Translations under genes and position numbers: made by a program
The notes under the pieces: generated by a model
Database searches by the model: none
Told to the model about the DNA's origin: nothing
What the model saw: only the letters and a program-made list of their open reading frames with translations
Origin: an uncultured bacterium
Lineage (GTDB): Bacteria > Patescibacteriota > Minisyncoccia > UBA6257 > GWB1-50-10
Direction of reading: 5' to 3'
NCBI GenBank assembly: GCA_963722655.1
Contig: CAVRNT010000001.1
Location: 17,447 to 81,446 of the forward strand
Length of the DNA stretch: 64,000 nucleotides
In this document: in pieces, positions 1-64,000 of the stretch
Layout: every line of letters starts with the position of its first letter
How positions within the stretch are numbered: position 1 is the stretch's first letter

Positions 1-553
1 TAGTTGCTATGTCTATAATCTTACGTTTCTCCCCGGGATCGAAGATTCTGTCATCTGTGCGATTCTCTCCAATGTATAATTTCGCGAAACCGTTAGCTTG
101 GGACACAGCTTTATTTTCAAGAACTACATTAAATCGCTTGTTTTCGTTTGCATTCTTCTGCAACAAATAAAAGTTGGCTGGATCGGGCTCAAAGGCAAAA
201 ACCCTACCAGATTTGCCCACGAGCCCGCTAAAAAGCAGCGTATAGTAGCCTATGTTGGCTCCAATATCTACCACCGTCATCCCATTTCTTATTTCTTTCT
301 TGACCAAATCCGTTTCCGGTACTTCATAAGCCCCGAACACCGATAAGCTCAACCTATCTTCAGGATCCAAATACATTTTGGAACCATTCACCTCGACACA
401 CTTTACATTCTCGTCTTTTACGAGTGAGATAAAAAAAGTGTAAATCTTGGACACGATGCCGATCTGACCTAATCCATAACCCCTGCTAAGGAATTTAACA
501 GTTTTCGCAAATACTTTTCGGCCCAATTTTTTTACTTTTGATTCTTTACTCAT
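1..553 (-). CDS. FkbM-family SAM-dependent methyltransferase (partial, C-terminus beyond window start)
   Basis: Reverse-strand translation from the ATG at 553-551 gives MSKESKVKKLGRKVFAKTVKFLSRGYGLGQ...VVDIGANIGYYTLLFSGLVGKSGRVFAFEPDPANFYLLQKN. The VVDIGANIGYYT and FEPDP motifs are typical of FkbM methyltransferases. The ORF has no stop before position 1. Confidence 0.7.
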   Translation of the reverse strand, partial: MSKESKVKKLGRKVFAKTVKFLSRGYGLGQIGIVSKIYTFFISLVKDENVKCVEVNGSKMYLDPEDRLSLSVFGAYEVPETDLVKKEIRNGMTVVDIGANIGYYTLLFSGLVGKSGRVFAFEPDPANFYLLQKNANENKRFNVVLENKAVSQANGFAKLYIGENRTDDRIFDPGEKRKIIDIAT

Positions 554-1736
554 GTGTTTTGCTTCCGTTGCGCTTTAAAATATCGTCGCATGCAGCCTCA
601 ATTTCGTTTGCGGTCACGCTGCACACACTTTCAGCGATGCAGTTTTCTTTCGTGTAATCGCAAGGAATGGGCCTGTGATAAATTATTCTATGCTGAATCC
701 CGTAAGGAAACCATTTCCCGAAAACGTTCCTAACGCCGTATATCCCGACGACGGGAGTCGCAACTGCCGCGGCGATGTGTACGGCGCCAGTATCATTGGA
801 AATCAACAAGTCACATTTTCTTACCAACGATACGGTTTCAAGGAGCGTCAACTTGCCGGCCAGAATTAACGAGTGGGACTCAGAAATTTGGCGCGCTGCG
901 ATGGCAATTCTTGGCGCATCGTCGGCGCTCCCGATGAAAACGATACCTGCATTATACTCATCAACTAAATATTTTACTACTTCTCCAAACCGCTCCGGAG
1001 GCCACGCGTTAGCTTCCCTTTTGGCTCCAACGTTGATAACAATAATCGTTCTCTTCCCGGCCCCCAGATAATCAAGTAGCTTGCCGATCTTTTCTTCGGT
1101 AAGCTCGGAGGACGGGAAATCAAACTTCACTTTCCCCCCAAAAGGCGCGTACCGGTTCAAAACGTCCAAGATATTTTCGACCTCGCACTTTTCAAAAGAG
1201 TAATCGACTTGGGTGTTCTTGAATAAATTCAGGATGGTGCGCACGCGGAAACCGAACGCCGATCTTGCGCCGATTAGTTTCGCGAAGATCATGTTCCTAG
1301 CGAGTGTCCGAAAGCGGACATAATCATCCGGTATTTGGATAAAAAGGTCGTATTGCTCCCGCTTTAGGGCTTCAATAAACGTTTTCCTCTTATTGGCACT
1401 GTCGATGTCGTCTGAATAATACACCCGCAAATCATCGAGATATTTCGCGCCGGTAAGGAGCTCTTTCCCGCCAACCGCTCCCCGTTTACCGGGAGAGGTG
1501 AGAAGAACTATCTTCGCCTGCGGATAGGCGCGCCTAATCGCGACGAAGGCTGGAATGGCACAGATAACATCGCCGATATTCCCCACTTTGAATATCAAGA
1601 TGCTTTTCGGGTCCCCTGGTCTTCGAAAAAGCAGGCGGCGCAGCGCTTCAAGAACCGCATTCTGGATCCAGAGGATCGCGACGACGATCGATAATTGGAC
1701 CGCTTTCAGGGATGGCGGCCTTATTTCTTGTTCCAT
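546..1736 (-). CDS. glycosyltransferase family 9 (ADP-heptose:LPS heptosyltransferase-like)
   Basis: 396-aa ORF. The C-terminal region LISNDTGAVHIAAAVATPVVGIYG is the GT9 (RfaF/WaaC-like) signature. It overlaps the downstream methyltransferase start by 8 nt. Confidence 0.8.
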   Translation of the reverse strand: MEQEIRPPSLKAVQLSIVVAILWIQNAVLEALRRLLFRRPGDPKSILIFKVGNIGDVICAIPAFVAIRRAYPQAKIVLLTSPGKRGAVGGKELLTGAKYLDDLRVYYSDDIDSANKRKTFIEALKREQYDLFIQIPDDYVRFRTLARNMIFAKLIGARSAFGFRVRTILNLFKNTQVDYSFEKCEVENILDVLNRYAPFGGKVKFDFPSSELTEEKIGKLLDYLGAGKRTIIVINVGAKREANAWPPERFGEVVKYLVDEYNAGIVFIGSADDAPRIAIAARQISESHSLILAGKLTLLETVSLVRKCDLLISNDTGAVHIAAAVATPVVGIYGVRNVFGKWFPYGIQHRIIYHRPIPCDYTKENCIAESVCSVTANEIEAACDDILKRNGSKTHE

Positions 1737-3466
1737 TTATTCAAAACGACGTTGGCCCAGAAGCGCGACCAGTGGCCTACGGCGGGTTTGACTTCGAGCC
1801 ATTTTTGGAACGGGAAGGTAAAACCCATCTTCGGCCGGTCCCAAACCTCGCGCGGCAGGTCCGCGCCAAGGGCTTCGATCAAGAGCCGTTTCGGTTGGCC
1901 GCTCGTCTTGAGCGCCGGCGAGAGGGAGTTTAGGTATTCCACGAGCGGCGGGTCCAAATACGGCACACGCACCTCGAGCGAATGGCGCATCGACATGAAA
2001 TCGGCGTCTTTGAGGAGCTGGTTACTCATATAGAAGTTAACCTCGAGATATGAAAGGAGGTCGACGGGGTGAAGTCGGGCGGCCTCCGGCGGGATGAGCG
2101 CCTCAATTTTCTTCAGAACTTCCCAAACCTCGCTTTCGGGGACATTAAGTGTGCGCGCGATTTCTTCCGGCAGGAAAAGTCCTCGGAGAGCGAGATAAAA
2201 GTAAAGCGGGTGTTTCTTCCGGAGATACCGGAGCCTTTTTGCCGCCGGTTTCGGAACAATCGCGGCCAGCAAGCCGGGTAGAAGAGGGACCATTTGAACA
2301 AGGCGCATTGCTTTCGCTCGCCGGAAATTCTGGTAGCCGCAGAAGATCTCGTCGCTCCCCAATCCCGAAAGGACGGTTTTGAGGCCTGCTGCCCGAGCTG
2401 CTTGGGCCACGAAATAAACGTTCACGCCGTCCACGGTCGGCTGGTCCATCGCGTCAAATACGTCGTCATATTTCGCGAGAAAATCCTCTTTCGTTATCTT
2501 TTCCTCGCGATGATCACTTTTTATCCTCTTAGCTACAAGCTTTTGGTATTTTTGCTCGGAAAATTCCGGTTCGTCGAAGACGATGGATAAAGTTCGGAGG
2601 TTCGACCTCCCGTGGAGGTCGAACCTCCTGATTTTAGCGGCCAAAATCGAGAGCACCGAAGAGTCGGTGCCACCGGAAAGGAAAACGCCAAGGGGCGCGT
2701 CGCTCACAAGGTTCAGGCGGACGGCTTCCTGGAGCAGCCGGCGAACTTCCTGCTTCGCCTCGCTGAAAGAGACTTTTCGCTTATTCGTGAACGGTGCCAG
2801 CGAATCGTAGTACCGGACTTCTTTGGCCTCTCGGCCGTCCCAAACGACGTAGTGGCCGGCCCGGACCGCCCGGACCTCGCGGTAGGTCGTGAGCGGCAGG
2901 GGCACGGAGCCGAAAAGAAGGAAGGCAATCTTCGCATCCCGGTTCTCCGTTAGCGTCACAAAGCCCGATCCCCTTATTGCCTCGACCGTGGAGGCGAAGA
3001 TCAACCTTCGTCCTGAAGACGCGAAATAGAGCGGCTTAATGCCATATTGGTCCCGCACGAGATGGAGGGCGCCGCTCTTTTTGTCGTAAAGTCCGAAGGC
3101 GAACATCCCGCGCAGACGGGCAAACGAGGCCGGGCCGTATTTTTCGAAAAGCGCGAGAATGACCTCGGTATCTGAATGCGTTTTGAACCTCACGCCCTGC
3201 GCTTCCAGCCCCTTTTTAAGCTCGGCGAAGTTGTAGATCTCCCCGTTGAACGTGATGACGAGATCCCCCCGCTCCATCGGCTGATGGCCGTCCGGGGAAA
3301 GATCGATGATGGAAAGCCGCCGGTGGCCGAAGGCCACGGGTGTTGAAACGAAAACTCCTTCGTCATCCGGACCGCGCTTAGCTTGGCAGGCGTTCATCCG
3401 CCCGACCGCGCGCTCCAATTCCCTTTCTTCCCCTTCCTTGAAATAGACCCCGGCGATGCCGCACAT
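1721..3466 (-). CDS. asnB: asparagine synthase (glutamine-hydrolysing) family amidotransferase
   Basis: 581 aa, starts MCGIAG (class II glutamine amidotransferase nucleophile Cys2). SGGTDSS PP-loop motif at about residue 265. In a glycan cluster it may act as a sugar amidotransferase. Confidence 0.85.
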   Translation of the reverse strand: MCGIAGVYFKEGEERELERAVGRMNACQAKRGPDDEGVFVSTPVAFGHRRLSIIDLSPDGHQPMERGDLVITFNGEIYNFAELKKGLEAQGVRFKTHSDTEVILALFEKYGPASFARLRGMFAFGLYDKKSGALHLVRDQYGIKPLYFASSGRRLIFASTVEAIRGSGFVTLTENRDAKIAFLLFGSVPLPLTTYREVRAVRAGHYVVWDGREAKEVRYYDSLAPFTNKRKVSFSEAKQEVRRLLQEAVRLNLVSDAPLGVFLSGGTDSSVLSILAAKIRRFDLHGRSNLRTLSIVFDEPEFSEQKYQKLVAKRIKSDHREEKITKEDFLAKYDDVFDAMDQPTVDGVNVYFVAQAARAAGLKTVLSGLGSDEIFCGYQNFRRAKAMRLVQMVPLLPGLLAAIVPKPAAKRLRYLRKKHPLYFYLALRGLFLPEEIARTLNVPESEVWEVLKKIEALIPPEAARLHPVDLLSYLEVNFYMSNQLLKDADFMSMRHSLEVRVPYLDPPLVEYLNSLSPALKTSGQPKRLLIEALGADLPREVWDRPKMGFTFPFQKWLEVKPAVGHWSRFWANVVLNKWNKK

Positions 3467-3474
3467 AAAAGGCC

Positions 3475-4077
3475 TTATCGCCGCGTTGAAGTGGCGATCG
3501 TTGGGGCGAATTGGTTGAGGAAAGCGGAGACCTGGGTGTCTGTCGGCCAGTAGGCATGGATGGTCTCGGCGGTCCGAATGGCGTCGACCGCATCGTTGTG
3601 AGCGGCGTAAAGTTGCAGAAGCGGATAGAGCGCCGGCGGCAGCTTCGGCCCCTGGGCGAGCACATCGCTGTAGTAAGCGACGGCTTTGGCGTAGTCCGAA
3701 TCGCTGTGGGTGTAGTTCATCCAGAGCGTCGCGTAGATCTGGCCCATCGTAAGCGGCTCCGCGGTGTAGCTCACGTCAATGTACGGCTCGACGTAGTTCG
3801 TGAGCGCCCGCGCGACCGCCTCGCTCTGACCCTTTTGAGAGATGATGCCCACGATGTTCCCCAAAAGGAACTTCACCGTCTCGAACTGTCCAATTGGGGA
3901 ATAGAACTGGAGCGCCTGATTGAAATCGGTATCAAAATCATCCAGCGTCTTCACGTTCTGGAGACCTTGGAGAGCAGTGATATACAGGCTCGCCTTGACG
4001 TAAGGCAGATAAGCGCCGTAGATAAGCGACAGGAAAGCGGCGAGGATGAGCACGGGGATGATTATCGGTTTGAGCAT
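3475..4077 (-). CDS. hypothetical N-terminally membrane-anchored protein
   Basis: 200-aa ORF with a single N-terminal hydrophobic helix (IIIPVLILAAFLSLIYGAY). Tightly packed between asnB and the O-antigen ligase-like gene. No recognisable catalytic motif. Confidence 0.5.
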   Translation of the reverse strand: MLKPIIIPVLILAAFLSLIYGAYLPYVKASLYITALQGLQNVKTLDDFDTDFNQALQFYSPIGQFETVKFLLGNIVGIISQKGQSEAVARALTNYVEPYIDVSYTAEPLTMGQIYATLWMNYTHSDSDYAKAVAYYSDVLAQGPKLPPALYPLLQLYAAHNDAVDAIRTAETIHAYWPTDTQVSAFLNQFAPTIATSTRR

Positions 4078-4090
4078 TGAGTTTGACTTA

Positions 4091-5440
4091 TTAGCTGTCG
4101 GTCTTCAGCTCTTTTCTTTGGAACAAAAAGTATCCGAAAGCCAAGAGCACGAAGACGTTGATGTAGATCGGCAACACGTCGAAGAGCACGAGACCTTGGA
4201 CTAGATAGGCCAGCGCGAGCGCCGGGAGGATCGCCCGGACGAACGGCGGTTTTTGGCTAAGGAGGGTCTCACCCGCCTTCGGCCGAGCGCTCTTGAAGAA
4301 TCCGACGAAGAAGACGACGAACACGCCGAGATACGCAACAGTACCCACAGCTCCCGTTTCGGCCAAACCGTCGAAAATGATGCTGTGGGCCCGGTCGAAC
4401 CAAGCGCCGAAGCCCTGGCTCGGGTCGAAATAATTGATGTTGAAGAACTTATTGAAGACGACCGGGAAGTTCTCCGGGCCCCAGCCGAAAACGGGCCGCG
4501 CGAGGAATCCGTCCCAAGCAATCTGCCACATCACTGCTCTGGTCTGGAAAGTACCAGCTAAAACCGAGATGTCAAAAACACGCGAACCAGGTATGCGTTT
4601 AACGAAGGACGACTGCTGGAACGCCACGAGTAGACCGACGACCACCAATATGAGTGCAATTGCGCCGAGAATCCATTTGCGAAGCGCCGGTTTCATGAAC
4701 GCCGCATAGACCAAGGCGGCAATGAGGCCCACTACGAAACCGATGAAAGAGCCGCGGGTACCGGTCAAAATGAAGGCGGAGAAAAGGAAGGCGGTGATAA
4801 CCCCGAAGAAAACCCAGCCGAGGATTTTCATCTTCTGCCGGTATTTTGTGAAGAGGAGATAAAAAAGATACCCAAATGCAAAGATCAGATAAGCGCCGAC
4901 GTAGGCCGGATTGCCGATGGAGCCCTGGAAACGATAGCCGCCGTCCGTGAAACGCGAACCGACGAAGCCGCCGAAGTTCATGCTGGCAAGATAGCCGTAA
5001 ACGACCATTAAGATCGAGCCCGCGACCATGAAGGTCAAAAAACGCGACCAGTCCTTCTCACCTTTGAAAAGCGTCACGAGGAGCAGGAAGAGGAGATAAA
5101 GGTGGATGATCTGCAATCCGCCCTCCCCTCTTTCAAAATTGGACCAGAAGGACCAGTTGAAGTTAACGCCAAAGACGCAGGCGAGGAGGAAAGCGGCGGT
5201 GAAAATGGAAACCGCGATGCCCAGCGGGGAACGCAGAACTTTCCACAATCTTTTGAGATGCTCTTCGGCACTGGGAGAAAAAAGGAAGCCTGAAAGAAGA
5301 AAGATGAAGCTTAGGTCGATAGCGCCGCGGAAAACGGCGTATTTCCCGACGATGAACGGGAAAAGGGTGAAGGGGGTGACGACAACGACGACGAAGGGGA
5401 CTAAATAAAGGAAAAACCGGGATACTTTGAAATAATCCAT
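4091..5440 (-). CDS. O-antigen ligase / Wzy_C family polytopic membrane protein
   Basis: 449 aa with about 10 predicted TM helices. A periplasmic loop carries GWGPENF...RAHSIIFDGLAETGAVG, matching the conserved His loop of WaaL/PglL/Wzy_C proteins. Confidence 0.7.
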   Translation of the reverse strand: MDYFKVSRFFLYLVPFVVVVVTPFTLFPFIVGKYAVFRGAIDLSFIFLLSGFLFSPSAEEHLKRLWKVLRSPLGIAVSIFTAAFLLACVFGVNFNWSFWSNFERGEGGLQIIHLYLLFLLLVTLFKGEKDWSRFLTFMVAGSILMVVYGYLASMNFGGFVGSRFTDGGYRFQGSIGNPAYVGAYLIFAFGYLFYLLFTKYRQKMKILGWVFFGVITAFLFSAFILTGTRGSFIGFVVGLIAALVYAAFMKPALRKWILGAIALILVVVGLLVAFQQSSFVKRIPGSRVFDISVLAGTFQTRAVMWQIAWDGFLARPVFGWGPENFPVVFNKFFNINYFDPSQGFGAWFDRAHSIIFDGLAETGAVGTVAYLGVFVVFFVGFFKSARPKAGETLLSQKPPFVRAILPALALAYLVQGLVLFDVLPIYINVFVLLAFGYFLFQRKELKTDS

Positions 5441-5483
5441 TGGATTGAAAGATTATAGTACAAAGCGCTGATTTTTAAAAGCA

Positions 5484-5512
5484 AAAGGCCCGCCAAAGGC
5501 GGGCCGATTGCT
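5484..5512 (-). terminator. rho-independent terminator downstream of the giant surface protein gene
   Basis: Hairpin aaaaggcccgcc-aaa-ggcgggcc. On the minus strand it is followed by a U-run. It lies about 35 nt past the stop of the 5547..8909 gene. Confidence 0.6.
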
Positions 5513-5546
5513 TGCTGGTTCTACGCTACCAGAAAACCAATGACTG

Positions 5547-8500
5547 CTAGTTCACGATTATCGGGGAAGGCGAGCCGGTTATGACCGCTGTCGGCAGGTT
5601 GTAACTCGGGTTCGGGCCCAAGTTATTAGCCGTACCGTCACTCCATGTCCACGACGACAGGTTAGTTTGAGTCGTAACCGCCGTACCGGACTGCGATCTC
5701 GTCGAGAGACCGCCGGTGTTCATTACTGCGAAGAACTGGAGAGTCACTGACTGACCAGCGGTAACAGTAATCGCCGGGTTGAACGTAACGATCGTGCTCG
5801 TCCCAAGAGTGCCGATGCCATTACCAGGACCGATGTTCGTGGTAATCCCATTCGCGCCACCGACTGTGTACGTAGCGCCGTTCGCAAGGTTGATAACGCT
5901 CAGCGTAGTTGTCGCCGCTGACGAACTTGCGTTGTACACCGACATCGCTATGGTCGTTGAACCGATCGTAGCGTTCGCACCCGAACCAGCCGTGAAGGTG
6001 AAGGCACCAATTTGCTGGTTAGCCGGGCTGGAACCGGGTGTAGCCGAGACGCCCGCCGCACTCAAGGTCGTGCGCAAGACCGTGAAGGTGTTGCTGTACG
6101 AAGTCGAGGTGGCGGAAGCCGTCTGCTGTGAGGCCTTGCCCTGGTAGTCGATCTGGTTGATCAAGGCCGTGGACGTGGCCCCCGTCGCTGGGTAGGAGGC
6201 GCTCAAGGCGGTGTAGTTGTTCGCATCGGCAATGAGCTTCAAGCCCAACTGGCCGCCCTGCGAGATCGGGATGTTCACACCCACGAACTCGAAGGTGTAA
6301 GGCGAACCGGTTCCGTTCAGGTTGCTACCCGTCGTCGCCGTGCCGCCGTACCAGTTGCCACTGCTATCCTGCAAGCGGAAGTACACGAGGGCGCCGGTCA
6401 AGGACGAAGTCGCCGTCACCCAGACGTTCTGGACGTTGATGGCTTCGTTGTTGGAACCAGTGATCGTGTACTGCGCGAGCTGGACGCCCGTCGTACCCAT
6501 ACCGACCTGAATGCCGGTCGGCATGTTCGTCGCGGCGTAGGACAAGGTCCCGGCCGCAACTACGTTATCCGTCTGGCCGCCGATTGCGGTCGTCAAACCG
6601 CCATTCACGTTCGAGATCGGCTGGTTCGTCGACAGCGCAACGGCTGAAACGCCTGTCGCCGGCATCGAAACCGCCGCGAGCGTGGCCGTGCCGACTCCCG
6701 TCTTCACGTCCGCATAGACGTCGACGATGAGCTGACCGCCAGCCGAGACTTGGAACGGGGTCGAAGCCGAGAAGGTGTAAGTGTTGCCGCTTACTATCGT
6801 GCTCTGGGTCTGGCCAACCTGGGTGGACCCAACCATCACCTTAAGGTTCTGGAAGTAGGTTGCCGCGGTCGAAGAGACCATCACCTGGAGGTTCGAGACT
6901 GAGACCGCCGAGGCCGCCCCCGCCGTCAAGGCGAAGGAACCGATCCTCGCGGCCGCTTGGCCCGCCACCACGTTCACCGTGCCCAAACCGCTGTTCTGGG
7001 TCGCAGTGAGGATGTTGGTGCTCGCGGTGAGCTGGTTACCCGACTGGCCGGCATTTGAAATCGCAGCCAATGAGGTGTAACCCTGACCGACAATCGAGTT
7101 AATCGATGCGGTCAAGGTGCCGGTCGCCGCCGAAGCAACGTCCGCCACAACCGAGAGAACTCGGGTCTGGTTGGCCTGAATTACGTAGTTCAGGCTGGTG
7201 TACGGCGTTGTCGATGCACTGACCGGATTCTGGGTCGTGCCGATCTGCGTACCTTGATCATCAATCAACTTCAGGTTGTTGATGTTCGAGAGCTGATAGG
7301 TCGGCATAGTCCCGCCTAAGGCGACGCTTAAGCTGGTGATGCGAACCGCTTCACCATTGGCCTGGAAATCGATCTTGCCGATCGTCTGGTTCGTCCCGCC
7401 CGGCAAAACGTAGTTCGAAGGGGTATTAGCGTCCTTCGAGACCGTGAGCGTCCCCGCGCTGACGCTCACGAATGAGCCGTAAGCCGGGAAGGTGTTCAAG
7501 GAGGCGTTACCGCCCGCGGACTGAATCACGCTCGGCAAGAAGCCGATGTTGAACATCATGTCCTTGGTGGAAACGTCGTAGTTGTGCTGGATCGAGAGTT
7601 GGAAGTTGCGGTTCACGCCGCCCACAATGTCCGCATAGACATAGAGGTTGGCCGCTTGACCCGCCGCGAGCTGCATACCGAGGTTACTGAAAACCACGGT
7701 GTTGCCGCTCGAGAGTCCCGGAACCGTCGAGATAAGCGTCCCGGCGTTGTAGAGCTTATAGTTCTGAACGTCGGAAGGACCAGTGCTACCAGTCGAAGTG
7801 AACGTTATGCTGTTCACCTGAACCGCTTGGTTCTGGGCTTGGAAGGTGAACTGGCCGACGTTGAACTGCGTCTGACCGGCGTTCACCGATAATCCGAATC
7901 CGCCACTCGCACTCGTGCCGGTGTAGCCCGCGGAAGCGTTCGTAATCTGAATGCCGCCGAGGTTACCGACCGAAGCCGAGGTCATCGTGTTACCCGTAAT
8001 CGGGAAGGTGCCGCTGACCGGCAGGCTCCCGACGGTCACGATTGACGAGGCTGAAGGCACCGAGAATAGGTAGGTGTGACCGGTCGCGGAGCTAACGATA
8101 CTGACCGCGATGGTCATCTCAACCGACTGACCCGCCGGAACCGTGAAGAGACCGGCTGGGTTGGTGAAGTTCACCGCACCGTTCGAGATGCCGAGGTTGG
8201 TCGCGATGATCGCGCCGCCCTCGTATTTCAGGTACACGTTCGAGAGATCCTGGTCGGAGGACAAACCGCTGCGGTTCACCGTCAAACTAGTGACCGTGAC
8301 CGGAGCACTGCCCGCCGTGAAGTTCATCCGCAAGACTGGCACCACCTCGGAGCTAGCGGCAAGGTTAACTGGAACGTTCCCCGCTACCGGGTTGTCGGCA
8401 GCGAGAGTAACTGAAAGGCCGCTCCCTGCTGGGACGACCACCGTTGTACCACCGGACGTAACCGTAGTTCCGCCCGCGGATGCCACGTAGGCCCGCGTCT

Positions 8501-8909
8501 TGGGGCCGAAGTAGCCGGCGGCCGGGCTGATACCCATGGCTTTCTGGTACGCCGCGAGGGCCGCCGTGGTCAAAGAACCAAAGTAGCCGGTCGGCGCCGA
8601 AATCTTGAGGTACCCGCCGTTGATCAACATTTGCTGCAAAGCGGAAACGTCCGCTCCACTGCTGCCCGTAGTGAGGTCACGGGTATAGCTGTAGGAAGAG
8701 ACGGAAGAACCGCTTGAAGCCTGTAGGGCCTGCAACTGCGTCGTGAGGGCCTGAATCTGGGCCATCAAGGTCGCAATCGTCTGGGCCGTTGTCTGCGCAG
8801 AGGCCGGCAAAATTGAACCCGCGAGCCAAACGGCCGTGGTCAAAGCCAAGCCCACTGCAACAGCTTTTCGACTGAATTTACTCATTTCTGATTGTTTAGG
8901 ACGGATCAT
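5547..8909 (-). CDS. giant secreted Ser/Thr/Gly-rich surface protein with N-terminal peptidoglycan-binding domain
   Basis: 1120 aa. Signal peptide MSKFSRKAVAVGLALTTAVWLAGSILPASAQ. Coiled segment IATLMAQIQALTTQLQALQ. PG_binding_1-like block DVSALQQMLINGGYLKI...YQKAMGISPAAGYFGPKTRAY. This is followed by about 950 aa of low-complexity T/S/G/A/N/V repeats (Ig/beta-sandwich-like). Confidence 0.75.
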   Translation of the reverse strand: MIRPKQSEMSKFSRKAVAVGLALTTAVWLAGSILPASAQTTAQTIATLMAQIQALTTQLQALQASSGSSVSSYSYTRDLTTGSSGADVSALQQMLINGGYLKISAPTGYFGSLTTAALAAYQKAMGISPAAGYFGPKTRAYVASAGGTTVTSGGTTVVVPAGSGLSVTLAADNPVAGNVPVNLAASSEVVPVLRMNFTAGSAPVTVTSLTVNRSGLSSDQDLSNVYLKYEGGAIIATNLGISNGAVNFTNPAGLFTVPAGQSVEMTIAVSIVSSATGHTYLFSVPSASSIVTVGSLPVSGTFPITGNTMTSASVGNLGGIQITNASAGYTGTSASGGFGLSVNAGQTQFNVGQFTFQAQNQAVQVNSITFTSTGSTGPSDVQNYKLYNAGTLISTVPGLSSGNTVVFSNLGMQLAAGQAANLYVYADIVGGVNRNFQLSIQHNYDVSTKDMMFNIGFLPSVIQSAGGNASLNTFPAYGSFVSVSAGTLTVSKDANTPSNYVLPGGTNQTIGKIDFQANGEAVRITSLSVALGGTMPTYQLSNINNLKLIDDQGTQIGTTQNPVSASTTPYTSLNYVIQANQTRVLSVVADVASAATGTLTASINSIVGQGYTSLAAISNAGQSGNQLTASTNILTATQNSGLGTVNVVAGQAAARIGSFALTAGAASAVSVSNLQVMVSSTAATYFQNLKVMVGSTQVGQTQSTIVSGNTYTFSASTPFQVSAGGQLIVDVYADVKTGVGTATLAAVSMPATGVSAVALSTNQPISNVNGGLTTAIGGQTDNVVAAGTLSYAATNMPTGIQVGMGTTGVQLAQYTITGSNNEAINVQNVWVTATSSLTGALVYFRLQDSSGNWYGGTATTGSNLNGTGSPYTFEFVGVNIPISQGGQLGLKLIADANNYTALSASYPATGATSTALINQIDYQGKASQQTASATSTSYSNTFTVLRTTLSAAGVSATPGSSPANQQIGAFTFTAGSGANATIGSTTIAMSVYNASSSAATTTLSVINLANGATYTVGGANGITTNIGPGNGIGTLGTSTIVTFNPAITVTAGQSVTLQFFAVMNTGGLSTRSQSGTAVTTQTNLSSWTWSDGTANNLGPNPSYNLPTAVITGSPSPIIVN

Positions 8910-9129
8910 AAATGGACTCCAATAAGTTGCTCATCCTTATTGTAAGACCGTTTTGACCCGTTTTGTTTTCGACAATTTTTGTTTTTTTCGACTGTTCGAC
9001 TTAAGTTTTCCTTAAGCCGCCGACCTTTAGAAGTTTCGGAAAACCTGGTTCCGCCGCTTTTCGACCCCCGCCTAGAGTGAGGACTAAGCGGCGGAAGACG
9101 GTGGAATCGGTTGTTAATATCTAAAATTT

Positions 9130-9159
9130 AAAAGTCCCGCTTTGAAGCGGGACTTTTAA
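9130..9159 (-). terminator. hairpin terminator
   Basis: aaaagtcccgc-tttgaa-gcgggactttt is a perfect 11-bp stem. On the minus strand it is followed by a T-rich run. Confidence 0.5.
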
Positions 9160-9350
9160 CGGACGGAAAAGCTTTGATTGAATTAACCGACGCCATTCCC
9201 CGAGCAAAAAAGGAATAAGCGACGCTTAATTCAACCAAAGGCGTTCCCTACCCGTTAGCTGGCCTCACTTCCAAGCTAACTTGACTATGTTATACCAAAC
9301 TACAGGAAACCTGCCTGAAAATCAAATCCTTTGGTTTCAATGAATATAAC

Positions 9351-9372
9351 GAAACGGCCTTGGGGCCGTTAC
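9351..9372 (-). terminator. hairpin immediately after stop of the 9392..10153 gene
   Basis: acggcc-ttgg-ggccgt lies 20 nt after the stop codon, with a U-rich tail on the minus strand. Confidence 0.45.
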
Positions 9373-9391
9373 TATCACTTATCCACAGCCC

Positions 9392-10153
9392 TCACCCCAA
9401 AACCCAGGGGACGACGGCGAAGATCAGCACCAAAAATACGGTCAGGATAGTTATCTCCCGAAAAACGTAGCCGTTGTTCAAAAGGCCGCGGGAATGGGCC
9501 AAAAGGACGTCCCGCAAGACCACGAAGACCAGGGTGAGGGCTGCTGCGGCATTCAAGAACCCCAGGGGCAGGAAGGCGAGCAACGCCGCCGTCTCGGCGA
9601 GGATGAGCCCGATCGCCCAAGCGGCCAGGCGCTCCCGCCGGAAGAAACGTTCGGGGGCCGACCGGAAAGCCTCCCGGACGAGGATGGCCGAGAGGGCGAA
9701 GACTGCTAAGAGGAACCCGACACCCCCCCAGAAAGAGGTCTGGCGGGCGCCGGGGAAGAGTTCAAAAAGCAGAGCGGCCGAGAAGGCGAAGAGTCCCGCT
9801 TCGCCGATGTCCGCGGTGAGCGCCCGGTTGGGCCAAAGGAGGCGAACGTCACCCAACCAAAGATACAGGAGGGCGAAGTAGAGACAAGAGACAAGATAAA
9901 ACAAGAGGCCAGAGGAGACGGTGCCTGCGACGAGCGCCCAAACCGCGAGGAGCCAAAAATAGGTCCGGCGGTTCGTCCGCTCCGCTCCCTCGGAAAAATA
10001 GAGCCAAAAAGAAACGGCGAGGAAGACGACGATACCCCAGAAGGAAAAGCCGACGAGGCCGGCGAAAAGCAGGGCGATGAACCCGGCGAGCGCCTTAAAG
10101 AGCAACCTCCACCCGGTTTTCGCGATTAAGGACGATAGTAGCTTTTTCACCAT
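9392..10153 (-). CDS. hypothetical polytopic membrane protein
   Basis: 253 aa, about 7 hydrophobic helices, no motif recognised. The annotated start overlaps the clpB 3' end by 59 nt, so the true start may be internal or an alternative codon. Confidence 0.55.
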
Positions 10154-12737
10154 CTTTAAGGAGACCGCCCACGATCTTTTCCGCGAGGGCGTCCACGATC
10201 ACTTTCTGAATGAGGCGCTTGATCGGCCGCGCGCCGTAGTTCGGGTCAAATCCGTTCTCGACCAAATATTTCTTGACCTCCGGTTTGATGGCGAGGACGA
10301 TGCCCTTGGCCGCCAAGCGCTCTTTGACCTCCCGGAGCTGAATATCAACGATCTGTTCGATGTCCTTGGGTCCAAGCGCGTTGAAGATGACGGTCTCGTC
10401 CAAGCGGTTCAAAAATTCGGGCTTGAACGTCTCGCGGAGGGATTCCATCACCTTGGCGCGGAAATTTTCCTCCTGTTCCTTGAGTTCCTGGCCGTCCTCC
10501 CCGAACTTGAAGCCCAAGCCGGACATCTCGCGGAAGTACTCGCTCCCAACGTTCGAGGTCAGAATGATCACGGTGTTCTTGAAATTGACCGTTTTCCCCT
10601 TGGAATCGGTGAGGCGCCCGTTGTCCAATATCTGGAGCAACAGATTGAAGACCTCGGGGTGGGCCTTTTCGATCTCGTCGAAGAGGACCAAGCTGTAGGG
10701 ACGGTGACGCACGACGTCGGTCAGCTGGCCGCCCTCCTCGTAGCCGACGTAACCCGGCGGCGAGCCGATGAGGCGCGAAACGGCGTGGCGCTCCATATAT
10801 TCGGACATGTCGATCCTGACCAATGCCTTTTCATCGTTGAACATGAACTCGGCGAGGGTCCGGGCGAGCTCGGTCTTCCCGACGCCCGTAGGCCCGAGGA
10901 ACATGAACGAGCCCGATGGCCGGTCGACGTCCGCGAGTCCCGCCCGGCTCCGGCGGAGCGACCGCGCGACGGCCTGGATCGCCTCGTTTTGGCCGACCAC
11001 TCGTTCCTTCAGGACCTCCTCGATCCGGACAAGCTTCTTCATCTCGGACTCGAGCATCCGCGAGACGGGAATGCCCGTCCAACGCGAGACGACTGCGGCG
11101 ATGTCTTCCTCGTCCACCACCTCCTTGATAAAATGCTTTTCGCCGGTGCCCCGACCGCTCGCGGTCTTTTCAATCTCGGCGTATTTCTTTTCCGCCTTCG
11201 GCAGTTCGCCGTAGCGGATCGCCGCGACGCGGTCGAAGTCCCCGCCGCGTTCGGCGGTCTCCGCCTCGCGCTTCAGGTCCTCGATAATCTGGCGCAGGCC
11301 GTGCAAGCCGCTCATCCCGCTCTTTTCGGCCGACCACCGTTTCGTGAGCTTGTCGTTCTCGGTCTTCAGTTTCTTCAAATCCGCCTCGACCGCCTTCAAG
11401 CACTCCTGCTTCCCCTTGGCCCGGCTCTTTTCCTTGACCAAGGCGGAGCGTTCCACCTCGAGGCGGGTCACCTCGCGCCGGACGCGCTCGATCTCGGCGG
11501 GGATGCTGTCGGATTCCAGGCGCCTCGCGGCCGAGGCCTCGTCGATGAGGTCGACGGCCTTGTCCGGCAGGAAACGGTCGGTGATGTAGCGCGCGCCCAA
11601 ATTCACGGCGGCGATCAAGGCGTCGTCCGTAATCTTCAGCCCATGGTGCATTTCGTACTTTTCCTTGAGCCCGCGGAGAATGGCGACGGAGTCCTCGACG
11701 GACGGTTCATCGACGAAGATGGGTTGGAAGCGGCGTTCGAGGGCCGCGTCCTTCTCGATGTAGCGTTGGTACTCCTTGATGGTCGTCGCGCCGATTGCGT
11801 GGAGCTCGCCCCGCGCCAAGGGGGGTTTTAAGAGGTTTGAGGCGTCCATCGATCCTTCGGCCATGCCCGCTCCCACGATCATGTGGATCTCGTCGATGAA
11901 GAGGATAATCTTTCCTTCGGAACGCTGGACCTCCTTCAAAAACGCCTTGAAGCGGTCCTCGAACTCGCCACGGAACTTCGTTCCGGCGATGAGGGAACCC
12001 AGGTCCATCATCACGAGCTCCTTGTTCTTCAAAGATTCGGGGACGTCGCCGGAGATGATCCGTTGAGCGAGACCCTCGACGATCGCGGTCTTTCCGACAC
12101 CGGACTCGCCGATCAGGACGGGGTTGTTCTTCGTCCGGCGCGAGAGGATCTGCATCAAGCGGCGCAGCTCTTCTTCCCGACCGATGACGGGGTCCAACTT
12201 CCCTTCCCGGGCCTTTTCCGTAAGGTTCACCGCATATTTCTCCAAAACCTGGAATTTGCTTTCGGGCGTCTCGTCCGTCACCCGGGTCGCGCCCCGGAGT
12301 CCCGCGAGCGCCTTCATTAAGGCGTCCCGCCGGACGCCGAAACGGACGAGGGCCTCCTGGGCCGCCGAGGGGACCTCCAAGACCGCGAGGAGGAGGTGTT
12401 CGCAGGAGATGTACTCGTCCTTGGCTTTGAGGGCGATCTCGCCCGCTTTATCCAATATCCGCATCAGTTCTTGGGAGAGGTAAAGCTGGCCTACGGCGCC
12501 GCCACCCGTCACGATCTTCGGCAATTGCTCCAAGGAGCGCACGAGGTCCCGCTCTAGTTCCGAGACGCTCACGTTCGCCCGCACGAGGAGCGGCCGCACG
12601 AGCGTCTGGTCGTCGTCCAAAAGGGAGAGCAAAAGATGGAGCGCTTTGAGCTCGCCGCTCCCGTACTTCGCGACGAGGTCTTGGGCGCCCTGGAGGGCCT
12701 CCTGGGCCTTGATGGTGAATTTCTGGAAGTTCGGCAT
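10095..12737 (-). CDS. clpB: ATP-dependent chaperone ClpB
   Basis: 880 aa. Clp_N repeats at the N-terminus. Two AAA+ modules with Walker [14 protein letters not shown] and [13 protein letters not shown] long coiled-coil middle domain lies between them, and there is no ClpP-binding IGF loop. Confidence 0.9.
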
Positions 12738-12825
12738 CTCCTTAATTATACGAGATTATAGGTCGATTGGACACGATTAGCAAGCGCATACGTTGAGCGC
12801 TAATCATTCACTCACTACAAACTAC

Positions 12826-14133
<1,308 letters not shown>

Positions 14134-14167
14134 TTAATATACGAAGAAGGGTGGAGCGCTGGTGCAG

Positions 14168-14953
14168 TTATTTGATCTCGTACTGGAGGGTCACCGAAAC
14201 ATCCACTTCCTCCGAGCCGGGTTCAATCGTCGGCGCGGGCGCAACGGCATTGCCGCCGACCCCCGCAGACATCGCCTTGGCGTACTCGTAGACCGGCTGG
14301 GGCCCTTGGTTCGTGTAGATGGAGAGCAAACGGCCAACGGAGAAGCCTGCTTCCTTGGCGACTTCTTGGGCCTGGGCCTCGGCCTTGGTGATGGCCTGCG
14401 CCCGCGCCTCGGCTTGAACGGAGGTCGGATCGTCGATCGTGAACGATAGCGACGAGACCGTGTTCGCACTGTTTTTGACCACGCCAGAAAGTACCTCGCC
14501 GATCTTCGTGAAGTCGCGGACCTTCACGTCAACGTTCTGCGTCACTGTGTAGCCGACGATCGTGGCCGGCGGGCACGGTTGGACGCTGCTTTGGGGATAA
14601 GCGCAGTTGTAATACTGGTACCGGGGTGAGATGCTATAGCCGCTCGTCTGGATGTCTTTGCTTTCCACACCCTCTCCCTTCACGAAGGCGATCGCCTTGT
14701 TCATTGCGGTCGTGTTCTGGGTTTGGAGCGCACCGAGGTCCGTCCCGCCTTGGGTGAGGATACTGAAGGAGAACTCGGCCACGTCCGGCACGCCGATCGC
14801 CTTACCGTCGCCCGTGACCGTAAAACTCCGGTACGAAGATGGCTGCACTGAGCTGCCGTAAGTGCCGGCCGCGGAAAGCGCGGCGTAGCCGACCGCGAGG
14901 ACGGCTAAGATGACGGCGACATAAAGATACCCCCTTAATTTATCTGTTTGCAT
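14168..14953 (-). CDS. SIMPL/DUF541 (BP26-like) periplasmic protein
   Basis: 261 aa with signal/anchor. The region VTGDGKAIGVPDVAEFSFSILTQG...GYSISPRYQY matches the SIMPL family pattern. Confidence 0.75.
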   Translation of the reverse strand: MQTDKLRGYLYVAVILAVLAVGYAALSAAGTYGSSVQPSSYRSFTVTGDGKAIGVPDVAEFSFSILTQGGTDLGALQTQNTTAMNKAIAFVKGEGVESKDIQTSGYSISPRYQYYNCAYPQSSVQPCPPATIVGYTVTQNVDVKVRDFTKIGEVLSGVVKNSANTVSSLSFTIDDPTSVQAEARAQAITKAEAQAQEVAKEAGFSVGRLLSIYTNQGPQPVYEYAKAMSAGVGGNAVAPAPTIEPGSEEVDVSVTLQYEIK

Positions 14954-14960
14954 ATTTTCA

Positions 14961-16091
14961 TTATAACACCCCTCTCATTCTCTTAATGACCTCATTCAAT
15001 TCCCTTTCGGTCGTCGGCAAACCGAAGCTGAAACGGATGCTTCCCCGGATCCTCTCGCCGGAAAATCCCAAGGCTTGAAGGACGTGCGAGGGCGTGAAGG
15101 CCCGCGCGGCACAGGCCGAGCCAGAGGAAACGGCGATGCCCGCGAGGTCCATCTGCACTAAAAGATCGCCGGCGTACTCGCTTGGGAAATGGACATTCAA
15201 TATGTGCGGCGCCCCCGATGAGCCGTTGATCTCCACATCCGGCACGATCTTCTTCAGCTTTTGCCAGAAATATTCCTTGAGGGCCGCCACTCTCCTTGCC
15301 GCTTGTTTCTTGTTCCTTATCGCTGATTCCATCGCCTTCCCGAAACCGACGACACCTGGGACGTTCTCCGTTCCCGAACGCAGACCGAATTCCTGGCCAC
15401 CGCCGGTGATAACGGGTCGCAGTGGGTAGTGAGCAGTTTGTGATTTTTTGACGTACAACGCGCCGACGCCCTTGGGGCCGTAGACCTTCTGGCTTGAGAG
15501 CGTCATCAGGTCCACGCCCAGCTTCTCCACATCGCAGTCGAAGTAGACTGGGGCTTGGGAAGCATCGGTATGGAAGAGCGGATGGAATTTTGAATCCTCT
15601 ATCATTTTGGCGATGGCCGCGATTGGCTGGACGGAGCCGATTTCATTGTTCACGTACATCACGGAGACGAGAACCGTCCGTTCATCAAGTGCTGATTCAA
15701 GTTCTTTGACGTCGATGATACCCCTTTTATCGACGGGGATAACATTGATCTCGATGCCGTCCTTCTCCAGATCGCGCGCGGTCTCCAGAATGGACTCGTG
15801 CTCGATGGCCGAGACTATCACTTTAGGACGCTGGCGGCCTCGCACGGCTCCGCGCAAGGCCAGATTGTTCGCCTCGGTCGCCGAACCGGTGAAGGCAACT
15901 TCCTGGAAATCGGCCTTGATTGCTTGGGCCACTTTTTCGCGGGCGCCATCCACCGCCGCGAGCGCCTCCTGACCGAAGGAATGTAATGAGCCCGGGTTGC
16001 CGTACTCCTTCTCGAAATACGGTTTCATTGCAGCAAAAACCTCCGGCGCCACCGGCGTCGTGGCGGCGTAGTCCAAGTATACGCGCCGCAT
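14961..16091 (-). CDS. cysteine desulfurase (class V aminotransferase, NifS/IscS family)
   Basis: 376 aa starting MRRVYLDYAATTPV. PLP-lysine region SSQKVYGPKGVGALYV. SGSAC near the C-terminus. Confidence 0.85.
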   Translation of the reverse strand: MRRVYLDYAATTPVAPEVFAAMKPYFEKEYGNPGSLHSFGQEALAAVDGAREKVAQAIKADFQEVAFTGSATEANNLALRGAVRGRQRPKVIVSAIEHESILETARDLEKDGIEINVIPVDKRGIIDVKELESALDERTVLVSVMYVNNEIGSVQPIAAIAKMIEDSKFHPLFHTDASQAPVYFDCDVEKLGVDLMTLSSQKVYGPKGVGALYVKKSQTAHYPLRPVITGGGQEFGLRSGTENVPGVVGFGKAMESAIRNKKQAARRVAALKEYFWQKLKKIVPDVEINGSSGAPHILNVHFPSEYAGDLLVQMDLAGIAVSSGSACAARAFTPSHVLQALGFSGERIRGSIRFSFGLPTTERELNEVIKRMRGVL

Positions 16092-16094
16092 GCC

Positions 16095-16571
16095 CTATTT
16101 TTTCTCTCCCTCCTTCTCGATGACCTTAGCGAAGTCGAAGTTCCGGAAGATGATGAGCAGGACGAGCATCAGGAGCGTCGCGACGATGGCGAAGGTGATG
16201 AGCCCCACCCCGCAGAGCACGCCCGCGGCCGCCACGAACCAGATGGTCGCCGCGGTCGTGACGCTCCGGACGTGCGTCCCCTGCTTGACGATGATGCCGG
16301 CACCCAAAAAGCCAATGCCCACGACGACATTCGCGATGACGGCCAAAAAGCCGCTGTTCCGGGCCAGAACGTCGGCGAGGTTGCCCGTCTCCGCGGAAAC
16401 GATGTACGGGAGCATCAACCCGACGATCGAGAAGATGGCCGCTCCGGCCGCGACGAGCATGTCCGTCCGGACGCCCGCTTCCTTGCCGATGGACTCACGC
16501 TCCAATCCGACGAGAAAGCCGAGGACGACGGCCGCGACGAGACGCAAGAGCATTTGATCGATGGTTAACAT
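16095..16571 (-). CDS. mgtC: MgtC/SapB family membrane protein
   Basis: 158 aa. LRLVAAVVLGFLVGLERE is the MgtC signature. 4-5 TM helices. Confidence 0.8.
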   Translation of the reverse strand: MLTIDQMLLRLVAAVVLGFLVGLERESIGKEAGVRTDMLVAAGAAIFSIVGLMLPYIVSAETGNLADVLARNSGFLAVIANVVVGIGFLGAGIIVKQGTHVRSVTTAATIWFVAAAGVLCGVGLITFAIVATLLMLVLLIIFRNFDFAKVIEKEGEKK

Positions 16572-16589
16572 AAGCTAATTATACAATTT

Positions 16590-17135
16590 CTAATTGTAAT
16601 TAGGACTTTCTTCATTCCTCTCCGCTGACTTGTTCGCGAACCGCGCGAGGGCGAATATCAAGCTCGAGAGCCGGTTCAAGAACTTCAATATCTCCGGCGA
16701 GAGCGGTTTTTTTTCGTTGAACGCCACGGCCGAGCGCTCCGCTCGGCGGGCGACGGCCCGGGCGAGGTCTAGTTCCGCGGCGAGGCGCGTCCCGCCTGGC
16801 AAAACGAAGTTTTTGAGGGCCGGTAATTTTTCATCCAGCTTCTTTATCTCCGTTTCCAAAAACGCCGTGTACGCGGCGCTCATCTTGTTCACCGGCTTAA
16901 TCTCGTATTCGAATCCGGTCGCCGCTACCTCCGCTTGGGCGATGAAGACAACTTCCTGAACGCGCTTCAGGACCGCATCGAAATCGGATGGATTCGCCCG
17001 GCAAACGCCTACGAGAGAGTTGAGCTCGTCCAAATTCCCGAGAAGTTCGAAGAGCGCGTCGCTTTTCGGTAGTTCCTTTTTACCGAACAAGCTCTCGCCC
17101 TCATCGCCGCGGCCGGTGTAGAATATCGTGTTCAT
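16590..17135 (-). CDS. PduO-type ATP:cob(I)alamin adenosyltransferase
   Basis: The N-terminal core MNTIFYTGRGDEGESLFG...LGNLDELNSLVGV matches the PduO/MMAB family. The start is chosen at the internal Met, 15 codons into the listed ORF. Confidence 0.7.
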   Translation of the reverse strand: MNTIFYTGRGDEGESLFGKKELPKSDALFELLGNLDELNSLVGVCRANPSDFDAVLKRVQEVVFIAQAEVAATGFEYEIKPVNKMSAAYTAFLETEIKKLDEKLPALKNFVLPGGTRLAAELDLARAVARRAERSAVAFNEKKPLSPEILKFLNRLSSLIFALARFANKSAERNEESPNYN

Positions 17136-17249
17136 CTTGGGTGCCCGGAGAGAGTTGAACTCTCGATATCGGTTCCACAAACCGAAGTTTTACCGCTAAA
17201 CTACGGGCACCATCAAACTACGCTCACACTTTAAAACAAAACGCCTGAT

Positions 17250-17996
17250 TTGAAAAGCCAGACGCTATATAATGGACCAATGCCTAAATACATCGCTCGC
17301 CTGAAAGACAAACGAACCGTCGCCGACGGAACGATGGCCTTCGTCATCTCTCGGCCAGAGGGTTTCATCTTCAAAGCCGGCCAGAACGCCGATTTTACCC
17401 TCCTAAATTTTGCGGAGCAAAAATTGGGAGGGCGAGACGCTATCAGGACGTTCTCATTCGCGAGCGCGCCTTCGGAGGTCGATCTTACAATCGCGACAAG
17501 GATGCGCGATACGGTCTTCAAGAATATTTTAAAGACCTTGCCTGACGGCGCCAACCTACAGATCGACGGCCCTTACGGCAACATGACTCTCCAAGTGAAT
17601 GCCGCGCGCCCGGCCGTCATGCTTGCGGGCGGCATCGGCATCACGCCCTTTCGGAGCATGGCCCGCGAAGCCGCGGCCCAAAAACTTCCCCATAAGCTGT
17701 TCCTCTTCTACTCCAACCGCGCGCCGAAGGACGCTCCTTTCCTCGCGGAACTCAAGGAACTGGAGGCGAAGCGCCCGAACTTCAGGCTCGTCGTCACGAT
17801 GACGGATGACACCTCGTGGCCGGGAGAAAAGGGTTATATTTCAAAGGAGATGATCGAGAAGCACATCGCTGACGTTCTTTCTCCTATTTATTATCTCGCT
17901 GGTTCGCCCATGATGACAGGCGCGATGCATAAGATGCTCAGTGGTTTCGGCATCTCGGACGATGATATCCGGATGGAGGAGTTCGCTGGCTACTGA
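17250..17996 (+). CDS. ferredoxin-reductase-type FAD/NAD(P)-binding oxidoreductase
   Basis: RTFSFASAP (FAD-binding RxYS-like motif) and GGIGITPFRSM (NAD-binding GGxGxxP). Alternative start at Met11 (17280). Confidence 0.7.
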   Translation: MKSQTLYNGPMPKYIARLKDKRTVADGTMAFVISRPEGFIFKAGQNADFTLLNFAEQKLGGRDAIRTFSFASAPSEVDLTIATRMRDTVFKNILKTLPDGANLQIDGPYGNMTLQVNAARPAVMLAGGIGITPFRSMAREAAAQKLPHKLFLFYSNRAPKDAPFLAELKELEAKRPNFRLVVTMTDDTSWPGEKGYISKEMIEKHIADVLSPIYYLAGSPMMTGAMHKMLSGFGISDDDIRMEEFAGY

Positions 17997-18298
17997 CCCA
18001 CGACGCGGGGCGGATTTTCCCTAATCGCTTCACTAATGAGCTGTTCCATTATCTCGAGCGCCCGCTCGCGGTTCTCTTCCTGCGTGCGCTTTTCCTCGTT
18101 CGTCACCTCAAGCTCATCGCGTTTCGTAATGCGATGCACCAATTTTTTCCGTACGAGCTCTTTCTGATGGTCGTCCAACTTCAGGTCTTCAACCTGAATC
18201 CACATATGGACTTTGGTGTCGCGGCGGGAGACGTTATGACCGGCGCCCTCGGCCCGCACCGCCTCGAACCTAATCTTCTCTGGATTTACAAAATTCAT
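17990..18298 (-). CDS. ArfB/YaeJ-like peptidyl-tRNA hydrolase domain protein with degenerate GGQ motif
   Basis: 102 aa. FEAVRAEGAGHNVSRRDTKVHMWIQ aligns with E. coli ArfB [25 protein letters not shown], but the GGQ is replaced by G-H. It has a basic, Lys/Glu-rich C-terminal tail like ArfB. Confidence 0.6.
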   Translation of the reverse strand: MNFVNPEKIRFEAVRAEGAGHNVSRRDTKVHMWIQVEDLKLDDHQKELVRKKLVHRITKRDELEVTNEEKRTQEENRERALEIMEQLISEAIRENPPRVVGQ

Positions 18299-18328
18299 AA
18301 TTTGATACTATTGTAGAATAGCTCGGCT

Positions 18329-19033
18329 ATGAATACTATTCTCGGCTCCGTCGGCGACTGGCTCATCGCCTATCCCGCTTGGACCCATTGGATAATCGCC
18401 GCCGGCGCCTTCCTTCAGGGAGAGATTACCATCTTCGTCGGCGTCTATTTAGTCGTGAACCACAGTTTGAGCTGGGGTGATTTGATCTTCCCCTTTGCCG
18501 CGGGCGTCGTGGGGAGCGATTTCGTCCTTTACTTCGCCGGCCGGCTCCTGCGGGGCACCCGCTTCGGCTGGAAGTTCTACCGCCGCCGGCTCAAGGAGAA
18601 CCGCAAGGCCCAGGCCTATTTCTATTACGTCCGCGAGAACACCCGGAAGGTCCTCATCGCCTCCAAATTCCTCTTGGGCGCGAACCTTTTCACCGTCCTC
18701 TCGATCGGTTGGGCTAAGACGAAGTTCAAGAAGTTCTTCAGCGCCCAGCTCGGCGGTTTCTTCCTTTGGTTCGCTACGATGACGGCCATCGCCTATTTCC
18801 TGGACTCCGGCCTTTATTACCTCCAATCGGCGAAGATCTTCCAGCAGGCGGAGTATCTGATCCCGATCGCGATCGTCGTCATCTTCGCCGGCGAGTATCT
18901 CTTCCGCAAGGTCTTCCGCGGCGCCGCAGCCATTACGGAGCAGGCCAAAGAGATCGGCAATAATGTTTCCGGCGCGGAAAAAAAAGACGAAGAGGAGGGC
19001 TTGTTCGACGATAGCGAGGATTTCAAGCCTTAG
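18329..19033 (+). CDS. DedA/VTT-domain family membrane protein
   Basis: 234 aa, multi-TM. Region FPFAAGVVGSDFVLYFAGRLLRG. Acidic C-terminal tail. Confidence 0.65.
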   Translation: MNTILGSVGDWLIAYPAWTHWIIAAGAFLQGEITIFVGVYLVVNHSLSWGDLIFPFAAGVVGSDFVLYFAGRLLRGTRFGWKFYRRRLKENRKAQAYFYYVRENTRKVLIASKFLLGANLFTVLSIGWAKTKFKKFFSAQLGGFFLWFATMTAIAYFLDSGLYYLQSAKIFQQAEYLIPIAIVVIFAGEYLFRKVFRGAAAITEQAKEIGNNVSGAEKKDEEEGLFDDSEDFKP

Positions 19034-19141
19034 ACGAGCTTCACTATCTCCTATGCTTCCTTCTTCGCCATCGGCGGCGTTCCGCCTTCGCACGGCGCGC
19101 AATGTTTTTGGTTTAGGTCTATAAGATGATCATACCGTAAC

Positions 19142-19170
19142 TTGCCAATATCCCTTAATTTACTTAGATT
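19142..19170 (+). promoter_or_regulatory. candidate sigma-70 promoter for tRNA-Phe/znuCB
   Basis: TTGCCA-N17-TAGATT lies 14 nt upstream of the tRNA 5' end. Confidence 0.4.
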
Positions 19171-19183
19171 TATTGAGTAACTT

Positions 19184-19258
19184 GCCGCGGTAGCTCAGTG
19201 GCAGAGCGCAGCCCTGAAGAGGCTGGCGTCGGGGGTTCGATTCCCTCCCGCGGCACCA
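19184..19258 (+). tRNA. tRNA-Phe (GAA)
   Basis: GCCGCGGTAGCTCAGTGGCAGAGCGCAGCCCTGAAGAGGCTGGCGTCGGGGGTTCGATTCCCTCCCGCGGCACCA. 7-bp acceptor stem, anticodon loop CTGAAGA, T-loop TTCGATT, encoded CCA. Confidence 0.9.
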
Positions 19259-19999
19259 ATGGACAACTCTAAAATCCTCGGGGTAAATGACCTTTCCGTA
19301 ATTTTAGACGGGAAGGAAATAATCGAGAACGTCTCCTTCGAGATCCAAAAACAGGAGGCTTTGGCCGTCATCGGTCCGAACGGCGCCGGGAAGTCCGTCC
19401 TTCTCAAGACTCTCGTCGGCATCAACAAGAAATACAGCGGCGAGATAAGCTTCGCTCCCGGAACGAGGATCGGCTATCTTCCCCAACGTTTTCACGTGGA
19501 CTTCTATCTCCCGATGACCGTGAAGGAGTTCCTGAACTTGAAGCCGGAACACAAATATTCGCTCGCCGACGTTCTCCGCCTCGTGGAGATACCGGAGACG
19601 TGGCTCGACCAAAACCTCGCGACCTTCTCGAGCGGCCAGCTCCAAAAAATACTTTTGGCTTGGGCGATCATCGACCAGCCGCAGATCCTCCTTTTCGACG
19701 AGCCGACGGAGAACGTGGATGTCGTCTCGCAGGAATCCATCTACGACCTTTTGCACGACCTGCAGGACGAGCTCAACATCTCGATAATCATCGTCTCCCA
19801 CGACCTGAACGTGGTCTACAAGTACGCCCAGACTGTTCTCTGTCTCAACGAGAAGATGCTTTGCTACGGAGCGCCGCTTCAGGCCCTCACGAACGAGACG
19901 CTCTCGAAGCTCTACGGCAACCACGCCTTCTTCCATCACCATCATTTCGGCGAGCATCATCATGATGAAGAGCACGAACATCATCACCACGAAGAATAA
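19259..19999 (+). CDS. znuC: metal (Zn/Mn-type) ABC transporter ATP-binding protein with His-rich C-terminal tail
   Basis: Walker A GPNGAGKS, signature LSSGQLQKILLA, Walker B ILLFDEPT. The C-terminus is HHHHFGEHHHDEEHEHHHHEE. The ATG is 1 nt after the tRNA-Phe CCA end. Confidence 0.8.
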   Translation: MDNSKILGVNDLSVILDGKEIIENVSFEIQKQEALAVIGPNGAGKSVLLKTLVGINKKYSGEISFAPGTRIGYLPQRFHVDFYLPMTVKEFLNLKPEHKYSLADVLRLVEIPETWLDQNLATFSSGQLQKILLAWAIIDQPQILLFDEPTENVDVVSQESIYDLLHDLQDELNISIIIVSHDLNVVYKYAQTVLCLNEKMLCYGAPLQALTNETLSKLYGNHAFFHHHHFGEHHHDEEHEHHHHEE

Positions 20000-20761
20000 A
20001 TGGACATCTTCACCCTAACTTTGATCTCGGGGGGGTTCGTCGCTGCGGCCAGTGGCTTGGTCGGTTCTTTCCTGATCCTGCGGCGGATGGCTCTTATGTC
20101 TGACGCTCTTTCGCACGTCGCCCTCCCCGGCATCGCACTCGGCGTCATCCTCCATTTCGCTCCGATTTGGGGCGGACTGGTTTTCCTCTTCATCGGCGTG
20201 GCGCTCATTTGGCTCGTGGAGAACAAGACCAAACTCGCGACCGAATCTGTGACGGGTGTGCTCTTCGTGACGGCCCTCGCGGTCGGGGCGCTCCTCATCC
20301 CGGAGCAGGACCTCTTGGAGGCTTTCTTCGGGAGCGTCACCAAGCTCACTGCTTTGCAGATCGGTCTCCAGACCGTCGTCGCGCTCGGCATCATCGTCTT
20401 CATCCTCGCTTACCTGAAACGCCTGACGCTTTTCGCCATCGCGCCCGATCTGAGCGCTTCGCTCAAGGTGTCGTCGCTCAAGATGCAGTTCATCCTCCTT
20501 GCGCTTATTGCTCTCACAATTTCGATCGGCATCGGCTTCGTCGGCGTGCTCCTAATGAGCGCAATCGTCATCATCCCACCCGCCGCAGCACGGAATATTG
20601 CCAAAAGTTTCAACGGATTTTTGATAACAAGCATCGTGATCGCCGTTCTTTCGCTCACGGCCGGCCTCGTGGTCGGCGAAGCCTACGGATTGAACCCCGG
20701 CGTGATGACGGTTCTCGTGAGTGCCGGCCTTTTCGTAATCAGCTTATTCTGGAGAATATAA
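20000..20761 (+). CDS. znuB: metal ABC transporter permease (ABC-3/ZnuB family)
   Basis: 253 aa, about 8 TM helices. LRRMALMSDALSHVALPGIALG is typical of ZnuB/MntB permeases. It directly abuts znuC. Confidence 0.8.
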   Translation: MDIFTLTLISGGFVAAASGLVGSFLILRRMALMSDALSHVALPGIALGVILHFAPIWGGLVFLFIGVALIWLVENKTKLATESVTGVLFVTALAVGALLIPEQDLLEAFFGSVTKLTALQIGLQTVVALGIIVFILAYLKRLTLFAIAPDLSASLKVSSLKMQFILLALIALTISIGIGFVGVLLMSAIVIIPPAAARNIAKSFNGFLITSIVIAVLSLTAGLVVGEAYGLNPGVMTVLVSAGLFVISLFWRI

Positions 20762-20768
20762 ATTCTTG

Positions 20769-20839
20769 TCGGAGGGCCGAGATTTGAACTCGGACTACAT
20801 GCTCCCAAAGCATGCGTGCTACCATTACACCACTCTCCG
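20769..20839 (-). tRNA. tRNA-Pro (TGG)
   Basis: The reverse complement is CGGAGAGTGGTGTAATGGTAGCACGCATGCTTTGGGAGCATGTAGTCCGAGTTCAAATCTCGGCCCTCCGA. Anticodon stem CATGC/GCATG with loop TTTGGGA. There is one A-C mismatch in the acceptor stem, and CCA is not encoded. Confidence 0.75.
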
Positions 20840-20886
20840 TTACCTTGAGTTTATCCGCGTTTTGGATACTCTGTAAAGCAGACATC

Positions 20887-20958
20887 CCCCTCGTAGCTCA
20901 ATGGATAGAGCAGCGCTCTTCTAAGGCGTTGATGCGGGTTCGATTCCTGCCGAGGGGG
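20887..20958 (+). tRNA. tRNA-Arg (TCT)
   Basis: CCCCTCGTAGCTCAATGGATAGAGCAGCGCTCTTCTAAGGCGTTGATGCGGGTTCGATTCCTGCCGAGGGGG. Acceptor CCCCTCG/CGAGGGG. Anticodon loop CTTCTAA as in E. coli tRNA-Arg(UCU). Confidence 0.8.
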
Positions 20959-20965
20959 CAATTTT

Positions 20966-22522
20966 TTAACTTAAAAGTTGCGGCAATAGGCTCTGCCCGG
21001 TCATCTCCGGCGGTTTTTTCAAATCCATCAAAGCGAGTAGGGTGGGCGCGACATCGGAGAGCATTCCGATCGTCGGCAATGGGGTGAGCAGGTCAATCGG
21101 CACCTTCCTTTGATGGTTCTTGGCAACGAGGTAGAAGGGCACCGGGCTCGCGTCATGCTTCGTTTCCGGCTCGCCTGTCTTGAGATCAAGCAGTATCTCC
21201 GCATTGCCGTGGTCGGAGGTGATCGCCATGACGTGTCCCTCGTCCAAGACCCGGCCGAGGAGCCGGTTCATTTCCCCGTCGACGAACCGCACCGCCTCCA
21301 TCGTCGCCTCGTAATTGCCGGTGTGGGCTACCATATCAGCGTTCGCATAGTTCACGAGGATGAAGTCGAAGGTGCCCTCGTCCAAGGCGGCGATCACCCG
21401 GTCGGTGATCGGCTTCGCCATCATCTCGGGATTCTGGTCGTAATGGAAGGTCCCGCTCGACGGGATGAGGATGCGGTACTCACCAGCGAAGGGCGTTTCT
21501 TTGAGGCCGTTGAAAAAGTAGGTCACGTGGGCGTATTTTTCGGTCTCGGCGACGCGCATTTGGCGCTTGCCGGCGTCCGCGAGGACCTGGCCGAAGGTGC
21601 CGGCGATATCCTCGTCGGGAAAGGCCACCGGGTTTCTGAAGGCCGGGTCGTAGCGGGTCATTGTGGCGACGAAGAGGTTCTTGAAATGCCTCACCGGGAA
21701 AGCGGCGAACTTCGGGTCCAGGAACGCCGCTGCAATCTGTTTCATCCGATCCGCCCGAAAGTTGAAGAAGATGACGGCGTCGTTCTCGGCGATCGGGCGT
21801 ACCGCCCCGACGGCCGTCGGTTCCAAGTATTCGTCGTCCAATCCGCGGTCGTAAACCCTGGCGGCCGAGGCGGCGACGTTCACCACGTCGCCCTTCGGCG
21901 CGGTTAAAGCCTCGTAGGCCACCTGGGTTCGCTCGAAATGCCGATCACGGTCCATCGCATAGTAACGGCCCGCGACGCTTGCAACGTTTCCGGAAATGTC
22001 CCGTCCGACGAGGGCTGAGAGCTTCTGCACGAGCTCGGTCACGGACCGCGGCCGACTGTCGCGTCCGTCGGAAACGAGTTGCAGACAGAACTTCTGTCCT
22101 TGCTCGTCGGCGATCTTCACGAGCGCCTCAACGTGCGCGAGCGAAGCGTGGACGTTCCCTTCGGTGAGGAGGCCGAAGAAATGGACCGTCGAGCTGTTCT
22201 TCTTCGCGTGGGCGAAGGCGCCCAAGATCGCCGGGTTGCGGAAGAAGCTGCCGTTACTGACTGCGAGCATTATCTTCGGGAAGTGCTGGTAGATGACCCG
22301 ACCGGCGCCGAGCGTGAGGTGACCGACCTCGCTGTTCCCTTCTTCCTCCCAGGGGAGGCCCACGGCCATGCCCGAGGCTTGGAGGGCGCCGCCCGGGAAG
22401 TTCGCCTGGATGAAGTTCATTGTCTTCGGCTCCGCGCGGTAGATCGCGTTCGCCTCGTTCAAGGGGCCGATCCCCCAGCCGTCGAGGATCACCAGAACAA
22501 AGGTTCGTTTCATTATCTTCAT
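20966..22522 (-). CDS. gpmI: 2,3-bisphosphoglycerate-independent phosphoglycerate mutase
   Basis: 518 aa. Starts with RTFVLVILDGWGIG. ITSDHGN metal-site motif. iPGM length. Confidence 0.9.
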   Translation of the reverse strand: MKIMKRTFVLVILDGWGIGPLNEANAIYRAEPKTMNFIQANFPGGALQASGMAVGLPWEEEGNSEVGHLTLGAGRVIYQHFPKIMLAVSNGSFFRNPAILGAFAHAKKNSSTVHFFGLLTEGNVHASLAHVEALVKIADEQGQKFCLQLVSDGRDSRPRSVTELVQKLSALVGRDISGNVASVAGRYYAMDRDRHFERTQVAYEALTAPKGDVVNVAASAARVYDRGLDDEYLEPTAVGAVRPIAENDAVIFFNFRADRMKQIAAAFLDPKFAAFPVRHFKNLFVATMTRYDPAFRNPVAFPDEDIAGTFGQVLADAGKRQMRVAETEKYAHVTYFFNGLKETPFAGEYRILIPSSGTFHYDQNPEMMAKPITDRVIAALDEGTFDFILVNYANADMVAHTGNYEATMEAVRFVDGEMNRLLGRVLDEGHVMAITSDHGNAEILLDLKTGEPETKHDASPVPFYLVAKNHQRKVPIDLLTPLPTIGMLSDVAPTLLALMDLKKPPEMTGQSLLPQLLS

Positions 22523-22613
22523 TCTAGCTTATTGGTTGTAAGTTGTCGGCTTGGGGTTTATACTTTAGCCATAATAAAGTCGATGAAAAACAACTCATAC
22601 ATTTTAAACATCA

Positions 22614-24134
22614 ATGAATTCAAGCATCCTGATAGCGGGAGCGGCGGTTTTGGGCCTGATCATCGGATATTTGGCGCGCGTCACGGCGGCCAAACGCCTG
22701 CAAAACTCGCTCGAGAAGAAGGCGGAAACGGAGCTCGAAGAGGCTAAGTCAAAGGCGAAAGAGGCGGTCCTCACCGCCAAGGATGAGGCGACCTCAATCA
22801 TCGCCGAAGCCCAAAAAGAAGAAAAAGAGCGCAAGCAGGAGTTGCGCCACCTCGAAGAGCGCCTCATCAAGAAGGAGGACGGCCTCGATGCGCGCGCTCG
22901 GGACCTTGACAGGACGGTCGCCAATTTAGAGGCCAAGGAAAACGCCATCAAAGAACGCGAAGCCGAAGCCGACGAACTTCACGAAAAGACGGTGAAGGAA
23001 TTGGAACGCATCGCGGGCCTCTCGCGCGACGAGGCCAAAAAAGCCATCTTCGAAGAGCTCCAGACGTCCTACCGCCAAGAGCTCGCGGACGCGATGGCCC
23101 ACTTGGAGCGGGAACGCGAAGAGAACGTCGAGGCGAAAAGCTTGGAGGTCCTCACGACCGCGATCCAGCGCTACGCCCGGAACGGCATCGCCGACATCAC
23201 GACGAGCGTCGTGAATTTGCCCGACGAGGAGATCAAGGCCAAGATCATCGGCCGCGAGGGCCGCAACATCCGCACCTTCGAGCGCCTGACGGGCGTCGAG
23301 GTGCTGATCGACGAAACACCGGAGAGCGTCATTCTCTCCTCCTTCGACCCGATGCGGCGCGAGCTCGCCAAGATGGCCCTCGAGAAGCTCTTGAAGGACG
23401 GCCGCATCCAGCCGGCGAAGATCGAGGAGAAGGTGGAAGAGGCGAGACAGGAACTCGAGGCCCGCGTGCAGAAGATCGGCGAAGAGGCGGCTTATGAGGT
23501 CGGCGTGACCGGTCTGCCCAAGGAGATCCTCTATCTTTTGGGCCGTTTGAACTTCCGCACGAGCTATGGTCAGAACGTCCTCACCCACTCCATCGAGATG
23601 GCCCACATCTCCGGCATGATCGCCGCCGAGCTCCATTTGAACGTGGAGACGGCGAAGAAGGGCGCCTTGCTCCACGACATCGGCAAGGCCATCGACCACG
23701 AGGTTGAGGGCACCCACGTCGAGATCGGCCGCAAGCTCCTCAAAAAGTACAACCTCCCCGAAGACATCATCCACGCGATGGAGTCGCACCATGAAGAGTA
23801 TCCTTATGCGACCCCCGAGGCCTACGTCGTGACGGCGGCGGACGCAATCTCGGCCGCTAGGCCCGGGGCGCGCCGCGACACGCTCGAAAAGTACGTGAAG
23901 CGCTTGGAGGACATCGAAAAGGCGGTGAACACCTTCGACGGAGTGAAGCAATCCTACGCCGTTTCGGCCGGCCGCGAGGTCCGGGTCTTCGTCGTTCCGG
24001 AGAAGATCGACGATTTCGGGGCGCTCGAACTCGCGAAAAAGATCGCCCAAAAAATCCAGACCGACGTCCAGTACCCCGGGGAGGTCAAAGTGACGGTCAT
24101 AAGGGAAGTTAAGGCCGTCGAATACGCGAGATAG
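22614..24134 (+). CDS. rny: ribonuclease Y
   Basis: 506 aa. N-terminal TM helix, long coiled coil, KH domain (IGREGRNIRTFERLTGV) and HD domain (LLHDIGKAIDHE). Confidence 0.9.
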   Translation: MNSSILIAGAAVLGLIIGYLARVTAAKRLQNSLEKKAETELEEAKSKAKEAVLTAKDEATSIIAEAQKEEKERKQELRHLEERLIKKEDGLDARARDLDRTVANLEAKENAIKEREAEADELHEKTVKELERIAGLSRDEAKKAIFEELQTSYRQELADAMAHLEREREENVEAKSLEVLTTAIQRYARNGIADITTSVVNLPDEEIKAKIIGREGRNIRTFERLTGVEVLIDETPESVILSSFDPMRRELAKMALEKLLKDGRIQPAKIEEKVEEARQELEARVQKIGEEAAYEVGVTGLPKEILYLLGRLNFRTSYGQNVLTHSIEMAHISGMIAAELHLNVETAKKGALLHDIGKAIDHEVEGTHVEIGRKLLKKYNLPEDIIHAMESHHEEYPYATPEAYVVTAADAISAARPGARRDTLEKYVKRLEDIEKAVNTFDGVKQSYAVSAGREVRVFVVPEKIDDFGALELAKKIAQKIQTDVQYPGEVKVTVIREVKAVEYAR

Positions 24135-24220
24135 TAAAAGGTAGTAAAATAAAGGGGATTTTGGTATAATGCTTTCAATTAGAACAAAGGTCGGTAGTGA
24201 GATATAAATCGGACAAATCC

Positions 24221-24496
24221 ATGAAAAAGGACGGATTGGTGGAAGCGGTCATGAAAGCGGCCGGCACCGAGACCAAAAAGCAGGCTCAGCAGGCCGTTGA
24301 GGCGGTCTTTGACGCGATCGTGAAGTCCCTCTCGCGTGGCGAGGAGGTCGCGATCGCCGGATTCGGCACGTTCCGCGTGGTCAAGCGCGCCGCGAGAATG
24401 GGCGTGAATCCTAAGACCGGCGAGAAAATCCAGATCGCGGCTTCGACGAAACCGAAGTTCCGCGCCGGCAAGCTCCTCAAGGAGGCCGTAAAATAG
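24221..24496 (+). CDS. hup: HU family DNA-binding protein
   Basis: MKKDGLVEAV...IAGFGTFRVVKRAARMGVNPKTGEKIQIAASTKPKFRAGKLLKEAV shows the HU/IHF arm motifs. The start is placed at Met9 of the listed ORF. Confidence 0.85.
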   Translation: MKKDGLVEAVMKAAGTETKKQAQQAVEAVFDAIVKSLSRGEEVAIAGFGTFRVVKRAARMGVNPKTGEKIQIAASTKPKFRAGKLLKEAVK

Positions 24497-24521
24497 GACC
24501 GATATCGATCGATACGAACAA

Positions 24522-24550
24522 AAAACCCCGACTTAAGTCGGGGTTTTTTG
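24522..24550. terminator. bidirectional rho-independent terminator between hup and the convergent sigma operon
   Basis: aaaaccccgac-ttaa-gtcggggtttttt. It has an A-run on one side and a U-run on the other. Confidence 0.75.
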
Positions 24551-24561
24551 TTCTTTATACC

Positions 24562-25488
24562 CTACTTCAGCAACTGCCTCACTAAGTTGCTGATATCAAT
24601 AAAGTCCTGATAGGCGTTCCGGACATCGTCCAGCGACGCCTTGACCAGTCCTTTGATTGATATCGGGTTGGAGGTTGCCGGCGTGCTGGTCGCCGTGGAG
24701 CTGGAATTCGAATCGGTCGAGGTGGCCAGCGAGCTCGTGGCCGTGAGGTCCAAAGGCGCCACTTCAAGGGAGACGGTGGAGGTCGCCGCGGTCGAGGTGG
24801 CCGTGCTCGTCGCGGTCGAGGTGGCGTTCACGTAGAGCGACAGGAAGAGGTTGGCCGCCCGCTGGTTCAGTTGGGCCGCCGTAGCGACGGAACTCGAGGC
24901 GTCCGCCAGGTCGCTTTTAATGGCCTTGGAGCCGGAGATGGCCGAATCCAGCCCGCTGAGGTCGCCAGTTATCTTGCCGTATCGCGCCACCGCCACTTGG
25001 ATGGCCTTGGTCTCCTGCTTCACGAGCAGGAAGTCCTGGATCGCTCCGACGAGCGGCAGATAATTGTCGTCCCGCCAGGTCTTGAAGTCACTCGCGATCT
25101 GCTTGATATCCCCGCTCGTGATGGTGGAAGACCCGTTGAGCAGCTGGTTCTCGGAATCGTAATAGGTCAAAAATTGGCTGAGGGAGTTCAGGGTGGCCGT
25201 CTTCCAACCGTCGTAGACCTTGTCCTTGTCGACGTTGAGGAGCTTCAGTTCGTAATCCTTGGTCTCGGCCGTTTGGAGGGAGAGGGCCTGCCCGAAGGCC
25301 GCGATGCGGAGCGAAACGTCGTCCGCGTTCCCCGTGTCCTTGGCGGAGATCAAATTATCGATCGCCGTCTGGGCGTCTTCCAAGATGCTCGATGTCGAGG
25401 TCGTCTGGGCCAGCGCGGCGCGGGAAGTAAAAAACGACCCAGCAACGATAAGGGCGAATAAGAGGAGTATCGAACGTTTCTTTAGCAT
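24562..25488 (-). CDS. secreted Thr/Ser/Ala-repeat protein (hypothetical)
   Basis: 308 aa. Signal peptide MLKKRSILLLFALIVAGSFFTSRAALAQ. C-terminal low-complexity block TSTATSTATSTAATSTVS...TSTDSNSSSTATSTPATSN. It is last in the sigma/anti-sigma operon. Confidence 0.6.
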   Translation of the reverse strand: MLKKRSILLLFALIVAGSFFTSRAALAQTTSTSSILEDAQTAIDNLISAKDTGNADDVSLRIAAFGQALSLQTAETKDYELKLLNVDKDKVYDGWKTATLNSLSQFLTYYDSENQLLNGSSTITSGDIKQIASDFKTWRDDNYLPLVGAIQDFLLVKQETKAIQVAVARYGKITGDLSGLDSAISGSKAIKSDLADASSSVATAAQLNQRAANLFLSLYVNATSTATSTATSTAATSTVSLEVAPLDLTATSSLATSTDSNSSSTATSTPATSNPISIKGLVKASLDDVRNAYQDFIDISNLVRQLLK

Positions 25489-25501
25489 CTTTTCTTGAAT
25501 T

Positions 25502-25969
25502 TTAGTTGGTCACTTGGTTCAAAAGGTCGTCGATCTTGGGGTCGCTCGCCGGTACGCCCGGGTTCAAACCCGCGCTCTCCGCTTGGAGGACCGCCGGGTT
25601 CAAATGGCTCAATTTATTCGTGGTGATCTCCGAAATGGCGGAAGCGATCGTCTGGTTCACGTCCTGATTATAGGATACCTGCTTGAGCTCGATGTTGATG
25701 CTCAAGTTCGTGAATTCGTTGTTCAAGGCCTCGGCGCTCGCGATGGGGACCGCTTTCGGCGCTCCGGGCGCTTCAATCACCAAGACCAAGGCGGCGAGCA
25801 CGGCCGCCCCCAAGGCGACCTTCGGCCAAGCGGCGAAGATCCCAAACGGCCTCCGGGGAGCGGATGTGGCTAAAATGAGGCGCTTCGTCCGCGCCGCGAA
25901 ATCGGGGTCGGGCGCGATGCGCTTCAAATCTTTTAATTGTTCCAAAATATCGTTCTTCATTGTTTTCAC
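25502..25969 (-). CDS. putative anti-sigma factor (single-pass membrane protein)
   Basis: 155 aa with one central TM (WPKVALGAAVLAALVLVI). Its start overlaps the ECF sigma stop by 4 nt (translational coupling). Assigned by position only. Confidence 0.45.
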   Translation of the reverse strand: MKTMKNDILEQLKDLKRIAPDPDFAARTKRLILATSAPRRPFGIFAAWPKVALGAAVLAALVLVIEAPGAPKAVPIASAEALNNEFTNLSINIELKQVSYNQDVNQTIASAISEITTNKLSHLNPAVLQAESAGLNPGVPASDPKIDDLLNQVTN

Positions 25970-26505
25970 GCTTCTTCGATGTATTTCTTGAGCTGTTTCA
26001 AGGCGCGATGCTGGATGACCCGGACCGCTCCTTCGCTCTTCTCGAGCGCGGCGGCGATCTCCTGATTCGACATCTCCTCCACGAACTTCATGAGGAGCAC
26101 GTCCTGATAGACTGGCTCCAAGCGCGCGAGATGCACCCGGACCTTCCGCATATCGAAACCCACGTCGACCTTGTCGCTGATGTCGGACCTTTCGGCGAAG
26201 ACGTCCTCCGGAACGGATTCCAAGCTGACGTTCTTCTTCGCCGTCCGATAGTGGTCGATCACGGCGTTCCGGGCGATCCGGTAAAGCCAGCTCGAGAAGG
26301 GGTAGCCCTTGAACTCGAAAGACCTCACGTTCCGCCAGGCACTCAGAAAGACCTCGTGGGTCAGGTCCTCGGCCTCGCCTTTTCGGCCGCCGACCTTGAG
26401 CAGTATGAACCTGTAAATAGCCGGAAGATGCTTGTCGTAAAGGGCGCCGAAGGCGGTACTGTCGCCCCTCTTCGCCTTTAAGACCAAATCACGTTCATCT
26501 TCCAT
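25966..26505 (-). CDS. ECF-type RNA polymerase sigma-70 factor
   Basis: 179 aa. Region 2 (HEVFLSAWRNVRSFEFKGYPFSSWLYRIARNAVIDHYR) and region 4 HTH (LLMKFVEEMSNQEIAAALEKSEGAVRVIQHRALKQLK). Confidence 0.85.
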   Translation of the reverse strand: MEDERDLVLKAKRGDSTAFGALYDKHLPAIYRFILLKVGGRKGEAEDLTHEVFLSAWRNVRSFEFKGYPFSSWLYRIARNAVIDHYRTAKKNVSLESVPEDVFAERSDISDKVDVGFDMRKVRVHLARLEPVYQDVLLMKFVEEMSNQEIAAALEKSEGAVRVIQHRALKQLKKYIEEA

Positions 26506-26670
26506 ATGCTAAAACGATAGAATTATCCTTTTGTTTCCACGCATCATTTACAAAGCGTAACGCGGTGTAACGTTACACGAAAACCGTCTTTATGTCTATT
26601 TTAACAAAGGGCTACTTAGATATCACACCTAGTGTGCCGCTTAATGGGCGGATTGGCGCTTTTAAATTAG

Positions 26671-26741
26671 AGCGGGTAAGGGGAATCGAACCCCTGTCAT
26701 CAGCTTGGAAAGCTGAGGTAATGCCATTATACGATACCCGC
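26671..26741 (-). tRNA. tRNA-Gly (TCC)
   Basis: The reverse complement is GCGGGTATCGTATAATGGCATTACCTCAGCTTTCCAAGCTGATGACAGGGGTTCGATTCCCCTTACCCGCT. Anticodon loop TTTCCAA. CCA is not encoded. Confidence 0.85.
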
Positions 26742-26806
26742 CTTTTCTCCGAGCTTACCACAAGATGACAAGAAGGAAAATCCCATGTTATCATTTAATC
26801 GATAAA

Positions 26807-27409
26807 ATGCGTTCAAGACCGACGCTCAAGAAAATCGGGTCCGTCGCCCTGCCGATCATCGTCATCGTCGGTATCCTCGTCTATTTCGCCGTCACATCCG
26901 GCAAGCCGACGGTCCCGGCGAGCTTCACCGAGGCGCGCCAAAGCGCCGCCGGCGTGAGCCAAGAAATCGTCACGCTCACGGGGACGGTGAACCAAAAGAT
27001 CCAAGCGGCGAACGCCGCCGAAATGCAAGGGAACACCGAAGCGGTCCTCGGGGCTATCAACGACGCTCGGACGGCGAACGCCGCAGCCTACGAGAAGTCC
27101 CTCGCCCTCTCCCAAAACCTGCAGCAGATGACCGAAGCGCTCGCGACCATCAATTCTTCGAAGAGCCAGCAGCTGGCCTACGAGGCCGTGGCCGTGGAAC
27201 TTTCCCTCGTCTCCGAGTTCATCGCCTACACCGGCTCCCTGAACGACTTTTTGAACGCCCTCGCCCGCTCCATCGCGACGAGCAATCAAGCGAACGACCA
27301 AGCGGTCGCGGGCGCCTTGAAGGCCGTGAACGATAGAGCCATGACCATCGATCAGTTGAACCAGGAGTTCAACCAAAAAATGGACGCCTTCGACATATCC
27401 GTAAAATAA
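26807..27409 (+). CDS. hypothetical membrane-anchored protein (Ala/Gln-rich helical ectodomain)
   Basis: One N-terminal TM (IGSVALPIIVIVGILVYFAV) followed by an Ala/Gln/Asn-rich helical region. The start is taken at Met15 of the ORF that begins at 26765. Confidence 0.45.
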   Translation: MRSRPTLKKIGSVALPIIVIVGILVYFAVTSGKPTVPASFTEARQSAAGVSQEIVTLTGTVNQKIQAANAAEMQGNTEAVLGAINDARTANAAAYEKSLALSQNLQQMTEALATINSSKSQQLAYEAVAVELSLVSEFIAYTGSLNDFLNALARSIATSNQANDQAVAGALKAVNDRAMTIDQLNQEFNQKMDAFDISVK

Positions 27410-27412
27410 ATA

Positions 27413-27775
27413 ATGAAGTTCATCGGCCGTTTCATAGTCCATTTCCTCTCGAACGCCGTTGCGATCATCGTCGCCTCGTACTTCGTCGCCGGTTTTTCCT
27501 TTAGTGGTGACATCATGGCCCTCGCAGTCGCGGCAGTGATCCTCACTCTCATCAATACCTTCATCCGACCCGTCTTGAAGCTGCTTCTGGGACCGCTCGT
27601 CATCCTGACCTTCGGCCTTTTCACCATCATCATCAACGCCTTATCCCTCTATCTGCTTGACACTTTGACAACGGCGATTACCATTCAAGGATACTTGCCG
27701 CTTCTTTTGGCCACGCTCATTGTGAGCGCCGTGAACGCCGTCATCGGTCTCACGACCAGATGGAGCGCGAAATAA
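27413..27775 (+). CDS. phage-holin-superfamily-IV-like 4-TM membrane protein
   Basis: 120 aa with four hydrophobic helices (FLSNAVAIIVASYFVAGF..., ALAVAAVILTLINTFIRPVLKLL...). It resembles the widespread YvlD/phage_holin_4_2 family. Confidence 0.5.
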   Translation: MKFIGRFIVHFLSNAVAIIVASYFVAGFSFSGDIMALAVAAVILTLINTFIRPVLKLLLGPLVILTFGLFTIIINALSLYLLDTLTTAITIQGYLPLLLATLIVSAVNAVIGLTTRWSAK

Positions 27776-27779
27776 AATC

Positions 27780-27989
27780 ATGCTCATCGCCGCTCAAATC
27801 GTGGTTTCGATCATCCTCATCGCCCTCATCCTCGTGCAGGACCGCACGAGCGGCCTTTCCGGCGTCTTCGGCGGAGCGGGGGCGACGCCCTACCAGACCC
27901 GCCGCGGTTTGGAGAAGAGCATTTATTGGGCGACCATCGTGGCGGCCGCGATCTTTGCGGTCCTCGCCATTCTGAACCTGGTCCTTTAA
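27780..27989 (+). CDS. secG: preprotein translocase subunit SecG
   Basis: 69 aa with two TM helices flanking LVQDRTSGLSGVFGGAGATP, the conserved SecG Gly-rich loop. Confidence 0.7.
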   Translation: MLIAAQIVVSIILIALILVQDRTSGLSGVFGGAGATPYQTRRGLEKSIYWATIVAAAIFAVLAILNLVL

Positions 27990-28001
27990 GTCCTTAAGCC
28001 A

Positions 28002-29612
28002 GTGGGGTTTTTGAAGAAAATATTCCAAGCGCTGAGTTCGCGCGAAAAGAAGTTTCTTTTCGGCGCTATTTTTGTTCTGCTCTTTTCGGCCGCCCTCTCG
28101 GGCGGTCTCACGGTCGCCGAGCAAGGACACTACGTCCCCGTCGCGGGCGGTGACTATCACGAGGGTTTCGTCGGCCAGCCCATCGCCTTGAACCCGGCGG
28201 CCTCCGGGAACCCCGTCGATCAGGAAGCGAGCGTCCTGCTCTATGACACCTTGGGGAACCTCGCTTCGAACTACGACGTCTCGAACGACGGCTTAACCTA
28301 CAACGTGAAGCTCAAGGAGAACCTTCTCTGGAGCGACGGCGAGCCGCTCACGAGCGACGACGTCGTCTACACTGTGAAAACCATCCAAGACCCGGCGGCC
28401 GATTCCCCGCTCGCCCGCGACTTCGCGGGCGTGACCGTGGAGCGCGTGAGCCAAATCCAAGTGCGCTTCACCCTCGCCTCCCCCTACGCTTTCTTCCTCG
28501 ACCGCTTGGAGCGGCTGCTCGTCATCCCCCAGCACATTTGGGGCGACGTCCCGCCGGAGAACTTCCGCCTTTCGGACTACAACCTGGAACCGGTGGGGAG
28601 TGGCCCTTACCGCTTTGAAAGTTTCAGCAAGGACAAGAGCGGTTTCATCGTCGAATACCATTTGACCGCGAACCCCGACTACGCCGGGCCGAAGCCCTAC
28701 ATCGCCGATTTCTACCTCGATTTCTACAAAACGGCCGCGGACGCCGTAGTGGCTCTCGGCCGCCACGAGATCCAGGGCTACGGTACTCTCTTGCCATTGA
28801 ACGTTGACTTGAAGACCTTGCGCGGCGTCGTTCGGGAAGACCTGCCGCTCCCCAACTATTACGCCATCTTCTTTGATCAAACGGCGAGTCCGCTCCTCGC
28901 CGACCCGAACCTTCGGACGGCCCTCATCCAAGCGATCAACGTCCAGAACATCCTCGCTCAAGTCCCGGGCGGAAGCGCCATCTCGGGGCCATGGCTCGCC
29001 GGCACCTCGACCTCGACCGCAACCTCGACGCTGGCGGACGAAACGGCGAATGCCGCTTCTTTGATCGCCGCTTGGAAGACGAAGAATAAGGGGGTCGCGA
29101 TCGACCTCACGCTCACCGTCCCCAACGTGGATTTCCTCAAAAAGGTGGCGGATGAGGTCGCCACCGACTGGAAGGCGGCCGGCGTGGACGACGTGGAGAT
29201 CGCAACCTTTGACCCCCAGGACCCGACGGACGCGACCATCGAGTCGCGAAGCTACGAGGCGCTCCTTTTCGGCAATGTCTTAGAGAACGCGAACGATCTC
29301 TTCCCATTCTGGGACTCCTCGGAGGTCAATTATCCCGGCTCGAACCTGGCCCTCTACCAGAACTCGGCGGTGGATAAGCTCATCGAGGCCGCTCGGAGCA
29401 CGACGAGCTCATCGACCCAGTCGCGCGACCTCTCCCAAGCCGAAGGCGACATCCTTTCCGATGCTCCGGCCGCCTTCCTTTTCTCTTTGCCTTACGCCTA
29501 CTACCACACGGATAACTTGGGCGGCTTCACGGCCGGACCGCTCAGCCAGCCGGCGGACCGCTTCCTCGATGTCGCCAAATGGTACGTCGCCAAGGTCCGG
29601 ATTTTGAACTAA
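28002..29612 (+). CDS. ABC transporter substrate-binding protein, family 5 (peptide/nickel type)
   Basis: 536 aa with an N-terminal anchor. Length and motifs (NPDYAGPKPYIADFYLDFY, LPYAYYHTDNLGGF) fit SBP_bac_5. Confidence 0.75.
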   Translation: MGFLKKIFQALSSREKKFLFGAIFVLLFSAALSGGLTVAEQGHYVPVAGGDYHEGFVGQPIALNPAASGNPVDQEASVLLYDTLGNLASNYDVSNDGLTYNVKLKENLLWSDGEPLTSDDVVYTVKTIQDPAADSPLARDFAGVTVERVSQIQVRFTLASPYAFFLDRLERLLVIPQHIWGDVPPENFRLSDYNLEPVGSGPYRFESFSKDKSGFIVEYHLTANPDYAGPKPYIADFYLDFYKTAADAVVALGRHEIQGYGTLLPLNVDLKTLRGVVREDLPLPNYYAIFFDQTASPLLADPNLRTALIQAINVQNILAQVPGGSAISGPWLAGTSTSTATSTLADETANAASLIAAWKTKNKGVAIDLTLTVPNVDFLKKVADEVATDWKAAGVDDVEIATFDPQDPTDATIESRSYEALLFGNVLENANDLFPFWDSSEVNYPGSNLALYQNSAVDKLIEAARSTTSSSTQSRDLSQAEGDILSDAPAAFLFSLPYAYYHTDNLGGFTAGPLSQPADRFLDVAKWYVAKVRILN

Positions 29613-29637
29613 AATAAGAGCGCAACAACCTCTCCTC

Positions 29638-30615
29638 ATGGACTCTTTCGAAAAGAACATCCTGGCGCTCCCCAAGCAGCTCGACCCTCGGGCGGTGAAG
29701 ACCGCAAACCTCGGTAAGCTCAAAAAATCCAAGCCGGACGGCATCGTCGTCTGCGGCATGGGCGGCTCGGGCATCGTCGGCGACATCTTGCGGGACACCG
29801 CCGCCGAAATCGGTTTGCCCGCCCCGGTCGTGGTTTTCAAGAACGACGGGCTTCTGCCAGTACCGTTCAAACGGCCGCTTTACGTCTGCGTCTCCTTCTC
29901 CGGCGACACCGGAGAGACGCTCCACTCCCTCCAAGAGGCCGCCCGGACCAAGGCCAAGGCCGGCGTGGCCGTTGTGACGGCCCGCGGCGGGGAGATGAGG
30001 AGGGTCGCGGAGAAGAAGAGGCTCCCGGCCGCCTTTTTCTCGCCCGGGCACTTGACGCCGCGGCAGGCCTCTGGCAGTATGTACTACGGATTAACGAACA
30101 TCCTCCGCGGGGTCTTCCCTCGCATCACCGTCCGCGACCTCTCCCAAAAGATCAAAACGGCCGGGCTGGCCCGCCAAGGCGCCGCTTTGGCCAAGCACAT
30201 CAAAGGTAAGAACATTTTGATATACTCCGACGAAGCGCATCTCTCATTGGGATATTTTTGGAAGATAACTTTGAACGAGACCGGGAAGAACGCCGCTTTT
30301 GTAAATTTTTATCCGGAGATAGACCACAACGAGATAGAAGGATTTTCAAATATCAGGGGCCCTTGGTCCGCCATTTGGCTCGTCGAACCCAGGGTGGCAA
30401 AAGTGACCAAACGGAAGGTTGATTTCATCATTCGGGCCTTGGAACGCAGCGGGATAGAGAGCGTTAAGGTGGCGCTCAAGGGTAAAACGGTGGCCGAGAG
30501 GATTTGGAACGGCATCGCCCTCGCCGAGTGGTCCGGCTATAATTTGGCCAAGTTGAACGGCGCGAAGCCGGCGGAGACCAAGGCGATCGACGAACTTAAA
30601 AAACGCTTCGAATAG
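29638..30615 (+). CDS. bifunctional phosphoglucose/phosphomannose isomerase (SIS domain)
   Basis: 325 aa. GIVVCGMGGSGIVGDILRD is the SIS phosphosugar-binding motif. The size is typical of archaeal-type PGI/PMI. Confidence 0.75.
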   Translation: MDSFEKNILALPKQLDPRAVKTANLGKLKKSKPDGIVVCGMGGSGIVGDILRDTAAEIGLPAPVVVFKNDGLLPVPFKRPLYVCVSFSGDTGETLHSLQEAARTKAKAGVAVVTARGGEMRRVAEKKRLPAAFFSPGHLTPRQASGSMYYGLTNILRGVFPRITVRDLSQKIKTAGLARQGAALAKHIKGKNILIYSDEAHLSLGYFWKITLNETGKNAAFVNFYPEIDHNEIEGFSNIRGPWSAIWLVEPRVAKVTKRKVDFIIRALERSGIESVKVALKGKTVAERIWNGIALAEWSGYNLAKLNGAKPAETKAIDELKKRFE

Positions 30616-30620
30616 CGATT

Positions 30621-30704
30621 GGGCAGATGGCGGAACTGGCAGACGCGCAGGCTTCAGGAGCCTGTGGGAGCAATCTCATGGGGGTTCAAGTCCCCCTCTG
30701 CCCA
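30621..30704 (+). tRNA. tRNA-Leu (CAG)
   Basis: GGGCAGATGGCGGAACTGGCAGACGCGCAGGCTTCAGGAGCCTGTGGGAGCAATCTCATGGGGGTTCAAGTCCCCCTCTGCCCA. Long variable arm. Anticodon loop TTCAGGA. Confidence 0.9.
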
Positions 30705-30756
30705 CAAAAGTAAAAGTTCTTTTTACTTCAAAAAGTCGAAAAAAAATAAGAACACT

Positions 30757-32574
30757 ATGATCAAACAATCATCGGGCGATCGGAAACGCCCGTACTCCGG
30801 TCGGACCTACGTCCGGCGCGGAAAGATTTCCGAAAACAAGCCCGGAAGCGGTTTCAAGAGACCGGTCTCGGAGCACCAGTCGCAGGGCGAAAAAGAGGCG
30901 ATCGTGAAGGAGTCCGGCGCGGTCCGTTTCGTTCCCTTGGGCGGTCTCGAGGAGGTGGGCCGCAATTGCTCGTTCTTCGAATACAAGGGCGATATCGTGG
31001 TGGTGGACGTCGGCATCCAGTTCCCGGAAGAGACCACTCCGGGAGTGGACTACATCATCCCGAACATCACCTACCTCGAAGAGAACAAGGACAAGATCAA
31101 GGCCATTCTCCTGACCCACGGCCATTATGACCACATCGCGGCCATCCATTACGTAATCGAGAAGATCGGTAATCCCGTGATCTACACGGCCGATTTCACG
31201 AAGGCGGTCGTCGAAAAACGGCACCAAGAGTTCGTGAACGCCCCCAAGCTCCATTTCGACGTCGTGAAGCACGGGGACAAGCGCAAGATCAGCGACAACC
31301 TGGAGGTCGAGTTCTTCAACGTCGACCACACCATCCCCGACGCCCTCGGTTTCCTCTTGAAGACGCCGGTGGGCAATATGGTGAACTTGGGCGACTTCCG
31401 CCTCAAGACCAACAAGGAAGGCAAGCCGATCGATCTCGGTGTCTACGAGGGTCTCGGGAAACGGGGGGTCCACAGCGTCTTTCTGGACAGCACCAACTCC
31501 CTGCGCCCGGGATTCTCCTTCTCCGAGATGACCGTCGAGGACAATCTCGAGGAGCTCATCAAGAACGCCAAGGGACGGGTTATCCTCGCGACCTTCGCGT
31601 CACTCATGACGCGCGTCTTCGAGATCATCCGCATCGCCGAGAAGTACGGGCGCCTCGTCGCCCTGAACGGCCGGTCGATGAAAGACAATATGACGATCGC
31701 CCAGCAGCTCGGCTACTTCAAGCCCAAGAGCGGCACCATCGTCCCCTTGGAGGATGTCCATAAATACAAGGACGAAAAGGTGATGATCCTCACGACCGGC
31801 GCCCAAGGCGAGCCCAACGCCGGACTGATGCGCATCGTGAACGGCGAACACCGCGTCGTGCGGCTCAAGCCGACCGATACCGTTATCTTTTCCTCCTCGG
31901 TCATTCCGGGGAACGAGCGGAGCGTCCAAGGGCTGCAGGACAACATCGCACGGCAGGTGGACGAGGTCTACAACACCAAGCTCCTCGACATCCACTCGAG
32001 CGGCCACGCCCACAGCGAGGACTTGAAGCTCGTGATGAAGCTCCTCAAACCCGAGTTCGTCTTTCCCATCCACGCCTATTACTTCATGCGCAAGGCGCTC
32101 GTGAAGTTGGCCAAAGAGGTCGGCATCCCGCGGGAAAGGGTCATCGTCCTCGACAACGGCGACGTCGCTCTCTTGAAGAAAGGTAGCGTTGAAAGGATCG
32201 AAAACCAGGTGCCTTCGTCCTACGTCCTCGTGGACGGATTGGGAGTGGGCGACGTGAGTGAGATCGTCCTCAGGGACCGCCGGATGCTCTCCCAAGAAGG
32301 GATGTTTGTCGTCATCACGACGCTCGAAAAGCGGACCGGCCGCATCTTGAAGAATCCGGACATCATCTCGCGCGGCTTCATCTATCTCAAGGATAACCAC
32401 GAGCTCTTGGATGAGATCCGGAAGCGCGTCCGCGGCATCATCGGCCGCATCCCGCACCAGCAACCGACGGACGCGGACTATGTGAAGACGTTGATCCGCG
32501 ACCAACTCGGTCAGTTCTTGTATAACAAGACCAAACGCCGACCGATGATCTTACCGGTCATCATCGAGGTCTAG
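30757..32574 (+). CDS. rnj: ribonuclease J (metallo-beta-lactamase/beta-CASP)
   Basis: Motif HGHYDHIAAIHYV (HxHxDH), a beta-CASP region, and a C-terminal domain. The start is moved to Met47 (MIKQSS...) because the upstream part of the listed ORF overlaps tRNA-Leu. Confidence 0.9.
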   Translation: MIKQSSGDRKRPYSGRTYVRRGKISENKPGSGFKRPVSEHQSQGEKEAIVKESGAVRFVPLGGLEEVGRNCSFFEYKGDIVVVDVGIQFPEETTPGVDYIIPNITYLEENKDKIKAILLTHGHYDHIAAIHYVIEKIGNPVIYTADFTKAVVEKRHQEFVNAPKLHFDVVKHGDKRKISDNLEVEFFNVDHTIPDALGFLLKTPVGNMVNLGDFRLKTNKEGKPIDLGVYEGLGKRGVHSVFLDSTNSLRPGFSFSEMTVEDNLEELIKNAKGRVILATFASLMTRVFEIIRIAEKYGRLVALNGRSMKDNMTIAQQLGYFKPKSGTIVPLEDVHKYKDEKVMILTTGAQGEPNAGLMRIVNGEHRVVRLKPTDTVIFSSSVIPGNERSVQGLQDNIARQVDEVYNTKLLDIHSSGHAHSEDLKLVMKLLKPEFVFPIHAYYFMRKALVKLAKEVGIPRERVIVLDNGDVALLKKGSVERIENQVPSSYVLVDGLGVGDVSEIVLRDRRMLSQEGMFVVITTLEKRTGRILKNPDIISRGFIYLKDNHELLDEIRKRVRGIIGRIPHQQPTDADYVKTLIRDQLGQFLYNKTKRRPMILPVIIEV

Positions 32575-32580
32575 GAACGA

Positions 32581-32610
32581 AAAACCGCTTTGTAAAAAGG
32601 CGGTTTTTTG
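32581..32610 (+). terminator. rho-independent terminator after rnj
   Basis: aaaaccgc-tttgtaaaaag-gcggtttttt. Confidence 0.6.
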
Positions 32611-32624
32611 TTTATGCTGATTTT

Positions 32625-33611
32625 ATGAAGCCAGTGCTCATCTCCGGCATCCAGCCGACGGGAAAACTCCATATCGGCAATTACCTGGGCTCGCTCCAGA
32701 ACTTCGTGGCGCTCCAAAACTCGGGCAAATACGAGTGTTATTTCTTTATCGCCGACCTTCATTCCCTCACCGAGGACTTCGACCCGAGGGAAAAGCCGAG
32801 GCAGGTCTTGAACGTCGCTTTGGACTACCTATCCGCCGGCATTGACCCCAAAAGGTCCGTTATCTTCCAGCAATCCGAGGTGCCGGCCCACAGCGAGCTC
32901 GCCGTCATTTTGAACAACTTCACTCCCCTTGGCGAACTGCGCCGGATGACGCAGTTCAAGGACAAGTCCGGAGATCGATCGGAAAACGTGAACGCCGGCC
33001 TTTTCGACTACCCGGTTCTCATGGCCGCCGATATATTGCTCTATGACGCCGCCTTCGTCCCTGTAGGCGACGATCAGGTCCAGCACCTGGAACTGGCGCG
33101 GACACTCGCCCGCCGATTCAACTCGCGCTTCGGCAAGACCTTCATCGAACCCAAACCGCTTCTTACGAGCGCCTCGCGCATAATGAGCTTGGACGATCCC
33201 ACAAAGAAGATGTCGAAGTCCCGCCCGACCGGATGCCTTTTGCTTGACGATGAACCGAACGTCATTCGCGAGAAGCTCAAACGGGCCACGACCGACTCCG
33301 GCCGCGAGGTGAAATACGACGAAAAGAACAAGCCCGGCATCTCGAACCTGCTCCAAATCTACGCCGGTACCATTAATGGTACCGTGCCGGAAGCCAAGCA
33401 GAAGTTCAAAAACGCGACTTATGCGGAATTCAAGAACGCCGTGGCTGAAGCGGTCATCAAGGAACTGGCCCCGTTCCAGAAAAAGAAGGAGGAGCTTACG
33501 AAAAACCCGGCGTCCGTAAAGAAGGTCCTTGCGGCCGGAGACAAAAAGGCCTTCTCCATTGCCGAGAAGAAAATAGTGGAGGTCAGGGGCAAAATAGGTT
33601 TAAACATATGA
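32625..33611 (+). CDS. trpS: tryptophan--tRNA ligase
   Basis: 328 aa. Class I motifs GKLHIGNYLG (HIGH) and KKMSKSRPTG (KMSKS). The size is that of bacterial TrpRS. Confidence 0.9.
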   Translation: MKPVLISGIQPTGKLHIGNYLGSLQNFVALQNSGKYECYFFIADLHSLTEDFDPREKPRQVLNVALDYLSAGIDPKRSVIFQQSEVPAHSELAVILNNFTPLGELRRMTQFKDKSGDRSENVNAGLFDYPVLMAADILLYDAAFVPVGDDQVQHLELARTLARRFNSRFGKTFIEPKPLLTSASRIMSLDDPTKKMSKSRPTGCLLLDDEPNVIREKLKRATTDSGREVKYDEKNKPGISNLLQIYAGTINGTVPEAKQKFKNATYAEFKNAVAEAVIKELAPFQKKKEELTKNPASVKKVLAAGDKKAFSIAEKKIVEVRGKIGLNI

Positions 33612-34513
33612 GCATGGAAAACAATTTCGAGGCGCGGGTGATGGATGAGATGCTGATGGACCAGGCCTATGAGAGGGCGGAGAACATCATCGAGAAGGAC
33701 GCAATAAAGATAGACAATCAGTTCAGCTACCACAAAGACGCTGATCGTGACAGGGCATACGTCGAAAAAATGGAAGATGAATTCGAACGAGAGGCCACGC
33801 CGGAAGAAAAAGAGGTCAGTAAGATTGCAACCGTCTTCGAAACGCTGGTTTACACTCACGGCGAGCTAAGCAACTGGTTCGGCAAGGATGCCGTCACCAT
33901 CAAAACCTCCCGATACGACGACATCGTGAACAAAATAGACAGCTTGGTGGAATTCAGGAAAGAACCGGGGTCGGCTTCCTACCTCGGCCTTGCCATAGAC
34001 GTCACGATGAGCAAGGAGATGGACGAAAAGCTGGAAAGCATAAGAAAGCAGATAGACAGCGGAAAATTATCGGAAGTGAAGTACTTTCACTCAAAGCACA
34101 TCGGGATGACCGGTACGCTGCATGATGTCCCTCGCGTGATCGCCGCGGCCAACCAAGGGACCATTAGGCAGCTCACCGAACTTTGGATGGAAAACGACAA
34201 TAAGGCCTTGGCCAACCACTGGATCCAGTTCCAGATGCTGGAGAGTATGTTGCTGCAGGCCAAGACGTTCAAACGATACGCCGAATCCAGAAACAAACCG
34301 GATGTGGCTCAAACGTACGACTCGGCCATCACCACTCTGGAAGCCATCCTTTTCGACAAAAAGCGGGAGGTTAAAGATAGCGGCGAGAGGGATTCGGCCT
34401 TCATCGCGATCGAGGAAAGATTGAAGCACTTCGGCGAAACGCCGCAGAAAACGGCCGGTCCGGAAACCGGCCGCCGACGCCCCAAAGATACGATTAGGGT
34501 CTGGAGACCTTAA
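33608..34513 (+). CDS. hypothetical acidic/helical protein
   Basis: 301 aa with no motif recognised. Its start overlaps the trpS stop by 4 nt, so it is likely co-transcribed. Confidence 0.5.
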   Translation: MSMENNFEARVMDEMLMDQAYERAENIIEKDAIKIDNQFSYHKDADRDRAYVEKMEDEFEREATPEEKEVSKIATVFETLVYTHGELSNWFGKDAVTIKTSRYDDIVNKIDSLVEFRKEPGSASYLGLAIDVTMSKEMDEKLESIRKQIDSGKLSEVKYFHSKHIGMTGTLHDVPRVIAAANQGTIRQLTELWMENDNKALANHWIQFQMLESMLLQAKTFKRYAESRNKPDVAQTYDSAITTLEAILFDKKREVKDSGERDSAFIAIEERLKHFGETPQKTAGPETGRRRPKDTIRVWRP

Positions 34514-37500
34514 GGACTCCGAGCCAAATCGGCCAATCCTCTAATTTCGTTTCGAGTTCGGCTTCGAAGCGGTCCTTGCGGCCGAAATCGACGCTCGAGG
34601 CGTTCACTTCTCTTTTGAGGAACTCCGCATTCGCCGTGACGAGATGTTTTATCTCCTCCGGCCCGTCCACCATCAAGGCCGCCTTGTCCCTCGGCTCCAG
34701 CCCGGCGTCCTGACGCAGTCCCTGGACCATCCGGACGAGCTCCCGGAGCCACCCCTCTTCCTTGAGCTCGTGGGTTATGTTCGCGTCCAGGACGAAGCTC
34801 TCTTTGAGCTTGGTGTCGAAAATCACTTTTTTAACGTTCACCTCGTCGGCGAGTATGGCTTGCAGCTCGCCAGCGTTGCTTAATTCCTTATTCTTAATTC
34901 TCAATTCGCCAAGCGGCTGGCGGACTTTGATGCCGAGTTCCGCCCGCTTCGCGAGGACGGCGCTCGCCAGATCGCGAACCGCTTTCATATCCTTTACGAT
35001 TTTTTTATCGGCTTGCCCCGAGCCGCATCGAAGGGGCCAGTCCGCCAAATGAACGCTCATGTCTTGTTCCTTGTCTCTTGTTTCTTGTTCCCGCAGAGAC
35101 AGGTACAGCGCATCGGCGAAGAAGGGCGTGAAGGGCGCGATGATCTTGCTTATTTCGTTTAAAACATGACCGAGCGTCGACGATGCGGCCGCATGATCTT
35201 TCTTTCCGTCAGCCGACGGATCCGGTTTTTGGAAACGCCGCCGAGAGCGCCGGATATACCACCGCGAAAGGTCATCCACGAGGCGCTCGATCTCGTTCGC
35301 CCCGCCGTTCACGTCGTAACGGTTCAGGTCTTTGGTGACTGCTGCCGTGGTCTCGGTGAGGCGGGCCAAGATCCATTCGTCCAATGCGTTCTTGTTTCTT
35401 GCTTCCTGTCCCTTGCCTCTGACGCTCCTATCCGCATAGGTGTTCCAAAAAACATAGGAGTTATAGAGCATCGTGAAGAACTGGCGCGAGTTCTTTCCGA
35501 GTTCCGCCTCGTCGAACTTCTTCGGCTCGCCTGGCGGGTTCACGGTGTAAAAATACCAGCGGACGGCGTCCACGCCGTATTTCTGGATCATGTCCCACGG
35601 GCTCACGACGTTCCCCTTGGACTTGGACATCTTCTGGCCGTTCTTGTCCAAAACGAGACCGAGAGAGATGACGTTCTTGTACGAGGCACCGCGGCCGAGG
35701 ATGGTCGAGACGGCGAGGAGGGTGTAGAACCAGCCCCGGGTCTGGTCGATCCCCTCCACGATGTAGTCGGCCGGATAGGCCGTGAGCTTTTCAAAAGGAT
35801 AATGGTCCTCGGCGAAGGGCATCGCGCCCGAGTCGAACCAAACATCGATCACCTCCTTCACACGGACCATCTTCCCGCCGCATTTTTCGCACTTGAACTT
35901 CACCGCATCCACGTACGGTCTATGGAAATCGGCCTCGCCGGTCTCGTTCCTTGGCACCGGAACGGAGGAAGTGACAAGGTGGCCGGCAAGGGCCAGAAAT
36001 TCCCCGGCGAAGAGCTCTCCCTGTTTCTCCCGTTCCCGAACGGCCCGGAAAGAATCCCAACCCCCGAGAACGCTCGCGAGCATCCAGAGCGAATGTTCGT
36101 GGCCGACGACGAGAATCGTTTTCCCCTTATGCGTTTTTTCCATCTCTGCCACGAAAGCGTAGGCTCGCTTCCGAACATCGGTAAGCGTCTCGCCGCCCTT
36201 GGGCGACGTCGTGAACTTGTCCTGAAGCATCTTAAAAAGAGCGTGGTATTCGCGCAAGGGATGGCCGTTCATGTCGCCGGCACTTATCTCGCGGAGGCGC
36301 GGGTCGAACTTAACGGTCTTAAGGCCGAGCGCCTTCTTCAAGATCTCGGCGGTCTCTTTGGTACGCGTGAGGTCGGACGAAAAGCAGAGGTCCACGCACT
36401 CATTCTTCAAGGCGCGCGCCGTTTTCTCCACCTGCGCCCGGCCTTTCACCGTCAGGTGATATTTCTTTCTCTCCGGCCAGGAATCGATGATGTCCAAGAT
36501 TATCTCCTCGGCCTCGCCGTGGCGGACCAAGATATAGCGATTGCCGGAACTCTTGTGCCCGGCCGCTAGGTCCGCGCCGTTCCCGATAACCTTTGAGTGG
36601 CCGCATTTTTCGCAAACCCAAACGGGCAGAGGTGTTCCCCAATACCTTTCGCGCGATATCGCCCAATCCTTCACGTCCTTGAGCCACTCGCCGAAACGCC
36701 CCTCCTTGATGTTCTCCGGCACCCAGTTGATACCCTCGTTCTCGGCGATCATCTCCGCTTTGAGCCGGCTCATACCGATGAACCAGGAATCGCGGGCGTA
36801 GTAGAGAAGCGGCGTGCCGCACCGCCAGCAGAAGGGATAATCGTGCGTGTATTTCTCCTCGCTGAAGAGGCGGTTCTCCTTTTTCAAATGGTCCAGGATC
36901 TTCCTCTCCGTTTCCGGCGATTTGACGTAAAGCCCGGCGAAATTCTTCACCTCGGCGACGAATTTCCCCTCGGGCGTCACGGTATGGAATGTCGGGAGGC
37001 CGATCTTGAGGCCCAGCTTGTAGTCGTCCTCGCCGTACATCACGGCGGTGTGGACGACACCCGTGCCGTCTCCCGTCGTCACGAAGCCCGCCTCGTAGAT
37101 CCTGTAACTCGTCTTGTTCTTCAGGCTCGGGACGGCGAAGAGCGGTTCGTATTCCAGCCCGACGAGTTTTTCGCCCTTCACGGTCCCGAGATCGGCGAAG
37201 TTCTCGTGGAGGACGCTGCCTAAACGCGCTTTGGCCAAGATGTAGGTCTCGCCGCTTTGGACCCGGACGATCCTGTAGTCGATGTTCTTCCCGACCGCCA
37301 AAGCGACGTTGCCGGGCAGCGTCCAGGGCGTCGTCGTCCAGGAAAGGACGAAGGTGTTGCCCTCGACCGCCAAGCGGCCGATCTTCTGGCCTTTCTTCAG
37401 GCGGAACTTGATGAAGACCGAGGTATCGGTCGTCTCCCGGTATCCTTGGGCGAGCTCGTGCGAAGAGAGCGCCGTCCCGCACCGCGGGCACCACGGCACG

Positions 37501-38030
37501 ACCTTGTGGCCCTTGTACAAAAGCTTCTTATTCCACGCCTCTTTCAAGATGGACCAAACCGATTCGATATAGTCGTTCGCATAGGTGACGTAGGGGTGGG
37601 CCATGTCCAACCAAAAGCCCATCCGTTCCGTGAGGCGTTCCCATTCGTCCTTGTACTGCCAGACGGACTCTTTGCACTTCTCGTTGAAGGCCGCAATGCC
37701 GAACTTCTCTATATCCTTCTTGGACTTGAGACCCAATTTTCTCTCCACCTCGAGCTCCACCGGCAGACCGTGTGTGTCCCACCCCGCCCGGCGCGGAACG
37801 TAGTAGCCGGCCATCGTCTTGTAGCGCAGGATGATGTCTTTGAACGAGCGGGAGAGGACGTGATGGATGCCCGGCTGGCCGTTCGCCGTGGGCGGACCTT
37901 CGTAGAAGACGAACTTTTTGCCCTTCTCGCGGTTCTTGAGGGACTTCTCGAAGACCCTGTTCGCCTGCCAGGATTTCAGGACCTTTTCCTCCACCTCCGG
38001 CAGGGAGAATTTTTCTAGGCGCTCTAACAT
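34494..38030 (-). CDS. ileS: isoleucine--tRNA ligase carrying an in-frame histidine-phosphatase (PGAM-like) domain insertion
   Basis: 1178 aa. PPTANGQPGIHH (HIGH region), WAISRERYWG (IleRS-specific), KMSKSKGN. Residues about 490-700 (YILVRHGEAE ... SSDLTRTKETAEI ... ILVVGHEHSLW) form a histidine-phosphatase-superfamily domain. It is inserted between the RYWG/Zn-knuckle region and HRPYVDAVKF. Confidence 0.9.
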   Translation of the reverse strand: MLERLEKFSLPEVEEKVLKSWQANRVFEKSLKNREKGKKFVFYEGPPTANGQPGIHHVLSRSFKDIILRYKTMAGYYVPRRAGWDTHGLPVELEVERKLGLKSKKDIEKFGIAAFNEKCKESVWQYKDEWERLTERMGFWLDMAHPYVTYANDYIESVWSILKEAWNKKLLYKGHKVVPWCPRCGTALSSHELAQGYRETTDTSVFIKFRLKKGQKIGRLAVEGNTFVLSWTTTPWTLPGNVALAVGKNIDYRIVRVQSGETYILAKARLGSVLHENFADLGTVKGEKLVGLEYEPLFAVPSLKNKTSYRIYEAGFVTTGDGTGVVHTAVMYGEDDYKLGLKIGLPTFHTVTPEGKFVAEVKNFAGLYVKSPETERKILDHLKKENRLFSEEKYTHDYPFCWRCGTPLLYYARDSWFIGMSRLKAEMIAENEGINWVPENIKEGRFGEWLKDVKDWAISRERYWGTPLPVWVCEKCGHSKVIGNGADLAAGHKSSGNRYILVRHGEAEEIILDIIDSWPERKKYHLTVKGRAQVEKTARALKNECVDLCFSSDLTRTKETAEILKKALGLKTVKFDPRLREISAGDMNGHPLREYHALFKMLQDKFTTSPKGGETLTDVRKRAYAFVAEMEKTHKGKTILVVGHEHSLWMLASVLGGWDSFRAVREREKQGELFAGEFLALAGHLVTSSVPVPRNETGEADFHRPYVDAVKFKCEKCGGKMVRVKEVIDVWFDSGAMPFAEDHYPFEKLTAYPADYIVEGIDQTRGWFYTLLAVSTILGRGASYKNVISLGLVLDKNGQKMSKSKGNVVSPWDMIQKYGVDAVRWYFYTVNPPGEPKKFDEAELGKNSRQFFTMLYNSYVFWNTYADRSVRGKGQEARNKNALDEWILARLTETTAAVTKDLNRYDVNGGANEIERLVDDLSRWYIRRSRRRFQKPDPSADGKKDHAAASSTLGHVLNEISKIIAPFTPFFADALYLSLREQETRDKEQDMSVHLADWPLRCGSGQADKKIVKDMKAVRDLASAVLAKRAELGIKVRQPLGELRIKNKELSNAGELQAILADEVNVKKVIFDTKLKESFVLDANITHELKEEGWLRELVRMVQGLRQDAGLEPRDKAALMVDGPEEIKHLVTANAEFLKREVNASSVDFGRKDRFEAELETKLEDWPIWLGVLKVSRP

Positions 38031-38108
38031 TCCTCTGATTTTACCAGAAAAAATGGGCTCTTTCCACTTATCCCCAAAAATTATCGAGGTTCAACCTCGA
38101 TAATTTGG

Positions 38109-39665
38109 TCACATTTTGGAGGGGGCGGAGATCCCAAGCAGAGTAAAGAGGTTCTCTAGAACTACCGCGGTCGCTTGGACGAGAGCCAACCGGGCGTTTT
38201 TGACGTCCTGCCTCTCCCCAATCACCCGCTCCTTCTCGTAGAACTGCTGGAAGTCCTTGGCGAGGTCTAAGGCGTAGCGCGCCAAATGGTGGACCTGATA
38301 GTCCTTGGCCGCCGCTTCGATGACCGCCGGGAATTCCAATATCTGCCGGATAAGTTTCTCATCCTCGGGGGTGTTTAAAAGCGCGAGCGCTTTCGGGTCC
38401 ACTTTCGCCCTGCCGGCCTTCTTGATGACGCTCTTCGCCCGAACGTAGGAATACTGGACGTAGTAGACCGGGTTCTTGTTGGATTGCTCTTTGGCGAGCG
38501 CGAGGTCGAAATTCACGTGGGTGTTCGCCGAGACCATGAGCGAGAAGAAGCGGAAAACATCACGGCCGACCTCCTTGAGGAGCTCATCCACGGTTACATA
38601 GAGCCCCTTGCGCTTGGACATCCTGACGGCCTGGCCGTTCTGGACGAGGTGCACGAATTGCATCAGGATGATCGTCAATTTGTCCTTAGCTCCCAGGACC
38701 TCGGCCGCCGCCATTATCCTCGGCACGTCGCCGTGATGGTCGGTGCCCCAGACGTTGATGACGCGGTCGAACTTCCGTTCCAAGAACTTGTTGCGGTGAT
38801 AGGCGAAGTCCACGGCAAAATAGGTCGGTTCGCCGTCGGATTTGAGGAGCACCCGGTCCTTCTCGTCGCCGAACTTCGCCGCCCGGAACCAGAGCGCGCC
38901 GTCCTTTTCATAGGCCAGGTCTTTTTTCTTCAGCCATTCCAAGTTCTTTTTCACGGCGCCGGTCCGGTGGAGCGTCTTTTCCGAGAACCAAACGTCCATC
39001 TTGATGCCCATCCCGTCCCGCACCGTCTTCTTGATGGTCTTCAGGATCTCCCCCGCCGCCTTTTCGCCGACGACCTTCGGGTCGCTCCCCTTGATCTTCT
39101 TTTTCAAATTGTCGATGTATTCGCCGCGGTATTCTATCGGCTCCACTCCCAGAATGGACCGGCCGAGGGAGGTGATCTGCCCGCCCGCGTCGTTGAAATA
39201 GTATTCCTTAGTCACTTTGTAACCGGAAAACTTGAGGACATTCGCCAAGACGTCGCCGTAGACGCCGCCGCGACCGTTACCCAGCGTAAGCGGGCCGGTC
39301 GGGTTCGCCGAGACGAATTCCACTTGGATCTTTTCCTTTTTCGGGCTGCCCGTCCCGAACTTCTTTTTTTCCTTCAAGACCTTGAGCAGTCCGGCGTTCA
39401 AAGCGGCGGGGGTGAGATAGAAATTGACGAAGCCGGGGCCGGCCGATTCCACTTTTTCAAAAAACCCGGCTGGGGCGTTTTCCTTGACATCCCGCACTAA
39501 GGCGGCGGCGATCGCCGCCGGGTTCCTCCCTTGCTCCTTGGCGAGTTTGAAGGCGATCGTCGTCGCATAGTGCGCGCCCCGGTTTTCGGGCACGACGATG
39601 TCGGTCTCCTTGGCCTCGGGGACGATCTTCCGCAGGATCTTCAAAATGGTGTCTTTGGCACTCAC
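38109..39665 (-). CDS. argS: arginine--tRNA ligase
   Basis: 518 aa. VEFVSANPTGPLTLGNGRG: the HIGH motif is replaced by TLGN. RMSKRKG (KMSKS-like). ArgRS anticodon-binding C-terminus ending ...M. Confidence 0.85.
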   Translation of the reverse strand: MSAKDTILKILRKIVPEAKETDIVVPENRGAHYATTIAFKLAKEQGRNPAAIAAALVRDVKENAPAGFFEKVESAGPGFVNFYLTPAALNAGLLKVLKEKKKFGTGSPKKEKIQVEFVSANPTGPLTLGNGRGGVYGDVLANVLKFSGYKVTKEYYFNDAGGQITSLGRSILGVEPIEYRGEYIDNLKKKIKGSDPKVVGEKAAGEILKTIKKTVRDGMGIKMDVWFSEKTLHRTGAVKKNLEWLKKKDLAYEKDGALWFRAAKFGDEKDRVLLKSDGEPTYFAVDFAYHRNKFLERKFDRVINVWGTDHHGDVPRIMAAAEVLGAKDKLTIILMQFVHLVQNGQAVRMSKRKGLYVTVDELLKEVGRDVFRFFSLMVSANTHVNFDLALAKEQSNKNPVYYVQYSYVRAKSVIKKAGRAKVDPKALALLNTPEDEKLIRQILEFPAVIEAAAKDYQVHHLARYALDLAKDFQQFYEKERVIGERQDVKNARLALVQATAVVLENLFTLLGISAPSKM

Positions 39666-39759
39666 ACTTTAAATCTACCCGGATTGAAACAATAAAAAAA
39701 GAGGTAAAACACCTCCGGTATGGATAAAAACCAGCGACAAGTGCTAACCTGAATGGGTA

Positions 39760-40200
39760 ATGAAGACATTGGCCGAAAACAGGCGTGTCCGTTTCGACTA
39801 CGACATATCGGAGAGGTATGACGCGGGCATTGAACTCAAGGGCTTTGAGGCCAAAGCCGTCGTTTTGGGGCACGCGAACCTCGCCGGCGCCTACGCCGTG
39901 GTGAAGGAGAACGAGGTCTGGCTCATAAACTGCGACATCCCGCCCTACCAGCCCAAGAATACACCGCCGGATTACGACTCCAAGCGCCCCCGCCGCCTTC
40001 TCCTCAAGCGCGAAGAGATCGCCGAGCTAGTGGGCCGCACGAAGGAGAAAGGATTGACTTTGGTGCCCATCAAGATATATAATAAGAGCCATCTCGTTAA
40101 GGTGGAATTGGGCCTCGGCCGCAGCCGCAAGAAGGCGGACAAACGCGAGGCGCTCAAAAAGAAGGCCACTGACCGCGAGATCCGTAATTTCAAAAGTTAG
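39760..40200 (+). CDS. smpB: SsrA-binding protein SmpB
   Basis: 146 aa. Region RRVRFDYDISERYDAGIELKGFEAKAV...CDIPPYQ. Basic C-terminal tail. Confidence 0.9.
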   Translation: MKTLAENRRVRFDYDISERYDAGIELKGFEAKAVVLGHANLAGAYAVVKENEVWLINCDIPPYQPKNTPPDYDSKRPRRLLLKREEIAELVGRTKEKGLTLVPIKIYNKSHLVKVELGLGRSRKKADKREALKKKATDREIRNFKS

Positions 40201-40210
40201 GGTTACGAAT

Positions 40211-40526
40211 GGGGATGTCGGGCTTTGACAGGGCATCTTCTTCGGAAATCGCGAGCCGAGCCGACTGACTCGTAAATCCGGTCAAAATCTTAACTGCCAA
40301 CAAAACAGCAGTTCCGGCTTTAGCTTTCGCTTAAGCCGGCATCGGTCTCCAACGCCCACTAGGAGGTTACCGGTGTCATATCGCGGGCTCTGGTTCCACG
40401 AGGCCGCTTTGCCCAAGCGGGACCGAAACTAAGCAAAGCATTTCGTACTTGATTTCAAGCACTACGCTCGTAGAAGGTTTTCGATGAACGTCCTGGATGT
40501 GGGTCCAACTCCCACCATCTCCACAA
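40211..40526 (+). ncRNA. ssrA: tmRNA (SsrA)
   Basis: 5' end GGGGATGTCGGGCTTTGACAGGG. 3' tRNA-like end GGATGTGGGTCCAACTCCCACCATCTCCA with a G3-U70 pair. The internal tag reading frame GCC AAC AAA ACA GCA GTT CCG GCT TTA GCT TTC GCT TAA gives ANKTAVPALAFA*. It lies immediately downstream of smpB. Confidence 0.85.
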
Positions 40527-40528
40527 CC

Positions 40529-40556
40529 AAAACCGCCTCATATGAGGCGGTTTTGT
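40529..40556 (+). terminator. rho-independent terminator after tmRNA
   Basis: aaaaccgcctca-ta-tgaggcggttttgtt. Confidence 0.7.
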
Positions 40557-40597
40557 TATCCACACCATTCCCGCCACCGGCGTGCTATACTATAAGT

Positions 40598-40700
40598 TAG
40601 CCCTTCGAAAACAGAATAAAGAGTTTCACTTAAGGACTTTAATGTCCCCTATTTTCGAAGGGCCACTTCATTTCATAAGGCCCTTCTTTTTTTTGAAAAT
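40598..40700 (+). promoter_or_regulatory. structured leader / candidate attenuator upstream of infC-rpmI-rplT
   Basis: A perfect 13-bp long-range inverted repeat, agcccttcgaaaa ... ttttcgaagggcc, encloses a 30-nt segment. It is followed by the hairpin gggcc-acttcatttcataa-ggccc plus a T8 run. Confidence 0.45.
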
Positions 40701-40717
40701 TCTGGTATCATTCCCAT

Positions 40718-41218
40718 ATCCAACACCGCATCAATAATCAGATAATTGCTCCCGAGCTCCGCGTCGTCGGAGCGGACGGCGAGAACTTCGGGGTGATGTC
40801 CAAAGCCCAAGCCCTGGCCTTAGCCGAGGAGAAGGGACTGGACCTCATCGAAATCGCGCCCCTGGCCAAGCCGCCGGTCGCGCGAATCATCAATTACGAC
40901 AAGTTCCGCTACCAGCAGGAGAAGGAGGAGAAGAAGCAGCGCCAAGCCCAGAAACAAAAGGAATTGAAGCAGGTCCGCATCACCGCCCGGGCGGCCAAGA
41001 ACGATCTCGCGATCCGGGCCGAGGCGGCGGTCAAATTCCTCGAAGCCGGCCACCAGGTGGAGATTAACCTCTTCCTCCGGGGCCGCGAGAAGGGCAATAA
41101 GCAGTGGGCCTTGCAGAAAATGCAGGGATTCCTTAGTATGATTACCGTTCCTTACGTCCTCACTATGGCTCCCAAGCCGGGTGGACGGGGGTTTGTCGCT
41201 CAGATCGCTAAAAAGTAA
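40718..41218 (+). CDS. infC: translation initiation factor IF-3
   Basis: The open frame upstream of the first ATG/GTG encodes IQHRINNQIIAPELRVVGADGENFGV, which aligns with E. coli IF3 [23 protein letters not shown]. The start is therefore a non-canonical AUC/AUU-class codon near 40718-40730, as is usual for infC. The C-terminal domain is ...VEINLFLRGREKG.... Confidence 0.7.
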   Translation: MQHRINNQIIAPELRVVGADGENFGVMSKAQALALAEEKGLDLIEIAPLAKPPVARIINYDKFRYQQEKEEKKQRQAQKQKELKQVRITARAAKNDLAIRAEAAVKFLEAGHQVEINLFLRGREKGNKQWALQKMQGFLSMITVPYVLTMAPKPGGRGFVAQIAKK

Positions 41219-41394
41219 TGGCATCCAAAAGCATCCAAAAACGGATTCGCATCACGAAGTCCGGGAAGGTCATGCGCCGCGCGACGACCCTTGGGCATTC
41301 GCGGGGCAATAAGAACACCACCCAGATGAAACGCAAGAAGAATTCGCGCGGTTTGAATTTGCCGACGGAGAAGATTACTAGATACCTTTATTAG
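41218..41394 (+). CDS. rpmI: 50S ribosomal protein L35
   Basis: 58-aa basic ORF MASKSIQKRIRITKSGKVMRRATTLGHSRGNK.... Its ATG overlaps the infC stop (TAATG). It is not in the ORF track because it is shorter than 60 aa. Confidence 0.75.
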   Translation: MASKSIQKRIRITKSGKVMRRATTLGHSRGNKNTTQMKRKKNSRGLNLPTEKITRYLY

Positions 41395-41429
41395 GTAATT
41401 AGTGAATTGGTTAATTAGCATCATAAAAC

Positions 41430-41774
41430 ATGCCCAGGGTTAAAAGAGGTACCATCGCCAACAAAAAAAGGAAACGGACGCTCAAGCGGACCAAGGGGTT
41501 CCGCTGGGACCGGAAGAGCAAGGAGCGGGCCGCCAAGGAGGCCTTGCTCCATTCATTGAGCCGTAAGTTCAAGGGACGCAAGGAGAAGAAACGCATCTAC
41601 CGCACCCTCTGGAACGCGAAGATCAACGCCGCAGTCCGCGACGAAGGGATGAACTATAGCCGGTTCATCAATGCGCTTCACAAGAAAGGCGTGAAGCTGG
41701 ACCGGAAGGTCCTTGCCGATATCGCCGAGCACGAACCGGAGGTCTTCAAGAAGATAGTGGAGTTCGTTAAATAA
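41430..41774 (+). CDS. rplT: 50S ribosomal protein L20
   Basis: MPRVKRGTIANKKRKRTLKRTKGFRWDRK... is canonical L20. Confidence 0.9.
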   Translation: MPRVKRGTIANKKRKRTLKRTKGFRWDRKSKERAAKEALLHSLSRKFKGRKEKKRIYRTLWNAKINAAVRDEGMNYSRFINALHKKGVKLDRKVLADIAEHEPEVFKKIVEFVK

Positions 41775-41775
41775 C

Positions 41776-41800
41776 CCGCCTCATCGGCGGGTTTTTAGTT
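41776..41800. terminator. terminator after rplT (overlaps 3' end of convergent NUDIX gene)
   Basis: aacccgcc-tcat-cggcgggttttt. Confidence 0.65.
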
Positions 41801-42292
41801 GGCGGAGGGAGGCGGAATGGCGGCCGGCGGCATGGCCGGAGCGGGCTTGCGCTTCCGAGCGTCGCTCATCAGCGTGTCGTAGGCGCGCTTCAGATTCTTC
41901 TTTAGGGTCGGGGCTTTGAGCATCCGTATCGCGTCGCGGTAAAGGAACCACGCGTAGCCCTGATGCTCCCTGGGGACGATCGTGATGAGCTGCTTCGTGG
42001 TCTCCGCGAGGTAATAGATCACGAGGCGCGGAACCCGCTCTTTTTCCTTGGTATAGAAGACGAAACGGTCGGTCACCCGGAACCAATCCCTAAAACGCAG
42101 GTCCTTTGGGCTTAAGCCGGTCTCTTCCTCCACCTCCCGAAGGGCCGCTTTGAAGCTCTTTTCCCCCTCAACGAGCTTGCCCTTGGGGAAGTTCCAATAA
42201 TAGCCGCCGTGGTACAAGAGGAGAAATTTTATTCCTTCGGGCGTCCGGCGATAGACGATTATCCCGGCCGAAACAGAAACATTTTCTTTCAT
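41795..42292 (-). CDS. NUDIX hydrolase
   Basis: Nudix box GKLVEGEKSFKAALREVEEETGL. The start is taken at Met9 (MKENVSV). Confidence 0.8.
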   Translation of the reverse strand: MKENVSVSAGIIVYRRTPEGIKFLLLYHGGYYWNFPKGKLVEGEKSFKAALREVEEETGLSPKDLRFRDWFRVTDRFVFYTKEKERVPRLVIYYLAETTKQLITIVPREHQGYAWFLYRDAIRMLKAPTLKKNLKRAYDTLMSDARKRKPAPAMPPAAIPPPSAN

Positions 42293-42331
42293 CCGACTTA
42301 TTCTACCACCGGTCACGACCGGACGGCAAAA

Positions 42332-44080
42332 TCAGCGGCCGGATTTCAAGAATTTGAGCATCTTTTCGAGCGGCCAAGCGTTGATGATGTCCGCTTTCGA
42401 AGCCCACCCCCGCCTGGCTTGGGCGATGCCGTATTTCAAAAAGCCGAAGTGGCTTGGGGCGTGGGCATCGGAGTCGATGGACATCTTGACCCCGGATTTA
42501 ACGCAATCGCGGATGTACTCGTCTGAGAGGTCCGCTCGTTCTGGTAGAGCGTCTATTTCCAATATCGTGCCGGTCTTCTTGGCCGCAGCGATCACCGCCT
42601 TCATATCCACGTCATACGGCGGGCGCTTACCGATGATCCTCCCCGTCGGATGAAAGAGAATGTCGACGTTTCGGTTATGCATCGCCTTAACGATGCGCTC
42701 CGTCTGCTCTTTGCGCGGCAGACTGAAGAGCGAGTGGATCGAGACGCCCACGACATCGAGTTTCGAGAGGACCCGGTCTGGCAGGTCGAGCGAGCCGTCC
42801 TTCAAAATGTCGCATTCCGTCCCCTTCAATATCTTGAAACTTGTCCCTTGTTTCTTGTATCTCGTATTCAGCTTGTCTATCTCTTTCCACTGCTCCTGGA
42901 TCCTTTTTTCGTCCAGGCCGTGGGTCATCGCCAGGCGCTTCGTATGGTCGGTGATGGCGATGTATTCCAAACCGATCGCTTGAGCCGCCTTGGCCATTTC
43001 TTCGATGGAGGCCTCGCCGTCCGTCCAATCGGTTTGGGTCTGAAGATCGCCCTTGAGGTCGCCGTAGCCGATTATCTTCGGCAACTCTCCCTTCGTCGCC
43101 AGCTCTATCTCCCCGCGGTTCTCGCGGAGCTCGGGCGGGACAGGGACCATACCGAAGGCCTTATAGAGTTCATCCTCCGTCCGGCCAGCCAAGAACCTCC
43201 GCCCTTTCCAAAGCCCGTACTCGTTGAGCTTCCAGCCCTTCTTTTCGGCGGTGGTGCGCAAAGCGACGTTATGCTCCTTGGAGCCGGTGAAGTAGTTCAA
43301 GGCGGCGCCGTACGACTGCCGGGGCACGACCCGCACGTCCACTTGGAGGCCGCTCCCCAGGCGCACCATCGATTTGGTGTTGCCCTTCGCGAGGACTCTG
43401 GCGACGTCCGGCATCGAGGTAAAAACATCCATCACCCTCTTGGGCTCATCGGCAATCACGAGGAAGTCGGCATCGCCGATCGTCTCCTTGAGCCGCCGGG
43501 CCGAGCCGGCGAGGACTACCTTCTCCGTCCCCTTGACCGCCTGGAGGCGCTTCTCGATGGCTTCGAGCTCCGGCGCGACATAGGCGAGGACGAAACGCTT
43601 GCCGCTCTCCGCCGCGAAACCCAGACCTTTTTCCAAGTTCTTCTCGCTCTTCTCGCCGAAACCGGCGAGGCTGCTCACCTTCCCCGCCCGCACCGCCTTT
43701 TCGAGTCCCTTCAGGTTCCGCACGCCCAATTTTTTGTACAAAAGATAGATCCGCTTCGGCCCCAAACCTTCGACGCGGGAGAGGCCGGCGACGTCCACCG
43801 GCACGGCCTTCTTGAGCTTTTGGTAGTACTTGAGGTGGCCCGTCTTCACGAGCTCCTCGATCTTCAAGGCGATCGCCTCGCCGACGCCGGGAATCTTTCG
43901 CAGGGCGCCCAGCCCGCCCGCAGCGTAAAGGGCGGGGACCGTGTCGCTCAAGCTCTCCACGCCTTCGGCGGCGCGGCGGTAGGCCACGGGCTTGAAGGCG
44001 ATGTCCTGCATCTCCAAATAATCGGCGATGTCCTTAAGGACCTGCGCGACCTCCTGGTTGGAAATCTTATCGCGGGGCAT
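42332..44080 (-). CDS. polX: DNA polymerase X family protein with C-terminal PHP domain
   Basis: 582 aa. N-terminal HhH/Pol-beta-like region (QEVAQVLKDIADYLE..., GIGEAIALKIEE). Pol-beta palm. C-terminal PHP histidinol-phosphatase-like motifs (HTHT.., DSDAH). Confidence 0.85.
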   Translation of the reverse strand: MPRDKISNQEVAQVLKDIADYLEMQDIAFKPVAYRRAAEGVESLSDTVPALYAAGGLGALRKIPGVGEAIALKIEELVKTGHLKYYQKLKKAVPVDVAGLSRVEGLGPKRIYLLYKKLGVRNLKGLEKAVRAGKVSSLAGFGEKSEKNLEKGLGFAAESGKRFVLAYVAPELEAIEKRLQAVKGTEKVVLAGSARRLKETIGDADFLVIADEPKRVMDVFTSMPDVARVLAKGNTKSMVRLGSGLQVDVRVVPRQSYGAALNYFTGSKEHNVALRTTAEKKGWKLNEYGLWKGRRFLAGRTEDELYKAFGMVPVPPELRENRGEIELATKGELPKIIGYGDLKGDLQTQTDWTDGEASIEEMAKAAQAIGLEYIAITDHTKRLAMTHGLDEKRIQEQWKEIDKLNTRYKKQGTSFKILKGTECDILKDGSLDLPDRVLSKLDVVGVSIHSLFSLPRKEQTERIVKAMHNRNVDILFHPTGRIIGKRPPYDVDMKAVIAAAKKTGTILEIDALPERADLSDEYIRDCVKSGVKMSIDSDAHAPSHFGFLKYGIAQARRGWASKADIINAWPLEKMLKFLKSGR

Positions 44081-44081
44081 C

Positions 44082-44723
44082 TTAAAGCTTGTCGGCCTGC
44101 CGTTCCGGCGTCACGGTCTGCGGCGGGCTCCACTTGAGCATATCCTTCCGGATCGTGAGGAAAAGCAAGGAGACGGCGAGGGAGATGACGCTCGCGGCGA
44201 TGAAGAGGATGCCGAAGCCGAACTGCTCGGCCAGATATCCCCCGAGGGCCGCCGCCGCGGCCGTCGCGAGACCGACCGAAAAGACGCTCTCCAAGCTCCA
44301 CTCGAAGCTGATGCGCCACTGGTCCACGTGCCGGGTGAAGATGCCGTACCAGCTCGGGACCGCCCAGGCCATGAAGAAACCATAAAGGGCCTCGACGCCG
44401 TAAAGGGCCAAGGGCGTCCGGACGAAAAAGTAGAGCAGGGGCACGAAGGCCTCCAAGAAATAGCCCCAGAACATTGCCCAAAAGGCCAATATTTCGCCGT
44501 TCCGTCTATCCAGTATCTTGGCGATGGGGAGCTGAAAGATGGACTTCACGACCCAATAGACCGCTGTGGCGAAGCCGGCCACCTCGACGGAACCGCCGCC
44601 GATCTGGTTCGTGACGAAGACGGCGAAAATGGGCGCAAAGGAGCCGAAAGCGTAGTTCGTGAAGAAATCCACGACGACCATAGTCCTCACGACCTCGTTG
44701 AAGCCTTTGAATTTCTTGAACAT
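44082..44723 (-). CDS. 6-TM membrane protein (MFS-half-like)
   Basis: 213 aa with six hydrophobic helices. It resembles the C-terminal half of an MFS transporter. It is separated from the downstream polX start by 1 nt and directly abuts the upstream AAA+ gene stop. Confidence 0.5.
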   Translation of the reverse strand: MFKKFKGFNEVVRTMVVVDFFTNYAFGSFAPIFAVFVTNQIGGGSVEVAGFATAVYWVVKSIFQLPIAKILDRRNGEILAFWAMFWGYFLEAFVPLLYFFVRTPLALYGVEALYGFFMAWAVPSWYGIFTRHVDQWRISFEWSLESVFSVGLATAAAAALGGYLAEQFGFGILFIAASVISLAVSLLFLTIRKDMLKWSPPQTVTPERQADKL

Positions 44724-47204
44724 CTAACTGAAGGTAAATTCGCCGCCCTTAGAGCTCAAGTTCAACTTGCTCCCCCGTTTCACCTCGCCCCGGAGGATTT
44801 TGTCGGCCAGGACGCTCCTCACCTTCTCCTCGATCACGCCCCGGAGCGGCCGCGCGCCGAAGACGGGGCTCCAGCCGATCTTCACGATCGCCTCGAGGGC
44901 CGCTTGATCGTAGGCTAGAGAAATGTTATTGGATTGTTTCAAGGTCAAGGCGAGCTCCTGCATCATCAGGTCCGTTACCTTGACGAGCTCGGAAGGCGTG
45001 AGCTCCCGGAAGACGATGATGTCCGAGAAGCGGTTCAAGAGCTCCGGTTTGAAAAAGGTCGTGAGCTTCTGTTTCAAGGTGTCGGCGATCTCTTCCACCT
45101 TTTTCCCCGCCTCGATCTCGGATTTGATGTAGTCCGAGTGGGCGTTCGAGGTCGCGATGATCGCGGTGTTCGTGAAATCGACGGTCCTCCCCAAGCTGTC
45201 CGTGAGGCGGCCGTCGTCGAAGACCTGGAGGAAGAGGTTCAAGATATCGGGACTCGCCTTTTCGAACTCATCGAGGAGCACCAGCTGGTACGGCTTTTCG
45301 CGGACGGCGTCCGTAAGTACCCCGGGCCGGCTCCCGTCCGGCGCGCCGATGAAGCGGTCGAGGGACTCCTTTTCTTGGAACTCCGTCATATCGAAACGGG
45401 CCATCGCCTCCCGGCTTCCGAACTGCACCTCGGCGAGGATCTTCGCGAGCTCGGTCTTCCCGACGCCCGTGGGCCCCACGAAAAGGAAGCTGGCGATCGG
45501 CCCGCCGGCGCGTTTCAAGCCGCTCCGGTATTCGCGGAGCGAGCGGGAGACGGCCGAGACAGCCGCTTCCTGGTTGATGAGCTTCTGGTGGATCCTGTCT
45601 TCCAAATTCAAAAGTTCTTTTGCCTCCGCCCGGCCGGCCTTCTGAATGGGCACCCGGCTCAATTTTTCGGCCAAGGCCGTCACATCCTCTTCGGTCACCG
45701 CCTTCTTTCGCAGATCCTTGAGCGCGGCGAGCGTCTGTTTCAAAAGGTCGGCGGCGCTCCCCGGCAGGAGCTTCCCCGTGAAATAGCGGTGGGCCAACTC
45801 CACGGCGGCCTTGACCGCCCCGAAGGTGACGAAGATCCCGTACTCCTTTTCGAGAAGCAGGGATTCGTAGATCAAAAATTGCACGGCCTCGGCCTCGCCG
45901 ATCTCGTCCACGCGGACGACCTCGAACTGCTCCAAAAAGTCGGTTCGGGGTTCGATGAACTGCTTGAATTCGCGGGGATAGGTCTCGGCGACGACCGGGA
46001 TCTCGGCGTCCTTGATGACGGGCAAGACGAGGTCGATCGCGTTCAAACCGCCCTTCTCGGCCGTCTTGAACCAATCCTGGACGTTCGGGAGGAAGAGGAC
46101 GATGTTCCCGGCGCCCACAATTTCACTCGCGATGGTCTTGAGGCGCCCGGCCATCACGTCGGGCGTCGCGCTCGCGAGGAGCGTCGCGATATCGAGGGAG
46201 ACGAGGCGTTTGTCGAAAAGGATCGGCGGGACGTCGTCCTTGACCATCCGGAAGGCGAGATGGGCGATCATCGTGGACTTGCCGCTTCCCGGCTCGCCCA
46301 CAAGGAGGGCGTTTGGTTTGCCGGGCCGGGAGATAACCTCAAGGAGGCCAGCGAACTCCTTCTCGTGGCCGACCATGAGGCCGATCTTTTCCCCTCGCGC
46401 GAGGTCGGTGAGGTCGGTACCGAACTGGTCCAGGGTCGGCGTGGGCCGGGCCGTCCAGGCGCGGTTCATCGTCCGGTGGCGCAGATAGCCCGGCCGGTGG
46501 ACGAAACCGCCCAAGGTCGCCGGCAGATAGCGCAGCCCGGCGAACTTCCGGTGGAAGCGGCCGAAGATGACGGCCGCGGCGGCATCCACCGGGTCCACCT
46601 CCACCGCATCGAAGAGCATCTGGACCTCTGGGTCGCCGAGGACGAAGAGGGCGGCGAAGAGATTGCGGGGCTCGATGAAGTTCTCCCCCGAACGCAGCGC
46701 CGATCCATAGGCCTTGAGGATGAACGTCTCGAAAGCCGTTTCCGCGTCCGGATGACGCTCGCCGCTCTGGTTCAAAATGCCCTCCAACTTGTCCTTGAGG
46801 TTGCCAAGGTCCACCGAGAGGCGCTTCAGGACCTCGCGGATGTCGCGGCGCTCAATGAGCGAGAGGAGTAGAACGAGGTTGAAGTTCGCTCCGGTCACGG
46901 AGGTGCGGCGCTTGGCGTAAGCGAGGGCGCGGGCCGAAGCGGGTGTGATGGCTAAAGCGAGATTGGCGCGCGTCCGGCGGGAGATTTCGGAGAGCGTCCG
47001 CTCGCCCTTCTTGGCGTGGAAGAGCCGGTCGAGGAGGAAAGTGGCGATGAGGAGCCCGACGTAGAAGAGATGACTTTGGGGCGCCATTAAGAGGACGAGG
47101 GCGGCGACCGTAAGGACGATGTAAGCGCAGATCGTGACGAGGCGGGCGGTGAAATCCCCGGCCGGGCTCAAATTGAATCTCCTGTCCTTGAAATAGGTCT
47201 CCAT
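44724..47204 (-). CDS. membrane-anchored Hsp100/Clp-family AAA+ ATPase (two AAA modules)
   Basis: Two N-terminal TM helices (LVTICAYIVLTVAALVLLM, LFYVGLLIATFLL). A Clp_N-like repeat region. D1 Walker A GEPGSGKST. D2 Walker [13 protein letters not shown] and Walker B LVLLDEFEKA. No IGF loop. The start is taken at Met32 (METYFKD), which abuts the stop of the upstream small ORF. Confidence 0.75.
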   Translation of the reverse strand: METYFKDRRFNLSPAGDFTARLVTICAYIVLTVAALVLLMAPQSHLFYVGLLIATFLLDRLFHAKKGERTLSEISRRTRANLALAITPASARALAYAKRRTSVTGANFNLVLLLSLIERRDIREVLKRLSVDLGNLKDKLEGILNQSGERHPDAETAFETFILKAYGSALRSGENFIEPRNLFAALFVLGDPEVQMLFDAVEVDPVDAAAAVIFGRFHRKFAGLRYLPATLGGFVHRPGYLRHRTMNRAWTARPTPTLDQFGTDLTDLARGEKIGLMVGHEKEFAGLLEVISRPGKPNALLVGEPGSGKSTMIAHLAFRMVKDDVPPILFDKRLVSLDIATLLASATPDVMAGRLKTIASEIVGAGNIVLFLPNVQDWFKTAEKGGLNAIDLVLPVIKDAEIPVVAETYPREFKQFIEPRTDFLEQFEVVRVDEIGEAEAVQFLIYESLLLEKEYGIFVTFGAVKAAVELAHRYFTGKLLPGSAADLLKQTLAALKDLRKKAVTEEDVTALAEKLSRVPIQKAGRAEAKELLNLEDRIHQKLINQEAAVSAVSRSLREYRSGLKRAGGPIASFLFVGPTGVGKTELAKILAEVQFGSREAMARFDMTEFQEKESLDRFIGAPDGSRPGVLTDAVREKPYQLVLLDEFEKASPDILNLFLQVFDDGRLTDSLGRTVDFTNTAIIATSNAHSDYIKSEIEAGKKVEEIADTLKQKLTTFFKPELLNRFSDIIVFRELTPSELVKVTDLMMQELALTLKQSNNISLAYDQAALEAIVKIGWSPVFGARPLRGVIEEKVRSVLADKILRGEVKRGSKLNLSSKGGEFTFS

Positions 47205-47205
47205 A

Positions 47206-47550
47206 TCAAATGAAAAGGTGAGCAACGAGATATATCGGGAAGATAAGCCAAACCGCGTAAACGGCGATCGCCAGCGCGCCGAGGACGAGGTAAACAACGC
47301 CGCCGACGATGAGCCGGAAGAGGCGTAGAGGCAATCCGATGACGCGACCGAGGAGCGAGTAGTCGCCGTAGAGCGGCTCTAGGAGGTGCCGGAGGGTGAC
47401 GCGAAAGGCCAAGATCCGATCCAAATCGTGGAACCGCTCGATGAGGAAATTGAAATAGACGCGGGCGCTTCCTAGATACCAATGCCGCAAGAACTCGGCG
47501 ATCCGGAAGAGTAATTGCTCGCCCAAATAAACGAAAACCATCGGATTCAT
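47206..47550 (-). CDS. small hypothetical membrane protein
   Basis: 114 aa with two C-terminal hydrophobic helices. Its stop is 1 nt before the Met32 start of the AAA+ gene. Confidence 0.4.
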   Translation of the reverse strand: MNPMVFVYLGEQLLFRIAEFLRHWYLGSARVYFNFLIERFHDLDRILAFRVTLRHLLEPLYGDYSLLGRVIGLPLRLFRLIVGGVVYLVLGALAIAVYAVWLIFPIYLVAHLFI

Positions 47551-47807
47551 TATAATCCGGATTTAAGGAGGATGCTAAACGATGCCAGCAATAAAACCCT
47601 GGTGCCCCCTCATGGTCTCAGAATTGTAGGAATGAGACCACCTAAGGGTTATTTGACTATCTTTCAAAATAACGAATCTAGCCCTCTCGGTAGCATTCGT
47701 TATTTTATTGTAAGGCAAAACAAGAGCTTTTCAAATAGAAAAGGTGCTTTGGGATTGTTACGAAAGTGACAAGTTTTTGAGACTTTGGGATGTAACATTC
47801 TCAAACT

Positions 47808-48344
47808 CTAGACCAACCGCACATCCATCAGTCTTATCGTAAGCATATGTTCGCTTACTCTATAAAGTTTTGAAAGAACTTGAAGATCTGGGCTATTACC
47901 AAAATCCTTCTTTATAAATCCCGTTGGTACTAAAAGTTCTCCGGCAAAAAGATTGGCTTCTCTCTCGTTGTGGGTTCCATCATCCTGTTTATTTGTGCAT
48001 GTGTGTCCTAATAGTAAATGACCGATTTCGTGGGCTATGGTAAAGCGGCGTCGGCACCATGGCTGATTTCCATTGAAACCGATTGTAGCGTATTCAGAAT
48101 CAATTTCTTTACAAACCACCAACAAGCCGGAAACCTTATTTCCAATATTTATTTTTTTAACATCAAGATCATGAGTTGCCTGGAGATACTCAATAACACG
48201 CTGGAGCGAAACCGGCGCGGTGTTTATACTGGCTCCATTAATTACCTTCTGAGCAAGTACCTTGACCAGTTTTTTGCGCGGCCCCAAATCTGGAATATCA
48301 TTTTCCATCTCCACTCGTCTTGCTCCTTTGCTTAGCCAGATCAA
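47808..48344 (-). CDS. ImmA/IrrE-family (M78) metallopeptidase
   Basis: HEIGHLLLGH is the HEXXH zinc motif in the ImmA/IrrE context. It overlaps the XRE gene upstream by 47 nt. Confidence 0.8.
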   Translation of the reverse strand: MIWLSKGARRVEMENDIPDLGPRKKLVKVLAQKVINGASINTAPVSLQRVIEYLQATHDLDVKKINIGNKVSGLLVVCKEIDSEYATIGFNGNQPWCRRRFTIAHEIGHLLLGHTCTNKQDDGTHNEREANLFAGELLVPTGFIKKDFGNSPDLQVLSKLYRVSEHMLTIRLMDVRLV

Positions 48345-48648
48345 TAAACCGGAGAATAGCGTCCTTATCCTCCTTAGCGAGTTCTTTATCGGCTCGAAGA
48401 GCCACCTGAACAGTCGTGGTTGTTTTCTCGTCTTGTCCCAAGAAATATTTTATATCCCGGTGAAGTACCTCGCTTAGCCTCTGCAGAATAGATGAGGACA
48501 CCCCCCGTTCGCCACTTTCTATTAAAGAAATTGCGGTAGCCGACTGAAAGCCCAGAGCCTTGGCCAAATCGATCTGGGAAAGACCCATTTCCTCGCGGGC
48601 GGCCTTAATCCACGAACCTATATGGTTAGCGTTTGCTTCGTTTTTCAT
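48298..48648 (-). CDS. XRE-family helix-turn-helix transcriptional regulator
   Basis: GLSQIDLAKALGFQSATAISLIESGERGVS is the Cro/C1-type HTH. Confidence 0.8.
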   Translation of the reverse strand: MKNEANANHIGSWIKAAREEMGLSQIDLAKALGFQSATAISLIESGERGVSSSILQRLSEVLHRDIKYFLGQDEKTTTTVQVALRADKELAKEDKDAILRFIDLAKQRSKTSGDGK

Positions 48649-48750
48649 ATTGAAAGTATAGGCTTATCATTCCGATTTGACAATATTCACCATTTTGCTA
48701 AAATGGGTTTATCATTTTGGAAGGTCGCCAGTTAACCAGTAATAATCATC

Positions 48751-49023
48751 ATGAGCACATATCTCGTATCATATGACCTAATTCGCCCAGGGAAGGACTA
48801 TACCCACCTTCTCGAGCATCTTAGGAGCTACTCCGACTGGGCTAAGCCGCTCGAATCGGTATGGCTCTTGAAGAGCGGACTCGGGATCGCGGAGCTTCGC
48901 AATACGATCCAGGCCCATATGGATTCTAACGACAAGATTCTTGTCGTAGATATCACCGGAAAGGCTGCGGCGTGGGATAAACTCCCGAACGACGTCAGCA
49001 CGTGGATAAAAAACAACATATAA
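48751..49023 (+). CDS. hypothetical small protein (possible Cas2/VapD-like alpha+beta fold)
   Basis: 90 aa. MSTYLVSYDLIRPGKDYTHLLEHLRSYSDWAKPLESVWLLKS has the YxVxYDL...SVW pattern reminiscent of Cas2/VapD N-termini. No other support. Confidence 0.35.
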   Translation: MSTYLVSYDLIRPGKDYTHLLEHLRSYSDWAKPLESVWLLKSGLGIAELRNTIQAHMDSNDKILVVDITGKAAAWDKLPNDVSTWIKNNI

Positions 49024-49051
49024 AAAGTCGCTAAATAAATTATCGGCCATA

Positions 49052-49426
49052 GTGGCCAAAAAAACAACCATGGGATCAGGAGTAAATCGTAGGAAGGGGG
49101 ACAATATATCAATAACACCTCAAAAACCGCGTCCAATATCTGGCACGGGAGGAAGCTATTCCCCGACATCACAAGAAAATCGCAAGGGTCCGGTTTGCCC
49201 ATCTTCATTCCGGGCAGATTTAAGCCGCCACCTAATGATTGGTTCTCACCTATCATTGAGACAGCACGGCGAGACACTCGTTATTTACGCCGACTCCCAA
49301 GAAGTCGGACGCCTCAATCGAGCGACATCAAAAAGGATTATCAAATGCATTCTATCCGGATTTCGTTACGAAGGCGTCGTGAAGGAGAACGAGGGTCGAC
49401 AGTATGCTGAATTCACCCAAAAATAA
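49052..49426 (+). CDS. hypothetical protein
   Basis: 124-aa ORF. The N-terminus is low-complexity and basic. It overlaps the next gene by 23 nt. Confidence 0.3.
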   Translation: MAKKTTMGSGVNRRKGDNISITPQKPRPISGTGGSYSPTSQENRKGPVCPSSFRADLSRHLMIGSHLSLRQHGETLVIYADSQEVGRLNRATSKRIIKCILSGFRYEGVVKENEGRQYAEFTQK

Positions 49427-50531
49427 AACATTGCCATTATTTTCCGTAACTTGCGACGTCGCACACGGCAAGTTTTTGCCGTACATAACAAAAGACGAAA
49501 GTTACCAGGTGCAGATGCCCTGTAGCCCAAAGTCGGAGAATATCGTTTCTTGCAAAAATCCCGATCTCAGCACGTATTTGAAGGAGATTGATGGTTTGGA
49601 TTTTGTAACCGTTAGGGGCAAACCGATTACATTACCGATACCCAAACTTATCCCGATTATTGATAGGGGCCTGTTTAAAAATTCGGCTGAGATAATGGGT
49701 TATGACACTATTGGCATTTCCTTAGAAGACATCTTTTCTTCTTCGCCTCAAAGGAAAGATGGCAAGTTCTACATCCCCCAACTCAAAATAAGAGAGGACG
49801 CGTTACAGAACCCGATTTTCAAAAACAAGAAGGTGATACTTTTCTCGAGCGGAAGGGATGTATTGATCGAGAAAATTTGGCAGGATTTTTATGAACTGAG
49901 ATTTCCGGAGAAATTGTTCCAGATGGGTGTAGCTGTGGTTACCGGGATAAATTTTTCCGTTTTCTTGGACGATTGTCCTCTGTCAAAGGCATTAAACATG
50001 AAAAAGAGCCTGAAAACAGTAGAATACTTCCAGGACGCCGGGATCGAAACGATCCCGCATATATATTTCACGCACACGAACCATCTTCATCGTTGGAGTG
50101 CGTGGTTACAAGCGAATCCAGCCGTGAAAACCGTGGCGATTAACTGCCAATTCAGTCGCGATAGACGTGTCGCGCACATGGTAGCAGACGGCATAAAACT
50201 CTTGGCCGACAATGCGGGTCGCGAAATCCATTTCTTGCTTGAAGGACCGTCACTGTTTCTCTTAAACGAAATAAACCAGCTCGGATACATGACCAACATC
50301 ATGATTGCCATCAAAGAACCCTCTATGGACTCAATGTTTGGTAAATTATATTTTATAGAAAATGGTCGGCTCAAGAAGAAAACGACTTTCGGACTCAAAA
50401 TAGACCAACTGCTTACGCCAAATTTCAAGACATACGAAGAATACATAAGTCGTCTTTCTCCCAGATATTTTACTGTGGGCGCGAGTAATTCTCTAATATC
50501 CCAACAAAAAGGAAAATATTCTAACGGATAA
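49404..50531 (+). CDS. hypothetical protein (375 aa, no recognised domain)
   Basis: A long ORF with consistent codon usage. Conserved-looking blocks VILFSSGRDVLIEKIW and GINFSVFLDDCPLSKAL. No motif assignable by eye. Confidence 0.45.
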   Translation: MLNSPKNKTLPLFSVTCDVAHGKFLPYITKDESYQVQMPCSPKSENIVSCKNPDLSTYLKEIDGLDFVTVRGKPITLPIPKLIPIIDRGLFKNSAEIMGYDTIGISLEDIFSSSPQRKDGKFYIPQLKIREDALQNPIFKNKKVILFSSGRDVLIEKIWQDFYELRFPEKLFQMGVAVVTGINFSVFLDDCPLSKALNMKKSLKTVEYFQDAGIETIPHIYFTHTNHLHRWSAWLQANPAVKTVAINCQFSRDRRVAHMVADGIKLLADNAGREIHFLLEGPSLFLLNEINQLGYMTNIMIAIKEPSMDSMFGKLYFIENGRLKKKTTFGLKIDQLLTPNFKTYEEYISRLSPRYFTVGASNSLISQQKGKYSNG

Positions 50532-50566
50532 TTCATTCCATTCAAATATTTGATAAACTGAATTAT

Positions 50567-51379
50567 ATGAAAATGATAAAACTAAAAAAACTCCCTAAGC
50601 GCAACATATATGATAAGAATTATTACAAAGCCCAGGCAATGTTGCGGGATCCATGGTTTATAGAAAAAGCGGAATGGCTCAAGAAGCGTTTTACGGAGAT
50701 TGGTTGCTCCCTTCCCAAGAAGCCTTTTAAAAAATATAAAACATACCAAGCTTGGAATAAGAGATATTGGGATCGCTACACCGAGATGGAAAAAAGTCAT
50801 GAATTTTTAGAAGCAAAACGGCGAATCACAGGAAACAAGAGGATGATATCCATGGAAGAATTTAATGCGTTAGAGAATTTTCGAGAAGGATTTTTACCTC
50901 CCACATACGGCCGAGTGTTCACCGAGATATTGGAACATTTTGGCATTGGTTCAAAAGACGAGAGGTTCCGTAATTTCCTAGAATTCTATTTCTTTTTAGG
51001 GCAGAAGGAATATGTTAAGCCAAAGCTTTCAATAAAATTCACTAGGGATTCAAAAACCAATGAAACGGAAATGTTCCTGCGTATTTACGGATATACCAAA
51101 AAAGAAGATATTATGCGACAGTGGGATTGGATTTCATGGAATCAAAAGAGTCTTAAGGATTTCGTCGGTAAGAACAAGGCATGGAAAACATTCAATCGGG
51201 ACATCGCGATCTACAATCTCTACAAAAAAATGAAAGATCCTAAAACTAAGCGCCAGCCGAATGATAACGGCCTCGATACGAAACTTTGGCTGGCTTTAAA
51301 AGAGAAATGGCCGAAACTGACCATTAGTAGCGTTCGCACCATCGTAAATAGAACTCGGAAAAGACTTGGCGAAATCTAG
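50567..51379 (+). CDS. hypothetical basic Trp-rich protein
   Basis: 270 aa, very AT-rich coding sequence. Lys/Arg/Trp-rich (WFIEKAEWLKKRF, YQAWNKRYWDRY). No recognised domain. Confidence 0.45.
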   Translation: MKMIKLKKLPKRNIYDKNYYKAQAMLRDPWFIEKAEWLKKRFTEIGCSLPKKPFKKYKTYQAWNKRYWDRYTEMEKSHEFLEAKRRITGNKRMISMEEFNALENFREGFLPPTYGRVFTEILEHFGIGSKDERFRNFLEFYFFLGQKEYVKPKLSIKFTRDSKTNETEMFLRIYGYTKKEDIMRQWDWISWNQKSLKDFVGKNKAWKTFNRDIAIYNLYKKMKDPKTKRQPNDNGLDTKLWLALKEKWPKLTISSVRTIVNRTRKRLGEI

Positions 51380-51445
51380 TATTTACGGTTAAACAATCTG
51401 CTTAACAGCGACACAGGGTGTCGCCTTTCTGTTTAAGATGGGAGC

Positions 51446-52723
51446 ATGATTAAAAATAAATTAGTTTGGCGCACAGAAATGCGCCACGTGTCGGACTTGG
51501 TGCCGAATCCTCGGAATCCCAGGACCATGAGCCCGAGTCAGACGGAAGCGCTCAAGAAAAGTCTTAGTAAATTCGGGGTGGTGGAACTTCCGGTTATAGA
51601 TGCGGATAATCAGGTGATCGCCGGACACCAGCGATTAATGGCTCTCCGTCTTCTCGGCCGGGAAAACGAGGAAATCCCGGTCCGAGTGCCGAACAGAAAG
51701 CTCACGAAGCGCGAGTATGACCAATATATGCTCACGAGCAACCGTGTGCACGGCGAATTCGATTGGGACAAACTCGCCGAGAATTTCGATATCGATGCCA
51801 TCCTCGCGAGTGGATTCGAGGATGCGGATCTCTCGCTCATATTTGACGACGTTTCCGTAGAAGACGACGAATTCAGAATCGACGATGAATTAAAGAAGAT
51901 AAAGAAAACGGACGTTAAACCTGGAGATTTATACCAACTTGGCTCTCACCGGATCATTTGTTCCGATTGCACGGACCCTAAATCGGTCAAAAGACTCATG
52001 GATGGCAAGAAGGCCGGTGTTATCCTCCAAGACCCGCCTTTCAACATAAATCTGAGCTATAACGCCGGAATCGGCGGCAAAGGCAATTACGGCGGCACCA
52101 TGGACGATTCAAAATCGGACGAGGAATATGAATCGCTTCTCCGCAAGGCGCTGGCGAACGGCCTCTCCGCCTGTGCGAAAGACGTGCATGTATTCACGTA
52201 CCACGATCCCCGATATGCGTGGCTTCTCCAAAAATTATATAAGGAACTCGGCATTACGTACCGGCGAACTTGTCTATGGATCAAGAATAATTCCACACCG
52301 ACACCAAAAGTGGCTTTCAACCGACAGTACGAACCCGCACTTTATGGAACGATCGGGAAACCGTACCTTTCTGAACGCGCTTTCAATTTCTCGGAAATCC
52401 TCAATCACGATGTCGGAAGCGGTAATCGCACGATCGACGACATCTATGATCTCATCGATATATGGCTCGTGAAGCGGCTGAGTGGATCGGAATACGAACA
52501 TCCGACCGAGAAACCGCCGATGCTCCACGAACGGCCGCTACGTCGCTGTTCGAAGCCGGGAGATATCATCCTTGATCTCTTCTCAGGATCGGCGAGCCTT
52601 ATGGTCGCTTGCCATCAATTGAAGCGGATCGCGTATATGGTCGAACGCGAGCCGATTTTCGTGCAGCTTGCGCTAAATCGTTATGAAAAACTCACGGGAC
52701 AAAAAGCAAAAAGAATCGCCTAA
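51446..52723 (+). CDS. ParB-like nuclease domain fused to beta-class N6-adenine/N4-cytosine DNA methyltransferase
   Basis: N-terminus RHVSDLVPNPRNPRTMSPSQTEALKKSL...VIAGHQRLMAL is ParB/Srx-like. DPPF motif IV (ILQDPPFNINLSY). C-terminal motif I FSGSAS. Confidence 0.85.
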   Translation: MIKNKLVWRTEMRHVSDLVPNPRNPRTMSPSQTEALKKSLSKFGVVELPVIDADNQVIAGHQRLMALRLLGRENEEIPVRVPNRKLTKREYDQYMLTSNRVHGEFDWDKLAENFDIDAILASGFEDADLSLIFDDVSVEDDEFRIDDELKKIKKTDVKPGDLYQLGSHRIICSDCTDPKSVKRLMDGKKAGVILQDPPFNINLSYNAGIGGKGNYGGTMDDSKSDEEYESLLRKALANGLSACAKDVHVFTYHDPRYAWLLQKLYKELGITYRRTCLWIKNNSTPTPKVAFNRQYEPALYGTIGKPYLSERAFNFSEILNHDVGSGNRTIDDIYDLIDIWLVKRLSGSEYEHPTEKPPMLHERPLRRCSKPGDIILDLFSGSASLMVACHQLKRIAYMVEREPIFVQLALNRYEKLTGQKAKRIA

Positions 52724-53456
52724 GCCCGGCGCAATCTGGCAGCTCGGGGTACATCGCCTCGCCTACGGGGATTGCCGCGACAAGAATCTTTTGGAAAGAC
52801 TCATTGGCAAAGAAAAAATCAACCTCGTCTGTTGCGACGTGCCGTACGGCGTGGATGTCGCCGCCTCGAAGCGGAACTTCCGCACCCTTTCCAAAGACAA
52901 GGACATCGCGAACGACCAAACCCAATCGAATGCGGAATACCGGTCATTCAGCCGCGAATGGCTTCAAGCAATCACGCCATCCCTGGCAAGTAAAAACTCC
53001 GCCTATATCTTCAACGCCGATAAGATGGTTTGGCCACTCCGAGACGGGATGATCGACGCCGGATTCAAGGTGGCCCAGCTCCTCGTGTGGGTGAAATCGC
53101 AGGCGGTTATCGGCCGACTCGATTACGCCCCGCAGCATGAGCTTATTCTCTACGGCTGGCACGGCACTCATAAATACCGCCGGTCAAAAGACAGAAGCGT
53201 TCTGTTCTATCCGAGGCCATCTAAGAGCAAACTGCATCCGACGACCAAGCCCATCGGCCTTATCCGTCGTCTCATTCTCAACTCATCGGAAATCGGGAAT
53301 GCAGTCTACGACGGATTTCTCGGAAGTGGAACCACTCTTCTCGCTTGCGAGCAGACGAAACGCAGATGCCTTGCGGTGGAAATTGATTATGAATATTGCC
53401 AAACGGCAATCCATCAGTGGGAACGACTGACGGGCAAAAAAGCAAAACGACTATGA
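52683..53456 (+). CDS. beta-class DNA methyltransferase (N6-adenine/N4-cytosine)
   Basis: Motif IV CCDVPYGV (a DPPY variant). C-terminal motif I FLGSGTT. It overlaps the preceding MTase by 41 nt. Confidence 0.85.
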   Translation: MKNSRDKKQKESPKPGAIWQLGVHRLAYGDCRDKNLLERLIGKEKINLVCCDVPYGVDVAASKRNFRTLSKDKDIANDQTQSNAEYRSFSREWLQAITPSLASKNSAYIFNADKMVWPLRDGMIDAGFKVAQLLVWVKSQAVIGRLDYAPQHELILYGWHGTHKYRRSKDRSVLFYPRPSKSKLHPTTKPIGLIRRLILNSSEIGNAVYDGFLGSGTTLLACEQTKRRCLAVEIDYEYCQTAIHQWERLTGKKAKRL

Positions 53457-53941
53457 AAAAGAACGACCAGACGAAGAAACTTATTATCGAGCAGCTGCAC
53501 AAAACACCGATAGTGGAAGTGGCGTGTCAGAAAATCGGCATATCGAGGATGACCTTTTACCGCTGGAAGAAAGACGAGCCGGAATTCGCGAAGCTTGCGG
53601 ACGAGGCGATTTTCGAAGGCCAATCCCTCATGAACGATCTAGCGGAAAGCCAGCTCATCGGCGCGGTCAAGGAAAGGAATCTGCCCGCAATCATATATTG
53701 GCTCCGGCACCACCATCCCGATTATGCGAATAAGCTTGAAATCAAGCACGCGATTCAGGACGAAAATCTGACTCCGGAACAGGAAGCGCTCGTCCGGGAA
53801 GCTTTAAGACTAGCCACCTTGAGTGAAGAAAAGGTCGAAATCAACCCAGAAGAAAAAATCGATGAATTACAAGAACATAATCCCGCCGGAACTGACGGAG
53901 GCGATGATAAAGGACCGGAAGGTGCGGGTGGCGATCACTAA
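53453..53941 (+). CDS. putative terminase small subunit / HTH DNA-binding protein
   Basis: HTH region IVEVACQKIGISRMTFYRWKKDEPEF. Its position is directly upstream of terL. The start is taken at Met20, overlapping the MTase stop (ATGA). Confidence 0.45.
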   Translation: MKKNDQTKKLIIEQLHKTPIVEVACQKIGISRMTFYRWKKDEPEFAKLADEAIFEGQSLMNDLAESQLIGAVKERNLPAIIYWLRHHHPDYANKLEIKHAIQDENLTPEQEALVREALRLATLSEEKVEINPEEKIDELQEHNPAGTDGGDDKGPEGAGGDH

Positions 53942-55323
53942 AGAGAGCCACTGGTACTTCTTCCATTTTTACTTCGCCCACTACGTCAAATATCCGACGG
54001 CGAAATTCCAAGCCGAGATATTCGAATTGACCGAAAAGGACAACGGCAATTTCTTCGTCGTCGCTTTCCGCGGAAGCAGCAAATCCACAATCCTCACGAC
54101 CTCATATCCGATCTGGGCGATCTTGGGAAAACAGCAGAAAAAATTCGTGCTCATCCTCTGCCAAACGCAGAGCCAGGCGAAACAGCATATGATGAATCTC
54201 CGCCGGGAGCTTGAAAGCAACGCCATTCTCAAAAGGGATCTGGGTCCGTTCCGCGAAGAATCCGACGAATGGGGTTCGTCGTCTTTGGTGTTTTCGAATA
54301 TGAACGCCCGCATCACCGCCGCCTCGAGCGAACAGAGCATTCGTGGTTTGCGGCACAACCAGCACCGGCCGGATCTCATCATCGGAGACGACGTGGAGGA
54401 TTTGGCATCCACCAAGACCCGGGAAGGCAGGAACAAGACGTACCAGTGGCTCACGGGCGAGGTTATCCCGTCCGGCGACCGAAGCACCCGGATCGTAGTC
54501 GTGGGGAACCTTCTCCACGAAGATTCTCTCCTCATGCGGATCAAGGAAGATATCGGGAATCAGAAGATCGACGGGGTATTCAAGGAGTACCCGCTCATGC
54601 TGAACGGCGAGATTCTGTGGCCGGGGAAGTATCCGTCCATCGACGATATCCAAGATGAAAAAAGGAAGGCGGGAAACGAATTCGCCTGGGAGCGGGAGTA
54701 CATGCTCCGCATCGTGCCGGACGAAGAACAGGCGATCCTTCGCGAGTGGATCCAATATTACGATGAGCTCCCTTCTGGAGAGACCGATTGCCAGGGGTAT
54801 CCGAAGCACGTCGAGGTGCGTATCGGCGTCGATCTGGCGATCTCGAAGCGCGATACCGCCGATTACACCGCCATGGTTCCCGGGTGGCTCTACGGAGATG
54901 ACAGGGATACGAGAATCTACATCCTACCGGATATTATTAACCGCAGAATATCGTTCCCTGAAACGGTCGATCTCTGCAAAGCACTCAACAGGAAATACGA
55001 GGAGGAGCAATCAAATCCCACGTTTGTCATTGAGGATGTCGCATACCAAAGATCTCTCCCTCAACAGCTTGAGAGATGAGGGAATCCGGGACGTGAAAAC
55101 CACCCATCCGGGCAATCAGGACAAGCGGAGTCGTCTCATACTCACCGCGAACGTCATCAAGAACGGCAAGGTGAAGTTTCCGAAACAAGGTGCCGAAGGG
55201 CTCATAAACCAGATCGTTCACTTCGGCGTCGAGAAACACGACGATCTCGCCGACGCGTTCTCGAACCTCGTCCTGAGCGTCATAGAAGATCCGCCGTCCG
55301 TTCCGAGAATATGGCTGCTTTAG
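53862..55323 (+). pseudogene. terL: phage terminase large subunit, interrupted by a +1 frameshift near 55075
   Basis: Frame A (to 55079) has the ATPase Walker A FRGSSKST, Walker B LIIGDDVED, and nuclease motifs I and II (RIGVDLAISKRD, FVIEDVAYQ). Frame B (55076-55323) continues with ...IVHFGVEKHDDLADAFSNL, which is nuclease motif III. The N-terminal start is uncertain. Confidence 0.7.
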
Positions 55324-56688
55324 TCATTTGGATTCGGCTTCGTCGGGAATCGTTTCGAGGTATATTTTCCTATCTTTCAGGATGAGTTTGCTTCGCAGAC
55401 TCAGAAGGATGTGGCGTTTCTCTTCTATGGTTCCTTCGGCCAAGAGATACTTCACGTACTTCTTGGTGTCGGCGTTGCGTTCTTCGACGTTCGCATATCC
55501 TCCCGGATTTCCCATCACGTCGCGATGGAAACGATAGATGCGTTCCACCTCGGCGTCGAATTGTCCCTGAACGCCGAGGTCTTCGAGCGTCAGCTGGTCC
55601 ACCAAATTGCGGATCTGCTCGATGAGATCCGCTTCGCGGACGTAAAGCAATTTGCACTGCGGATTTCTGACGCGCGTGCAGCCGTAGTAAACGTACTTGG
55701 CGATCGAGCCGTCTTTGAGCGTCTTGAACTTTTCCTCCCCGCAGATGCCCGATCCGCAAAGCCCGCATTTCATGAGGCGCGTGAACGCGAAGTTCTTACG
55801 GAAAATGGCGAAGAGATGTTTCCGGCGGGTCAGGGCTTTGGCAACGGCGTCAAAAAGCTCTTCGGAGACGATCGGCTGGTGTTGTCCTTTGTACCACTTG
55901 CCGCTATGGATCGGGTATTCAAATTCGCCGTAGTAGAACGTTCGGCGCAGGATCAATTGGACCGTGCTCAACGATATGTGCTTCCCGTTCGGGGAAAGAA
56001 AATGCAATTCATCCCTCAACCATTCCCGAATTCTGCGCTGACTCCATCCGTCCGCCGCTTTCTCGAACATCATGCGGATTACGTGCGCCCGGGCGGGATC
56101 GGTAAGGAGTACGCCGCGGCGGTCCTTCTTGTCGTCGCTCACATATCCCATCGGGGGAACGCCCGGCCAGCAGCCCCGTTCGCAGAGCGCCCGAAGCCCG
56201 CGCTTCACGTTGATGCTGCGGTTATCATTCTCGAGTTTGGCTTGGGAGCCGAGAATCATGAGAAGGAACTTCTCGTTCGGCGAATCGCTGAACTTTTGGT
56301 TGTACGTCCGAATGTCCAAGAGCAGCTTCTTATCCATGAGATCGACGAGTCGCCCGAGATCTCCGGCGTTCCTGCTCAGGCGATCGGGGTTCCACGTGAG
56401 AATCCCGTTGTATCTACCGTTCGTTATCTCCTCAAGCATTTTATTGAATACCGGACGCTCGCCGGAATCTTTGGCGGAATGGGCTTCGGTGCGTACGACT
56501 AAAATATGGAGATTGTCCCGTTCCGCCACTCGTTTCATTTCCACGATCTGCGAATCAATCGATAATGCTTGCCGCTCTTCCGTTTCCATGGATTTCCGGG
56601 CGTAAAGACAATATTCTATCGGCAGAGGTGTTTTTTGCTTTGTTGTGGTCGCGATTTCAGGCGACCCCTCTTTTATTACATCGTTCAT
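55324..56688 (-). CDS. large serine recombinase (resolvase/invertase N-domain + recombinase domain + zinc ribbon)
   Basis: The N-terminal catalytic region EYCLYARKSMETEERQALSIDSQ contains the candidate nucleophilic Ser (YARKS). Recombinase domain (GYVSDDKKDRRGVLL). Cys4 zinc ribbon CGLCGSG...YYGC. Coiled-coil C-terminus. Confidence 0.85.
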   Translation of the reverse strand: MNDVIKEGSPEIATTTKQKTPLPIEYCLYARKSMETEERQALSIDSQIVEMKRVAERDNLHILVVRTEAHSAKDSGERPVFNKMLEEITNGRYNGILTWNPDRLSRNAGDLGRLVDLMDKKLLLDIRTYNQKFSDSPNEKFLLMILGSQAKLENDNRSINVKRGLRALCERGCWPGVPPMGYVSDDKKDRRGVLLTDPARAHVIRMMFEKAADGWSQRRIREWLRDELHFLSPNGKHISLSTVQLILRRTFYYGEFEYPIHSGKWYKGQHQPIVSEELFDAVAKALTRRKHLFAIFRKNFAFTRLMKCGLCGSGICGEEKFKTLKDGSIAKYVYYGCTRVRNPQCKLLYVREADLIEQIRNLVDQLTLEDLGVQGQFDAEVERIYRFHRDVMGNPGGYANVEERNADTKKYVKYLLAEGTIEEKRHILLSLRSKLILKDRKIYLETIPDEAESK

Positions 56689-56819
56689 AAGTATTGGTTG
56701 ATTTTTTATTTCTTAAAGACATAAAAAAGCCATCAGATATTTTTATGGTGGACGAAAAAGGGCAGTAATAATCTTCTCTGATTTGGAGTGAAGATTTACG
56801 CCGACATTAAACAAGGATT

Positions 56820-57732
56820 TTACTTGTTGTATTCGTAGCTCTGCCTGATAAGGGCCGTCACGGCGTCAATATCTTCGTCGCGGCTAAGTCTCACTTCATA
56901 GTCGCCATTGCCCCAATGACCGATGGCTTTCGGTTTCGTAAGATCTCGCGCCAGTCCCAGGGGATCGATGAGATTTCCGCTCGGAACATTAAGAAAGATT
57001 TTGAGTGCATCCTTAGAAACTACGATATCCACGAAATTCGTCGTCAGCTTGTATGCGATATACTTTGCCTTAGGTTCTTCGGTAATTGATTCATCAAGAG
57101 AGGTGATTTTCTCTTTAATGGCCGAGAAAAGCTCTTGGATGTGCGGGCTGGCGGTCTTTAAGATGGTCTTCGATGGTGTGTTGGATTTTTTCCTTAAATT
57201 CGCCTTTCTGTTTTTCTATTTTCTCAAAAATCTCTGAGGTTGAGATTTTCACCTTGCGTTGCACTTCGGGGTCAACGAGAAGGATATTGTTTTCATACAT
57301 GCGATACCGCAGAAGCTCAATGTCCATCGGTAGAAGATCAGCGGTATCAAGATCGAATTTATTGTAGCTCTCCGCAACGCAGATCACGCGTGGCGAAGCC
57401 CAATCTATTTCAATCTTGATTTCTAATCGGTGTACTAATGCTTCAAAATCCGCTTTGTGATCCAGAAGCCAGCGGAGATATGAAAGTCCTTGGTTGATGA
57501 CGTTCTCATTCTGACCACGCTTGTATTCGATGATGACCGGAGAACCGTTGTGATCGATGCCTAGGGTATCCATGCGTCCACCGAAACTCGTTGGGTATTC
57601 GGAGGCAAGGAATATGATATCTAAAATCTCCTCAAGATTTTTCTCGAAGATTTTCTGAATATCCTTTTCAAGCCCGACTTTTACAGACGGAACCTTTCTT
57701 GCTGCATTATTGTTTATGGAATATATAGCCAT
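56820..57732 (-). pseudogene. PD-(D/E)XK (DUF91/NucS-like) nuclease family protein, split by a frameshift at a T6 homopolymer
   Basis: The 205-aa N-terminal ORF has GGRMDTLGIDHNGSPVIIEYKRGQ (D...E.K). The downstream frame, open from 57215 and ending at 56820, encodes a further 130-aa domain. The two frames overlap across the ttttt-t run at 57186-57191. Confidence 0.55.
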
Positions 57733-57743
57733 GATGAGTGGCT

Positions 57744-57870
57744 AGCGGAGGGGTATATAAACACTAAGCCCCGCGCTAGCTAGGTCTTGCGACCCTACAC
57801 CGGTTTCCCGATATAGCCCTTGGAAGAGTCGCTGAACGCGGGGTTCAGTATCTTCCAAGGGTCTTTTTAG
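57744..57870 (+). promoter_or_regulatory. nested palindromes / strong terminator-like structure in intergenic region
   Basis: gctagcg...cgctagc (57744-57780). Then cccttggaaga-gtcgctgaac-gcgggg-ttcagta-tcttccaaggg (57817-57861), followed by tcttttt. Confidence 0.5.
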
Positions 57871-57947
57871 CCATGCCAAGCAAAATACCTGGTTTAGGCG
57901 ATCTATCCAATATTCAATTATTTAAAGAATATCACGCTTTTTGCAAT

Positions 57948-57977
57948 TTGACAGCACACCCCTCAGAGAGCTAAGTT
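57948..57977 (+). promoter_or_regulatory. candidate sigma-70 promoter for the 57987 gene
   Basis: TTGACA-N18-TAAGTT ends about 10 nt before the ATG. Confidence 0.3.
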
Positions 57978-57986
57978 CAAGAACAA

Positions 57987-58748
57987 ATGGAATTTAATAT
58001 GAGAAAAACAAGAGAATTTTTTGGTAAGTTAGATTGGAAACTTATTTTATTTCCGATTGTATTCCTGTTATCGGCCTATGCATCGTATCTTCTACTTAGA
58101 TCATACTTCTCCCCAGCATTACGTCCCAGTATTATCTTTTTGATGGTGCTGGCATCTGTGACCATAGCCTTCGTTTTAACTGGCCTTATTTTTGCAATCT
58201 TCATATTGTGTCTGCTCACATTATTTGCGCCAATTAACAGCCACTTTTTTAATAAGTATTTAAAGACGGTTAAGCAGGACGCCTCGGCGGGAGTAGCTAT
58301 TATTCTCGGACGCCCTAATTGGTTTAAATTCAAAGGGTGGTATAAAATCAACTTTACTAAACGCGAGATGGAGTTAATTTTCGGATACTTAGGAAAAAGA
58401 TGGTTGGACTTTCGTGTTTATCCGCACGCAAGTTTCGAGGATATCGAGAAGATAATGGGCGATTCTAGTATCCGGGAAGTTTTCTTCTGCGGTCATGGAG
58501 ATTCTCACACCTTCAGACTAACCACCGATGAAACCATCTTTTATTGTGACTTTAAGGGTCCAAAATACAAGAAAGATTTCGTACATCAGGTACATTGTGG
58601 AACAAAAGATGGCAGCGATAGAAGATTAATCGATTATGTTGTGCCTGAAGAAAATCGCGGCCAATGTTTCTATTTTCCTAAATCAATTACCTCTCGCGAT
58701 ATCAGAAAAGAATTTGAGAGAAGAATAGAAAGATTGACTAGCCATTAA
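57987..58748 (+). CDS. two-TM membrane protein with conserved His/Cys-containing C-terminal domain (hypothetical)
   Basis: 253 aa. Two TM helices (residues 20-90). The C-terminal soluble domain has VFFCGHGDSHTF...IFYCDF...VHQVHCGTKDG. Confidence 0.5.
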   Translation: MEFNMRKTREFFGKLDWKLILFPIVFLLSAYASYLLLRSYFSPALRPSIIFLMVLASVTIAFVLTGLIFAIFILCLLTLFAPINSHFFNKYLKTVKQDASAGVAIILGRPNWFKFKGWYKINFTKREMELIFGYLGKRWLDFRVYPHASFEDIEKIMGDSSIREVFFCGHGDSHTFRLTTDETIFYCDFKGPKYKKDFVHQVHCGTKDGSDRRLIDYVVPEENRGQCFYFPKSITSRDIRKEFERRIERLTSH

Positions 58749-58761
58749 ACATGGCTAACTT

Positions 58762-61700
58762 TTATTCCGGGAATTTACCACCCGAAATATCGAAGTACTT
58801 ATCAAAGAAACGCGTCAATTTATTTAGAACACTCTCTCGTTTATGCGTACGCTCTCCGGTCGGTGAAAAACGCGATACGGGCGGAAGCACTTTTGTCAGC
58901 GCCGTTCCGGTTGAGGCGACTACGCCGTCACGGAAAGAATTACGCACAAAAGTGTATGTTGCATTACGATCAAGATTTTCCTTCGCGATAATGGTATCGA
59001 GATCCTCGATCTTTTTCTTATCCACAAATTCGTGCCAATCTTCATCGACAATTGAATGAACATCGAGTGATGAGATGAACTGATTGATCAGCTCTTTTTT
59101 ATTACGCAGCTCTACACTGGAATCAATGGCTTTATTGATGTCGATCAAAAGCTCGCGATTTTTCGTGTGACCCTCGTGATATTTTTTGATGAGCGTCAGC
59201 ACGTAATCGATATTGATTTCCACCTGCTTGATCAATTCCATTTCAAACACGACATCATCGATAATACTTTCCTTTTCCTTCTCGACGCCTTTTCGAAATT
59301 CAGCGTAGAGATCGATATACATACTGTGATAATCCTGAATATCACGCTCAGTCAAAATCTCATTGCCAGCAAATTCATCGAAAGCCATTAGAATATTACG
59401 CAACCGCAAGATCGCCCCGTATAGCTTTATAAAATCTTTTTGGTTTTGCTCCCCGACGATCTGCTCTCCGGCAGGGAATTTCTTCATGAGTTCATCCACT
59501 AAGCTCACGTATCCATAAACCTCTTTATCAACGTCTTTATAACCGTTGTAATAGTCGGCGTATGATTTCAAAAGAATGATACCGCCCGCCTCCTTATCGC
59601 CAAAGAGAGCCACTGATTCATTGGTCGCTCGTTCTAAATTGCGAAAGCAAACGATATTTCCAAAAGTTTTTACACTGTTCAGAATTCGATTTGTCCGTGA
59701 ATATGCCTGCAAGAGGCCATGCAATCGCAGATTCTTATCCACCCAGAGTGTGTTGAGCGTCGTTGCGTCAAAGCCGGTCAGAAACATATTAACGACGATC
59801 AGGATGTCGATCTCGCGATTCTTGACCCTCAAACTGACATCCTTGTAATAATTTTGGAATTTGTCGGATGAAGTGTCGTACGACGTTCCGAACATTGCAT
59901 TGTAATCCTCGATGGCCTTCTCCAAAAAATCCCTTGAGCTGGCATCGAGACCGCTGGTATCCTCCGAATTTTCATCAACAACACCGTCCGCTTCCTCTTC
60001 GTTCACTCCGAAACTGTAGATGAGTGCTACTTTGAGACGTTTATCGCTCGGGACGTCCGTAAGTTGTTTCTTAAACTCGGCATAGTATTTTTTGGCAACA
60101 TCTATAGATGCGGTAGCAAAGATCGAGTTGAATCCAGCGAGCCTTCTTTCGTTCAATTTATAGAAGCTATTGCGTTTGGTCTTCTGATCGAAATGCTCAC
60201 GGATATAACGCACGATATTAGTAAGTCGATCCGGCGCAGAAAGTACCGCTTCGCGATCGATATCGCTCACTTTCTTGTCCTCTATATTTTCCGCCTCACG
60301 CACCGTAGAAACGTAGTCAACCTTAAACGGCAGAACATTTCTATCATTGATGGCATTTACGATGGTATAGGTATGCAGTTTTTCACCAAAGGCCTGTTCG
60401 GTGGTCTTTAAATCAGGGCGCCCACCAGAAGAGGCATTTACCGCAAAGATCGGCGTGCCGGTAAATCCAAAAAGGTGATAATTTTTGAACGCCTCCGTGA
60501 TGGCATCGTGCATATCGCCAAATTGGGAACGGTGACATTCGTCGAAAATAATCACGACATGCTGGTTAAAAATAGCATGGCCGACATTCCGTTCGATGAA
60601 ACGGTCGAGTTTTTGGATGGTGGTAATAATGATTCGCGCATTCGGATTCTCGAGTTGACGCTTCAGAATGGCGGTAGAGGTATTACTGTTTGCTGCTCCT
60701 TTTTCAAATTTGTCGTATTCGCGCATCGTCTGATAATCCAAGTCCTTACGATCCACCACAAAAAGTACCTTATCAATATAGGGAAGTTTGCTCGCAAGTT
60801 GCGCCGTCTTAAAACTGGTAAGCGTTTTACCGGATCCGGTAGTGTGCCAGATATATCCTCCGGCCTCAACAGTGCCAAGCTTCTTGTAATTCGTACTGAT
60901 TTCAATGCGACTCAAGATGCGCTCAGTCGCAACGATCTGATAGGGGCGCATCACGAGCAGTTGCCAATCGGCAGTAAATACACAATATCGGGTTAGGATT
61001 TTTAAAAGGACATGCTTCGCAAAAAATGTTTTCGCAAAATCCATCAAATCCGTAATCGGCGCATTTGTCGCATCAGCCCACCAGCTCGTGAATTCAAAAC
61101 TATTGCTCGTACGCTTTCCCTTTTTTACCGCACCCTCATTCATCTCCTTAATATGCGTGTTGCGCGTGGTGTTGCTGTAATACTTGGTATGTGTGCCGTT
61201 TGAAATGACGAATATCTGGACATATTCAAAAAGACCCGATGATGCCCAAAAACTTTCCCGCTGATAACGGTTGATTTGGTTGAATGCTTCCTGAATGGCC
61301 ACGCCACGACGCTTCAGCTCGATGTGCACCAGCGGCAATCCATTTACAAGCACGGTTACATCATATCGATTAGCGCGTTGTCCTTCGTCAGTCGCATATT
61401 GGTTGATAACCTGTAAATCGTTGTCATGGATATTATCTTTCTTCAGAAGATAAATATTTTTTACCGCGCCGTCATCGCAAGTGAGATTCTTGATATAATC
61501 CTCCTGAATCGTCGCAGTTTTTTCTTCAATGCTCTGATTGGGGTTGGCGAGTTCTCCCGCAAAAAACGATTCCATTCGGCATCGCTAAAAGTGAAATCGT
61601 TTAACCTCTCCAGTTCACGGCGCAAATTCGCGATAAGGTCTTCCTCGCTCGCGATAGGCAAAAATTCGTAAGCCTGAGCCTTAAGCTCACCGATGAACGC

Positions 61701-61817
61701 GTGTTCAAGCTCCGCCTCGCTTTGATAGGTTATCGGATGTGATTTGCTCGGCATATATTTGGCCACTACCGTGCTTTCAGGATTTTCAACGATCAAATTA
61801 ATTTGATGCTCTTCCAT
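58762..61817 (-). pseudogene. hsdR: type I restriction enzyme R subunit (EcoR124I-like), interrupted at a T6 homopolymer
   Basis: The N-terminal 118-aa ORF (61461..61817) aligns with the EcoR124I HsdR N-terminus (YQSEAELE...FSDAEWNRF). The 937-aa ORF (58762..61575) continues (ELANPNQSI..., RYDVTVLVNGLPLVHIELKRRG nuclease motif, TGSGKT, DECHRSQ helicase motifs). The frames join at tttttt (61561-61566). One extra T would give NRFFAGEL. Confidence 0.8.
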
Positions 61818-61818
61818 G

Positions 61819-62286
61819 TTAAGAGAAGGTTAAAAGTTTAGTTCGATAATATTCATACTGCGATTGACGAGCAGAAATCTCGGCGGGAAGGCCAATGGAA
61901 ATATCGGTTACGAGCACATCAAACTTGTCTAAGATAGAAACGATACGTTCCTGCTCGACAAGTGGTGGGAGAGGAATTCTATATTTTTTGACTTCAGTAT
62001 CCGATATCGCTGGGTAGTTTGTCCCTCTTTGTGCATTTTCTACATACTTAGAAAACCTCCGCAGACCTAGCTGATGGTATATATAATTTGTTAGGGTTTC
62101 AGTGCTCTTAGGGCGCAAAACACAAAATCCAGTACTACAGATTTGTCCATCATATTGATCAGTAATAATACAAAAACGTCCCAGCGTTGGTCTTGTTGTG
62201 CCAAAAATTACGTCGCCAGTTTTTACAATTTTTTGTGCTCGACTTGGCGCCGTCTCATTATCAATTTTTTGCGTGTCCGTGATCAT
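61819..62286 (-). CDS. hsdS: type I R-M specificity subunit, C-terminal half (TRD2 + distal conserved region)
   Basis: IPLPPLVEQERIVSILDKFDVLVTDISIGLPAEISARQSQYEYYRTKLLTF is the conserved HsdS C-terminal region. The start is taken at MITDTQ. Confidence 0.7.
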   Translation of the reverse strand: MITDTQKIDNETAPSRAQKIVKTGDVIFGTTRPTLGRFCIITDQYDGQICSTGFCVLRPKSTETLTNYIYHQLGLRRFSKYVENAQRGTNYPAISDTEVKKYRIPLPPLVEQERIVSILDKFDVLVTDISIGLPAEISARQSQYEYYRTKLLTFS

Positions 62287-62354
62287 GTGTTTTTCTCTGT
62301 CTACCGAAGACAAATCAATGTAATAGAATTGCCCTCCTATATTTTCTGACCATT

Positions 62355-63074
62355 TTATTGTTTAGTTATTTCACAAATTTCACTAAGCGGAGCCCACCGT
62401 ACCCCCCCCTCTTCGTCAAACGTTAAAAGCTCCGAGCGGTAATACTCGTATTGCTTCTTTCTTGCTTCTAGCTCTGCTTCTAGCTCTGCTTCTAGCTCTG
62501 CTTCTAGCTCTGTAAAATTATCTAAAATATTTATAATCTCTTTTTGGATGTCAAGCGGCGGGAGAGGGATTTTTATTTTTGCAAACCGCTTTTTTGAAAC
62601 GTTGAAACGCGTAACTCCACTCGCAGTTTTTGCAATTTGCTTTCTCATTTGTTCATCCCTAAATAAATATTTTGAGAACTCCGGTAAAAGTAGGGTTTTG
62701 TCGTTCAAGCGAAAGCCAAAACAAAAACTGTTGAGATATAACGACCCATCGACTTTCTTTGTTAAGACAGAAGACATGCCACATTCATTCGGTGTTTCAG
62801 ACGAACCAGTAAACAACACATCGCCGTACTCGATTTTGTTTTGTGATTCACCCTTACCTACCCTGACAAAGTCTTTAATATCGGTTTTTACAGCAATATT
62901 AGAAAACACATTCATGTAGGTAACAAATTTGGCGTTACCATCGTGAAAATCATCTTTACTCTTTCCAGTTAATCCACCATAAAACTCACCTAATTCACCT
63001 AGTGTCCTAAACTCCACTCCGTCCGGGCAGAGCTCCGCGATCAGTTTTTCAATTTTGCTTTGGCGTTTTGTCAT
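62355..63074 (-). CDS. hsdS: type I R-M specificity subunit, N-terminal half (TRD1 + central conserved region with ELEA x4 repeat)
   Basis: IPLPPLDIQKEIINILDNFTELEAELEAELEAELEARKKQYEYYR is the central conserved region. It ends shortly after TRD2 begins (VRWAPLSEICEITKQ*). The ATG overlaps the hsdM stop (ATGA). Confidence 0.75.
   Translation of the reverse strand: MTKRQSKIEKLIAELCPDGVEFRTLGELGEFYGGLTGKSKDDFHDGNAKFVTYMNVFSNIAVKTDIKDFVRVGKGESQNKIEYGDVLFTGSSETPNECGMSSVLTKKVDGSLYLNSFCFGFRLNDKTLLLPEFSKYLFRDEQMRKQIAKTASGVTRFNVSKKRFAKIKIPLPPLDIQKEIINILDNFTELEAELEAELEAELEARKKQYEYYRSELLTFDEEGGVRWAPLSEICEITKQ
62464..62511 (-). repeat. 4 x 12-bp perfect tandem repeat (gcttctagctct) encoding (ELEA)4 in the hsdS central conserved region
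   Basis: Direct reading gives four identical 12-mers at 62464-62511. Confidence 0.9.
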
Positions 63075-64000
63075 TTTGTTCCTTCTATATCTGCCACGAT
63101 ATCATCGATTGCACTGCGAAGTTTTTGTTGTCGCTCAACGATGCTGGCTATCTCCGCGTTGAGCGTCACGATGTCCACTACCTCGCGCGTGTCTTCCGCC
63201 ACCACATAGCTTGATACAGCGATGTTATAATCGTTTTCTGCGATAGCTTTGTTATTCACGAGCTTCGCAAAATATTTCATATCCTTCCGCGCGATGAATG
63301 CATTCAATATTTTCGTGCGATTCGCTTCCGTAAGCTTGTTTTTATTTCCAGCATGCAAAAATTCGGCCGAGGCGTCTATAAAAAGTGTCTTGTTATCCTT
63401 CTTACTTTTCTTCAGCACAATGATACAGGTGGCGATGGTAGTGCCAAAAAATAGGTCGTGCGGAAGTTGGATGACGGCATCGATATAGTTGTTGTCGACG
63501 AGATACTTGCGAATCTTCTGCTCTGCCCCGTTGCGGTAAAGCACGCCGGGGAATTCAACAATTGCTGCCGTGCCATTAGTGGCAAGCCACGAGAGCATGT
63601 GCATCGTGAATGCGAGGTCAGCCTTACTCTTTGGCGCAAGAATACCCGCCGGAGAAAAACGCGGATCATTAATAAGGAGCGGATTGCTGTCGCCCTCCCA
63701 ATGAATAGAATATGGCGGATTGGACACAATGGCCTCGAACGGTTCATCATCCCAATGCTTTGGGTCGATGAGTGTATCGCCGTGCTCGATATCGAACTTG
63801 CTGTAATTTATATCGTGCAAAAACATATTGATGCGGCAAAGGTTGTAGGTGGTGAGGTTGATTTCCTGCCCAAAGAAACCAATCCGCACATTTTCTTTAC
63901 CGAGGATCTTTGCGAATTTAAGGAGAAGCGAGCCAGAGCCACACGCCGGATCATACACCTTATTCACCTCCTTCTTCCCAACGATAGCGATCCGCGCCAA
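63071..64000 (-). CDS. hsdM: type I R-M N6-adenine DNA methyltransferase subunit (partial, N-terminus beyond window)
   Basis: Motif I VYDPACGSGSLLL, motif IV NPPYSIHW, and an HsdM C-terminal coiled region. The ORF runs to the window edge. Confidence 0.85.
   Translation of the reverse strand: MARIAIVGKKEVNKVYDPACGSGSLLLKFAKILGKENVRIGFFGQEINLTTYNLCRINMFLHDINYSKFDIEHGDTLIDPKHWDDEPFEAIVSNPPYSIHWEGDSNPLLINDPRFSPAGILAPKSKADLAFTMHMLSWLATNGTAAIVEFPGVLYRNGAEQKIRKYLVDNNYIDAVIQLPHDLFFGTTIATCIIVLKKSKKDNKTLFIDASAEFLHAGNKNKLTEANRTKILNAFIARKDMKYFAKLVNNKAIAENDYNIAVSSYVVAEDTREVVDIVTLNAEIASIVERQQKLRSAIDDIVADIEGTK

Follow-up and report, generated by a model that had tools for sequence, protein, structure and literature searches.

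We describe here a gene cluster in which a Wzy_C membrane protein and a membrane-anchored TPR protein may form a two-subunit O-oligosaccharyltransferase (O-OTase) that glycosylates an S-layer-like surface protein, and which would be the counterpart, in Patescibacteria (Paceibacteria), of the Gram-positive S-layer glycosylation locus. We give this reading a probability of about one in two.

Patescibacteria (CPR) represent a large share of bacterial diversity, and cryo-EM has shown that they bear a surface layer, which must mediate attachment to host cells. In the searchable literature, we found no identification of the protein of this layer or of its decoration. Judging from the names given to the sources of its homologues (Patescibacteria, Paceibacterota, Minisyncoccia, Jorgensen-, Wolfe- and Brennerbacteria), the cluster belongs to a Paceibacteria-type Patescibacterium, ultra-small and uncultured.

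Results

Organization of the locus

The cluster occupies the left end of the window, that is, the whole stretch of 64,000 nucleotides that was analyzed (Table 1). As an earlier note on this DNA had stated, all six ORFs lie on one strand, and the assignments made there (FkbM, GT9, AsnB-like, Wzy_C and PG_binding_1) were all upheld by Pfam and NCBIfam; the sixth member is the 200-aa TM+TPR gene, located between the AsnB-like and Wzy_C genes. Transcription runs from 8909 to 1, and the order formerly proposed for the first two genes has to be reversed: the surface-protein gene comes first, and precedes Wzy_C. Overlaps of 4 to 16 nt had been described throughout; they exist between the FkbM and GT9 genes (8 nt) and between the GT9 and AsnB-like genes (16 nt), but the other junctions do not overlap, two of them being gaps of 8 and 13 nt, and a 106-nt spacer separates the surface-protein gene from Wzy_C. 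The cluster extends past the left edge of the window, with at least nine further glycosyltransferase and methyltransferase genes on a longer contig (L082, 19 kb available). On the opposite side, the DUF5656-like protein encoded by the conserved upstream neighbor of the surface-protein gene has six or seven hydrophobic segments and matches PF18900 weakly.

Table 1. Features of the cluster and its upstream region, in window coordinates
Feature	Position	Strand	Basis
FkbM-family SAM methyltransferase	1..553	-	TIGR01444 fkbM_fam
GT9-family glycosyltransferase, 396 aa	546..1736	-	Glyco_transf_9
AsnB-like glutamine amidotransferase, 581 aa	1721..3466	-	Asn_synthase + GATase_6/7
TM+TPR protein, 200 aa	3475..4077	-	TPR_19
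Wzy_C / WaaL-fold membrane protein, 449 aa	4091..5440	-	Pfam Wzy_C
Promoter-like site	5452..5479	-	consensus match
Intrinsic terminator of surface-protein gene	5477..5505	-	hairpin + T-run
Surface protein ('BIG'), 1120 aa	5547..8909	-	PF01471 PG_binding_1
Structured leader or small RNA (putative)	9120..9300	-	window fold, conservation
Polytopic membrane protein, 253 aa, DUF5656-like	9392..10153	-	weak PF18900 match

A candidate coat protein made of six related domains

The surface protein comprises a signal peptide (residues ~1-38), a helix (43-63), the N-terminal peptidoglycan-binding domain announced by the earlier note (PG_binding_1, 84-145; Pfam match over 84-140, E 3.4e-11) and six beta-sandwich domains (~160-1120). 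It contains 13% Thr, 12% Ser, 12% Ala and 11% Gly, 5% of charged residues and no Cys; the mature form has a mass of 108 kDa and a pI of 5.4. Some 950 aa of Ser/Thr-rich repeats had been claimed, and Ser and Thr do make up 25%, but the 'repeats' are six diverged homologous domains. Comparison of the protein with itself by BLASTP detected zero repeats; with hhalign the domains, of ~150-170 aa each, are mutually homologous (probability 95-99%, E 1e-8 to 1e-19). This repeated domain has no Pfam model. In the AlphaFold (AF2) model (pLDDT 84.3), the beta-sandwiches form a string, for which Foldseek returned Ig-like PDB matches, generic Ig-strings only, the top 50 containing no S-layer protein. The length of the family is conserved, from 1083 to 1173 aa across 34 loci.

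Like the Bacillus-type S-layer proteins SbsC, SbsB and Sap/EA1, the surface protein has ~1100 aa, an N-terminal wall-binding domain and a string of beta-sandwiches, and it is likewise weakly acidic and Cys-free (PMC13635256). It differs from them by its wall anchor, PG_binding_1, and neither a sequence match nor a specific fold match to them was detected. We consider it as a candidate S-layer-like glycosylation acceptor, the likeness coming from sequence and model. In three cultured Paceibacteria, the most highly expressed genes of unknown function include some that encode secreted proteins with peptidoglycan-binding domains (PMC10936435).

Signals that set the surface-protein gene apart

The surface-protein gene is followed by a terminator hairpin, GGCCCGCC-TTT-GGCGGGCC, then TTTTGCTTTT, with a perfect stem of eight GC pairs at 5505-5487 and a T-run. 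A perfect hairpin with T-run was also found 3' of the stop codon of the orthologue in 34/34 traceable loci, compared to a background of 13 in 400 random 150-nt windows. A promoter-like site, TTTAAA-16-TATAAT (5479-5452, 10/12 consensus matches), ends 12 nt before the Wzy_C start codon. Terminator and promoter-like site together indicate that the surface-protein gene is a separate transcription unit, outside the operon of Wzy_C.

Upstream of the surface-protein gene lies a putative conserved structured leader or small RNA, predicted from window fold and conservation (MFE -75.7 kcal/mol, z -7.7), which has zero matches in Rfam. It consists of an extended -10-like element, TGgTATAAC (9297-9289), and three hairpins: P1 (9280-9254), with loop AAGUGAGG (the GUGAGG loop), P2, which is long and variable, and P3 (9159-9128), which is terminator-like. 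P1 is present in 34/36 relatives, 215-500 nt 5' of the surface-protein start codon, as well as in 4/4 additional loci, and its stem shows covariation. The stem sequence of P3 is kept in ~28 of 34 loci, and the P1 loop and the P3 5' arm have complementary sequences.

A variable set of glycan genes

The glycan genes differ in composition from the conserved part of the locus: GC content is 49% in the GT9 gene and 41% in the FkbM gene, compared to about 57-60% in the conserved genes, and drops from 57% to 46% between the conserved part and the downstream glycan genes. The FkbM protein exceeds the TIGR01444 cutoff (62 bits), with support from Methyltransf_21; the window edge cuts its gene after the codons for the N-terminal 184 of 216 aa, and L082 carries it whole. 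GT9 enzymes are classically LPS-core heptosyltransferases. The one encoded here matches Glyco_transf_9 (E 1.3e-29, 103.7 bits), and its assignment as an RfaC/RfaF/RfaQ equivalog was rejected, the best score being 76 bits against NCBIfam cutoffs of 134-569. The AsnB-like protein has an Asn_synthase domain (1.3e-68) and an N-terminal Cys nucleophile (MCGIAG), and it may amidate a sugar acid; it also passes the model of housekeeping asparagine synthases (TIGR01536, 421 bits, over cutoff), and may be one of these instead. The 'methylated, amidated sugar' of the earlier note is a prediction made solely from enzyme families.

On L082, the downstream set includes an AsnB-like gene, two GT9, a GT2, a GT4, a GT1-like, two FkbM and four other methyltransferase genes. 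This array differs in each relative and is methyltransferase-rich in every case; as the glycan genes are locus-specific, the glycan would differ between strains, and would probably be heavily O-methylated. Neither the 19 kb of L082 nor the 10 kb on either side of the locus in five relatives contained an initiating phosphoglycosyltransferase, a flippase or an exporter of the Wzm/Wzt or Wzx kind; the initiating enzyme and the exporter may be located farther away. In a distant Paceibacterium, Wzm/Wzt-like genes lie two genes from a fused Wzy_C-TPR gene.

The Wzy_C protein and its TPR partner

Residues 217-371 of the membrane protein match Pfam Wzy_C (PF04932) with E 1.2e-18 and 67.8 bits, for a gathering cutoff of 31.7. 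The His loop that the earlier note had pointed out, RAHSIIFDGLAETGAVG, spans residues 350-366; within it, R350, H352 and D357 do not vary among 20 homologues, nor do R229 (TRG) and R301 elsewhere in the protein. The loop His aligns with its counterpart in WaaL (7tpg) and in the oligosaccharyltransferase 9rmk, and the conserved Arg residues likewise align with residues of both. The protein is modeled with the polytopic, WaaL-like fold, TM9 and TM10 being joined by a large external loop. Its nearest solved relative, both in sequence and in fold, is the lipid-A-core ligase WaaL, that of Cupriavidus metallidurans (PDB 7tpg/7tpj), which is 16-18% identical, has no TPR and uses lipid A-core as acceptor; sequence similarity to 9rmk is weaker (E 6.6e-7). 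In profile searches PglL_A, which the earlier note had set beside Wzy_C, went undetected, Wzy_C being the sole Pfam match even at E <= 5. An LPS-ligase function, which would count against the idea of the earlier note, is unlikely to apply, since Patescibacteria are monoderm and are not known to have LPS or an outer membrane; no lpx or waa core genes lie within the 64-kb window.

The neighboring 200-aa protein has a single TM helix (residues 1-19) and a TPR_19 match (E 1.2e-5), and its gene lies 3' of Wzy_C in 74/74 loci, the gap between the two having a median of 62 nt. The two are fused in a minority of homologues, ~10 of the best 150 family representatives, 635-685 aa long. The model of a fused protein (pLDDT 92, pTM 0.92) shows 12 TM helices, TM13 and then the TPR part, which resembles canonical TPRs. 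As the C-terminus of Wzy_C and the N-termini of the TPR proteins are positively charged, we infer that the TPR lies outside the membrane. TPR domains may also have non-protein partners. We regard the Wzy_C protein as a candidate catalytic subunit of an O-OTase, and the TM-TPR protein as its candidate acceptor-recognition subunit, the split counterpart of the TPR that fused homologues carry at their C-terminus.

Conservation across relatives

Synteny was compared in 80 related loci, with denominators of 74, 52 or 46 depending on the gene. The wider conserved block consists of Aminotran_5, SIMPL, HtrA, ClpB, the DUF5656-like gene (orthologue upstream in 26/52 loci by tblastn), BIG, Wzy_C and TPR. 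Downstream of the TPR gene conservation is lower, with an AsnB-like orthologue in 13 of 46 loci and GT9 in 9/46. The surface-protein gene lies within 8 kb upstream of Wzy_C on the same strand in 38/52 loci (73%), usually at a distance of 90-160 nt. In the other 14 (27%), the Wzy_C-TPR pair adjoins housekeeping genes (RNase Y, an epimerase-like gene, SMC), and the homologue of the surface-protein gene sits elsewhere, which casts doubt, as far as position goes, on the 'dedicated' O-OTase formerly proposed. Some relatives have a second, diverged Wzy_C paralogue adjoining the first.

Discussion

Comparison with known systems

In Geobacillus stearothermophilus NRS 2004/3a, the slg cluster contains wsaB (Wzy_C) and, beside it, wsaA, which encodes a 168-aa TPR protein, together with the S-layer gene sgsE, adjacent and monocistronic; in that of Paenibacillus alvei, WsfA is an AsnB homologue, and WsfB has a C-terminal TPR, as also reported for PglL (PMC2943079). 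WsaB and WsfB are the predicted Wzy_C O-OTases of Gram-positive slg clusters, whose pathway includes methyl capping and whose glycan genes have a lower GC content than the rest of the genome (PMC2943079). At the level of layout, our locus likewise has a Wzy_C protein with TPR fused or in the adjacent gene, an Asn-synthase homologue, methyltransferases and low-GC glycan genes, and next to them a coat-protein candidate in its own transcription unit; its variable low-GC arrays resemble slg as well as O-antigen loci. It differs by the phylum, Patescibacteria, by an unrelated acceptor family with PG_binding_1 instead of SLH/SCWP-binding domains, by a TPR subunit that has its own membrane anchor and is encoded downstream rather than upstream of Wzy_C, and by the presence of GT9, while Wzm/Wzt, rml genes and a WsaP-type initiating enzyme were not seen nearby.

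PglL, PilO(TfpO) and PglS, from Neisseria, Pseudomonas and Acinetobacter, share with our protein the Wzy_C domain and the conserved external-loop His, and their en bloc transfer from Und-PP-glycan is the mechanism that we propose here; the locus departs from the PglL type in that PglL_A is absent, the host is monoderm and the enzyme is mostly split into two subunits.

Proposed mechanism

We propose that the surface protein is exported via its signal peptide and held non-covalently on peptidoglycan by PG_binding_1, so that its six Ig-like domains would project outward and form an abundant S-layer-like coat. Its gene would be expressed on its own, from a long structured leader to a strong terminator, and the operon starting 12 nt after the promoter-like site would make the Wzy_C enzyme and the membrane-anchored TPR protein. 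These would assemble, at the external face of the membrane, into the two-subunit O-OTase, the TPR subunit binding the protein acceptor and the Arg/His loop of Wzy_C transferring the undecaprenyl-pyrophosphate-linked glycan en bloc to Ser/Thr (or Tyr) residues in the surface protein; other secreted proteins might be glycosylated too. The glycan itself would be made by the low-GC, locus-specific downstream genes.

A bolder version of this scheme, which we advance tentatively, would make the 1120-aa family the long-sought S-layer protein of Paceibacteria, carrying strain-variable, heavily methylated O-glycans added by a Wzy_C/TM-TPR OTase known so far only from Patescibacteria-type sequences. It would also add an undescribed leader RNA that sets the expression of the protein: the 5' arm of a sequence-constrained terminator would pair with the invariant GUGAGG loop, which would give an attenuator or antiterminator.

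Alternative roles

The main rival, which we consider somewhat unlikely, is that Wzy_C-TPR acts as a TacL/WaaL-like ligase and joins the polymer of the locus to a membrane glycolipid or another non-protein anchor. GT9 would then build a core on the anchor, and a lipoglycan or a teichoic-acid-like coat would result; the neighboring surface protein would be an envelope component encoded at the same place, perhaps polymer-binding. The top match to WaaL and the missing PglL_A suit this role, and GT9 beside a WaaL-like ligase is reminiscent of waa (LPS core) operons, but the rarity of GT9 places it in the variable part rather than in a conserved core pathway. TacL of Streptococcus pneumoniae offers a precedent, as a Wzy_C ligase that joins Und-PP-linked teichoic acid chains to a glycolipid in a monoderm; it has 397 aa, no TPR partner and a teichoic-acid context (PMC5727136). 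WaaL and TacL are both ~400-aa proteins lacking TPR, whereas the partner is universal here, and in known cases TPR goes with protein O-OTases (WsfB, PglL, WsaA/WsaB) (PMC2943079). A TacL-type stand-alone ligase of ~400 aa in a teichoic-acid locus was rejected because of this obligate partner; no teichoic-acid-type genes were seen among the cluster genes or on L082. The 27% of unlinked pairs would fit the glycolipid ligase, and the 73% of adjacency, in deeply diverged lineages, speaks against it.

Less probable still is a broad-spectrum O-OTase like Neisseria PglL, which would modify many exported proteins (pilins, solute-binding proteins), the surface protein being one substrate or none. PglL-type enzymes are general O-OTases, and the pair, conserved at ~50% identity, occurs in every locus examined, next to the surface-protein gene or not; however, such adjacency to a single surface-protein family suggests a privileged relationship. 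A broad-spectrum enzyme largely overlaps our best explanation, of which substrate range is the sole difference.

A Wzy-type polymerase, which would join the Und-PP-linked repeats that make up a capsule or exopolysaccharide, with the TPR protein as chain-length or scaffold factor, is very improbable. In its favor, polymerases also belong to Pfam Wzy_C, 7tpg was deposited as 'polysaccharide polymerase/ligase', and the diverged paralogue of some relatives could divide ligase and polymerase roles. Polymerase genes, however, change together with the repeat unit and vary more than most others in a glycan locus. This protein retains the WaaL/PglL-type Arg/His loop, and it stays in the conserved flank, at ~50% identity, in relatives that have exchanged their glycan genes; such conservation fits a relaxed-donor ligase or OTase rather than a repeat-unit-specific polymerase.

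Significance

As we see it, the candidate O-OTase locus enlarges a known system and overturns none, its mechanism having clear Gram-positive precedents. It provides lineage-wide candidates for a coat protein, for the enzyme that would glycosylate it and for a hypervariable glycan locus comparable to the serotype loci of O-antigens; each can be tested directly, in the first Paceibacteria brought into culture or in metaproteomes of enrichments. Glycoengineers, too, could take an interest in a two-subunit O-OTase that is small and conserved and whose glycan specificity seems relaxed.

Gene order and transcription units

The six ORFs found between positions 1 and 8909 all lie on one strand, as the earlier note had it (the minus strand), and Pfam and NCBIfam bear out each of the gene families it named. 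Transcription runs from 8909 towards 1, which reverses the order proposed for two of the genes: that of the surface protein, here called BIG, precedes that of the Wzy_C membrane protein rather than following it. The tight, overlapping packing described for the cluster holds for two junctions (overlaps of 8 and 16 nt) but not for the others, which are gaps of 8 and 13 nt and a 106-nt spacer between BIG and Wzy_C. This spacer carries a perfect terminator, GGCCCGCC-TTT-GGCGGGCC followed by a T-run, and after it a promoter-like site, TTTAAA-16-TATAAT, 12 nt short of the Wzy_C start codon. BIG thus forms a transcription unit of its own, with the Wzy_C, TPR, AsnB, GT9 and FkbM genes as an operon downstream of it. 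All 34 related loci in which the orthologous BIG ORF is traceable have the same hairpin and T-run 3' of it, against a background of 13 in 400 random 150-nt windows. Except for operon structure and orientation, the initial observation was essentially correct.

The cluster extends past the window edge. A longer Logan contig, L082, identical to the window across the shared genes, adds in order a SAM methyltransferase, a GT1-like enzyme, a second FkbM, a second GT9, a methyltransferase, a GT2, two methyltransferases and a GT4. Neither an initiating enzyme nor an exporter (flippase) was found in the 19 kb of L082 that were covered, all but the last ~6 kb of the contig.

Features of the window and their coordinates
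Feature	Positions	Strand	Remarks
FkbM methyltransferase	1-553	minus	sixth in transcription order; truncated at window edge
GT9 glycosyltransferase, 396 aa	546-1736	minus	fifth
AsnB-like amidotransferase, 581 aa	1721-3466	minus	fourth
Perfect 15-bp inverted repeat, GGAGGTTCGACCTCC-CGT-GGAGGTCGAACCTCC	2596-2628	plus	inside AsnB-like coding sequence; from terminator scan
TM and TPR protein, 200 aa	3475-4077	minus	third
Wzy_C protein, 449 aa	4091-5440	minus	second
Terminator in BIG/Wzy_C spacer	5505-5477		
BIG, 1120 aa	5547-8909	minus	first
Leader or small RNA	9120-9300	minus	also 5' of BIG orthologues in related loci L004-L087
Polytopic membrane protein, 253 aa, weakly DUF5656-like	9392-10153	minus	conserved neighbour upstream of BIG
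ClpB/Clp-type AAA+ chaperone	10095-12737	minus	one of two paralogues in window
Predicted phosphoglycerate mutase, predicted RNase Y (both from N-terminal sequence), SBP_bac_5 (Pfam)	20966-24134 and 28002-29612		13-20 kb from cluster
ClpB/Clp-type AAA+ chaperone	44724-47297	minus	the other paralogue
Low-GC region (38-53%)	~47800-64000		
Two N6/N4 DNA methylases	51446-53456		low-GC region
Large serine recombinase	55324-56688		low-GC region
LOOT RNA motif (Rfam RF03000)	57782-57900	minus	81 bits, E 9e-14
HsdR, Type I restriction-modification	58762-61575		low-GC region
HsdS, Type I restriction-modification	62355-63074		low-GC region
Probable HsdM, Type I restriction-modification	63071-64000		assigned from sequence only

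A structured candidate leader RNA upstream of BIG

The 482-nt region 5' of BIG is strongly structured, its leader segment folding with an MFE of -75.7 kcal/mol (z -7.7). Three parts can be distinguished: a 5'-proximal hairpin, P1, whose GUGAGG loop is invariant and whose stem covaries; a long variable hairpin; and a terminator-like hairpin, P3. P1, with the loop NGUGAGG, occurs 215-500 nt 5' of the BIG start codon in 34 of 36 relatives, as well as in 4 of 4 additional loci, often with a TATAAT-like box 18-35 nt upstream. Its stem is paired in 83.5% of cells compared to 69.3% in shuffles, with compensatory changes at six of seven pairs; the covariation score is 0.59 versus 0.32, none of 500 shuffles reaches 0.59, and every slid control is lower. 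A strict P1 pattern has 31 matches in 1.24 Mb of loci, nearly all at the BIG-leader position.

P3 occurs in about 28 of 34 loci, 60-180 nt 3' of P1; its stem sequence, (G)(U/C)CUCGCU...AGCGAG with a U-run behind it, is unusually conserved. Between the P1 loop and the P3 5' arm, 7-8 nt can base-pair in 24 of the 29 cases, versus 3.6% of control windows, with compensatory changes in the related locus L065 and also in L009, L012 and L050; in the window itself this pairing is weaker, at 5 nt. Rfam gave no match to the leader at gathering or relaxed thresholds. The element may act as an attenuator or antiterminator leader, stabilise the mRNA as a 5' structure, or constitute a small RNA of its own.

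A proposed two-part Wzy_C and TPR enzyme

The His loop RAHSIIFDGLAETGAVG noted earlier is present at residues 350-366 of the Wzy_C protein, and R350, H352, D357, R229 and R301 are invariant among 20 homologues; TPR-only sequences were left out of the Wzy_C alignment because they misaligned. In PDB profile searches the Wzy_C His aligns with that of WaaL (7tpg, E 1e-10) and with that of an oligosaccharyltransferase (9rmk, E 6.6e-7). As for the profile comparison of Wzy_C with PglL_A that had been suggested, PglL_A gave no match in this protein even at E <= 5, so that by this test it is not a member of the PglL family.

We compared 80 loci from GTDB species representatives. A homologue of the TM-TPR protein follows Wzy_C in all 74 with enough downstream sequence (median gap 62 nt), and there are single-protein homologues, 635-685 aa long, in which the TPR is fused to the Wzy_C C-terminus. 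Among 1.84 billion representatives, scanned in full with HMMER, the TPR protein has just 244 relatives (a word-indexed search had returned 3 proteins only); about 10 of the best 150 of these are fused forms, and the remainder are stand-alone. One fused homologue, P0050, is 51% identical to the window Wzy_C, and its AlphaFold model (pLDDT 92.4, pTM 0.92) has twelve helices in a WaaL-like arrangement, a long thirteenth helix and a TPR domain; Foldseek matches the model to WaaL at TM 0.62, and its C-terminal part to canonical TPRs. Both termini of WaaL are cytoplasmic, and given the extra helix here we infer that the TPR is extracytoplasmic, facing the same side of the membrane as the His loop. 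Positive charge occurs at the Wzy_C C-terminus (...QRKELKTDS) and at the N-termini of the TPR proteins.

The surface protein

BIG contains 13.1% T, 12.1% S, 12.1% A and 11.2% G, with just 5% charged residues and no Cys; the mature protein is about 108 kDa with a pI of 5.4. The Ser/Thr-rich repeats attributed to it exist in substance, as six domains of about 150-170 aa that are all homologous by profile-profile comparison (probability 95-99%), but BLASTP of BIG against itself reveals none. No Pfam model covers the repeated domain. The AlphaFold model (pLDDT 84.3, from a 63-sequence alignment) consists of a signal peptide, a helix, a PG_binding_1 domain and then a string of beta-sandwiches, for which Foldseek against the PDB retrieves generic Ig-like strings (PrgB, mastigoneme, integrin), with no S-layer protein among the best 50 matches. 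Family length is strongly kept (1083-1173 aa). In general plan, a wall-binding domain and then a string of domains, BIG resembles Bacillus-type S-layer proteins such as SbsC, which has nine beads-on-a-string domains behind its wall-binding domain (PMC13635256). The Bacteroidetes-type sequon D(S/T)(A/I/L/V/M/T) is absent from BIG. A link between BIG and the peptidoglycan-binding proteins that Kuroda et al. found to be highly expressed was not supported: the single such protein that could be recovered has 693 aa and does not adjoin the Wzy_C-TPR pair of its organism.

Conserved neighbourhood and variable glycan genes

Of the 52 loci that extend far enough upstream, 38 have BIG on the strand of Wzy_C and at most 8 kb upstream of it, usually at a distance of 90-160 nt; in some loci the two are separated by a second, diverged Wzy_C paralogue. 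The wider kept block consists of Aminotran_5, SIMPL, HtrA, ClpB, a DUF5656-like membrane protein, BIG, Wzy_C and TPR, and the ClpB next to the cluster belongs to its first part, which precedes BIG in relatives. By tblastn, the DUF5656-like gene is upstream of BIG in 26 of 52 loci; its ORF shares about 58 nt with the end of clpB, and an ATG further downstream may therefore be the real start.

A second Wzy_C paralogue, 25-30% identical to the main one and sometimes TPR-fused, occurs in many relatives (for example at 7704-8978 in L009, 6308-7399 in L017 and 7725-10004 in L085), and the whole Wzy_C-TPR pair is duplicated in tandem in L038, L048 and L067; the window has neither. These extra copies may act as an additional OTase or as a polymerase.

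In the remaining 14 of the 52 loci, what precedes the Wzy_C-TPR pair is RNase Y, SMC or an epimerase-like gene. One of the loci, L029, has Wzy_C without BIG within 10 kb; a BIG homologue may then lie elsewhere in the genome, as exemplified by P0144, whose longest contig is as long (134,163 bp) as that of L029, and in LiPW_15 the two genes are on separate contigs. Apparently the same mutase, RNase Y and SBP_bac_5 genes that the window carries near the cluster directly flank Wzy_C-TPR in relatives without an adjoining BIG gene, which points to the linked and unlinked arrangements being probable local rearrangements of one ancestral neighbourhood.

Downstream of the TPR gene, the gene array differs in each relative: radical-SAM, GT9, methyltransferase, FkbM, epimerases and GT1 in L083; DegT, GMD-like, epimerase, FkbM and GT11 in L084; GT4s, methyltransferases, DegT, GT10-like and GT2 in L085-L087. 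AsnB is found in 13 of 46 loci, GT9 in 9 and FkbM in 8. The GC content of the window contig is 57% in the conserved part versus 46% in the variable part (41% in FkbM), and that of the variable glycan genes (window 1-1736 and L082 8948-18607) is 41-50% versus 57-60% in conserved genes. This drop suggests that the glycan cassette has been exchanged horizontally, as happens in O-antigen and slg (S-layer glycosylation) loci; array turnover and GC drop together are what characterises a serotype-like, variable glycan locus beside conserved genes.

Other features of the window

The low-GC region looks like an integrated mobile or defence island. Besides the recombinase, methylase and restriction-modification genes, it encodes small proteins that resemble HTH regulators by N-terminal sequence, and several of its proteins have no Pfam match. 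The LOOT motif falls in an intergenic gap of this region, between an uncharacterised 205-aa gene and a 253-aa gene. Elsewhere in the window are housekeeping genes (ClpB, HtrA, RNase Y, RNase J, tRNAs and tmRNA).

Proposed function and alternatives

In the mechanism that we propose, BIG would be an abundant peptidoglycan-anchored coat protein, and Wzy_C and TM-TPR together would make up an extracytoplasmic O-OTase; the glycan that this enzyme would move onto BIG from Und-PP is specific to the locus and probably methylated. We put the probability of this reading at about one half; the 27% of loci in which Wzy_C-TPR is unlinked from BIG weigh against it and make it doubtful that the enzyme is dedicated to BIG, and the initiating enzyme and exporter not found in the stretch covered are a further weakness. 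The AsnB-like protein could be a housekeeping enzyme.

The main rival is a TacL- or WaaL-like ligase acting on a glycolipid or wall acceptor. WaaL is indeed the closest fold, and TacL shows that Wzy_C ligases with lipid acceptors exist in a monoderm (PMC5727136). Both TacL and WaaL, however, lack a TPR, and GT9 is outside the conserved part of the module; we regard such a ligase as doubtful. A broad-spectrum OTase, which departs from the proposed O-OTase in substrate range alone, seems to us less probable still. A Wzy polymerase is very unlikely, and was rejected as the main reading, since the Wzy_C gene is kept across loci whose glycan genes differ.

Almost all homologues of Wzy_C and BIG belong to MAGs that bear the names Patescibacteria, Paceibacterota, Minisyncoccia, Jorgensen-, Wolfe-, Lipton- and Brennerbacteria. 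To our knowledge, Patescibacteria are monoderm and without LPS, so that an LPS O-antigen ligase, the scenario named in the earlier note as refuting glycosylation, does not apply; we rejected it on the basis of the taxon and the obligate TPR partner. The window holds no LPS genes, and its GT9 protein scores under every LPS-heptosyltransferase equivalog cutoff.

Glycosylation of BIG is, we infer, the best available interpretation, and it has strong precedent. Gram-positive slg clusters follow the same logic as the present locus and offer a precedent for each component: WsaB and WsfB are Wzy_C-domain predicted O-OTases; WsfB, like PglL, has a C-terminal TPR, whereas WsaB has none, its neighbour wsaA coding for a TPR protein of 168 aa; wsfA is a homologue of Asn synthase; the glycan is capped by a methyltransferase; the slg genes have a GC content under the genome level; and the S-layer gene is monocistronic and, in Geobacillus, adjoins the cluster (PMC2943079). 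The locus is therefore not mechanistically new, but an extension of a known kind of system, and it provides the first concrete candidates for the coat glycoprotein system in a major radiation of uncultured bacteria.

Follow-up and report, generated by a model that had tools for sequence, protein, structure and literature searches.

The window, by which we mean the whole 64,000-nt stretch of patescibacterial DNA analysed here, encodes a type-2 isoleucyl-tRNA synthetase (IleRS) that carries a complete branch-1 histidine phosphatase, inserted in frame at the tip of its CP3 zinc knuckle (Table 1). A sequence-only reading had pointed to an ileS ORF of 1178 aa, about 150-250 aa too long, with a phosphatase domain at residues about 490-700. 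Both points hold up. The insert-free IleRSs of related genomes have 962-968 aa, so that the window protein is about 210 aa longer, and the insertion spans aa 491-699, compared with aa 484-691 for the positions originally given (35960-36580). In the alignment with T. thermophilus IleRS (1ILE), residues 8-490 of the window protein match 1ILE residues 8-478 and residues 700-1033 match 1ILE residues 488-820, and thus about 209 residues stand in place of about nine in the CP3 zinc knuckle. The domain also sits where it had been placed, namely between the WxISRxRYWG/first CxxC region and the HRPYVD/second CxxC region, upstream of KMSKS, in lieu of a short linker. Among the best 120 homologues, the length from C476 to H703 is 216-236 aa.

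Table 1. Features of the ileS locus and its surroundings, with positions in the window
Feature	Positions	Strand	Basis
ileS ORF, 1178 aa, type-2 IleRS with nested phosphatase domain	34494..38030	-	single unbroken ORF in ORF listing
IleRS N-terminal part, aa 1-490	36561..38030	-	alignment to 1ILE residues 8-478; Pfam tRNA-synt_1 at aa 17-502
HIGH-type signature, here G-I-H-H, aa 54-57	37860..37871	-	motif location and homologue conservation
CP1 editing-domain Thr-rich motif WTTTPWTLPGN, aa 231-241	37308..37340	-	motif location and conservation
CP2-CP3 linker VKDWAISRERYWG, aa 453-465	36636..36674	-	motif location
CP3 zinc knuckle, first Cys pair CEKCGH (C473, C476)	36597..36614	-	aligned with T. 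thermophilus C461/C464 region
Insertion, aa 491-699: N-terminal linker, histidine phosphatase domain, C-terminal tail	35934..36560	-	alignment gap against 1ILE and 8C8W
His_Phos_1 (PF00300) core, aa 500-659	36054..36533	-	Pfam, AF2, Foldseek
RHG motif: R503, predicted nucleophile H504, G505	36516..36524	-	conservation
R556, second phosphate-binding arginine, within SSDLTRTKETAE	36363..36365	-	invariant, 120/120
E581, predicted proton donor, within RLREISAG	36288..36290	-	alignment to PhoE 1EBB/1H2E
E614 of GGE motif	36189..36191	-	invariant, 120/120
R622	36165-36167	-	present in 119/120
H644, second catalytic histidine, within VVGHEHSLW	36099..36101	-	invariant, 120/120
CP3 zinc knuckle, second Cys pair CEKCGG (C714, C717)	35874..35891	-	aligned with T. 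thermophilus C502/C504 region
IleRS C-terminal part, aa 700-1178	34497..35933	-	alignment to 1ILE residues 488-820; Pfam matches
KMSKS loop, aa 800-804	35619..35633	-	motif location
argS, directly upstream of ileS, 78-nt spacer	38109..39665	-	ORF listing; synteny with L001, L004, L005, L008 and 80 GTDB loci
smpB, divergent neighbour, conserved marker of the syntenic block	39760..40200	+	ORF listing
iPGM (cofactor-independent mutase), elsewhere in the window	20966-22522

The host matched the ileS model TIGR00392 in the NCBIfam search with 886.2 bits (cut-off 621.4), in two stretches flanking the insert, and Pfam placed tRNA-synt_1, Anticodon_1 (aa 884-1040, E=5e-27) and DUF5915 (aa 1069-1165) around His_Phos_1. 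The full-length AF2 model (pLDDT 91.7, pTM 0.85) had as its top structural matches the type-2 enzymes P. megaterium IleRS2 (8C8U/8C8W) and T. thermophilus IleRS (1ILE), matched over the full-length host with sequence E-values of ~1e-243 and target-normalised TM of 0.78-0.86; type 2 is the eukaryote-like, mupirocin-resistant kind of bacterial IleRS. The window host shares with them the domain order, the DUF5915-type C-terminal domain and the GxHH-type first motif, the form GIHH being common to P. megaterium IleRS2 in the alignment. With the Thermus enzyme, whose CP3 has a zinc motif (PMC7191050), it also shares the CP3 zinc knuckle. Its N-terminal part comprises the first Rossmann-fold half, the CP core, the CP1 editing domain, CP2 and the first CP3 strand; the C-terminal part holds the remainder of CP3, the second Rossmann-fold half, KMSKS, the anticodon-binding domain and the DUF5915-type C-terminal domain. 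Structures of isolated editing domains (1WK8 and 1UE0) match aa 196-399. Invariant in the best 120 homologues are the editing-motif residues W231, T232, T233, T234, W236, T237 and L238, the loop residues K800, M801, S802 and K803, and the knuckle cysteines C473, C714 and C717; C476 and the first-motif residues P53, G54, H56 and H57 are kept in at least 90%. Judged from its sequence, the host retains all the hallmarks of a working IleRS, that is, the HIGH-type motif, KMSKS, the CP1 editing motifs, both Cys pairs and the anticodon-binding domain. An identity with the mupirocin-resistance enzymes MupA/MupB (NF000257/NF000258) was rejected at ~801 bits against a cut-off of 1900, the protein being a type-2 IleRS nonetheless.

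The insert is recognised by His_Phos_1 (PF00300, gathering threshold 21.7) within the whole protein (E=3.2e-34, 118.8 bits) and on its own (E=1.7e-35, 122.9 bits), and in the insert-only AF2 model (pLDDT 90.7) it has the alpha/beta/alpha fold of the histidine phosphatases. The two motifs named in the sequence-only reading, YILVRHGEAE (aa 499-508) and ILVVGHEHSLW (aa 639-649), are both present. Among the best 120 homologues, R503, H504 and S552 are found in every one and G505 in 116. Aligned to PhoE (1EBB/1H2E), E581 pairs with the E of RLREIHLGDWEG, a position where 114 of the same 120 have E and the other 6 have D. The mean column identity of the homologue alignment is 0.59 for the insert, 0.61 for the anticodon-binding domain and 0.58 for the C-terminal domain. 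A seven-residue catalytic signature is intact in 101 of 103 free domains and 87 of 90 nested ones, as well as in all analysed copies from ValRS, tandem arrays, the ArgRS fusion and the TsaC fusions. Going by these residues, the domain is very probably catalytically active. It would be a phosphomonoesterase working via a phospho-His504 intermediate: the phosphate would be bound by R503, R556 and H644, and the leaving group would receive its proton from E581.

Foldseek matched the insert model to four proteins with a probability of 1.00 and TM of 0.70-0.79 (rmsd ~2.5 A): PhoE (1EBB/1H2E), the metal-independent phosphoserine phosphatase PspA/iPSP1 (4IJ5), the glucosyl-3-phosphoglycerate phosphatase GpgP Rv2419c (4PZ9) and CobC (6E4B/6NRU). 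These are generic, short, broad-specificity branch-1 phosphatases of differing specificities, all of them free-standing metabolic enzymes. The insert has their fold, their length (~190-210 aa) and the same catalytic residues, but only 22-26% sequence identity, and, unlike the insert clade, none of the four is nested in or encoded beside a synthetase. The clade has motifs of its own (RHGEA...SWPE, DxRLREIxFG and ILIVSHxxPLWxLE). The insert belongs to branch 1 of the histidine phosphatases (PF00300), and the earlier label 'PGAM-like' is not to be taken to mean phosphoglycerate mutase: all models of the cofactor-dependent mutase, dPGM, score far below their cut-offs (TIGR01258, 30.3 vs 81.7; the archaeal NF038349, 71-73 vs 225; others, PRK models included, 16-46 vs at least 305), the domain has ~190 aa rather than ~250, and the window already encodes an iPGM. 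Identities with PspA (NF045917, 58.3-62.3 bits vs 350), SixA (TIGR00249, 29.2 bits vs 74.5, N-terminal 70 residues only) and CobC (TIGR03162, 75.8-80.2 bits vs 162.9) were likewise rejected, CobC, the alpha-ribazole-5'-phosphate phosphatase, being the best equivalog-level similarity of the insert, below its threshold. Also among its best NCBIfam matches is NF005567 (68-72 bits, cut-off 326), the RNase H/CobC-like acid phosphatase of the Rv2228c type, in which a nucleic-acid enzyme is joined to a similar short branch-1 phosphatase; that type is an end-to-end fusion with another partner enzyme, whereas the window domain is nested.

The unusual length of the ORF is the sole point in favour of an assembly chimera or a frameshift artefact joining a phosphatase gene to ileS. 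The nested architecture was found in at least 120 protein clusters from independent Patescibacteria assemblies, the homologue set being the best 120 matches, as well as in the GTDB genomes of 21 species, obtained in independent studies. PF00133 and PF00300 occur together in all 120 of these homologues, at 54-100% identity and from many sources, and a recorded contig of 379,531 bp encodes the identical protein. Both flanks are continuous IleRS and include both halves of the zinc knuckle. The composition is uniform, with a GC content of 0.584 in the insert against 0.586 and 0.567 in the rest of ileS, and with GC3 and synonymous codon usage (r=0.87) in agreement. Because the same architecture recurs in independent assemblies, the nested phosphatase-IleRS is not a chimera, and we give the artefact practically no chance. 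The sequence-only reading had likewise called the segment an insertion with continuous flanks, and three of the checks it proposed bear it out, namely the Pfam search, the structure prediction and the survey of orthologues, in which the same insertion appeared in 120/120 best homologues and 21/80 GTDB species genomes.

In most related Patescibacteria, the phosphatase is a free gene of ~190 aa, and the nested domain is the in-cis form of it. Across the 80 surveyed GTDB species loci, the free gene (hp) lies upstream of an insert-free ileS in 59, in the order argS-hp-ileS (47 directly upstream, 12 with 0.4-2 kb between), the phosphatase is nested in ileS in 21, and in none is it away from ileS. 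Wherever the free gene is present, the CP3 insert is absent: the two states are mutually exclusive. Free homologues sit in a tightly packed operon, between argS and the insert-free ileS with gaps of 1-17 nt, at the position taken by the argS-ileS spacer of the window, and SmpB adjoins argS in L001, L004, L012 and most GTDB loci. NUDIX, HD_3/YfbR-like and CYTH genes are recurrent in the hp-ileS slot of relatives. In a tree of the IleRS core, the root has the free state and no fewer than three changes are needed, which suggests that the free state is ancestral. We regard the architecture and the origin described here as nearly certain. In relatives, ileS is directly preceded by the phosphatase as a gene of its own, so that the two enzymes form a widespread partnership. 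The phosphatase is probably coupled functionally to class I synthetases, not merely co-expressed with them.

Relatives also carry the phosphatase in other hosts and at other sites. It is nested elsewhere in IleRS, in some cases at the start of the anticodon-binding domain, and in ValRS (at least four copies). In the same syntenic block, ArgRS bears it as a C-terminal fusion that begins straight after its DALR anticodon-binding domain, and TsaC is a further fusion partner. His_Phos is by far the commonest guest, present in 107 of 120 relatives of P0223. In the IleRS P0458, for which no His_Phos is listed, a HAD-fold phosphatase occupies the same slot, and therefore phosphatase chemistry itself seems to be selected. 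In P0459, P0483 and P0475, His_Phos is accompanied inside IleRS by a P-loop AAA_33/AAA_18 kinase-like domain, although these matches are weak and generic (E 1e-5 to 1e-13). A P-loop kinase is likewise joined to a His_Phos_1 domain in PFK-2/FBPase-2 (6-phosphofructo-2-kinase/fructose-2,6-bisphosphatase) and to a phosphatase in Pnkp (T4 Pnkp, mammalian PNKP), which heals RNA/DNA ends. The three IleRSs resemble these enzymes in domain composition only, and the window protein, unlike such kinase-phosphatase pairs, is without a kinase-like domain. Gracilibacteria- and Peregrinibacteria-type relatives have IleRSs with GNAT and His_Phos together, and Gracilibacteria-type IleRSs also host GNAT, DUF559 nuclease, transposase-like and hydrolase domains, a variety that could mean that IleRS loops simply tolerate insertions. 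The fusion partners of TsaC in these lineages include Ogt, TruB, 2H cyclic phosphodiesterase, NUDIX, GNAT and DNA glycosylase domains; because its small partners are so many and so unrelated, the TsaC-phosphatase fusion is weak evidence.

The sequence-only reading had suggested that the domain could act on a nucleotide or a phospho-sugar, or be a regulatory module, and any of these may apply. As to the substrate class, our leading guess, a tentative one, is a nucleotide or pyrophosphate by-product of adenylation, because IleRS, ValRS, ArgRS and TsaC share only that chemistry, all being enzymes that turn ATP into an adenylate plus PPi. A diffusible substrate is suggested because the position of the domain on its host is too variable for a fixed geometry, as the ArgRS fusion and the IleRS sites at the start of the anticodon-binding domain illustrate. 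The phosphatase would be kept physically and stoichiometrically coupled to class I synthetases, and its job would be to clear a diffusible phosphate compound made by ATP-dependent adenylation, a candidate being an adenine-nucleotide-type phosphomonoester or pyrophosphate; in this way it may serve as a local house-cleaning or product-removal module. The co-nested P-loop kinase-like domains, the genes recurrent in the hp-ileS slot and the sub-threshold similarity to CobC are consistent with a nucleotide-type substrate. The nearest structures, however, are generic and differ in specificity, AMP hydrolysis looks wasteful in a nucleotide-salvaging organism, and a diffusible product creates no obvious need for a tethered enzyme, or for IleRS specifically. 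The TsaC fusion lends the guess weak support, IleRS loops host many guest domains, and our literature search found no branch-1 histidine phosphatase acting as an inorganic pyrophosphatase.

Alternatively, the phosphatase might strip a blocking phosphate from the tRNA held by the synthetase, such as a 3'-/2'-phosphate, the opened product of a 2',3'-cyclic phosphate or a toxin-added pyrophosphate, whereupon the CCA-adding enzyme would rebuild the tRNA for charging. We consider this unlikely. The main hosts IleRS, ValRS and ArgRS are indeed all tRNA binders, and CP3, the dominant nesting site, begins right after the CP2-CP3 linker, whose equivalent in yeast IleRS (segment 453-465) lines the pocket of the tRNA CCA end (PMC7955072). 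Tandem nesting with kinase-like domains, the single HAD-fold replacement and the 2H cyclic phosphodiesterase domains fused to TsaC in the same radiation would also fit. RNA end healing by the known enzymes T4 Pnkp and Trl1 relies on this set of domains, P-loop kinase, HAD phosphatase and 2H phosphodiesterase. In the E. coli CCA-adding enzyme, a phosphatase and a cyclic phosphodiesterase activity reside in the HD domain, and a part in the repair of tRNA 3' ends has been proposed for them. Yet we know of no member of the histidine phosphatase superfamily that acts on RNA ends, and the host position varies, the ArgRS C-terminus and the start of the IleRS anticodon-binding domain being far from the acceptor end. 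Neither a ligase nor a CCA-adding enzyme gene is linked, a preference for tRNA-Ile would find no explanation, and the AAA_18/AAA_33 matches are as weak as noted above. It is doubtful, too, that there is no mechanistic link at all. The phosphatase would then be a housekeeping enzyme whose metabolic substrate (a phospho-amino acid, say, or a sugar phosphate) has nothing to do with the synthetase; it would be located by chance in a translation operon, and its fusions into permissive surface loops would have been tolerated and fixed in reduced genomes. The domain does resemble generic broad-specificity phosphatases, fusions are rampant in these lineages (the TsaC partners, and unrelated IleRS guests including nuclease and transposase-like domains), and for a local rearrangement the gene next door is the donor most readily at hand; CP3, moreover, is structurally variable among IleRSs (PMC7191050) and therefore probably permissive. 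Chance does not readily account for a guest that is the commonest of all, found in 120/120 best homologues and 107/120 relatives of P0223, that turns up in several copies and at several sites, with ValRS and ArgRS as hosts too, and whose slot a non-homologous HAD phosphatase can take. In addition, hp lies upstream of or within ileS in 80/80 surveyed loci across deep IleRS clades, and simple read-through fusion would not place a domain 1.4 kb into ileS.

A role in protecting an essential drug or toxin target seems improbable. As a protein phosphatase, the domain could restore a synthetase that HipA-like kinase toxins have phosphorylated and thereby inhibited; alternatively, it could inactivate an inhibitor of the synthetase that is itself phosphorylated. 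Protein phosphatases such as SixA, PGAM5 and Sts belong to the histidine phosphatase superfamily, HipA-family kinases inactivate GltX, TrpS and LysS, and mupirocin is a natural inhibitor aimed at IleRS. IleRS and ArgRS are targets of natural inhibitors, and GNATs, with which the phosphatase is co-nested in relatives, are documented to confer immunity to Trojan-horse antibiotics that target synthetases (bioRxiv 10.64898/2025.12.02.691738). In contrast to resistance and immunity genes, which are usually patchy, the phosphatase gene is core-like and syntenic across a class-level clade; at E<=0.01 no PADLOC defence model matched the insert or either of two free homologues (P0148 and P0137), the SixA model reached 29 bits against 74.5, and neither in the window nor at the loci examined does a kinase toxin gene accompany the phosphatase. 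Nor do we know of an IleRS inhibitor that is a phosphate monoester. We judge it very improbable that the domain is an inert structural or assembly module. It would then act only as a spacer, as a surface for tRNA binding or as a dimerisation handle through which synthetases come together, much as the GST-like domains do in the multi-synthetase complex of eukaryotes. Many members of the histidine phosphatase family are dimers, and the same domain on several synthetases, in multiple copies, is what would be expected of a homotypic interaction module. CP3 of human IARS1 is a protein-docking surface, which receives LARS1 (PMC13439101). A purely structural role, however, would not maintain the full catalytic signature seen in practically every copy and context, and the free-standing form is without an attached partner to assemble.

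Class Ia synthetases have idiosyncratic insertion modules, such as CP1, CP2, CP3 and the leucine-specific domain of LeuRS, and their second Rossmann-fold half and CP3 are known sites of lineage-specific insertions and of protein contacts (PMC7191050, PMC13439101). Such modules, where known, are small and non-enzymatic, tuning tRNA binding, editing or complex assembly, whereas the window insert is an enzyme with its own active site: where 8C8U/8C8W and 1ILE have ~9-20 residues between the CP3 Cys pairs, the window protein has a folded enzyme domain of ~209 residues. A curated precedent for an IleRS with an extra enzyme domain is NF040702 (ileS_w_GNAT). The window protein was rejected as a member (342 bits vs 1999) and differs in IleRS subtype and lineage; the Pfam scan found no acetyltransferase family in it, nor, in the whole-protein scan at E<=0.01, a Hint/intein family.

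The sequence-only reading knew of no description of the architecture. This stands insofar as our literature search found no paper describing an IleRS-nested phosphatase or the hp-ileS partnership, but the architecture is abundant in sequence databases and has been seen by automatic annotation, one relative bearing the JGI name 'isoleucyl-tRNA synthetase/phosphohistidine phosphatase SixA/...GNAT'. A wider reading, which we consider unlikely, is that class I synthetases of the candidate phyla radiation may bear built-in or operon-encoded repair and protection enzymes acting in cis. The histidine phosphatase would be their core, to which P-loop kinase-like, HAD, GNAT and hydrolase domains would have been added in some lineages, and their targets would be the synthetase's own tRNA or the synthetase itself. 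Such enzymes would, for example, take blocking phosphates off damaged or toxin-modified tRNA ends, or reverse an attack by a kinase or an antibiotic. If true, this reading would reveal a previously unrecognised layer of translation maintenance attached to the charging enzyme.

The window encodes an isoleucyl-tRNA synthetase (IleRS) that carries, at the zinc knuckle of connective peptide 3 (CP3) of an otherwise intact enzyme, a histidine phosphatase fold with a complete and conserved active site. The host itself is an ordinary type-2 IleRS. NCBIfam model TIGR00392 matched it in two stretches with 886 bits against a cut-off of 621, identifying it as an IleRS, and Pfam found tRNA-synt_1, Anticodon_1 and DUF5915, with His_Phos_1 between them; identities with MupA/MupB and with ileS_w_GNAT were both rejected by the NCBIfam models. 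The host retains all the functional marks of an IleRS: the GIHH form of the first class I signature, KMSKS, the Thr-rich editing motif, both Cys pairs, and the anticodon-binding and DUF5915-type C-terminal domains are invariant or nearly so among its 120 best homologues. The alignment shows a first-signature variant of the same kind, GVHH, in P. megaterium IleRS2, and variants of this kind are linked to mupirocin hyper-resistance. AlphaFold2 modelled the whole protein with a mean pLDDT of 91.7 and a pTM of 0.85, and the closest structural matches to this model were the type-2 IleRS of P. megaterium and the Thermus IleRS.

Alignment with T. thermophilus IleRS (1ILE) delimits the insert, as residues 8-478 and 488-820 of 1ILE correspond to residues 8-490 and 700-1033 of the window protein, about 9 residues being replaced by about 209. 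The flanking Cys pairs align with those forming the zinc-binding motif of the Thermus CP3 subdomain, and just before them lies the counterpart of the yeast CP2-CP3 linker, which in yeast IleRS forms the lining of the tRNA CCA-end pocket (PMC7955072). His_Phos_1 (PF00300) matched residues 500-659 with E=3.2e-34 and 118.8 bits against a threshold of 21.7, with a continuous IleRS alignment on either side. A sequence-only reading had placed a PGAM-like domain at 35960-36580, which corresponds to aa 484-691, and both motifs on which it relied are present, YILVRHGEAE at aa 499-508 and ILVVGHEHSLW at aa 639-649. The predicted structure bears this reading out: the insert forms a well-ordered domain within the whole-protein model, most 10-residue blocks having a pLDDT of 95-97, and folds confidently as a phosphatase when modelled alone (pLDDT 90.7). 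The insert-only model superimposed on GpgP Rv2419c, PspA/iPSP1, PhoE, CobC and Rv3214 with TM scores of 0.70-0.79, an rmsd of about 2.5 A and 22-26% identity; the guest is an ordinary short branch-1 histidine phosphatase. R503, H504, G530, S552, R556, E614 and H644 are invariant in the alignment of the 120 best homologues, while position 581 holds E in 114 of them and D in the other 6; together these residues make up the superfamily's full catalytic set. The domain is under selection: mean column identity in the phosphatase core, 0.59, is close to that in the anticodon-binding (0.61) and C-terminal (0.58) domains of the host IleRS.

Features of the window, in nucleotide positions of the window and residues of the window IleRS
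Feature	Nucleotides	Strand	Residues	Remarks
ileS ORF	34494..38030	-		single uninterrupted frame, 1178 aa
First class I signature GIHH	37860-37871	-		replaces H-x-G-H
CP2-CP3 linker VKDWAISRERYWG			453-465	just before CEKCGH
Cys pair before insert			C473/C476	in CEKCGH
Insert	35934-36560	-	491-699	gap in 1ILE alignment
Cys pair after insert			C714/C717	in CEKCGG
KMSKS			800-804	
Editing motif WTTTPWTLPGN				Thr-rich
301-aa ORF	33608-34513	+		no Pfam match; convergent with ileS, overlapping its 3' end by 20 nt
ClpB/ClpC-like AAA+ protein	10095-12737	-		
ClpB/ClpC-like AAA+ protein	44724-47297	-		
N6/N4 DNA methylase	51446-52723	+		low-GC3 region
Large serine recombinase	55324-56688	-		low-GC3 region
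LOOT RNA (Rfam RF03000)	57782-57900	-		81.4 bits against gathering score 46.4, E=9e-14; low-GC3 region
Type I restriction R subunit	58762-61575	-		low-GC3 region

The architecture is real, widespread and conserved. All 120 best homologues, drawn from NCBI, JGI, ENA and Logan, carry both PF00133 and PF00300; they are 1110-1373 aa long, share 54-100% identity with the window protein and bear the organism names Patescibacteria, Jorgensen-, Wolfe- or Brennerbacteria, Paceibacterota or Minisyncoccia. A contig of 379,531 bp encodes a recorded protein identical to that of the window. An assembly chimera was rejected, since the same architecture occurs in at least 120 clusters and in 21 species genomes and composition is uniform, the insert resembling the rest of ileS in GC content, GC3 and synonymous codon choice. 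As to what the domain is not, the dPGM models all scored far below their cut-offs, so that phosphoglycerate mutase was rejected (the window encodes an iPGM at 20966-22522), and the CobC, PspA and SixA equivalogs likewise fell below theirs. An intein was rejected for lack of any Hint family in the Pfam scan, and a known defence-system component for lack of any PADLOC match.

The insert is equivalent to a small gene, here called hp, that encodes a free histidine phosphatase upstream of ileS. When 1.84 billion cluster representatives (50% identity) were searched exhaustively with the insert by HMMER, 10,084 matched at E<=1e-3, of which 966 reached E<=1e-10. Of the best 150, 96 are IleRS hosts and one is a ValRS host; about 50 are short or other proteins, many of them free-standing proteins of about 190 aa that are 35-48% identical to the insert and have clade-specific motifs in common with it. 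Three such protein clusters (P0148, P0137 and P0149) lie directly upstream of insert-free ileS genes (962-968 aa) with gaps of 1-17 nt, usually immediately after argS; P0185 lies upstream of an ileS of the other subtype, P0156 between argS and a convergent ileS, and P0210 was the only free homologue examined that is located elsewhere. The window has the same smpB / argS-ileS synteny as these relatives, but without the small hp gene, and tblastn with the insert matched only itself in the window. Promoter and terminator scans around the window's argS-ileS stayed at chance level, and Rfam found no regulatory RNA adjoining ileS.

We surveyed GTDB species with a tight 11-sequence alignment (A4) of free, ileS-adjacent members, as a broad 35-sequence alignment (A2) contained no sufficiently conserved stretch and was unusable as a query. 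The survey confirmed 435 relatives, and we retained the 80 best loci, whose record titles include Staskawicz-, Nealson- or Wolfebacteria, Paceibacterota and Ca. Paceibacter normanii. Among these best 80 of 435, found with an ileS-adjacent type of query that has to be borne in mind for the counts, 47 have the phosphatase as an ORF of its own immediately upstream of ileS, 12 have it upstream at a distance of 0.4-2 kb (room for about one gene), 21 have it inside one ileS ORF of 1106-1195 codons, and none has it elsewhere. Where the free gene is present in these loci, the CP3 site of ileS is always short, with 13-115 nt between the flanking matches. A conserved third partner between hp and ileS was rejected, the intervening genes (L014, L018, L021, L028, L017/L035 and L043) being heterogeneous: HD_3/YfbR-like nucleotidase, NUDIX, Fic, CYTH, PLP-dependent enzyme and PaaX/Cas2-like. 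In three loci (L001, L004 and L005), NUDIX genes are found in the neighbourhood of argS as well. In another locus (L008:2682-5609, - strand), ileS is convergent with argS-hp and is called as two ORFs in succession, the N part, which includes CP1, at 4371-5609 and the C part at 2682-4346; the IleRS may be genuinely split, or the break may be a frameshift. The argS-hp-ileS synteny is shared by many MAGs submitted as 'uncultured Candidatus Saccharibacteria' (within L015-L093); in IleRS they cluster with Staskawicz- and Nealsonbacteria, and the names under which they were submitted look doubtful.

Since the phosphatase-domain tree (190 columns) lacked resolution, with free and nested forms interleaved, we counted events on an IleRS-core tree built by neighbour joining from 74 sequences and 915 columns. 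Its root is the free state, with at least three state changes, and the nested enzymes all fall within one region, where the window IleRS groups with those of L089 (Ca. Wolfebacteria) and L091 (Ca. Paceibacterota). With the root in the free state, the nested architecture is the derived one: the gene directly upstream of ileS moved about 1.4 kb into ileS, in essentially one main event.

The phosphatase also recurs on other class I synthetases. A ValRS fragment of 1161 aa (P0129), whose ORF runs off a 3.9-kb contig, holds at least four nested copies of the same phosphatase clade at several sites, one after CP1, one at the counterpart of the insertion site in the window IleRS and a further two in tandem, with the catalytic signature intact in all three copies analysed. 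IleRS of the other subtype (GPPFATGTPHYGH; P0217, P0223 and P0245) carry two or three copies, which are found in the zinc knuckle, in the stretch between 'HYPF' and 'ADFIAEGxDQTRGWF', and where the anticodon-binding domain begins; the P0223 gene (L094:8001-12260) has POR, purA, DAHP synthase and SLH protein genes as neighbours and no adjoining argS. An ArgRS (P0165; L012:7001-9070 and L013:7001-9070) bears the phosphatase fused at its C-terminus, in the same syntenic block (L20-L35-IF3-smpB / argS ... RecO-DUF7619) with ileS missing. C-terminal fusions occur as well on TsaC, the Sua5/YrdC threonylcarbamoyl-AMP synthase (P0246, L011:977-2140, and P0278-P0280). The latter are a weaker clue, because TsaC in Patescibacteria is also fused to Ogt (very commonly), TruB, 2H cyclic phosphodiesterase, NUDIX, GNAT and a DNA glycosylase domain. 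All ValRS, IleRS, ArgRS and TsaC copies preserve the seven catalytic signature residues, save one with changes at two secondary positions.

Relatives of P0223, named Gracilibacteria, Peregrinibacteria and Peribacteria, have His_Phos in 107 of the 120 best matches. Their IleRS (P0397-P0483) reach 1200-1859 aa and often contain further nested domains: GNAT, of the type curated by NCBIfam as ileS_w_GNAT, AAA_33/AAA_18/Zeta-toxin-like P-loop, DUF559/REase, alpha/beta hydrolase and Y1-transposase-like. Because these Gracilibacteria-type enzymes also host nuclease and transposase-like domains, part of the recurrence may reflect permissive loops. One of them (P0458) has a HAD-fold phosphatase in the same slot with no His_Phos listed, and the presence of a non-homologous phosphatase there suggests that phosphatase chemistry itself is under selection.

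From the conserved residues, we infer an active phosphomonoesterase working through a phospho-His504 intermediate; the domain is probably also coupled functionally to class I synthetases. Our leading proposal, which we put forward tentatively, is that it clears a diffusible nucleotide-type phosphate compound, or pyrophosphate, from adenylation. IleRS, ValRS, ArgRS and TsaC have only the conversion of ATP to adenylate plus PPi in common, and the attachment points are indifferent to geometry: two of them, the C-terminus of ArgRS behind its DALR domain and the beginning of the anticodon-binding domain in IleRS, lie far from the acceptor end. P-loop domains resembling adenylate kinase are nested alongside the phosphatase, the hp-ileS operon slot repeatedly holds NUDIX, HD_3/YfbR-like and CYTH genes, and the closest equivalog similarity, although sub-threshold, is to CobC, a nucleotide-type phosphatase. 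However, a literature search of limited depth established no pyrophosphatase of this phosphatase branch, hydrolysis of AMP looks wasteful, and a diffusible product needs no tether. A non-exhaustive search for inorganic pyrophosphatase in CPR bacteria found nothing relevant.

The variable geometry of attachment that suits clearance of a diffusible product speaks against dephosphorylation of a blocked tRNA end, which we consider unlikely. Such a role would fit the position of CP3 after the CCA-pocket linker and the guest domains seen across the radiation, as P-loop kinase, HAD, 2H and His_Phos together are the toolkit of RNA end-healing enzymes; we know of no precedent for it in the histidine phosphatase superfamily. 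That the domain is an unrelated housekeeping phosphatase, merely co-expressed and fused, also seems improbable to us. GNAT immunity enzymes are documented to act against synthetase inhibitors (bioRxiv 10.64898/2025.12.02.691738), a parallel for a protective module against kinase toxins or inhibitors; the phosphatase gene is core-like and syntenic rather than patchy, and we regard protection as quite unlikely. A purely structural role is very hard to reconcile with the conserved active site.

Elsewhere in the window, the GC3 of ORFs drops from about 0.8 to 0.33-0.6 over 47800-64000, a region that is probably an integrated island with restriction-modification genes. The 301-aa ORF begins 4 nt inside the end of trpS (32625-33611), and the second ClpB/ClpC-like protein has a weak Pfam match in its first ATPase domain.

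Few enzymes are as well studied as the aminoacyl-tRNA synthetases, and their accessory domains have repeatedly exposed new biology in editing, signalling and complex assembly. Precedents for such domains are ileS_w_GNAT, the CP insertions and the leucine-specific domain, and the Rv2228c type is a precedent for fusion of the same kind of phosphatase to a nucleic-acid enzyme. What is new is the combination of IleRS with a phosphatase, together with the conserved operon partnership behind it; in line with the sequence-only reading, which knew of no description of the architecture, full-text literature searches found no paper on it or on the hp-ileS operon. Such sequences have been publicly available for years, with both parts annotated by automatic pipelines; many such proteins are labelled just 'class I tRNA ligase family protein' and could now be properly named. 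Throughout a large clade of bacteria, the catalytic body of IleRS houses a second, apparently active enzyme. The pattern suggests that a phosphatase reaction matters to the adenylate-forming translation enzymes of minimal-genome organisms, for which, to our knowledge, no such requirement has been known. Knowing the substrate would assign a function to a phosphatase family that has about a thousand strong matches (E<=1e-10) among the 50%-identity cluster representatives, and could uncover an additional step of tRNA maintenance, a novel means of dealing with aminoacylation by-products or a new strategy of self-protection.

Follow-up and report, generated by a model that had tools for sequence, protein, structure and literature searches.

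A terminase-encoding island without capsid genes in a Patescibacteria chromosome belongs to an apparently CPR-specific family of mobile islands and may act as a phage satellite

PICIs such as the SaPIs are small islands that sit at a specific att site and encode an integrase, which in the described PICIs is of the tyrosine type, along with their own TerS, a primase or replicase with an origin, and a master repressor divergent from the main operon. They possess no structural or lysis genes, carry accessory or defence cargo and rely on the TerL of a helper phage, packaging being redirected through TerS, Rpp or cos; many of them also encode capsid-size remodelling proteins. The P4-like satellites, which lack terminase genes and use the cos packaging of the helper, are mobile islands that encode a primase and a capsid-size determinant, and their variable slots hold diverse anti-phage systems. 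Both terminase subunits are encoded by the cf-PICIs and by the Streptomyces satellites MulchRoom and MiniFlayer, in addition to portal, MCP, protease or scaffold, and head-tail connectors; MulchRoom and MiniFlayer lack key replication genes (PMC10690885).

Here we analysed a 64,000-nucleotide stretch of chromosome (the window), in which a preliminary description had seen a degraded prophage or a PICI-like satellite in a CPR-type host; the host chromosome indeed belongs to the Patescibacteria. Similar to PICIs, the locus is an island at a specific site that has an integrase-type gene, its own TerS and a divergent repressor, and carries defence cargo without structural genes; lysis genes were not found in the family to which it belongs. 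However, the integrase-type gene is that of a large serine recombinase, and the family always encodes its own TerL beside TerS together with a ParB-MTase. Moreover, no recognisable replication module (primase/helicase, or Rep with an origin) and no recognisable capsid-size remodelling protein is present, and the family is confined to CPR bacteria. It shares the presence of both terminase subunits with cf-PICIs, MulchRoom and MiniFlayer, and the absence of key replication genes with the latter two (PMC10690885), whereas their portal, MCP, protease/scaffold and connector genes occur in 0 of the ~170 family loci, and none lies at 47.6-64 kb of the window. With the P4-like satellites it has in common the organisation as a mobile island with variable slots for diverse anti-phage systems. 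The head, tail and lysis genes that follow the terminase in temperate Caudoviricetes prophages are likewise absent, the sequence beyond 64 kb being represented by 2.2 kb of the related contig L002.

The island is an insertion at the tRNA-Arg(CCG) locus of the Patescibacteria chromosome. Five related genomes (L104-L108) possess the empty site, which comprises Wzy_C, tRNA-Arg(CCG), a 114-aa gene and ClpC; the tRNA-Arg(CCG) at this position was not found in the window, where the island starts directly after the 114-aa gene. The GC content falls at this point, from 0.57-0.65 to 0.39-0.54 at ~47 kb, in agreement with the sharp drop pointed out previously, and stays low to the window end. Alignment to L104 and L107, which have the empty site, and to L003, the closest relative, places the left junction, a candidate attL, at 47589..47613 rather than at the 47560 proposed before. 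Host homology stops near 47588, and the element-specific sequence common to L003 opens at 47602 with the motif GTGCCCCCTC (reverse complement GAGGGGGCAC), which is similar to the 3' end of tRNA-Arg(CCG). It belongs to a non-coding left-end segment (47602..47771) that shares 92% identity with positions 25-195 of L003 (blastn) and is kept between the two although the genes linking it to the core differ. On the right, the island extends past 57732, its previously assumed end, to at least 64 kb via a LOOT RNA, a 253-aa gene and hsdR, hsdS and hsdM. The right end of the window copy is seen through L002, a noisy contig of a related strain (96.7% identical), which has a second serine recombinase (SREC2) beyond hsdM. 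The structural genes that the preliminary description had allowed for just past the window are thus not there in these 2.2 kb. Among the listed SREC2 homologues, no match of at least 95% came from the source contig, which counts against the explanation favoured below.

The left part of the island has the XRE and ImmA genes expected from the previous annotation. An ImmA/IrrE-type metalloprotease (47808..48308, minus strand; Pfam Peptidase_M78, E=2.9e-16; also called as a gene in L001) represents the anti-repressor protease half of the switch, and an ImmR-like XRE-family repressor (48298..48648, minus strand; Pfam HTH_3, E=8e-13) the other. The pair is divergent from the plus-strand operon that runs from p270 to TerL, an arrangement of the PICI style. 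In most relatives, with 25-27 other loci counted, a LexA-like S24 repressor stands in place of ImmA/XRE; temperate phages, ICEs and PICIs use switches of both types. With a lysogeny-type switch, the operon should normally be kept off and be turned on by induction. The adjacent small phage-family protein with weak Cas2-like similarity (48751..49023, plus strand; phrog_1090, E=2.7e-25) goes with an ImmA/XRE-type switch elsewhere as well (cluster C63 in L038, L053 and L083). It is followed by a 375-aa protein (p375; 49404..50531, plus strand) with a weak DUF4417 match, which is present only in the window and L001 and is not conserved across the family; a PDB search gave no match, and its AF2 model was unusable. 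The first gene of the rightward core operon, identified by clustering of the loci, is p270 (50573..51379, plus strand), which has no match in Pfam, PHROG, PADLOC or PDB; across the loci this slot is filled by alternative, unrelated proteins (C5, C9, C19 or p270).

The remainder of the operon constitutes a packaging module, all on the plus strand, whose genes largely bear out the earlier reading. The core ParB-MTase gene (51479..52723) encodes an N6/N4 DNA methyltransferase joined to a ParB-like domain (N6_N4_Mtase, 2e-22; phrog_498, 9e-87; ParB-like phrog_620, 6e-26), with the ParB-like PHROG matches on residues 9-168. A second N6/N4 DNA methyltransferase (52683..53456; Pfam, 4e-28) occurs in a subset of loci. 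Next come an HTH-type TerS (53453..53941; phrog_309, E=3.6e-10, also phrog_4102 and phrog_4044), found in 73 loci, and TerL (53904..55323; phrog_38, E=1.5e-68). The dN/dS ratios are 0.029 for ParB-MTase (window versus L003), 0.071 for the second MTase, 0.039 for TerS and 0.050 for TerL, a range of 0.03-0.07 at dS of 0.42-0.66. Sequence alignment of 14 TerL proteins, true phages included, revealed that RG..KS, DD.E, D324 and HDD..D are invariant, giving the Walker A/B ATPase and nuclease residues of a terminase, with the HDD..D of the window out of frame. As described before, with HDDLADAF in the +1 frame, the window TerL is split between two frames near 55075: a single extra G (CTTGAGA[G]ATGAGG, at ~55075, relative to L003 and L004) puts the last ~80 aa out of frame, and the frame-0 product ends at 55079 without the invariant HDD..D nuclease block. 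Taken over the family, these comparisons indicate strong purifying selection on the terminase and methylase genes, with all catalytic residues kept.

The large serine recombinase SREC1 (55324..56688, minus strand), also recognised previously, possesses Resolvase, Recombinase and Zn_ribbon_recom domains (Pfam PF00239, PF07508 and PF13408) and lies tail to tail with TerL, with zero intergenic bases. All three domains are found in the SREC2 homologues as well (120/120 among the matches listed). Within the family, a recombinase was detected in 54 of 84 sources; it is on the strand of TerL in 59 cases and opposite in 3, same-strand and downstream in 58 of 62, and adjacent to TerL in 25. The orientation of SREC1 is therefore atypical. 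A 23-codon remnant of the TerL/recombinase arrangement of the window is left in L003.

Homology search with TerL yielded 3,980 homologues, the best 120 of which share 71-96% identity and carry CPR names; the family spans at least 260 GTDB species and 395 metagenome stretches. Between distant CPR lineages the TerL proteins retain 60-80% identity, which would be odd if they were matched to many different helper phages and counts against a satellite. In the ~170 loci fetched from different CPR species and metagenomes, an identical structural-gene-free set recurs in the same order: repressor, small variable gene, ParB-MTase, TerS, TerL, cargo and serine recombinase. Past the recombinase there is additional cargo, for the most part anti-phage defence genes. 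The gene after TerL is a recombinase or cargo in all of them, and the post-TerL genes of L003 (TerL 96% identical) are non-phage too. The statement that portal, capsid and tail genes are missing holds throughout 47.6-64 kb of the window. Portal and MCP HMMs built from related phages gave no match in the element loci and none in the metagenome set; structural genes were not found within 10 kb in ~170 independent loci, nor a structural cluster in any 20-kb neighbourhood examined. The window genes have no Pfam or PHROG match to replication genes, p270, p375, C5, C9 and C19 being unannotated. When 105 recurrent clusters from the neighbourhoods were compared with Pfam and PADLOC, defence genes came up, and the 25 most frequent families listed include none for structure or replication. 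In nearly all loci the element lies beside defence genes (CBASS, Thoeris-type TIR, type I/III R-M, Mokosh, PbeA and PDC-S18), and this variable cargo occurs on both flanks of the core.

Large serine recombinases of the phage-integrase type use att sites that have a short crossover of 2 bp and lack long direct repeats at the flanks. In one locus, L013, 22 bp of the tRNA-Trp 3' end are repeated at both edges and delimit an element of 18.3 kb, whereas 9 of the 10 loci that have a tRNA at the flank lack a repeat of at least 11 nt. A 22-bp tRNA repeat is seen more typically with tyrosine integrases than with the serine type, which counts against our interpretation. Among the ~170 loci, none of the contigs proved to be circular or terminally redundant, which counts against a satellite. 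These CPR-specific mobile islands are very widespread and, no description having been found in the literature searched, apparently undescribed.

True phages with a related module are represented by the uncultivated, CPR-associated, siphophage-like IMG/VR contigs L093-L098. Their TerL is 35-40% identical to that of the elements with identical catalytic residues, and it follows ParB-MTase and TerS in the same order. However, the TerL of the phages is followed by portal, protease, MCP, adaptors and tail, and a replication initiator is encoded as well, whereas the elements halt at TerL and continue with cargo and recombinase. Judged by this resemblance, phages of the L093-L098 type are the likely evolutionary source of the element packaging module. 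A helper phage was not found, the closest true-phage TerL being 35-40% and that of the closest deposited phage 26-27% identical, which also counts against a satellite.

The cargo of the window copy begins with a DUF5655/PDC-S18 candidate defence gene (56820..57732, minus strand; PADLOC PDC-S18, E=1.3e-97) with an N-terminal nuclease-like domain, which is intact in L002 as a 303-aa homologue (Pfam DUF5655). This nuclease gene had been described as split at a T6 run. The split is real, but it results from one extra base at 57163; the T6 run (57186-57191) lies 23 nt from this indel, and the window and L002 encode the same protein through it. The gene actually interrupted at such a run is hsdR. 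A LOOT RNA (Rfam RF03000; 57782..57900, minus strand; 81.4 bits, above the gathering score of 46.4, covering model positions 1-121 of 121) precedes the DUF5655 gene, which shares its strand, by 43-50 nt. A covariance model built here detected 41 copies in 39 sources and 0 in true phages; in the family, LOOT lies in the interval from TerL to the recombinase, 40-80 nt ahead of the first cargo gene. The window copy and the 40 copies in related loci retain the fold with extensive covariation: 92% of cells pair, compared to 31-39% in slid controls, and both-side changes occur in 33 of 37 pairs, in an alignment that was fitted to the model. To our knowledge, LOOT has hitherto been an orphan metagenome motif without host, context or function, whereas it has a fixed genomic place in this family. 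It is a backbone feature of the cargo slot of the family.

Beyond the LOOT RNA lie a predicted membrane protein of 253 aa (57987..58748, plus strand), also cargo and found with the exact sequence in L002, and a type I R-M system on the minus strand. HsdR (58762..61817; Pfam HSDR_N, ResIII, SWI2_SNF2, T1R_D3 and EcoR124_C) is split by a 1-nt deficit at the T6 run 61561-61566, which leaves HSDR_N positions 1-70 and 70-196 in two ORFs. HsdS (61819..63074) is in two frames, with pieces of 239 aa and 164 aa that both match Pfam Methylase_S and a central region with a (LEAE)x4 repeat. HsdM (63071..64000; Pfam N6_Mtase, E=7.7e-94) continues past the window end. Thus, all three genes of the system are represented but none is intact within the window, since hsdR and hsdS are split between frames and hsdM extends beyond the last position.

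The recurrence of the gene set in ~170 loci, together with strong purifying selection, argues that the absence of structural genes is the design of the family and not decay; a prophage remnant as the origin of the gene set is thus not supported. The term "degraded" applies in a narrower sense, because TerL, DUF5655, HsdR and HsdS are apparently frameshifted in the window copy. These four frameshifts and the second family-type recombinase in an atypical orientation suggest that, unless the assembly introduced the frameshifts, the copy probably lost its activity recently and was rearranged, or else accreted in tandem. Of the two readings offered before, the satellite-like one is better than the prophage remnant, although the locus falls outside the PICI and cf-PICI definitions by its TerL, its serine integrase and its lack of replication and capsid genes. 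On balance, and with modest confidence, we favour that the region is a copy of a conserved CPR-specific integrative element family acting as a phage satellite, which probably packages itself into helper-phage capsids. DNA damage or an infecting phage would inactivate the repressor, and the serine recombinase would then excise the element. The element DNA would be recognised by its own TerS and loaded by its own TerL into helper-phage procapsids, the methylases would pre-protect it from restriction in the next host, and the recombinase would integrate it there. Its upkeep in the host would be paid by the defence cargo and, probably, by interference with helper packaging. A TerL must dock on a portal, and we know of no characterised satellite that has TerL without its own portal, which counts against this reading, as does the lack of recognisable replication and capsid-remodelling genes.

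An ordinary prophage, either intact with structural genes past the R-M/recombinase cassette or a one-off deletion remnant after TerL, would fit a window that stops inside the island with the right part out of view, four frameshifted genes typical of prophage decay, and two recombinases at one locus, which suggest rearrangement. At the family level it is largely refuted by the identical truncation point in ~170 independent loci without structural genes within 10 kb, the core dN/dS of 0.03-0.07, the non-phage genes after TerL in L003 and the recombinase in the 2.2 kb of L002 beyond the window, and we consider it the least probable explanation. The frameshifts might alternatively be consensus errors, or the island mis-joined, in which case decay and integration would be undecidable. 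The sequence comes from a metagenome-assembled genome, independent contigs show breaks at 47667, 54064 and 55307, and a clean independent assembly covers 0 of the 4 frameshift sites. However, such an artefact is quite unlikely given that an independent Logan assembly is 100% identical across 6,398 bp of the island, that the junction falls exactly at a tRNA locus intact in relatives and bears a tRNA-3'-like motif, that the five host genes adjoining the island have full orthologue length, and that a homopolymer accompanies only one of the four frameshifts (HsdR).

The packaging block might also be domesticated as an anti-phage system that is never packaged, in which the terminase cuts or mis-packages phage concatemers and the methylases mark self; the role of the serine recombinase would be limited to moving the island, which would spread by other routes. 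Its position among defence genes in nearly all loci, the MTases paired with an ATPase-nuclease as in R-M logic, the high TerL conservation across hosts, which fits a host-side function, and the failure to find a helper phage or an episomal form all speak for this. We nevertheless regard it as unlikely: TerS, TerL, SREC and p270 match none of the PADLOC families, the order and the partners of ParB-MTase, TerS and TerL are exactly those of the packaging module of a genuine phage, a target in foreign DNA would make a sequence-specific TerS hard to account for, and the lysogeny-type switch differs from most constitutive defence systems. Very unlikely, in our view, is a GTA-like or lateral-transduction role, in which the terminase would package the chromosome in situ from a pac site of the element into capsids encoded elsewhere in the genome or by a resident prophage, and so mobilise the host and defence genes beside the element instead of the element itself. 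It would agree with the replication module not being found and with variable defence cargo on both sides of the core, and it has a precedent in the PICI- and phage-mediated lateral transduction of defence genes documented for other bacteria (PMC12829572). Nonetheless, in a gene transfer agent the terminase is part of a vertically inherited, non-mobile head-tail cluster of the chromosome, whereas the locus has no head-tail genes, and the element is inserted relative to related genomes with clear boundaries, carries a recombinase of its own and is flanked differently in the distant hosts between which it moves. Moreover, a structural cluster appeared in none of the 20-kb neighbourhoods, and CPR genomes of ~1 Mb seldom have prophages (PMC6509639; PMC12455944).

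Returning to the satellite reading, its broadest form would be that terminase-only satellites occur phylum-wide in CPR as the main shuttle of defence systems, with LOOT as a built-in platform for the expression or regulation of an exchangeable cargo gene or, possibly, as an RNA partner of the adjacent recombinase; we put this forward tentatively, as a possibility that we lean slightly against. If the satellite reading is true, there would be satellites that bring a complete terminase and methylases without capsid, portal or replicase and integrate via large serine recombinases, a class unrecognised so far, in hosts with tiny genomes and few recognised prophages.

The GC content of the window, mostly 0.53-0.65, falls to 0.39-0.54 from ~47 kb and stays low until the 64-kb end, in agreement with the GC drop recorded in the preliminary description; window positions 1-1000 are likewise low in GC (0.44). 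The island in this stretch opens with an ImmA-type protease (47808-48308) and an XRE repressor (48298-48648), both on the minus strand. On the plus strand follow a phrog_1090 protein (48751-49023), two unannotated proteins of 375 and 270 residues (p375, 49404-50531; p270, 50573-51379), a ParB-domain/N6-N4 methyltransferase (ParB-MTase, 51479-52723), a second methyltransferase (52683-53456), an HTH-type TerS (53453-53941) and TerL (53904-55323; phrog_38, E=1.5e-68). The large serine recombinase SREC1 (55324-56688, minus strand) touches the TerL stop codon with its own. Every gene of the earlier list was located here, so the list is correct; its right limit of 57732, the end of the DUF5655 gene (56820-57732, minus), is wrong, as the island runs on via a full-length LOOT RNA (57782-57900, minus), a gene for a 253-aa membrane protein (57987-58748, plus) and a type I restriction-modification (R-M) system hsdR/S/M (58762 to beyond 64000, minus). 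The 90-aa phrog_1090 protein, weakly similar to Cas2, occurs alongside the ImmA/XRE form of the switch in the window and in the loci L038, L053 and L083. Neither p270 nor p375 has a Pfam, PHROG, PADLOC or PDB match, and their single-sequence AlphaFold models reach pLDDT values of 49 and 41, respectively. The central region of HsdS holds an (LEAE)x4 repeat; in other type I systems, the copy number of such central repeats alters specificity.

The best homologues of the ClpC-like gene left of the island are from Patescibacteria (79%, 75%, then ~59%). Five related contigs that have no island carry S20, RuvA, Mur ligase, beta-CASP, LOG, Wzy_C and tRNA-Arg(CCG) in this order, followed by a 114-aa gene, ClpC, MFS, PolX, NUDIX and L20. 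In the window, the island starts directly after the 114-aa gene, tRNA-Arg(CCG) was not found, and host homology stops near 47588. A non-coding segment of 170 bp that begins at 47602 matches the extreme left end of the closest relative element, L003, with 92% identity, and opens at a GAGRGGGCAC motif resembling the 3' end of tRNA-Arg(CCG); the regulator and cargo genes between this segment and the core differ between the two elements. The island is therefore inserted at a tRNA locus, and its right end, where the intact tRNA is expected, lies beyond the window. A shared insertion site with L043, proposed through its ClpC homologue, was rejected because the arrangement there differs.

Direct att repeats derived from a tRNA were found in one of the ten loci with a flanking tRNA. 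In that locus, L013, a 22-bp repeat of the tRNA-Trp 3' end (1574-1595 and 19846-19867) bounds an 18.3-kb island containing CBASS, a LexA-like repressor, the core, LOOT, a serine recombinase and further cargo; the repeat is unexpectedly long for a serine integrase. In the empty-site relatives, the Wzy_C call overruns tRNA-Arg(CCG) (L104 8261-9625, with the tRNA at 9543-9615; L107 8252-9613; and equivalents), and its last ~27 codons are probably an annotation artefact. Of the independent assemblies, which come from this strain or one nearly identical to it, L001 ends at window positions 47667 and 54064, that is ~65 bp inside the left end of the island and inside TerL, while L002 begins at 55307, exactly at the TerL/SREC1 junction. 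These break points may reflect strain heterogeneity, repeats common to co-occurring elements, or alternative junctions.

Homology search with the frame-repaired TerL revealed 3,980 homologues at E<=1e-10; the best 120 of them share 71-96% identity with it, and all given source names are CPR lineages. Relatives occur in 260 GTDB species representatives and 395 metagenome stretches. We surveyed 80 genomic, 20 viral and 80 metagenomic loci with a simple longest-ORF caller, and clustered their proteins with those of the window by blastp. Loci with a TerL 48-96% identical to that of the window share one common gene order: variable cargo; a leftward repressor (a LexA-like S24 protein in most loci, ImmA/XRE in some); one of several unrelated small proteins, rightward; the ParB-MTase, followed in some loci by the second methyltransferase; TerS and then TerL; zero to five variable genes; the large serine recombinase; and further variable genes, frequently type I R-M. 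Of 84 sources, 54 have a recombinase of this family; in 58 of 62 cases it follows TerL on the same strand, and in 25 of the 58 the two genes are direct neighbours. None of the loci in this identity range has a portal or capsid homologue, the 25 most frequent Pfam matches listed for neighbouring clusters include no structural or replication family, and no circular or terminally redundant contig was found among the family loci.

The recurrent cargo comprises CBASS cyclases, SAVED effectors, Thoeris-type TIR proteins, type I and type III R-M systems, Mokosh, PbeA and MADS components, reverse transcriptases and PDC-S18. Several carriers (L007, L008, L019, L024, L043, L076, L078 and L079) are labelled Gammaproteobacteria, Flavobacteriaceae, Omnitrophota, Dysgonamonadaceae or Nanoarchaeia, which points to mis-binning, automatic mislabelling or a host range wider than CPR. 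Nine IMG/VR contigs catalogued as viral (L084-L092) hold the methyltransferase, TerS, TerL, cargo and serine recombinase with no structural genes, and are probably these islands rather than viruses.

The same ParB-MTase, TerS and TerL block was found in true CPR-associated phages (L093-L098), whose TerL proteins are only 35-40% identical to that of the window. In these phages, however, a replication initiator precedes the block, and portal, protease, major head protein, adaptor and tail genes follow it. TerL has the same catalytic residues throughout the elements and these phages; among deposited phage genomes, the best TerL match has 26-27% identity. The element core is thus the packaging end of a phage genome, the rest being absent. 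Between the window and L003, the core genes have diverged with a dS of 0.42-0.66, at dN/dS values of 0.029 for the ParB-MTase, 0.071 for the second methyltransferase, 0.039 for TerS and 0.050 for TerL, indicating strong constraint on the four genes over essentially the whole divergence of the two elements. The preliminary description had offered a degraded prophage or a phage-satellite-like element; under such constraint, the gene set is not a product of decay, and the TerL lesion seen here is either recent or an artefact.

This lesion is a single extra G within a short GA repeat (CTTGAGA[G]ATGAGG), and the product of frame 0 is left without the invariant HDD..D nuclease block. The extra base is absent in L003 (96% identical protein) and in a further relative, L004 (82%), both of which read straight through, bearing out the split suspected near 55075. 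A programmed frameshift was rejected because TerL is a single ORF in all relatives and the window has one surplus base; the break is a lesion or an error. The DUF5655 gene is interrupted by one extra base at 57163. Slippage at a T6 run, to which this break had been attributed, was rejected: the run lies 23 nt away, and the window and L002 read the same protein across it. In the R-M system, the break in hsdR falls on a T6 run (61561-61566), and hsdS is spread over two frames. The five host genes adjoining the island are equal in length to their orthologues, and the independent short-read assembly L001 is 100% identical to the window over 47667-54064; the four frameshift sites are covered by no independent clean assembly. 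The window holds one member of the family, which is probably damaged.

L002, from another sample (96.7% identical, error-rich), covers window positions 55307-64000 and a further 2.2 kb, in which hsdM is followed by a paralogous serine recombinase on the plus strand (SREC2) and a terminator hairpin. Its right end was considered as Wzy_C or tRNA-Arg and rejected, there being no match and no tRNA. Exact searches with the proteins HsdS, SREC1, DUF5655 and two others, and with a 65-mer against the GTDB genomes, yielded no sequence of the source contig past 64 kb, which L002 alone reaches. In a homology search, the best match of SREC2 has only 85% identity, and none of the matches listed lies on the source contig of the window; its presence in the window's own genome is thus putative. 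Among the recombinases of the set, SREC1 alone follows TerL in inverted orientation. In L002, SREC2 occupies the usual place of the family recombinase, ~9.4 kb downstream and on the plus strand. Directly after TerL, L003 (8364-8432, aligned to window 55324-55392) retains 23 codons from the 3' end of an inverted serine recombinase gene and then switches to an SNase gene. This remnant provides sequence evidence for cargo replacement by deletion and insertion at exactly the post-TerL point, and places the inverted arrangement before the split of the two elements. SREC1 and SREC2 both fall within the family, and several other loci also have two recombinases; our tentative reading of the pair is that elements accreted in tandem, or were rearranged, at a tRNA hotspot. 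An invertible segment between them was rejected, as the sole long inverted match is the recombinase paralogy itself (70%).

The LOOT RNA of the window, just upstream of the DUF5655 gene, matches RF03000, which we take to be an orphan Rfam motif, with 81.4 bits against a gathering score of 46.4. A covariance model built from nine copies revealed 41 copies in 39 of 100 sources (among them the window, L004, L006-L009, L011, L013, L016, L023-L025, L027, L028, L030, L033, L035, L036, L038, L039, L044, L045, L047, L050, L052, L053, L063, L067, L069, L070, L072, L075, L077, L080-L082, L086 and L090) and none in the eight true-phage loci L093-L100. The fold is well supported, as 92% of cells pair (31-39% in slid controls) and both partners vary in 33 of the 37 pairs. 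Almost all copies are followed, after 40-80 nt, by a cargo gene on the same strand, which is usually the first after TerL and reads towards it; 16 of these genes encode a tRNA_anti-like OB-fold membrane protein, the others SNase, DUF5655 or different products. The recombinase is divergent from LOOT in 12 loci, 125-160 bp away in ten and closer in two. LOOT is therefore a part of the element backbone and resembles a 5' leader in front of an exchangeable cargo gene; a role in trans or one related to the recombinase is possible. No description of its genomic context was found in the searchable literature, the coverage of which is incomplete.

We favour a satellite model, because the islands have full lysogeny and DNA-packaging gear and nothing for particle building, replication or lysis. 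The data show that the island is inserted at a tRNA locus, that its conserved core is under selection, and that it has a switch of the lysogeny type, a core-linked serine recombinase and defence cargo; from these we infer the steps from induction to integration. Repressor inactivation would induce the element and the recombinase would excise it; its own TerS would recognize the element DNA, which its own TerL would package into helper-phage procapsids; the methylases would protect this DNA, and integration in the next host would follow. Several points speak against this model: there is no known helper phage, neither a circular nor an encapsidated form was found among the loci, TerL is unusually uniform across distant hosts, and no characterized satellite is known to encode a TerL without a portal (PMC10690885; PMC10085698). 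The main rival is that the TerS/TerL/methyltransferase block has turned into a host-side anti-phage device; however, the block has no PADLOC match, and a sequence-specific TerS and a repressor switch fit such a device less well. That the core is a catalogued defence system was rejected, as TerS, TerL, the serine recombinase and p270 all lack PADLOC matches. Under the favoured satellite model, PICI-type satellites are the closest likeness in mode of working, although the element departs from the definitions of PICIs and cf-PICIs in replication, TerL and capsid genes, and lacks the defining features of both prophages and gene transfer agents (GTAs). We found no description of the family in the searchable literature, within its incomplete coverage, and rate it as one of satellite-like integrative islands.

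The window teaches, more modestly, that a lack of structural genes does not prove the region to be a decayed prophage, and pipelines that label such regions "incomplete prophage" or "viral contig", as with the nine IMG/VR contigs, misclassify a distinct element. For the orphan LOOT RNA, the family provides a host, a constant genomic setting and a role open to testing. It is also a natural source of large serine recombinases, thousands in number and with insertion sites that can be defined, and these are of interest for genome engineering. If helper-packaged, the islands would represent a new satellite design, with a full terminase but neither capsid nor replicase, and would raise the question of how a foreign TerL docks on the portal of the helper. 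A large part of bacterial diversity belongs to the CPR/Patescibacteria, and to our knowledge almost nothing is known of how genes move among them or how they cope with phages. A single conserved element type in hundreds of species, carrying CBASS, Thoeris-like, R-M, Mokosh and other defence systems, is therefore a concrete candidate, and one that can be tested, for the main path by which CPR bacteria exchange defence genes.
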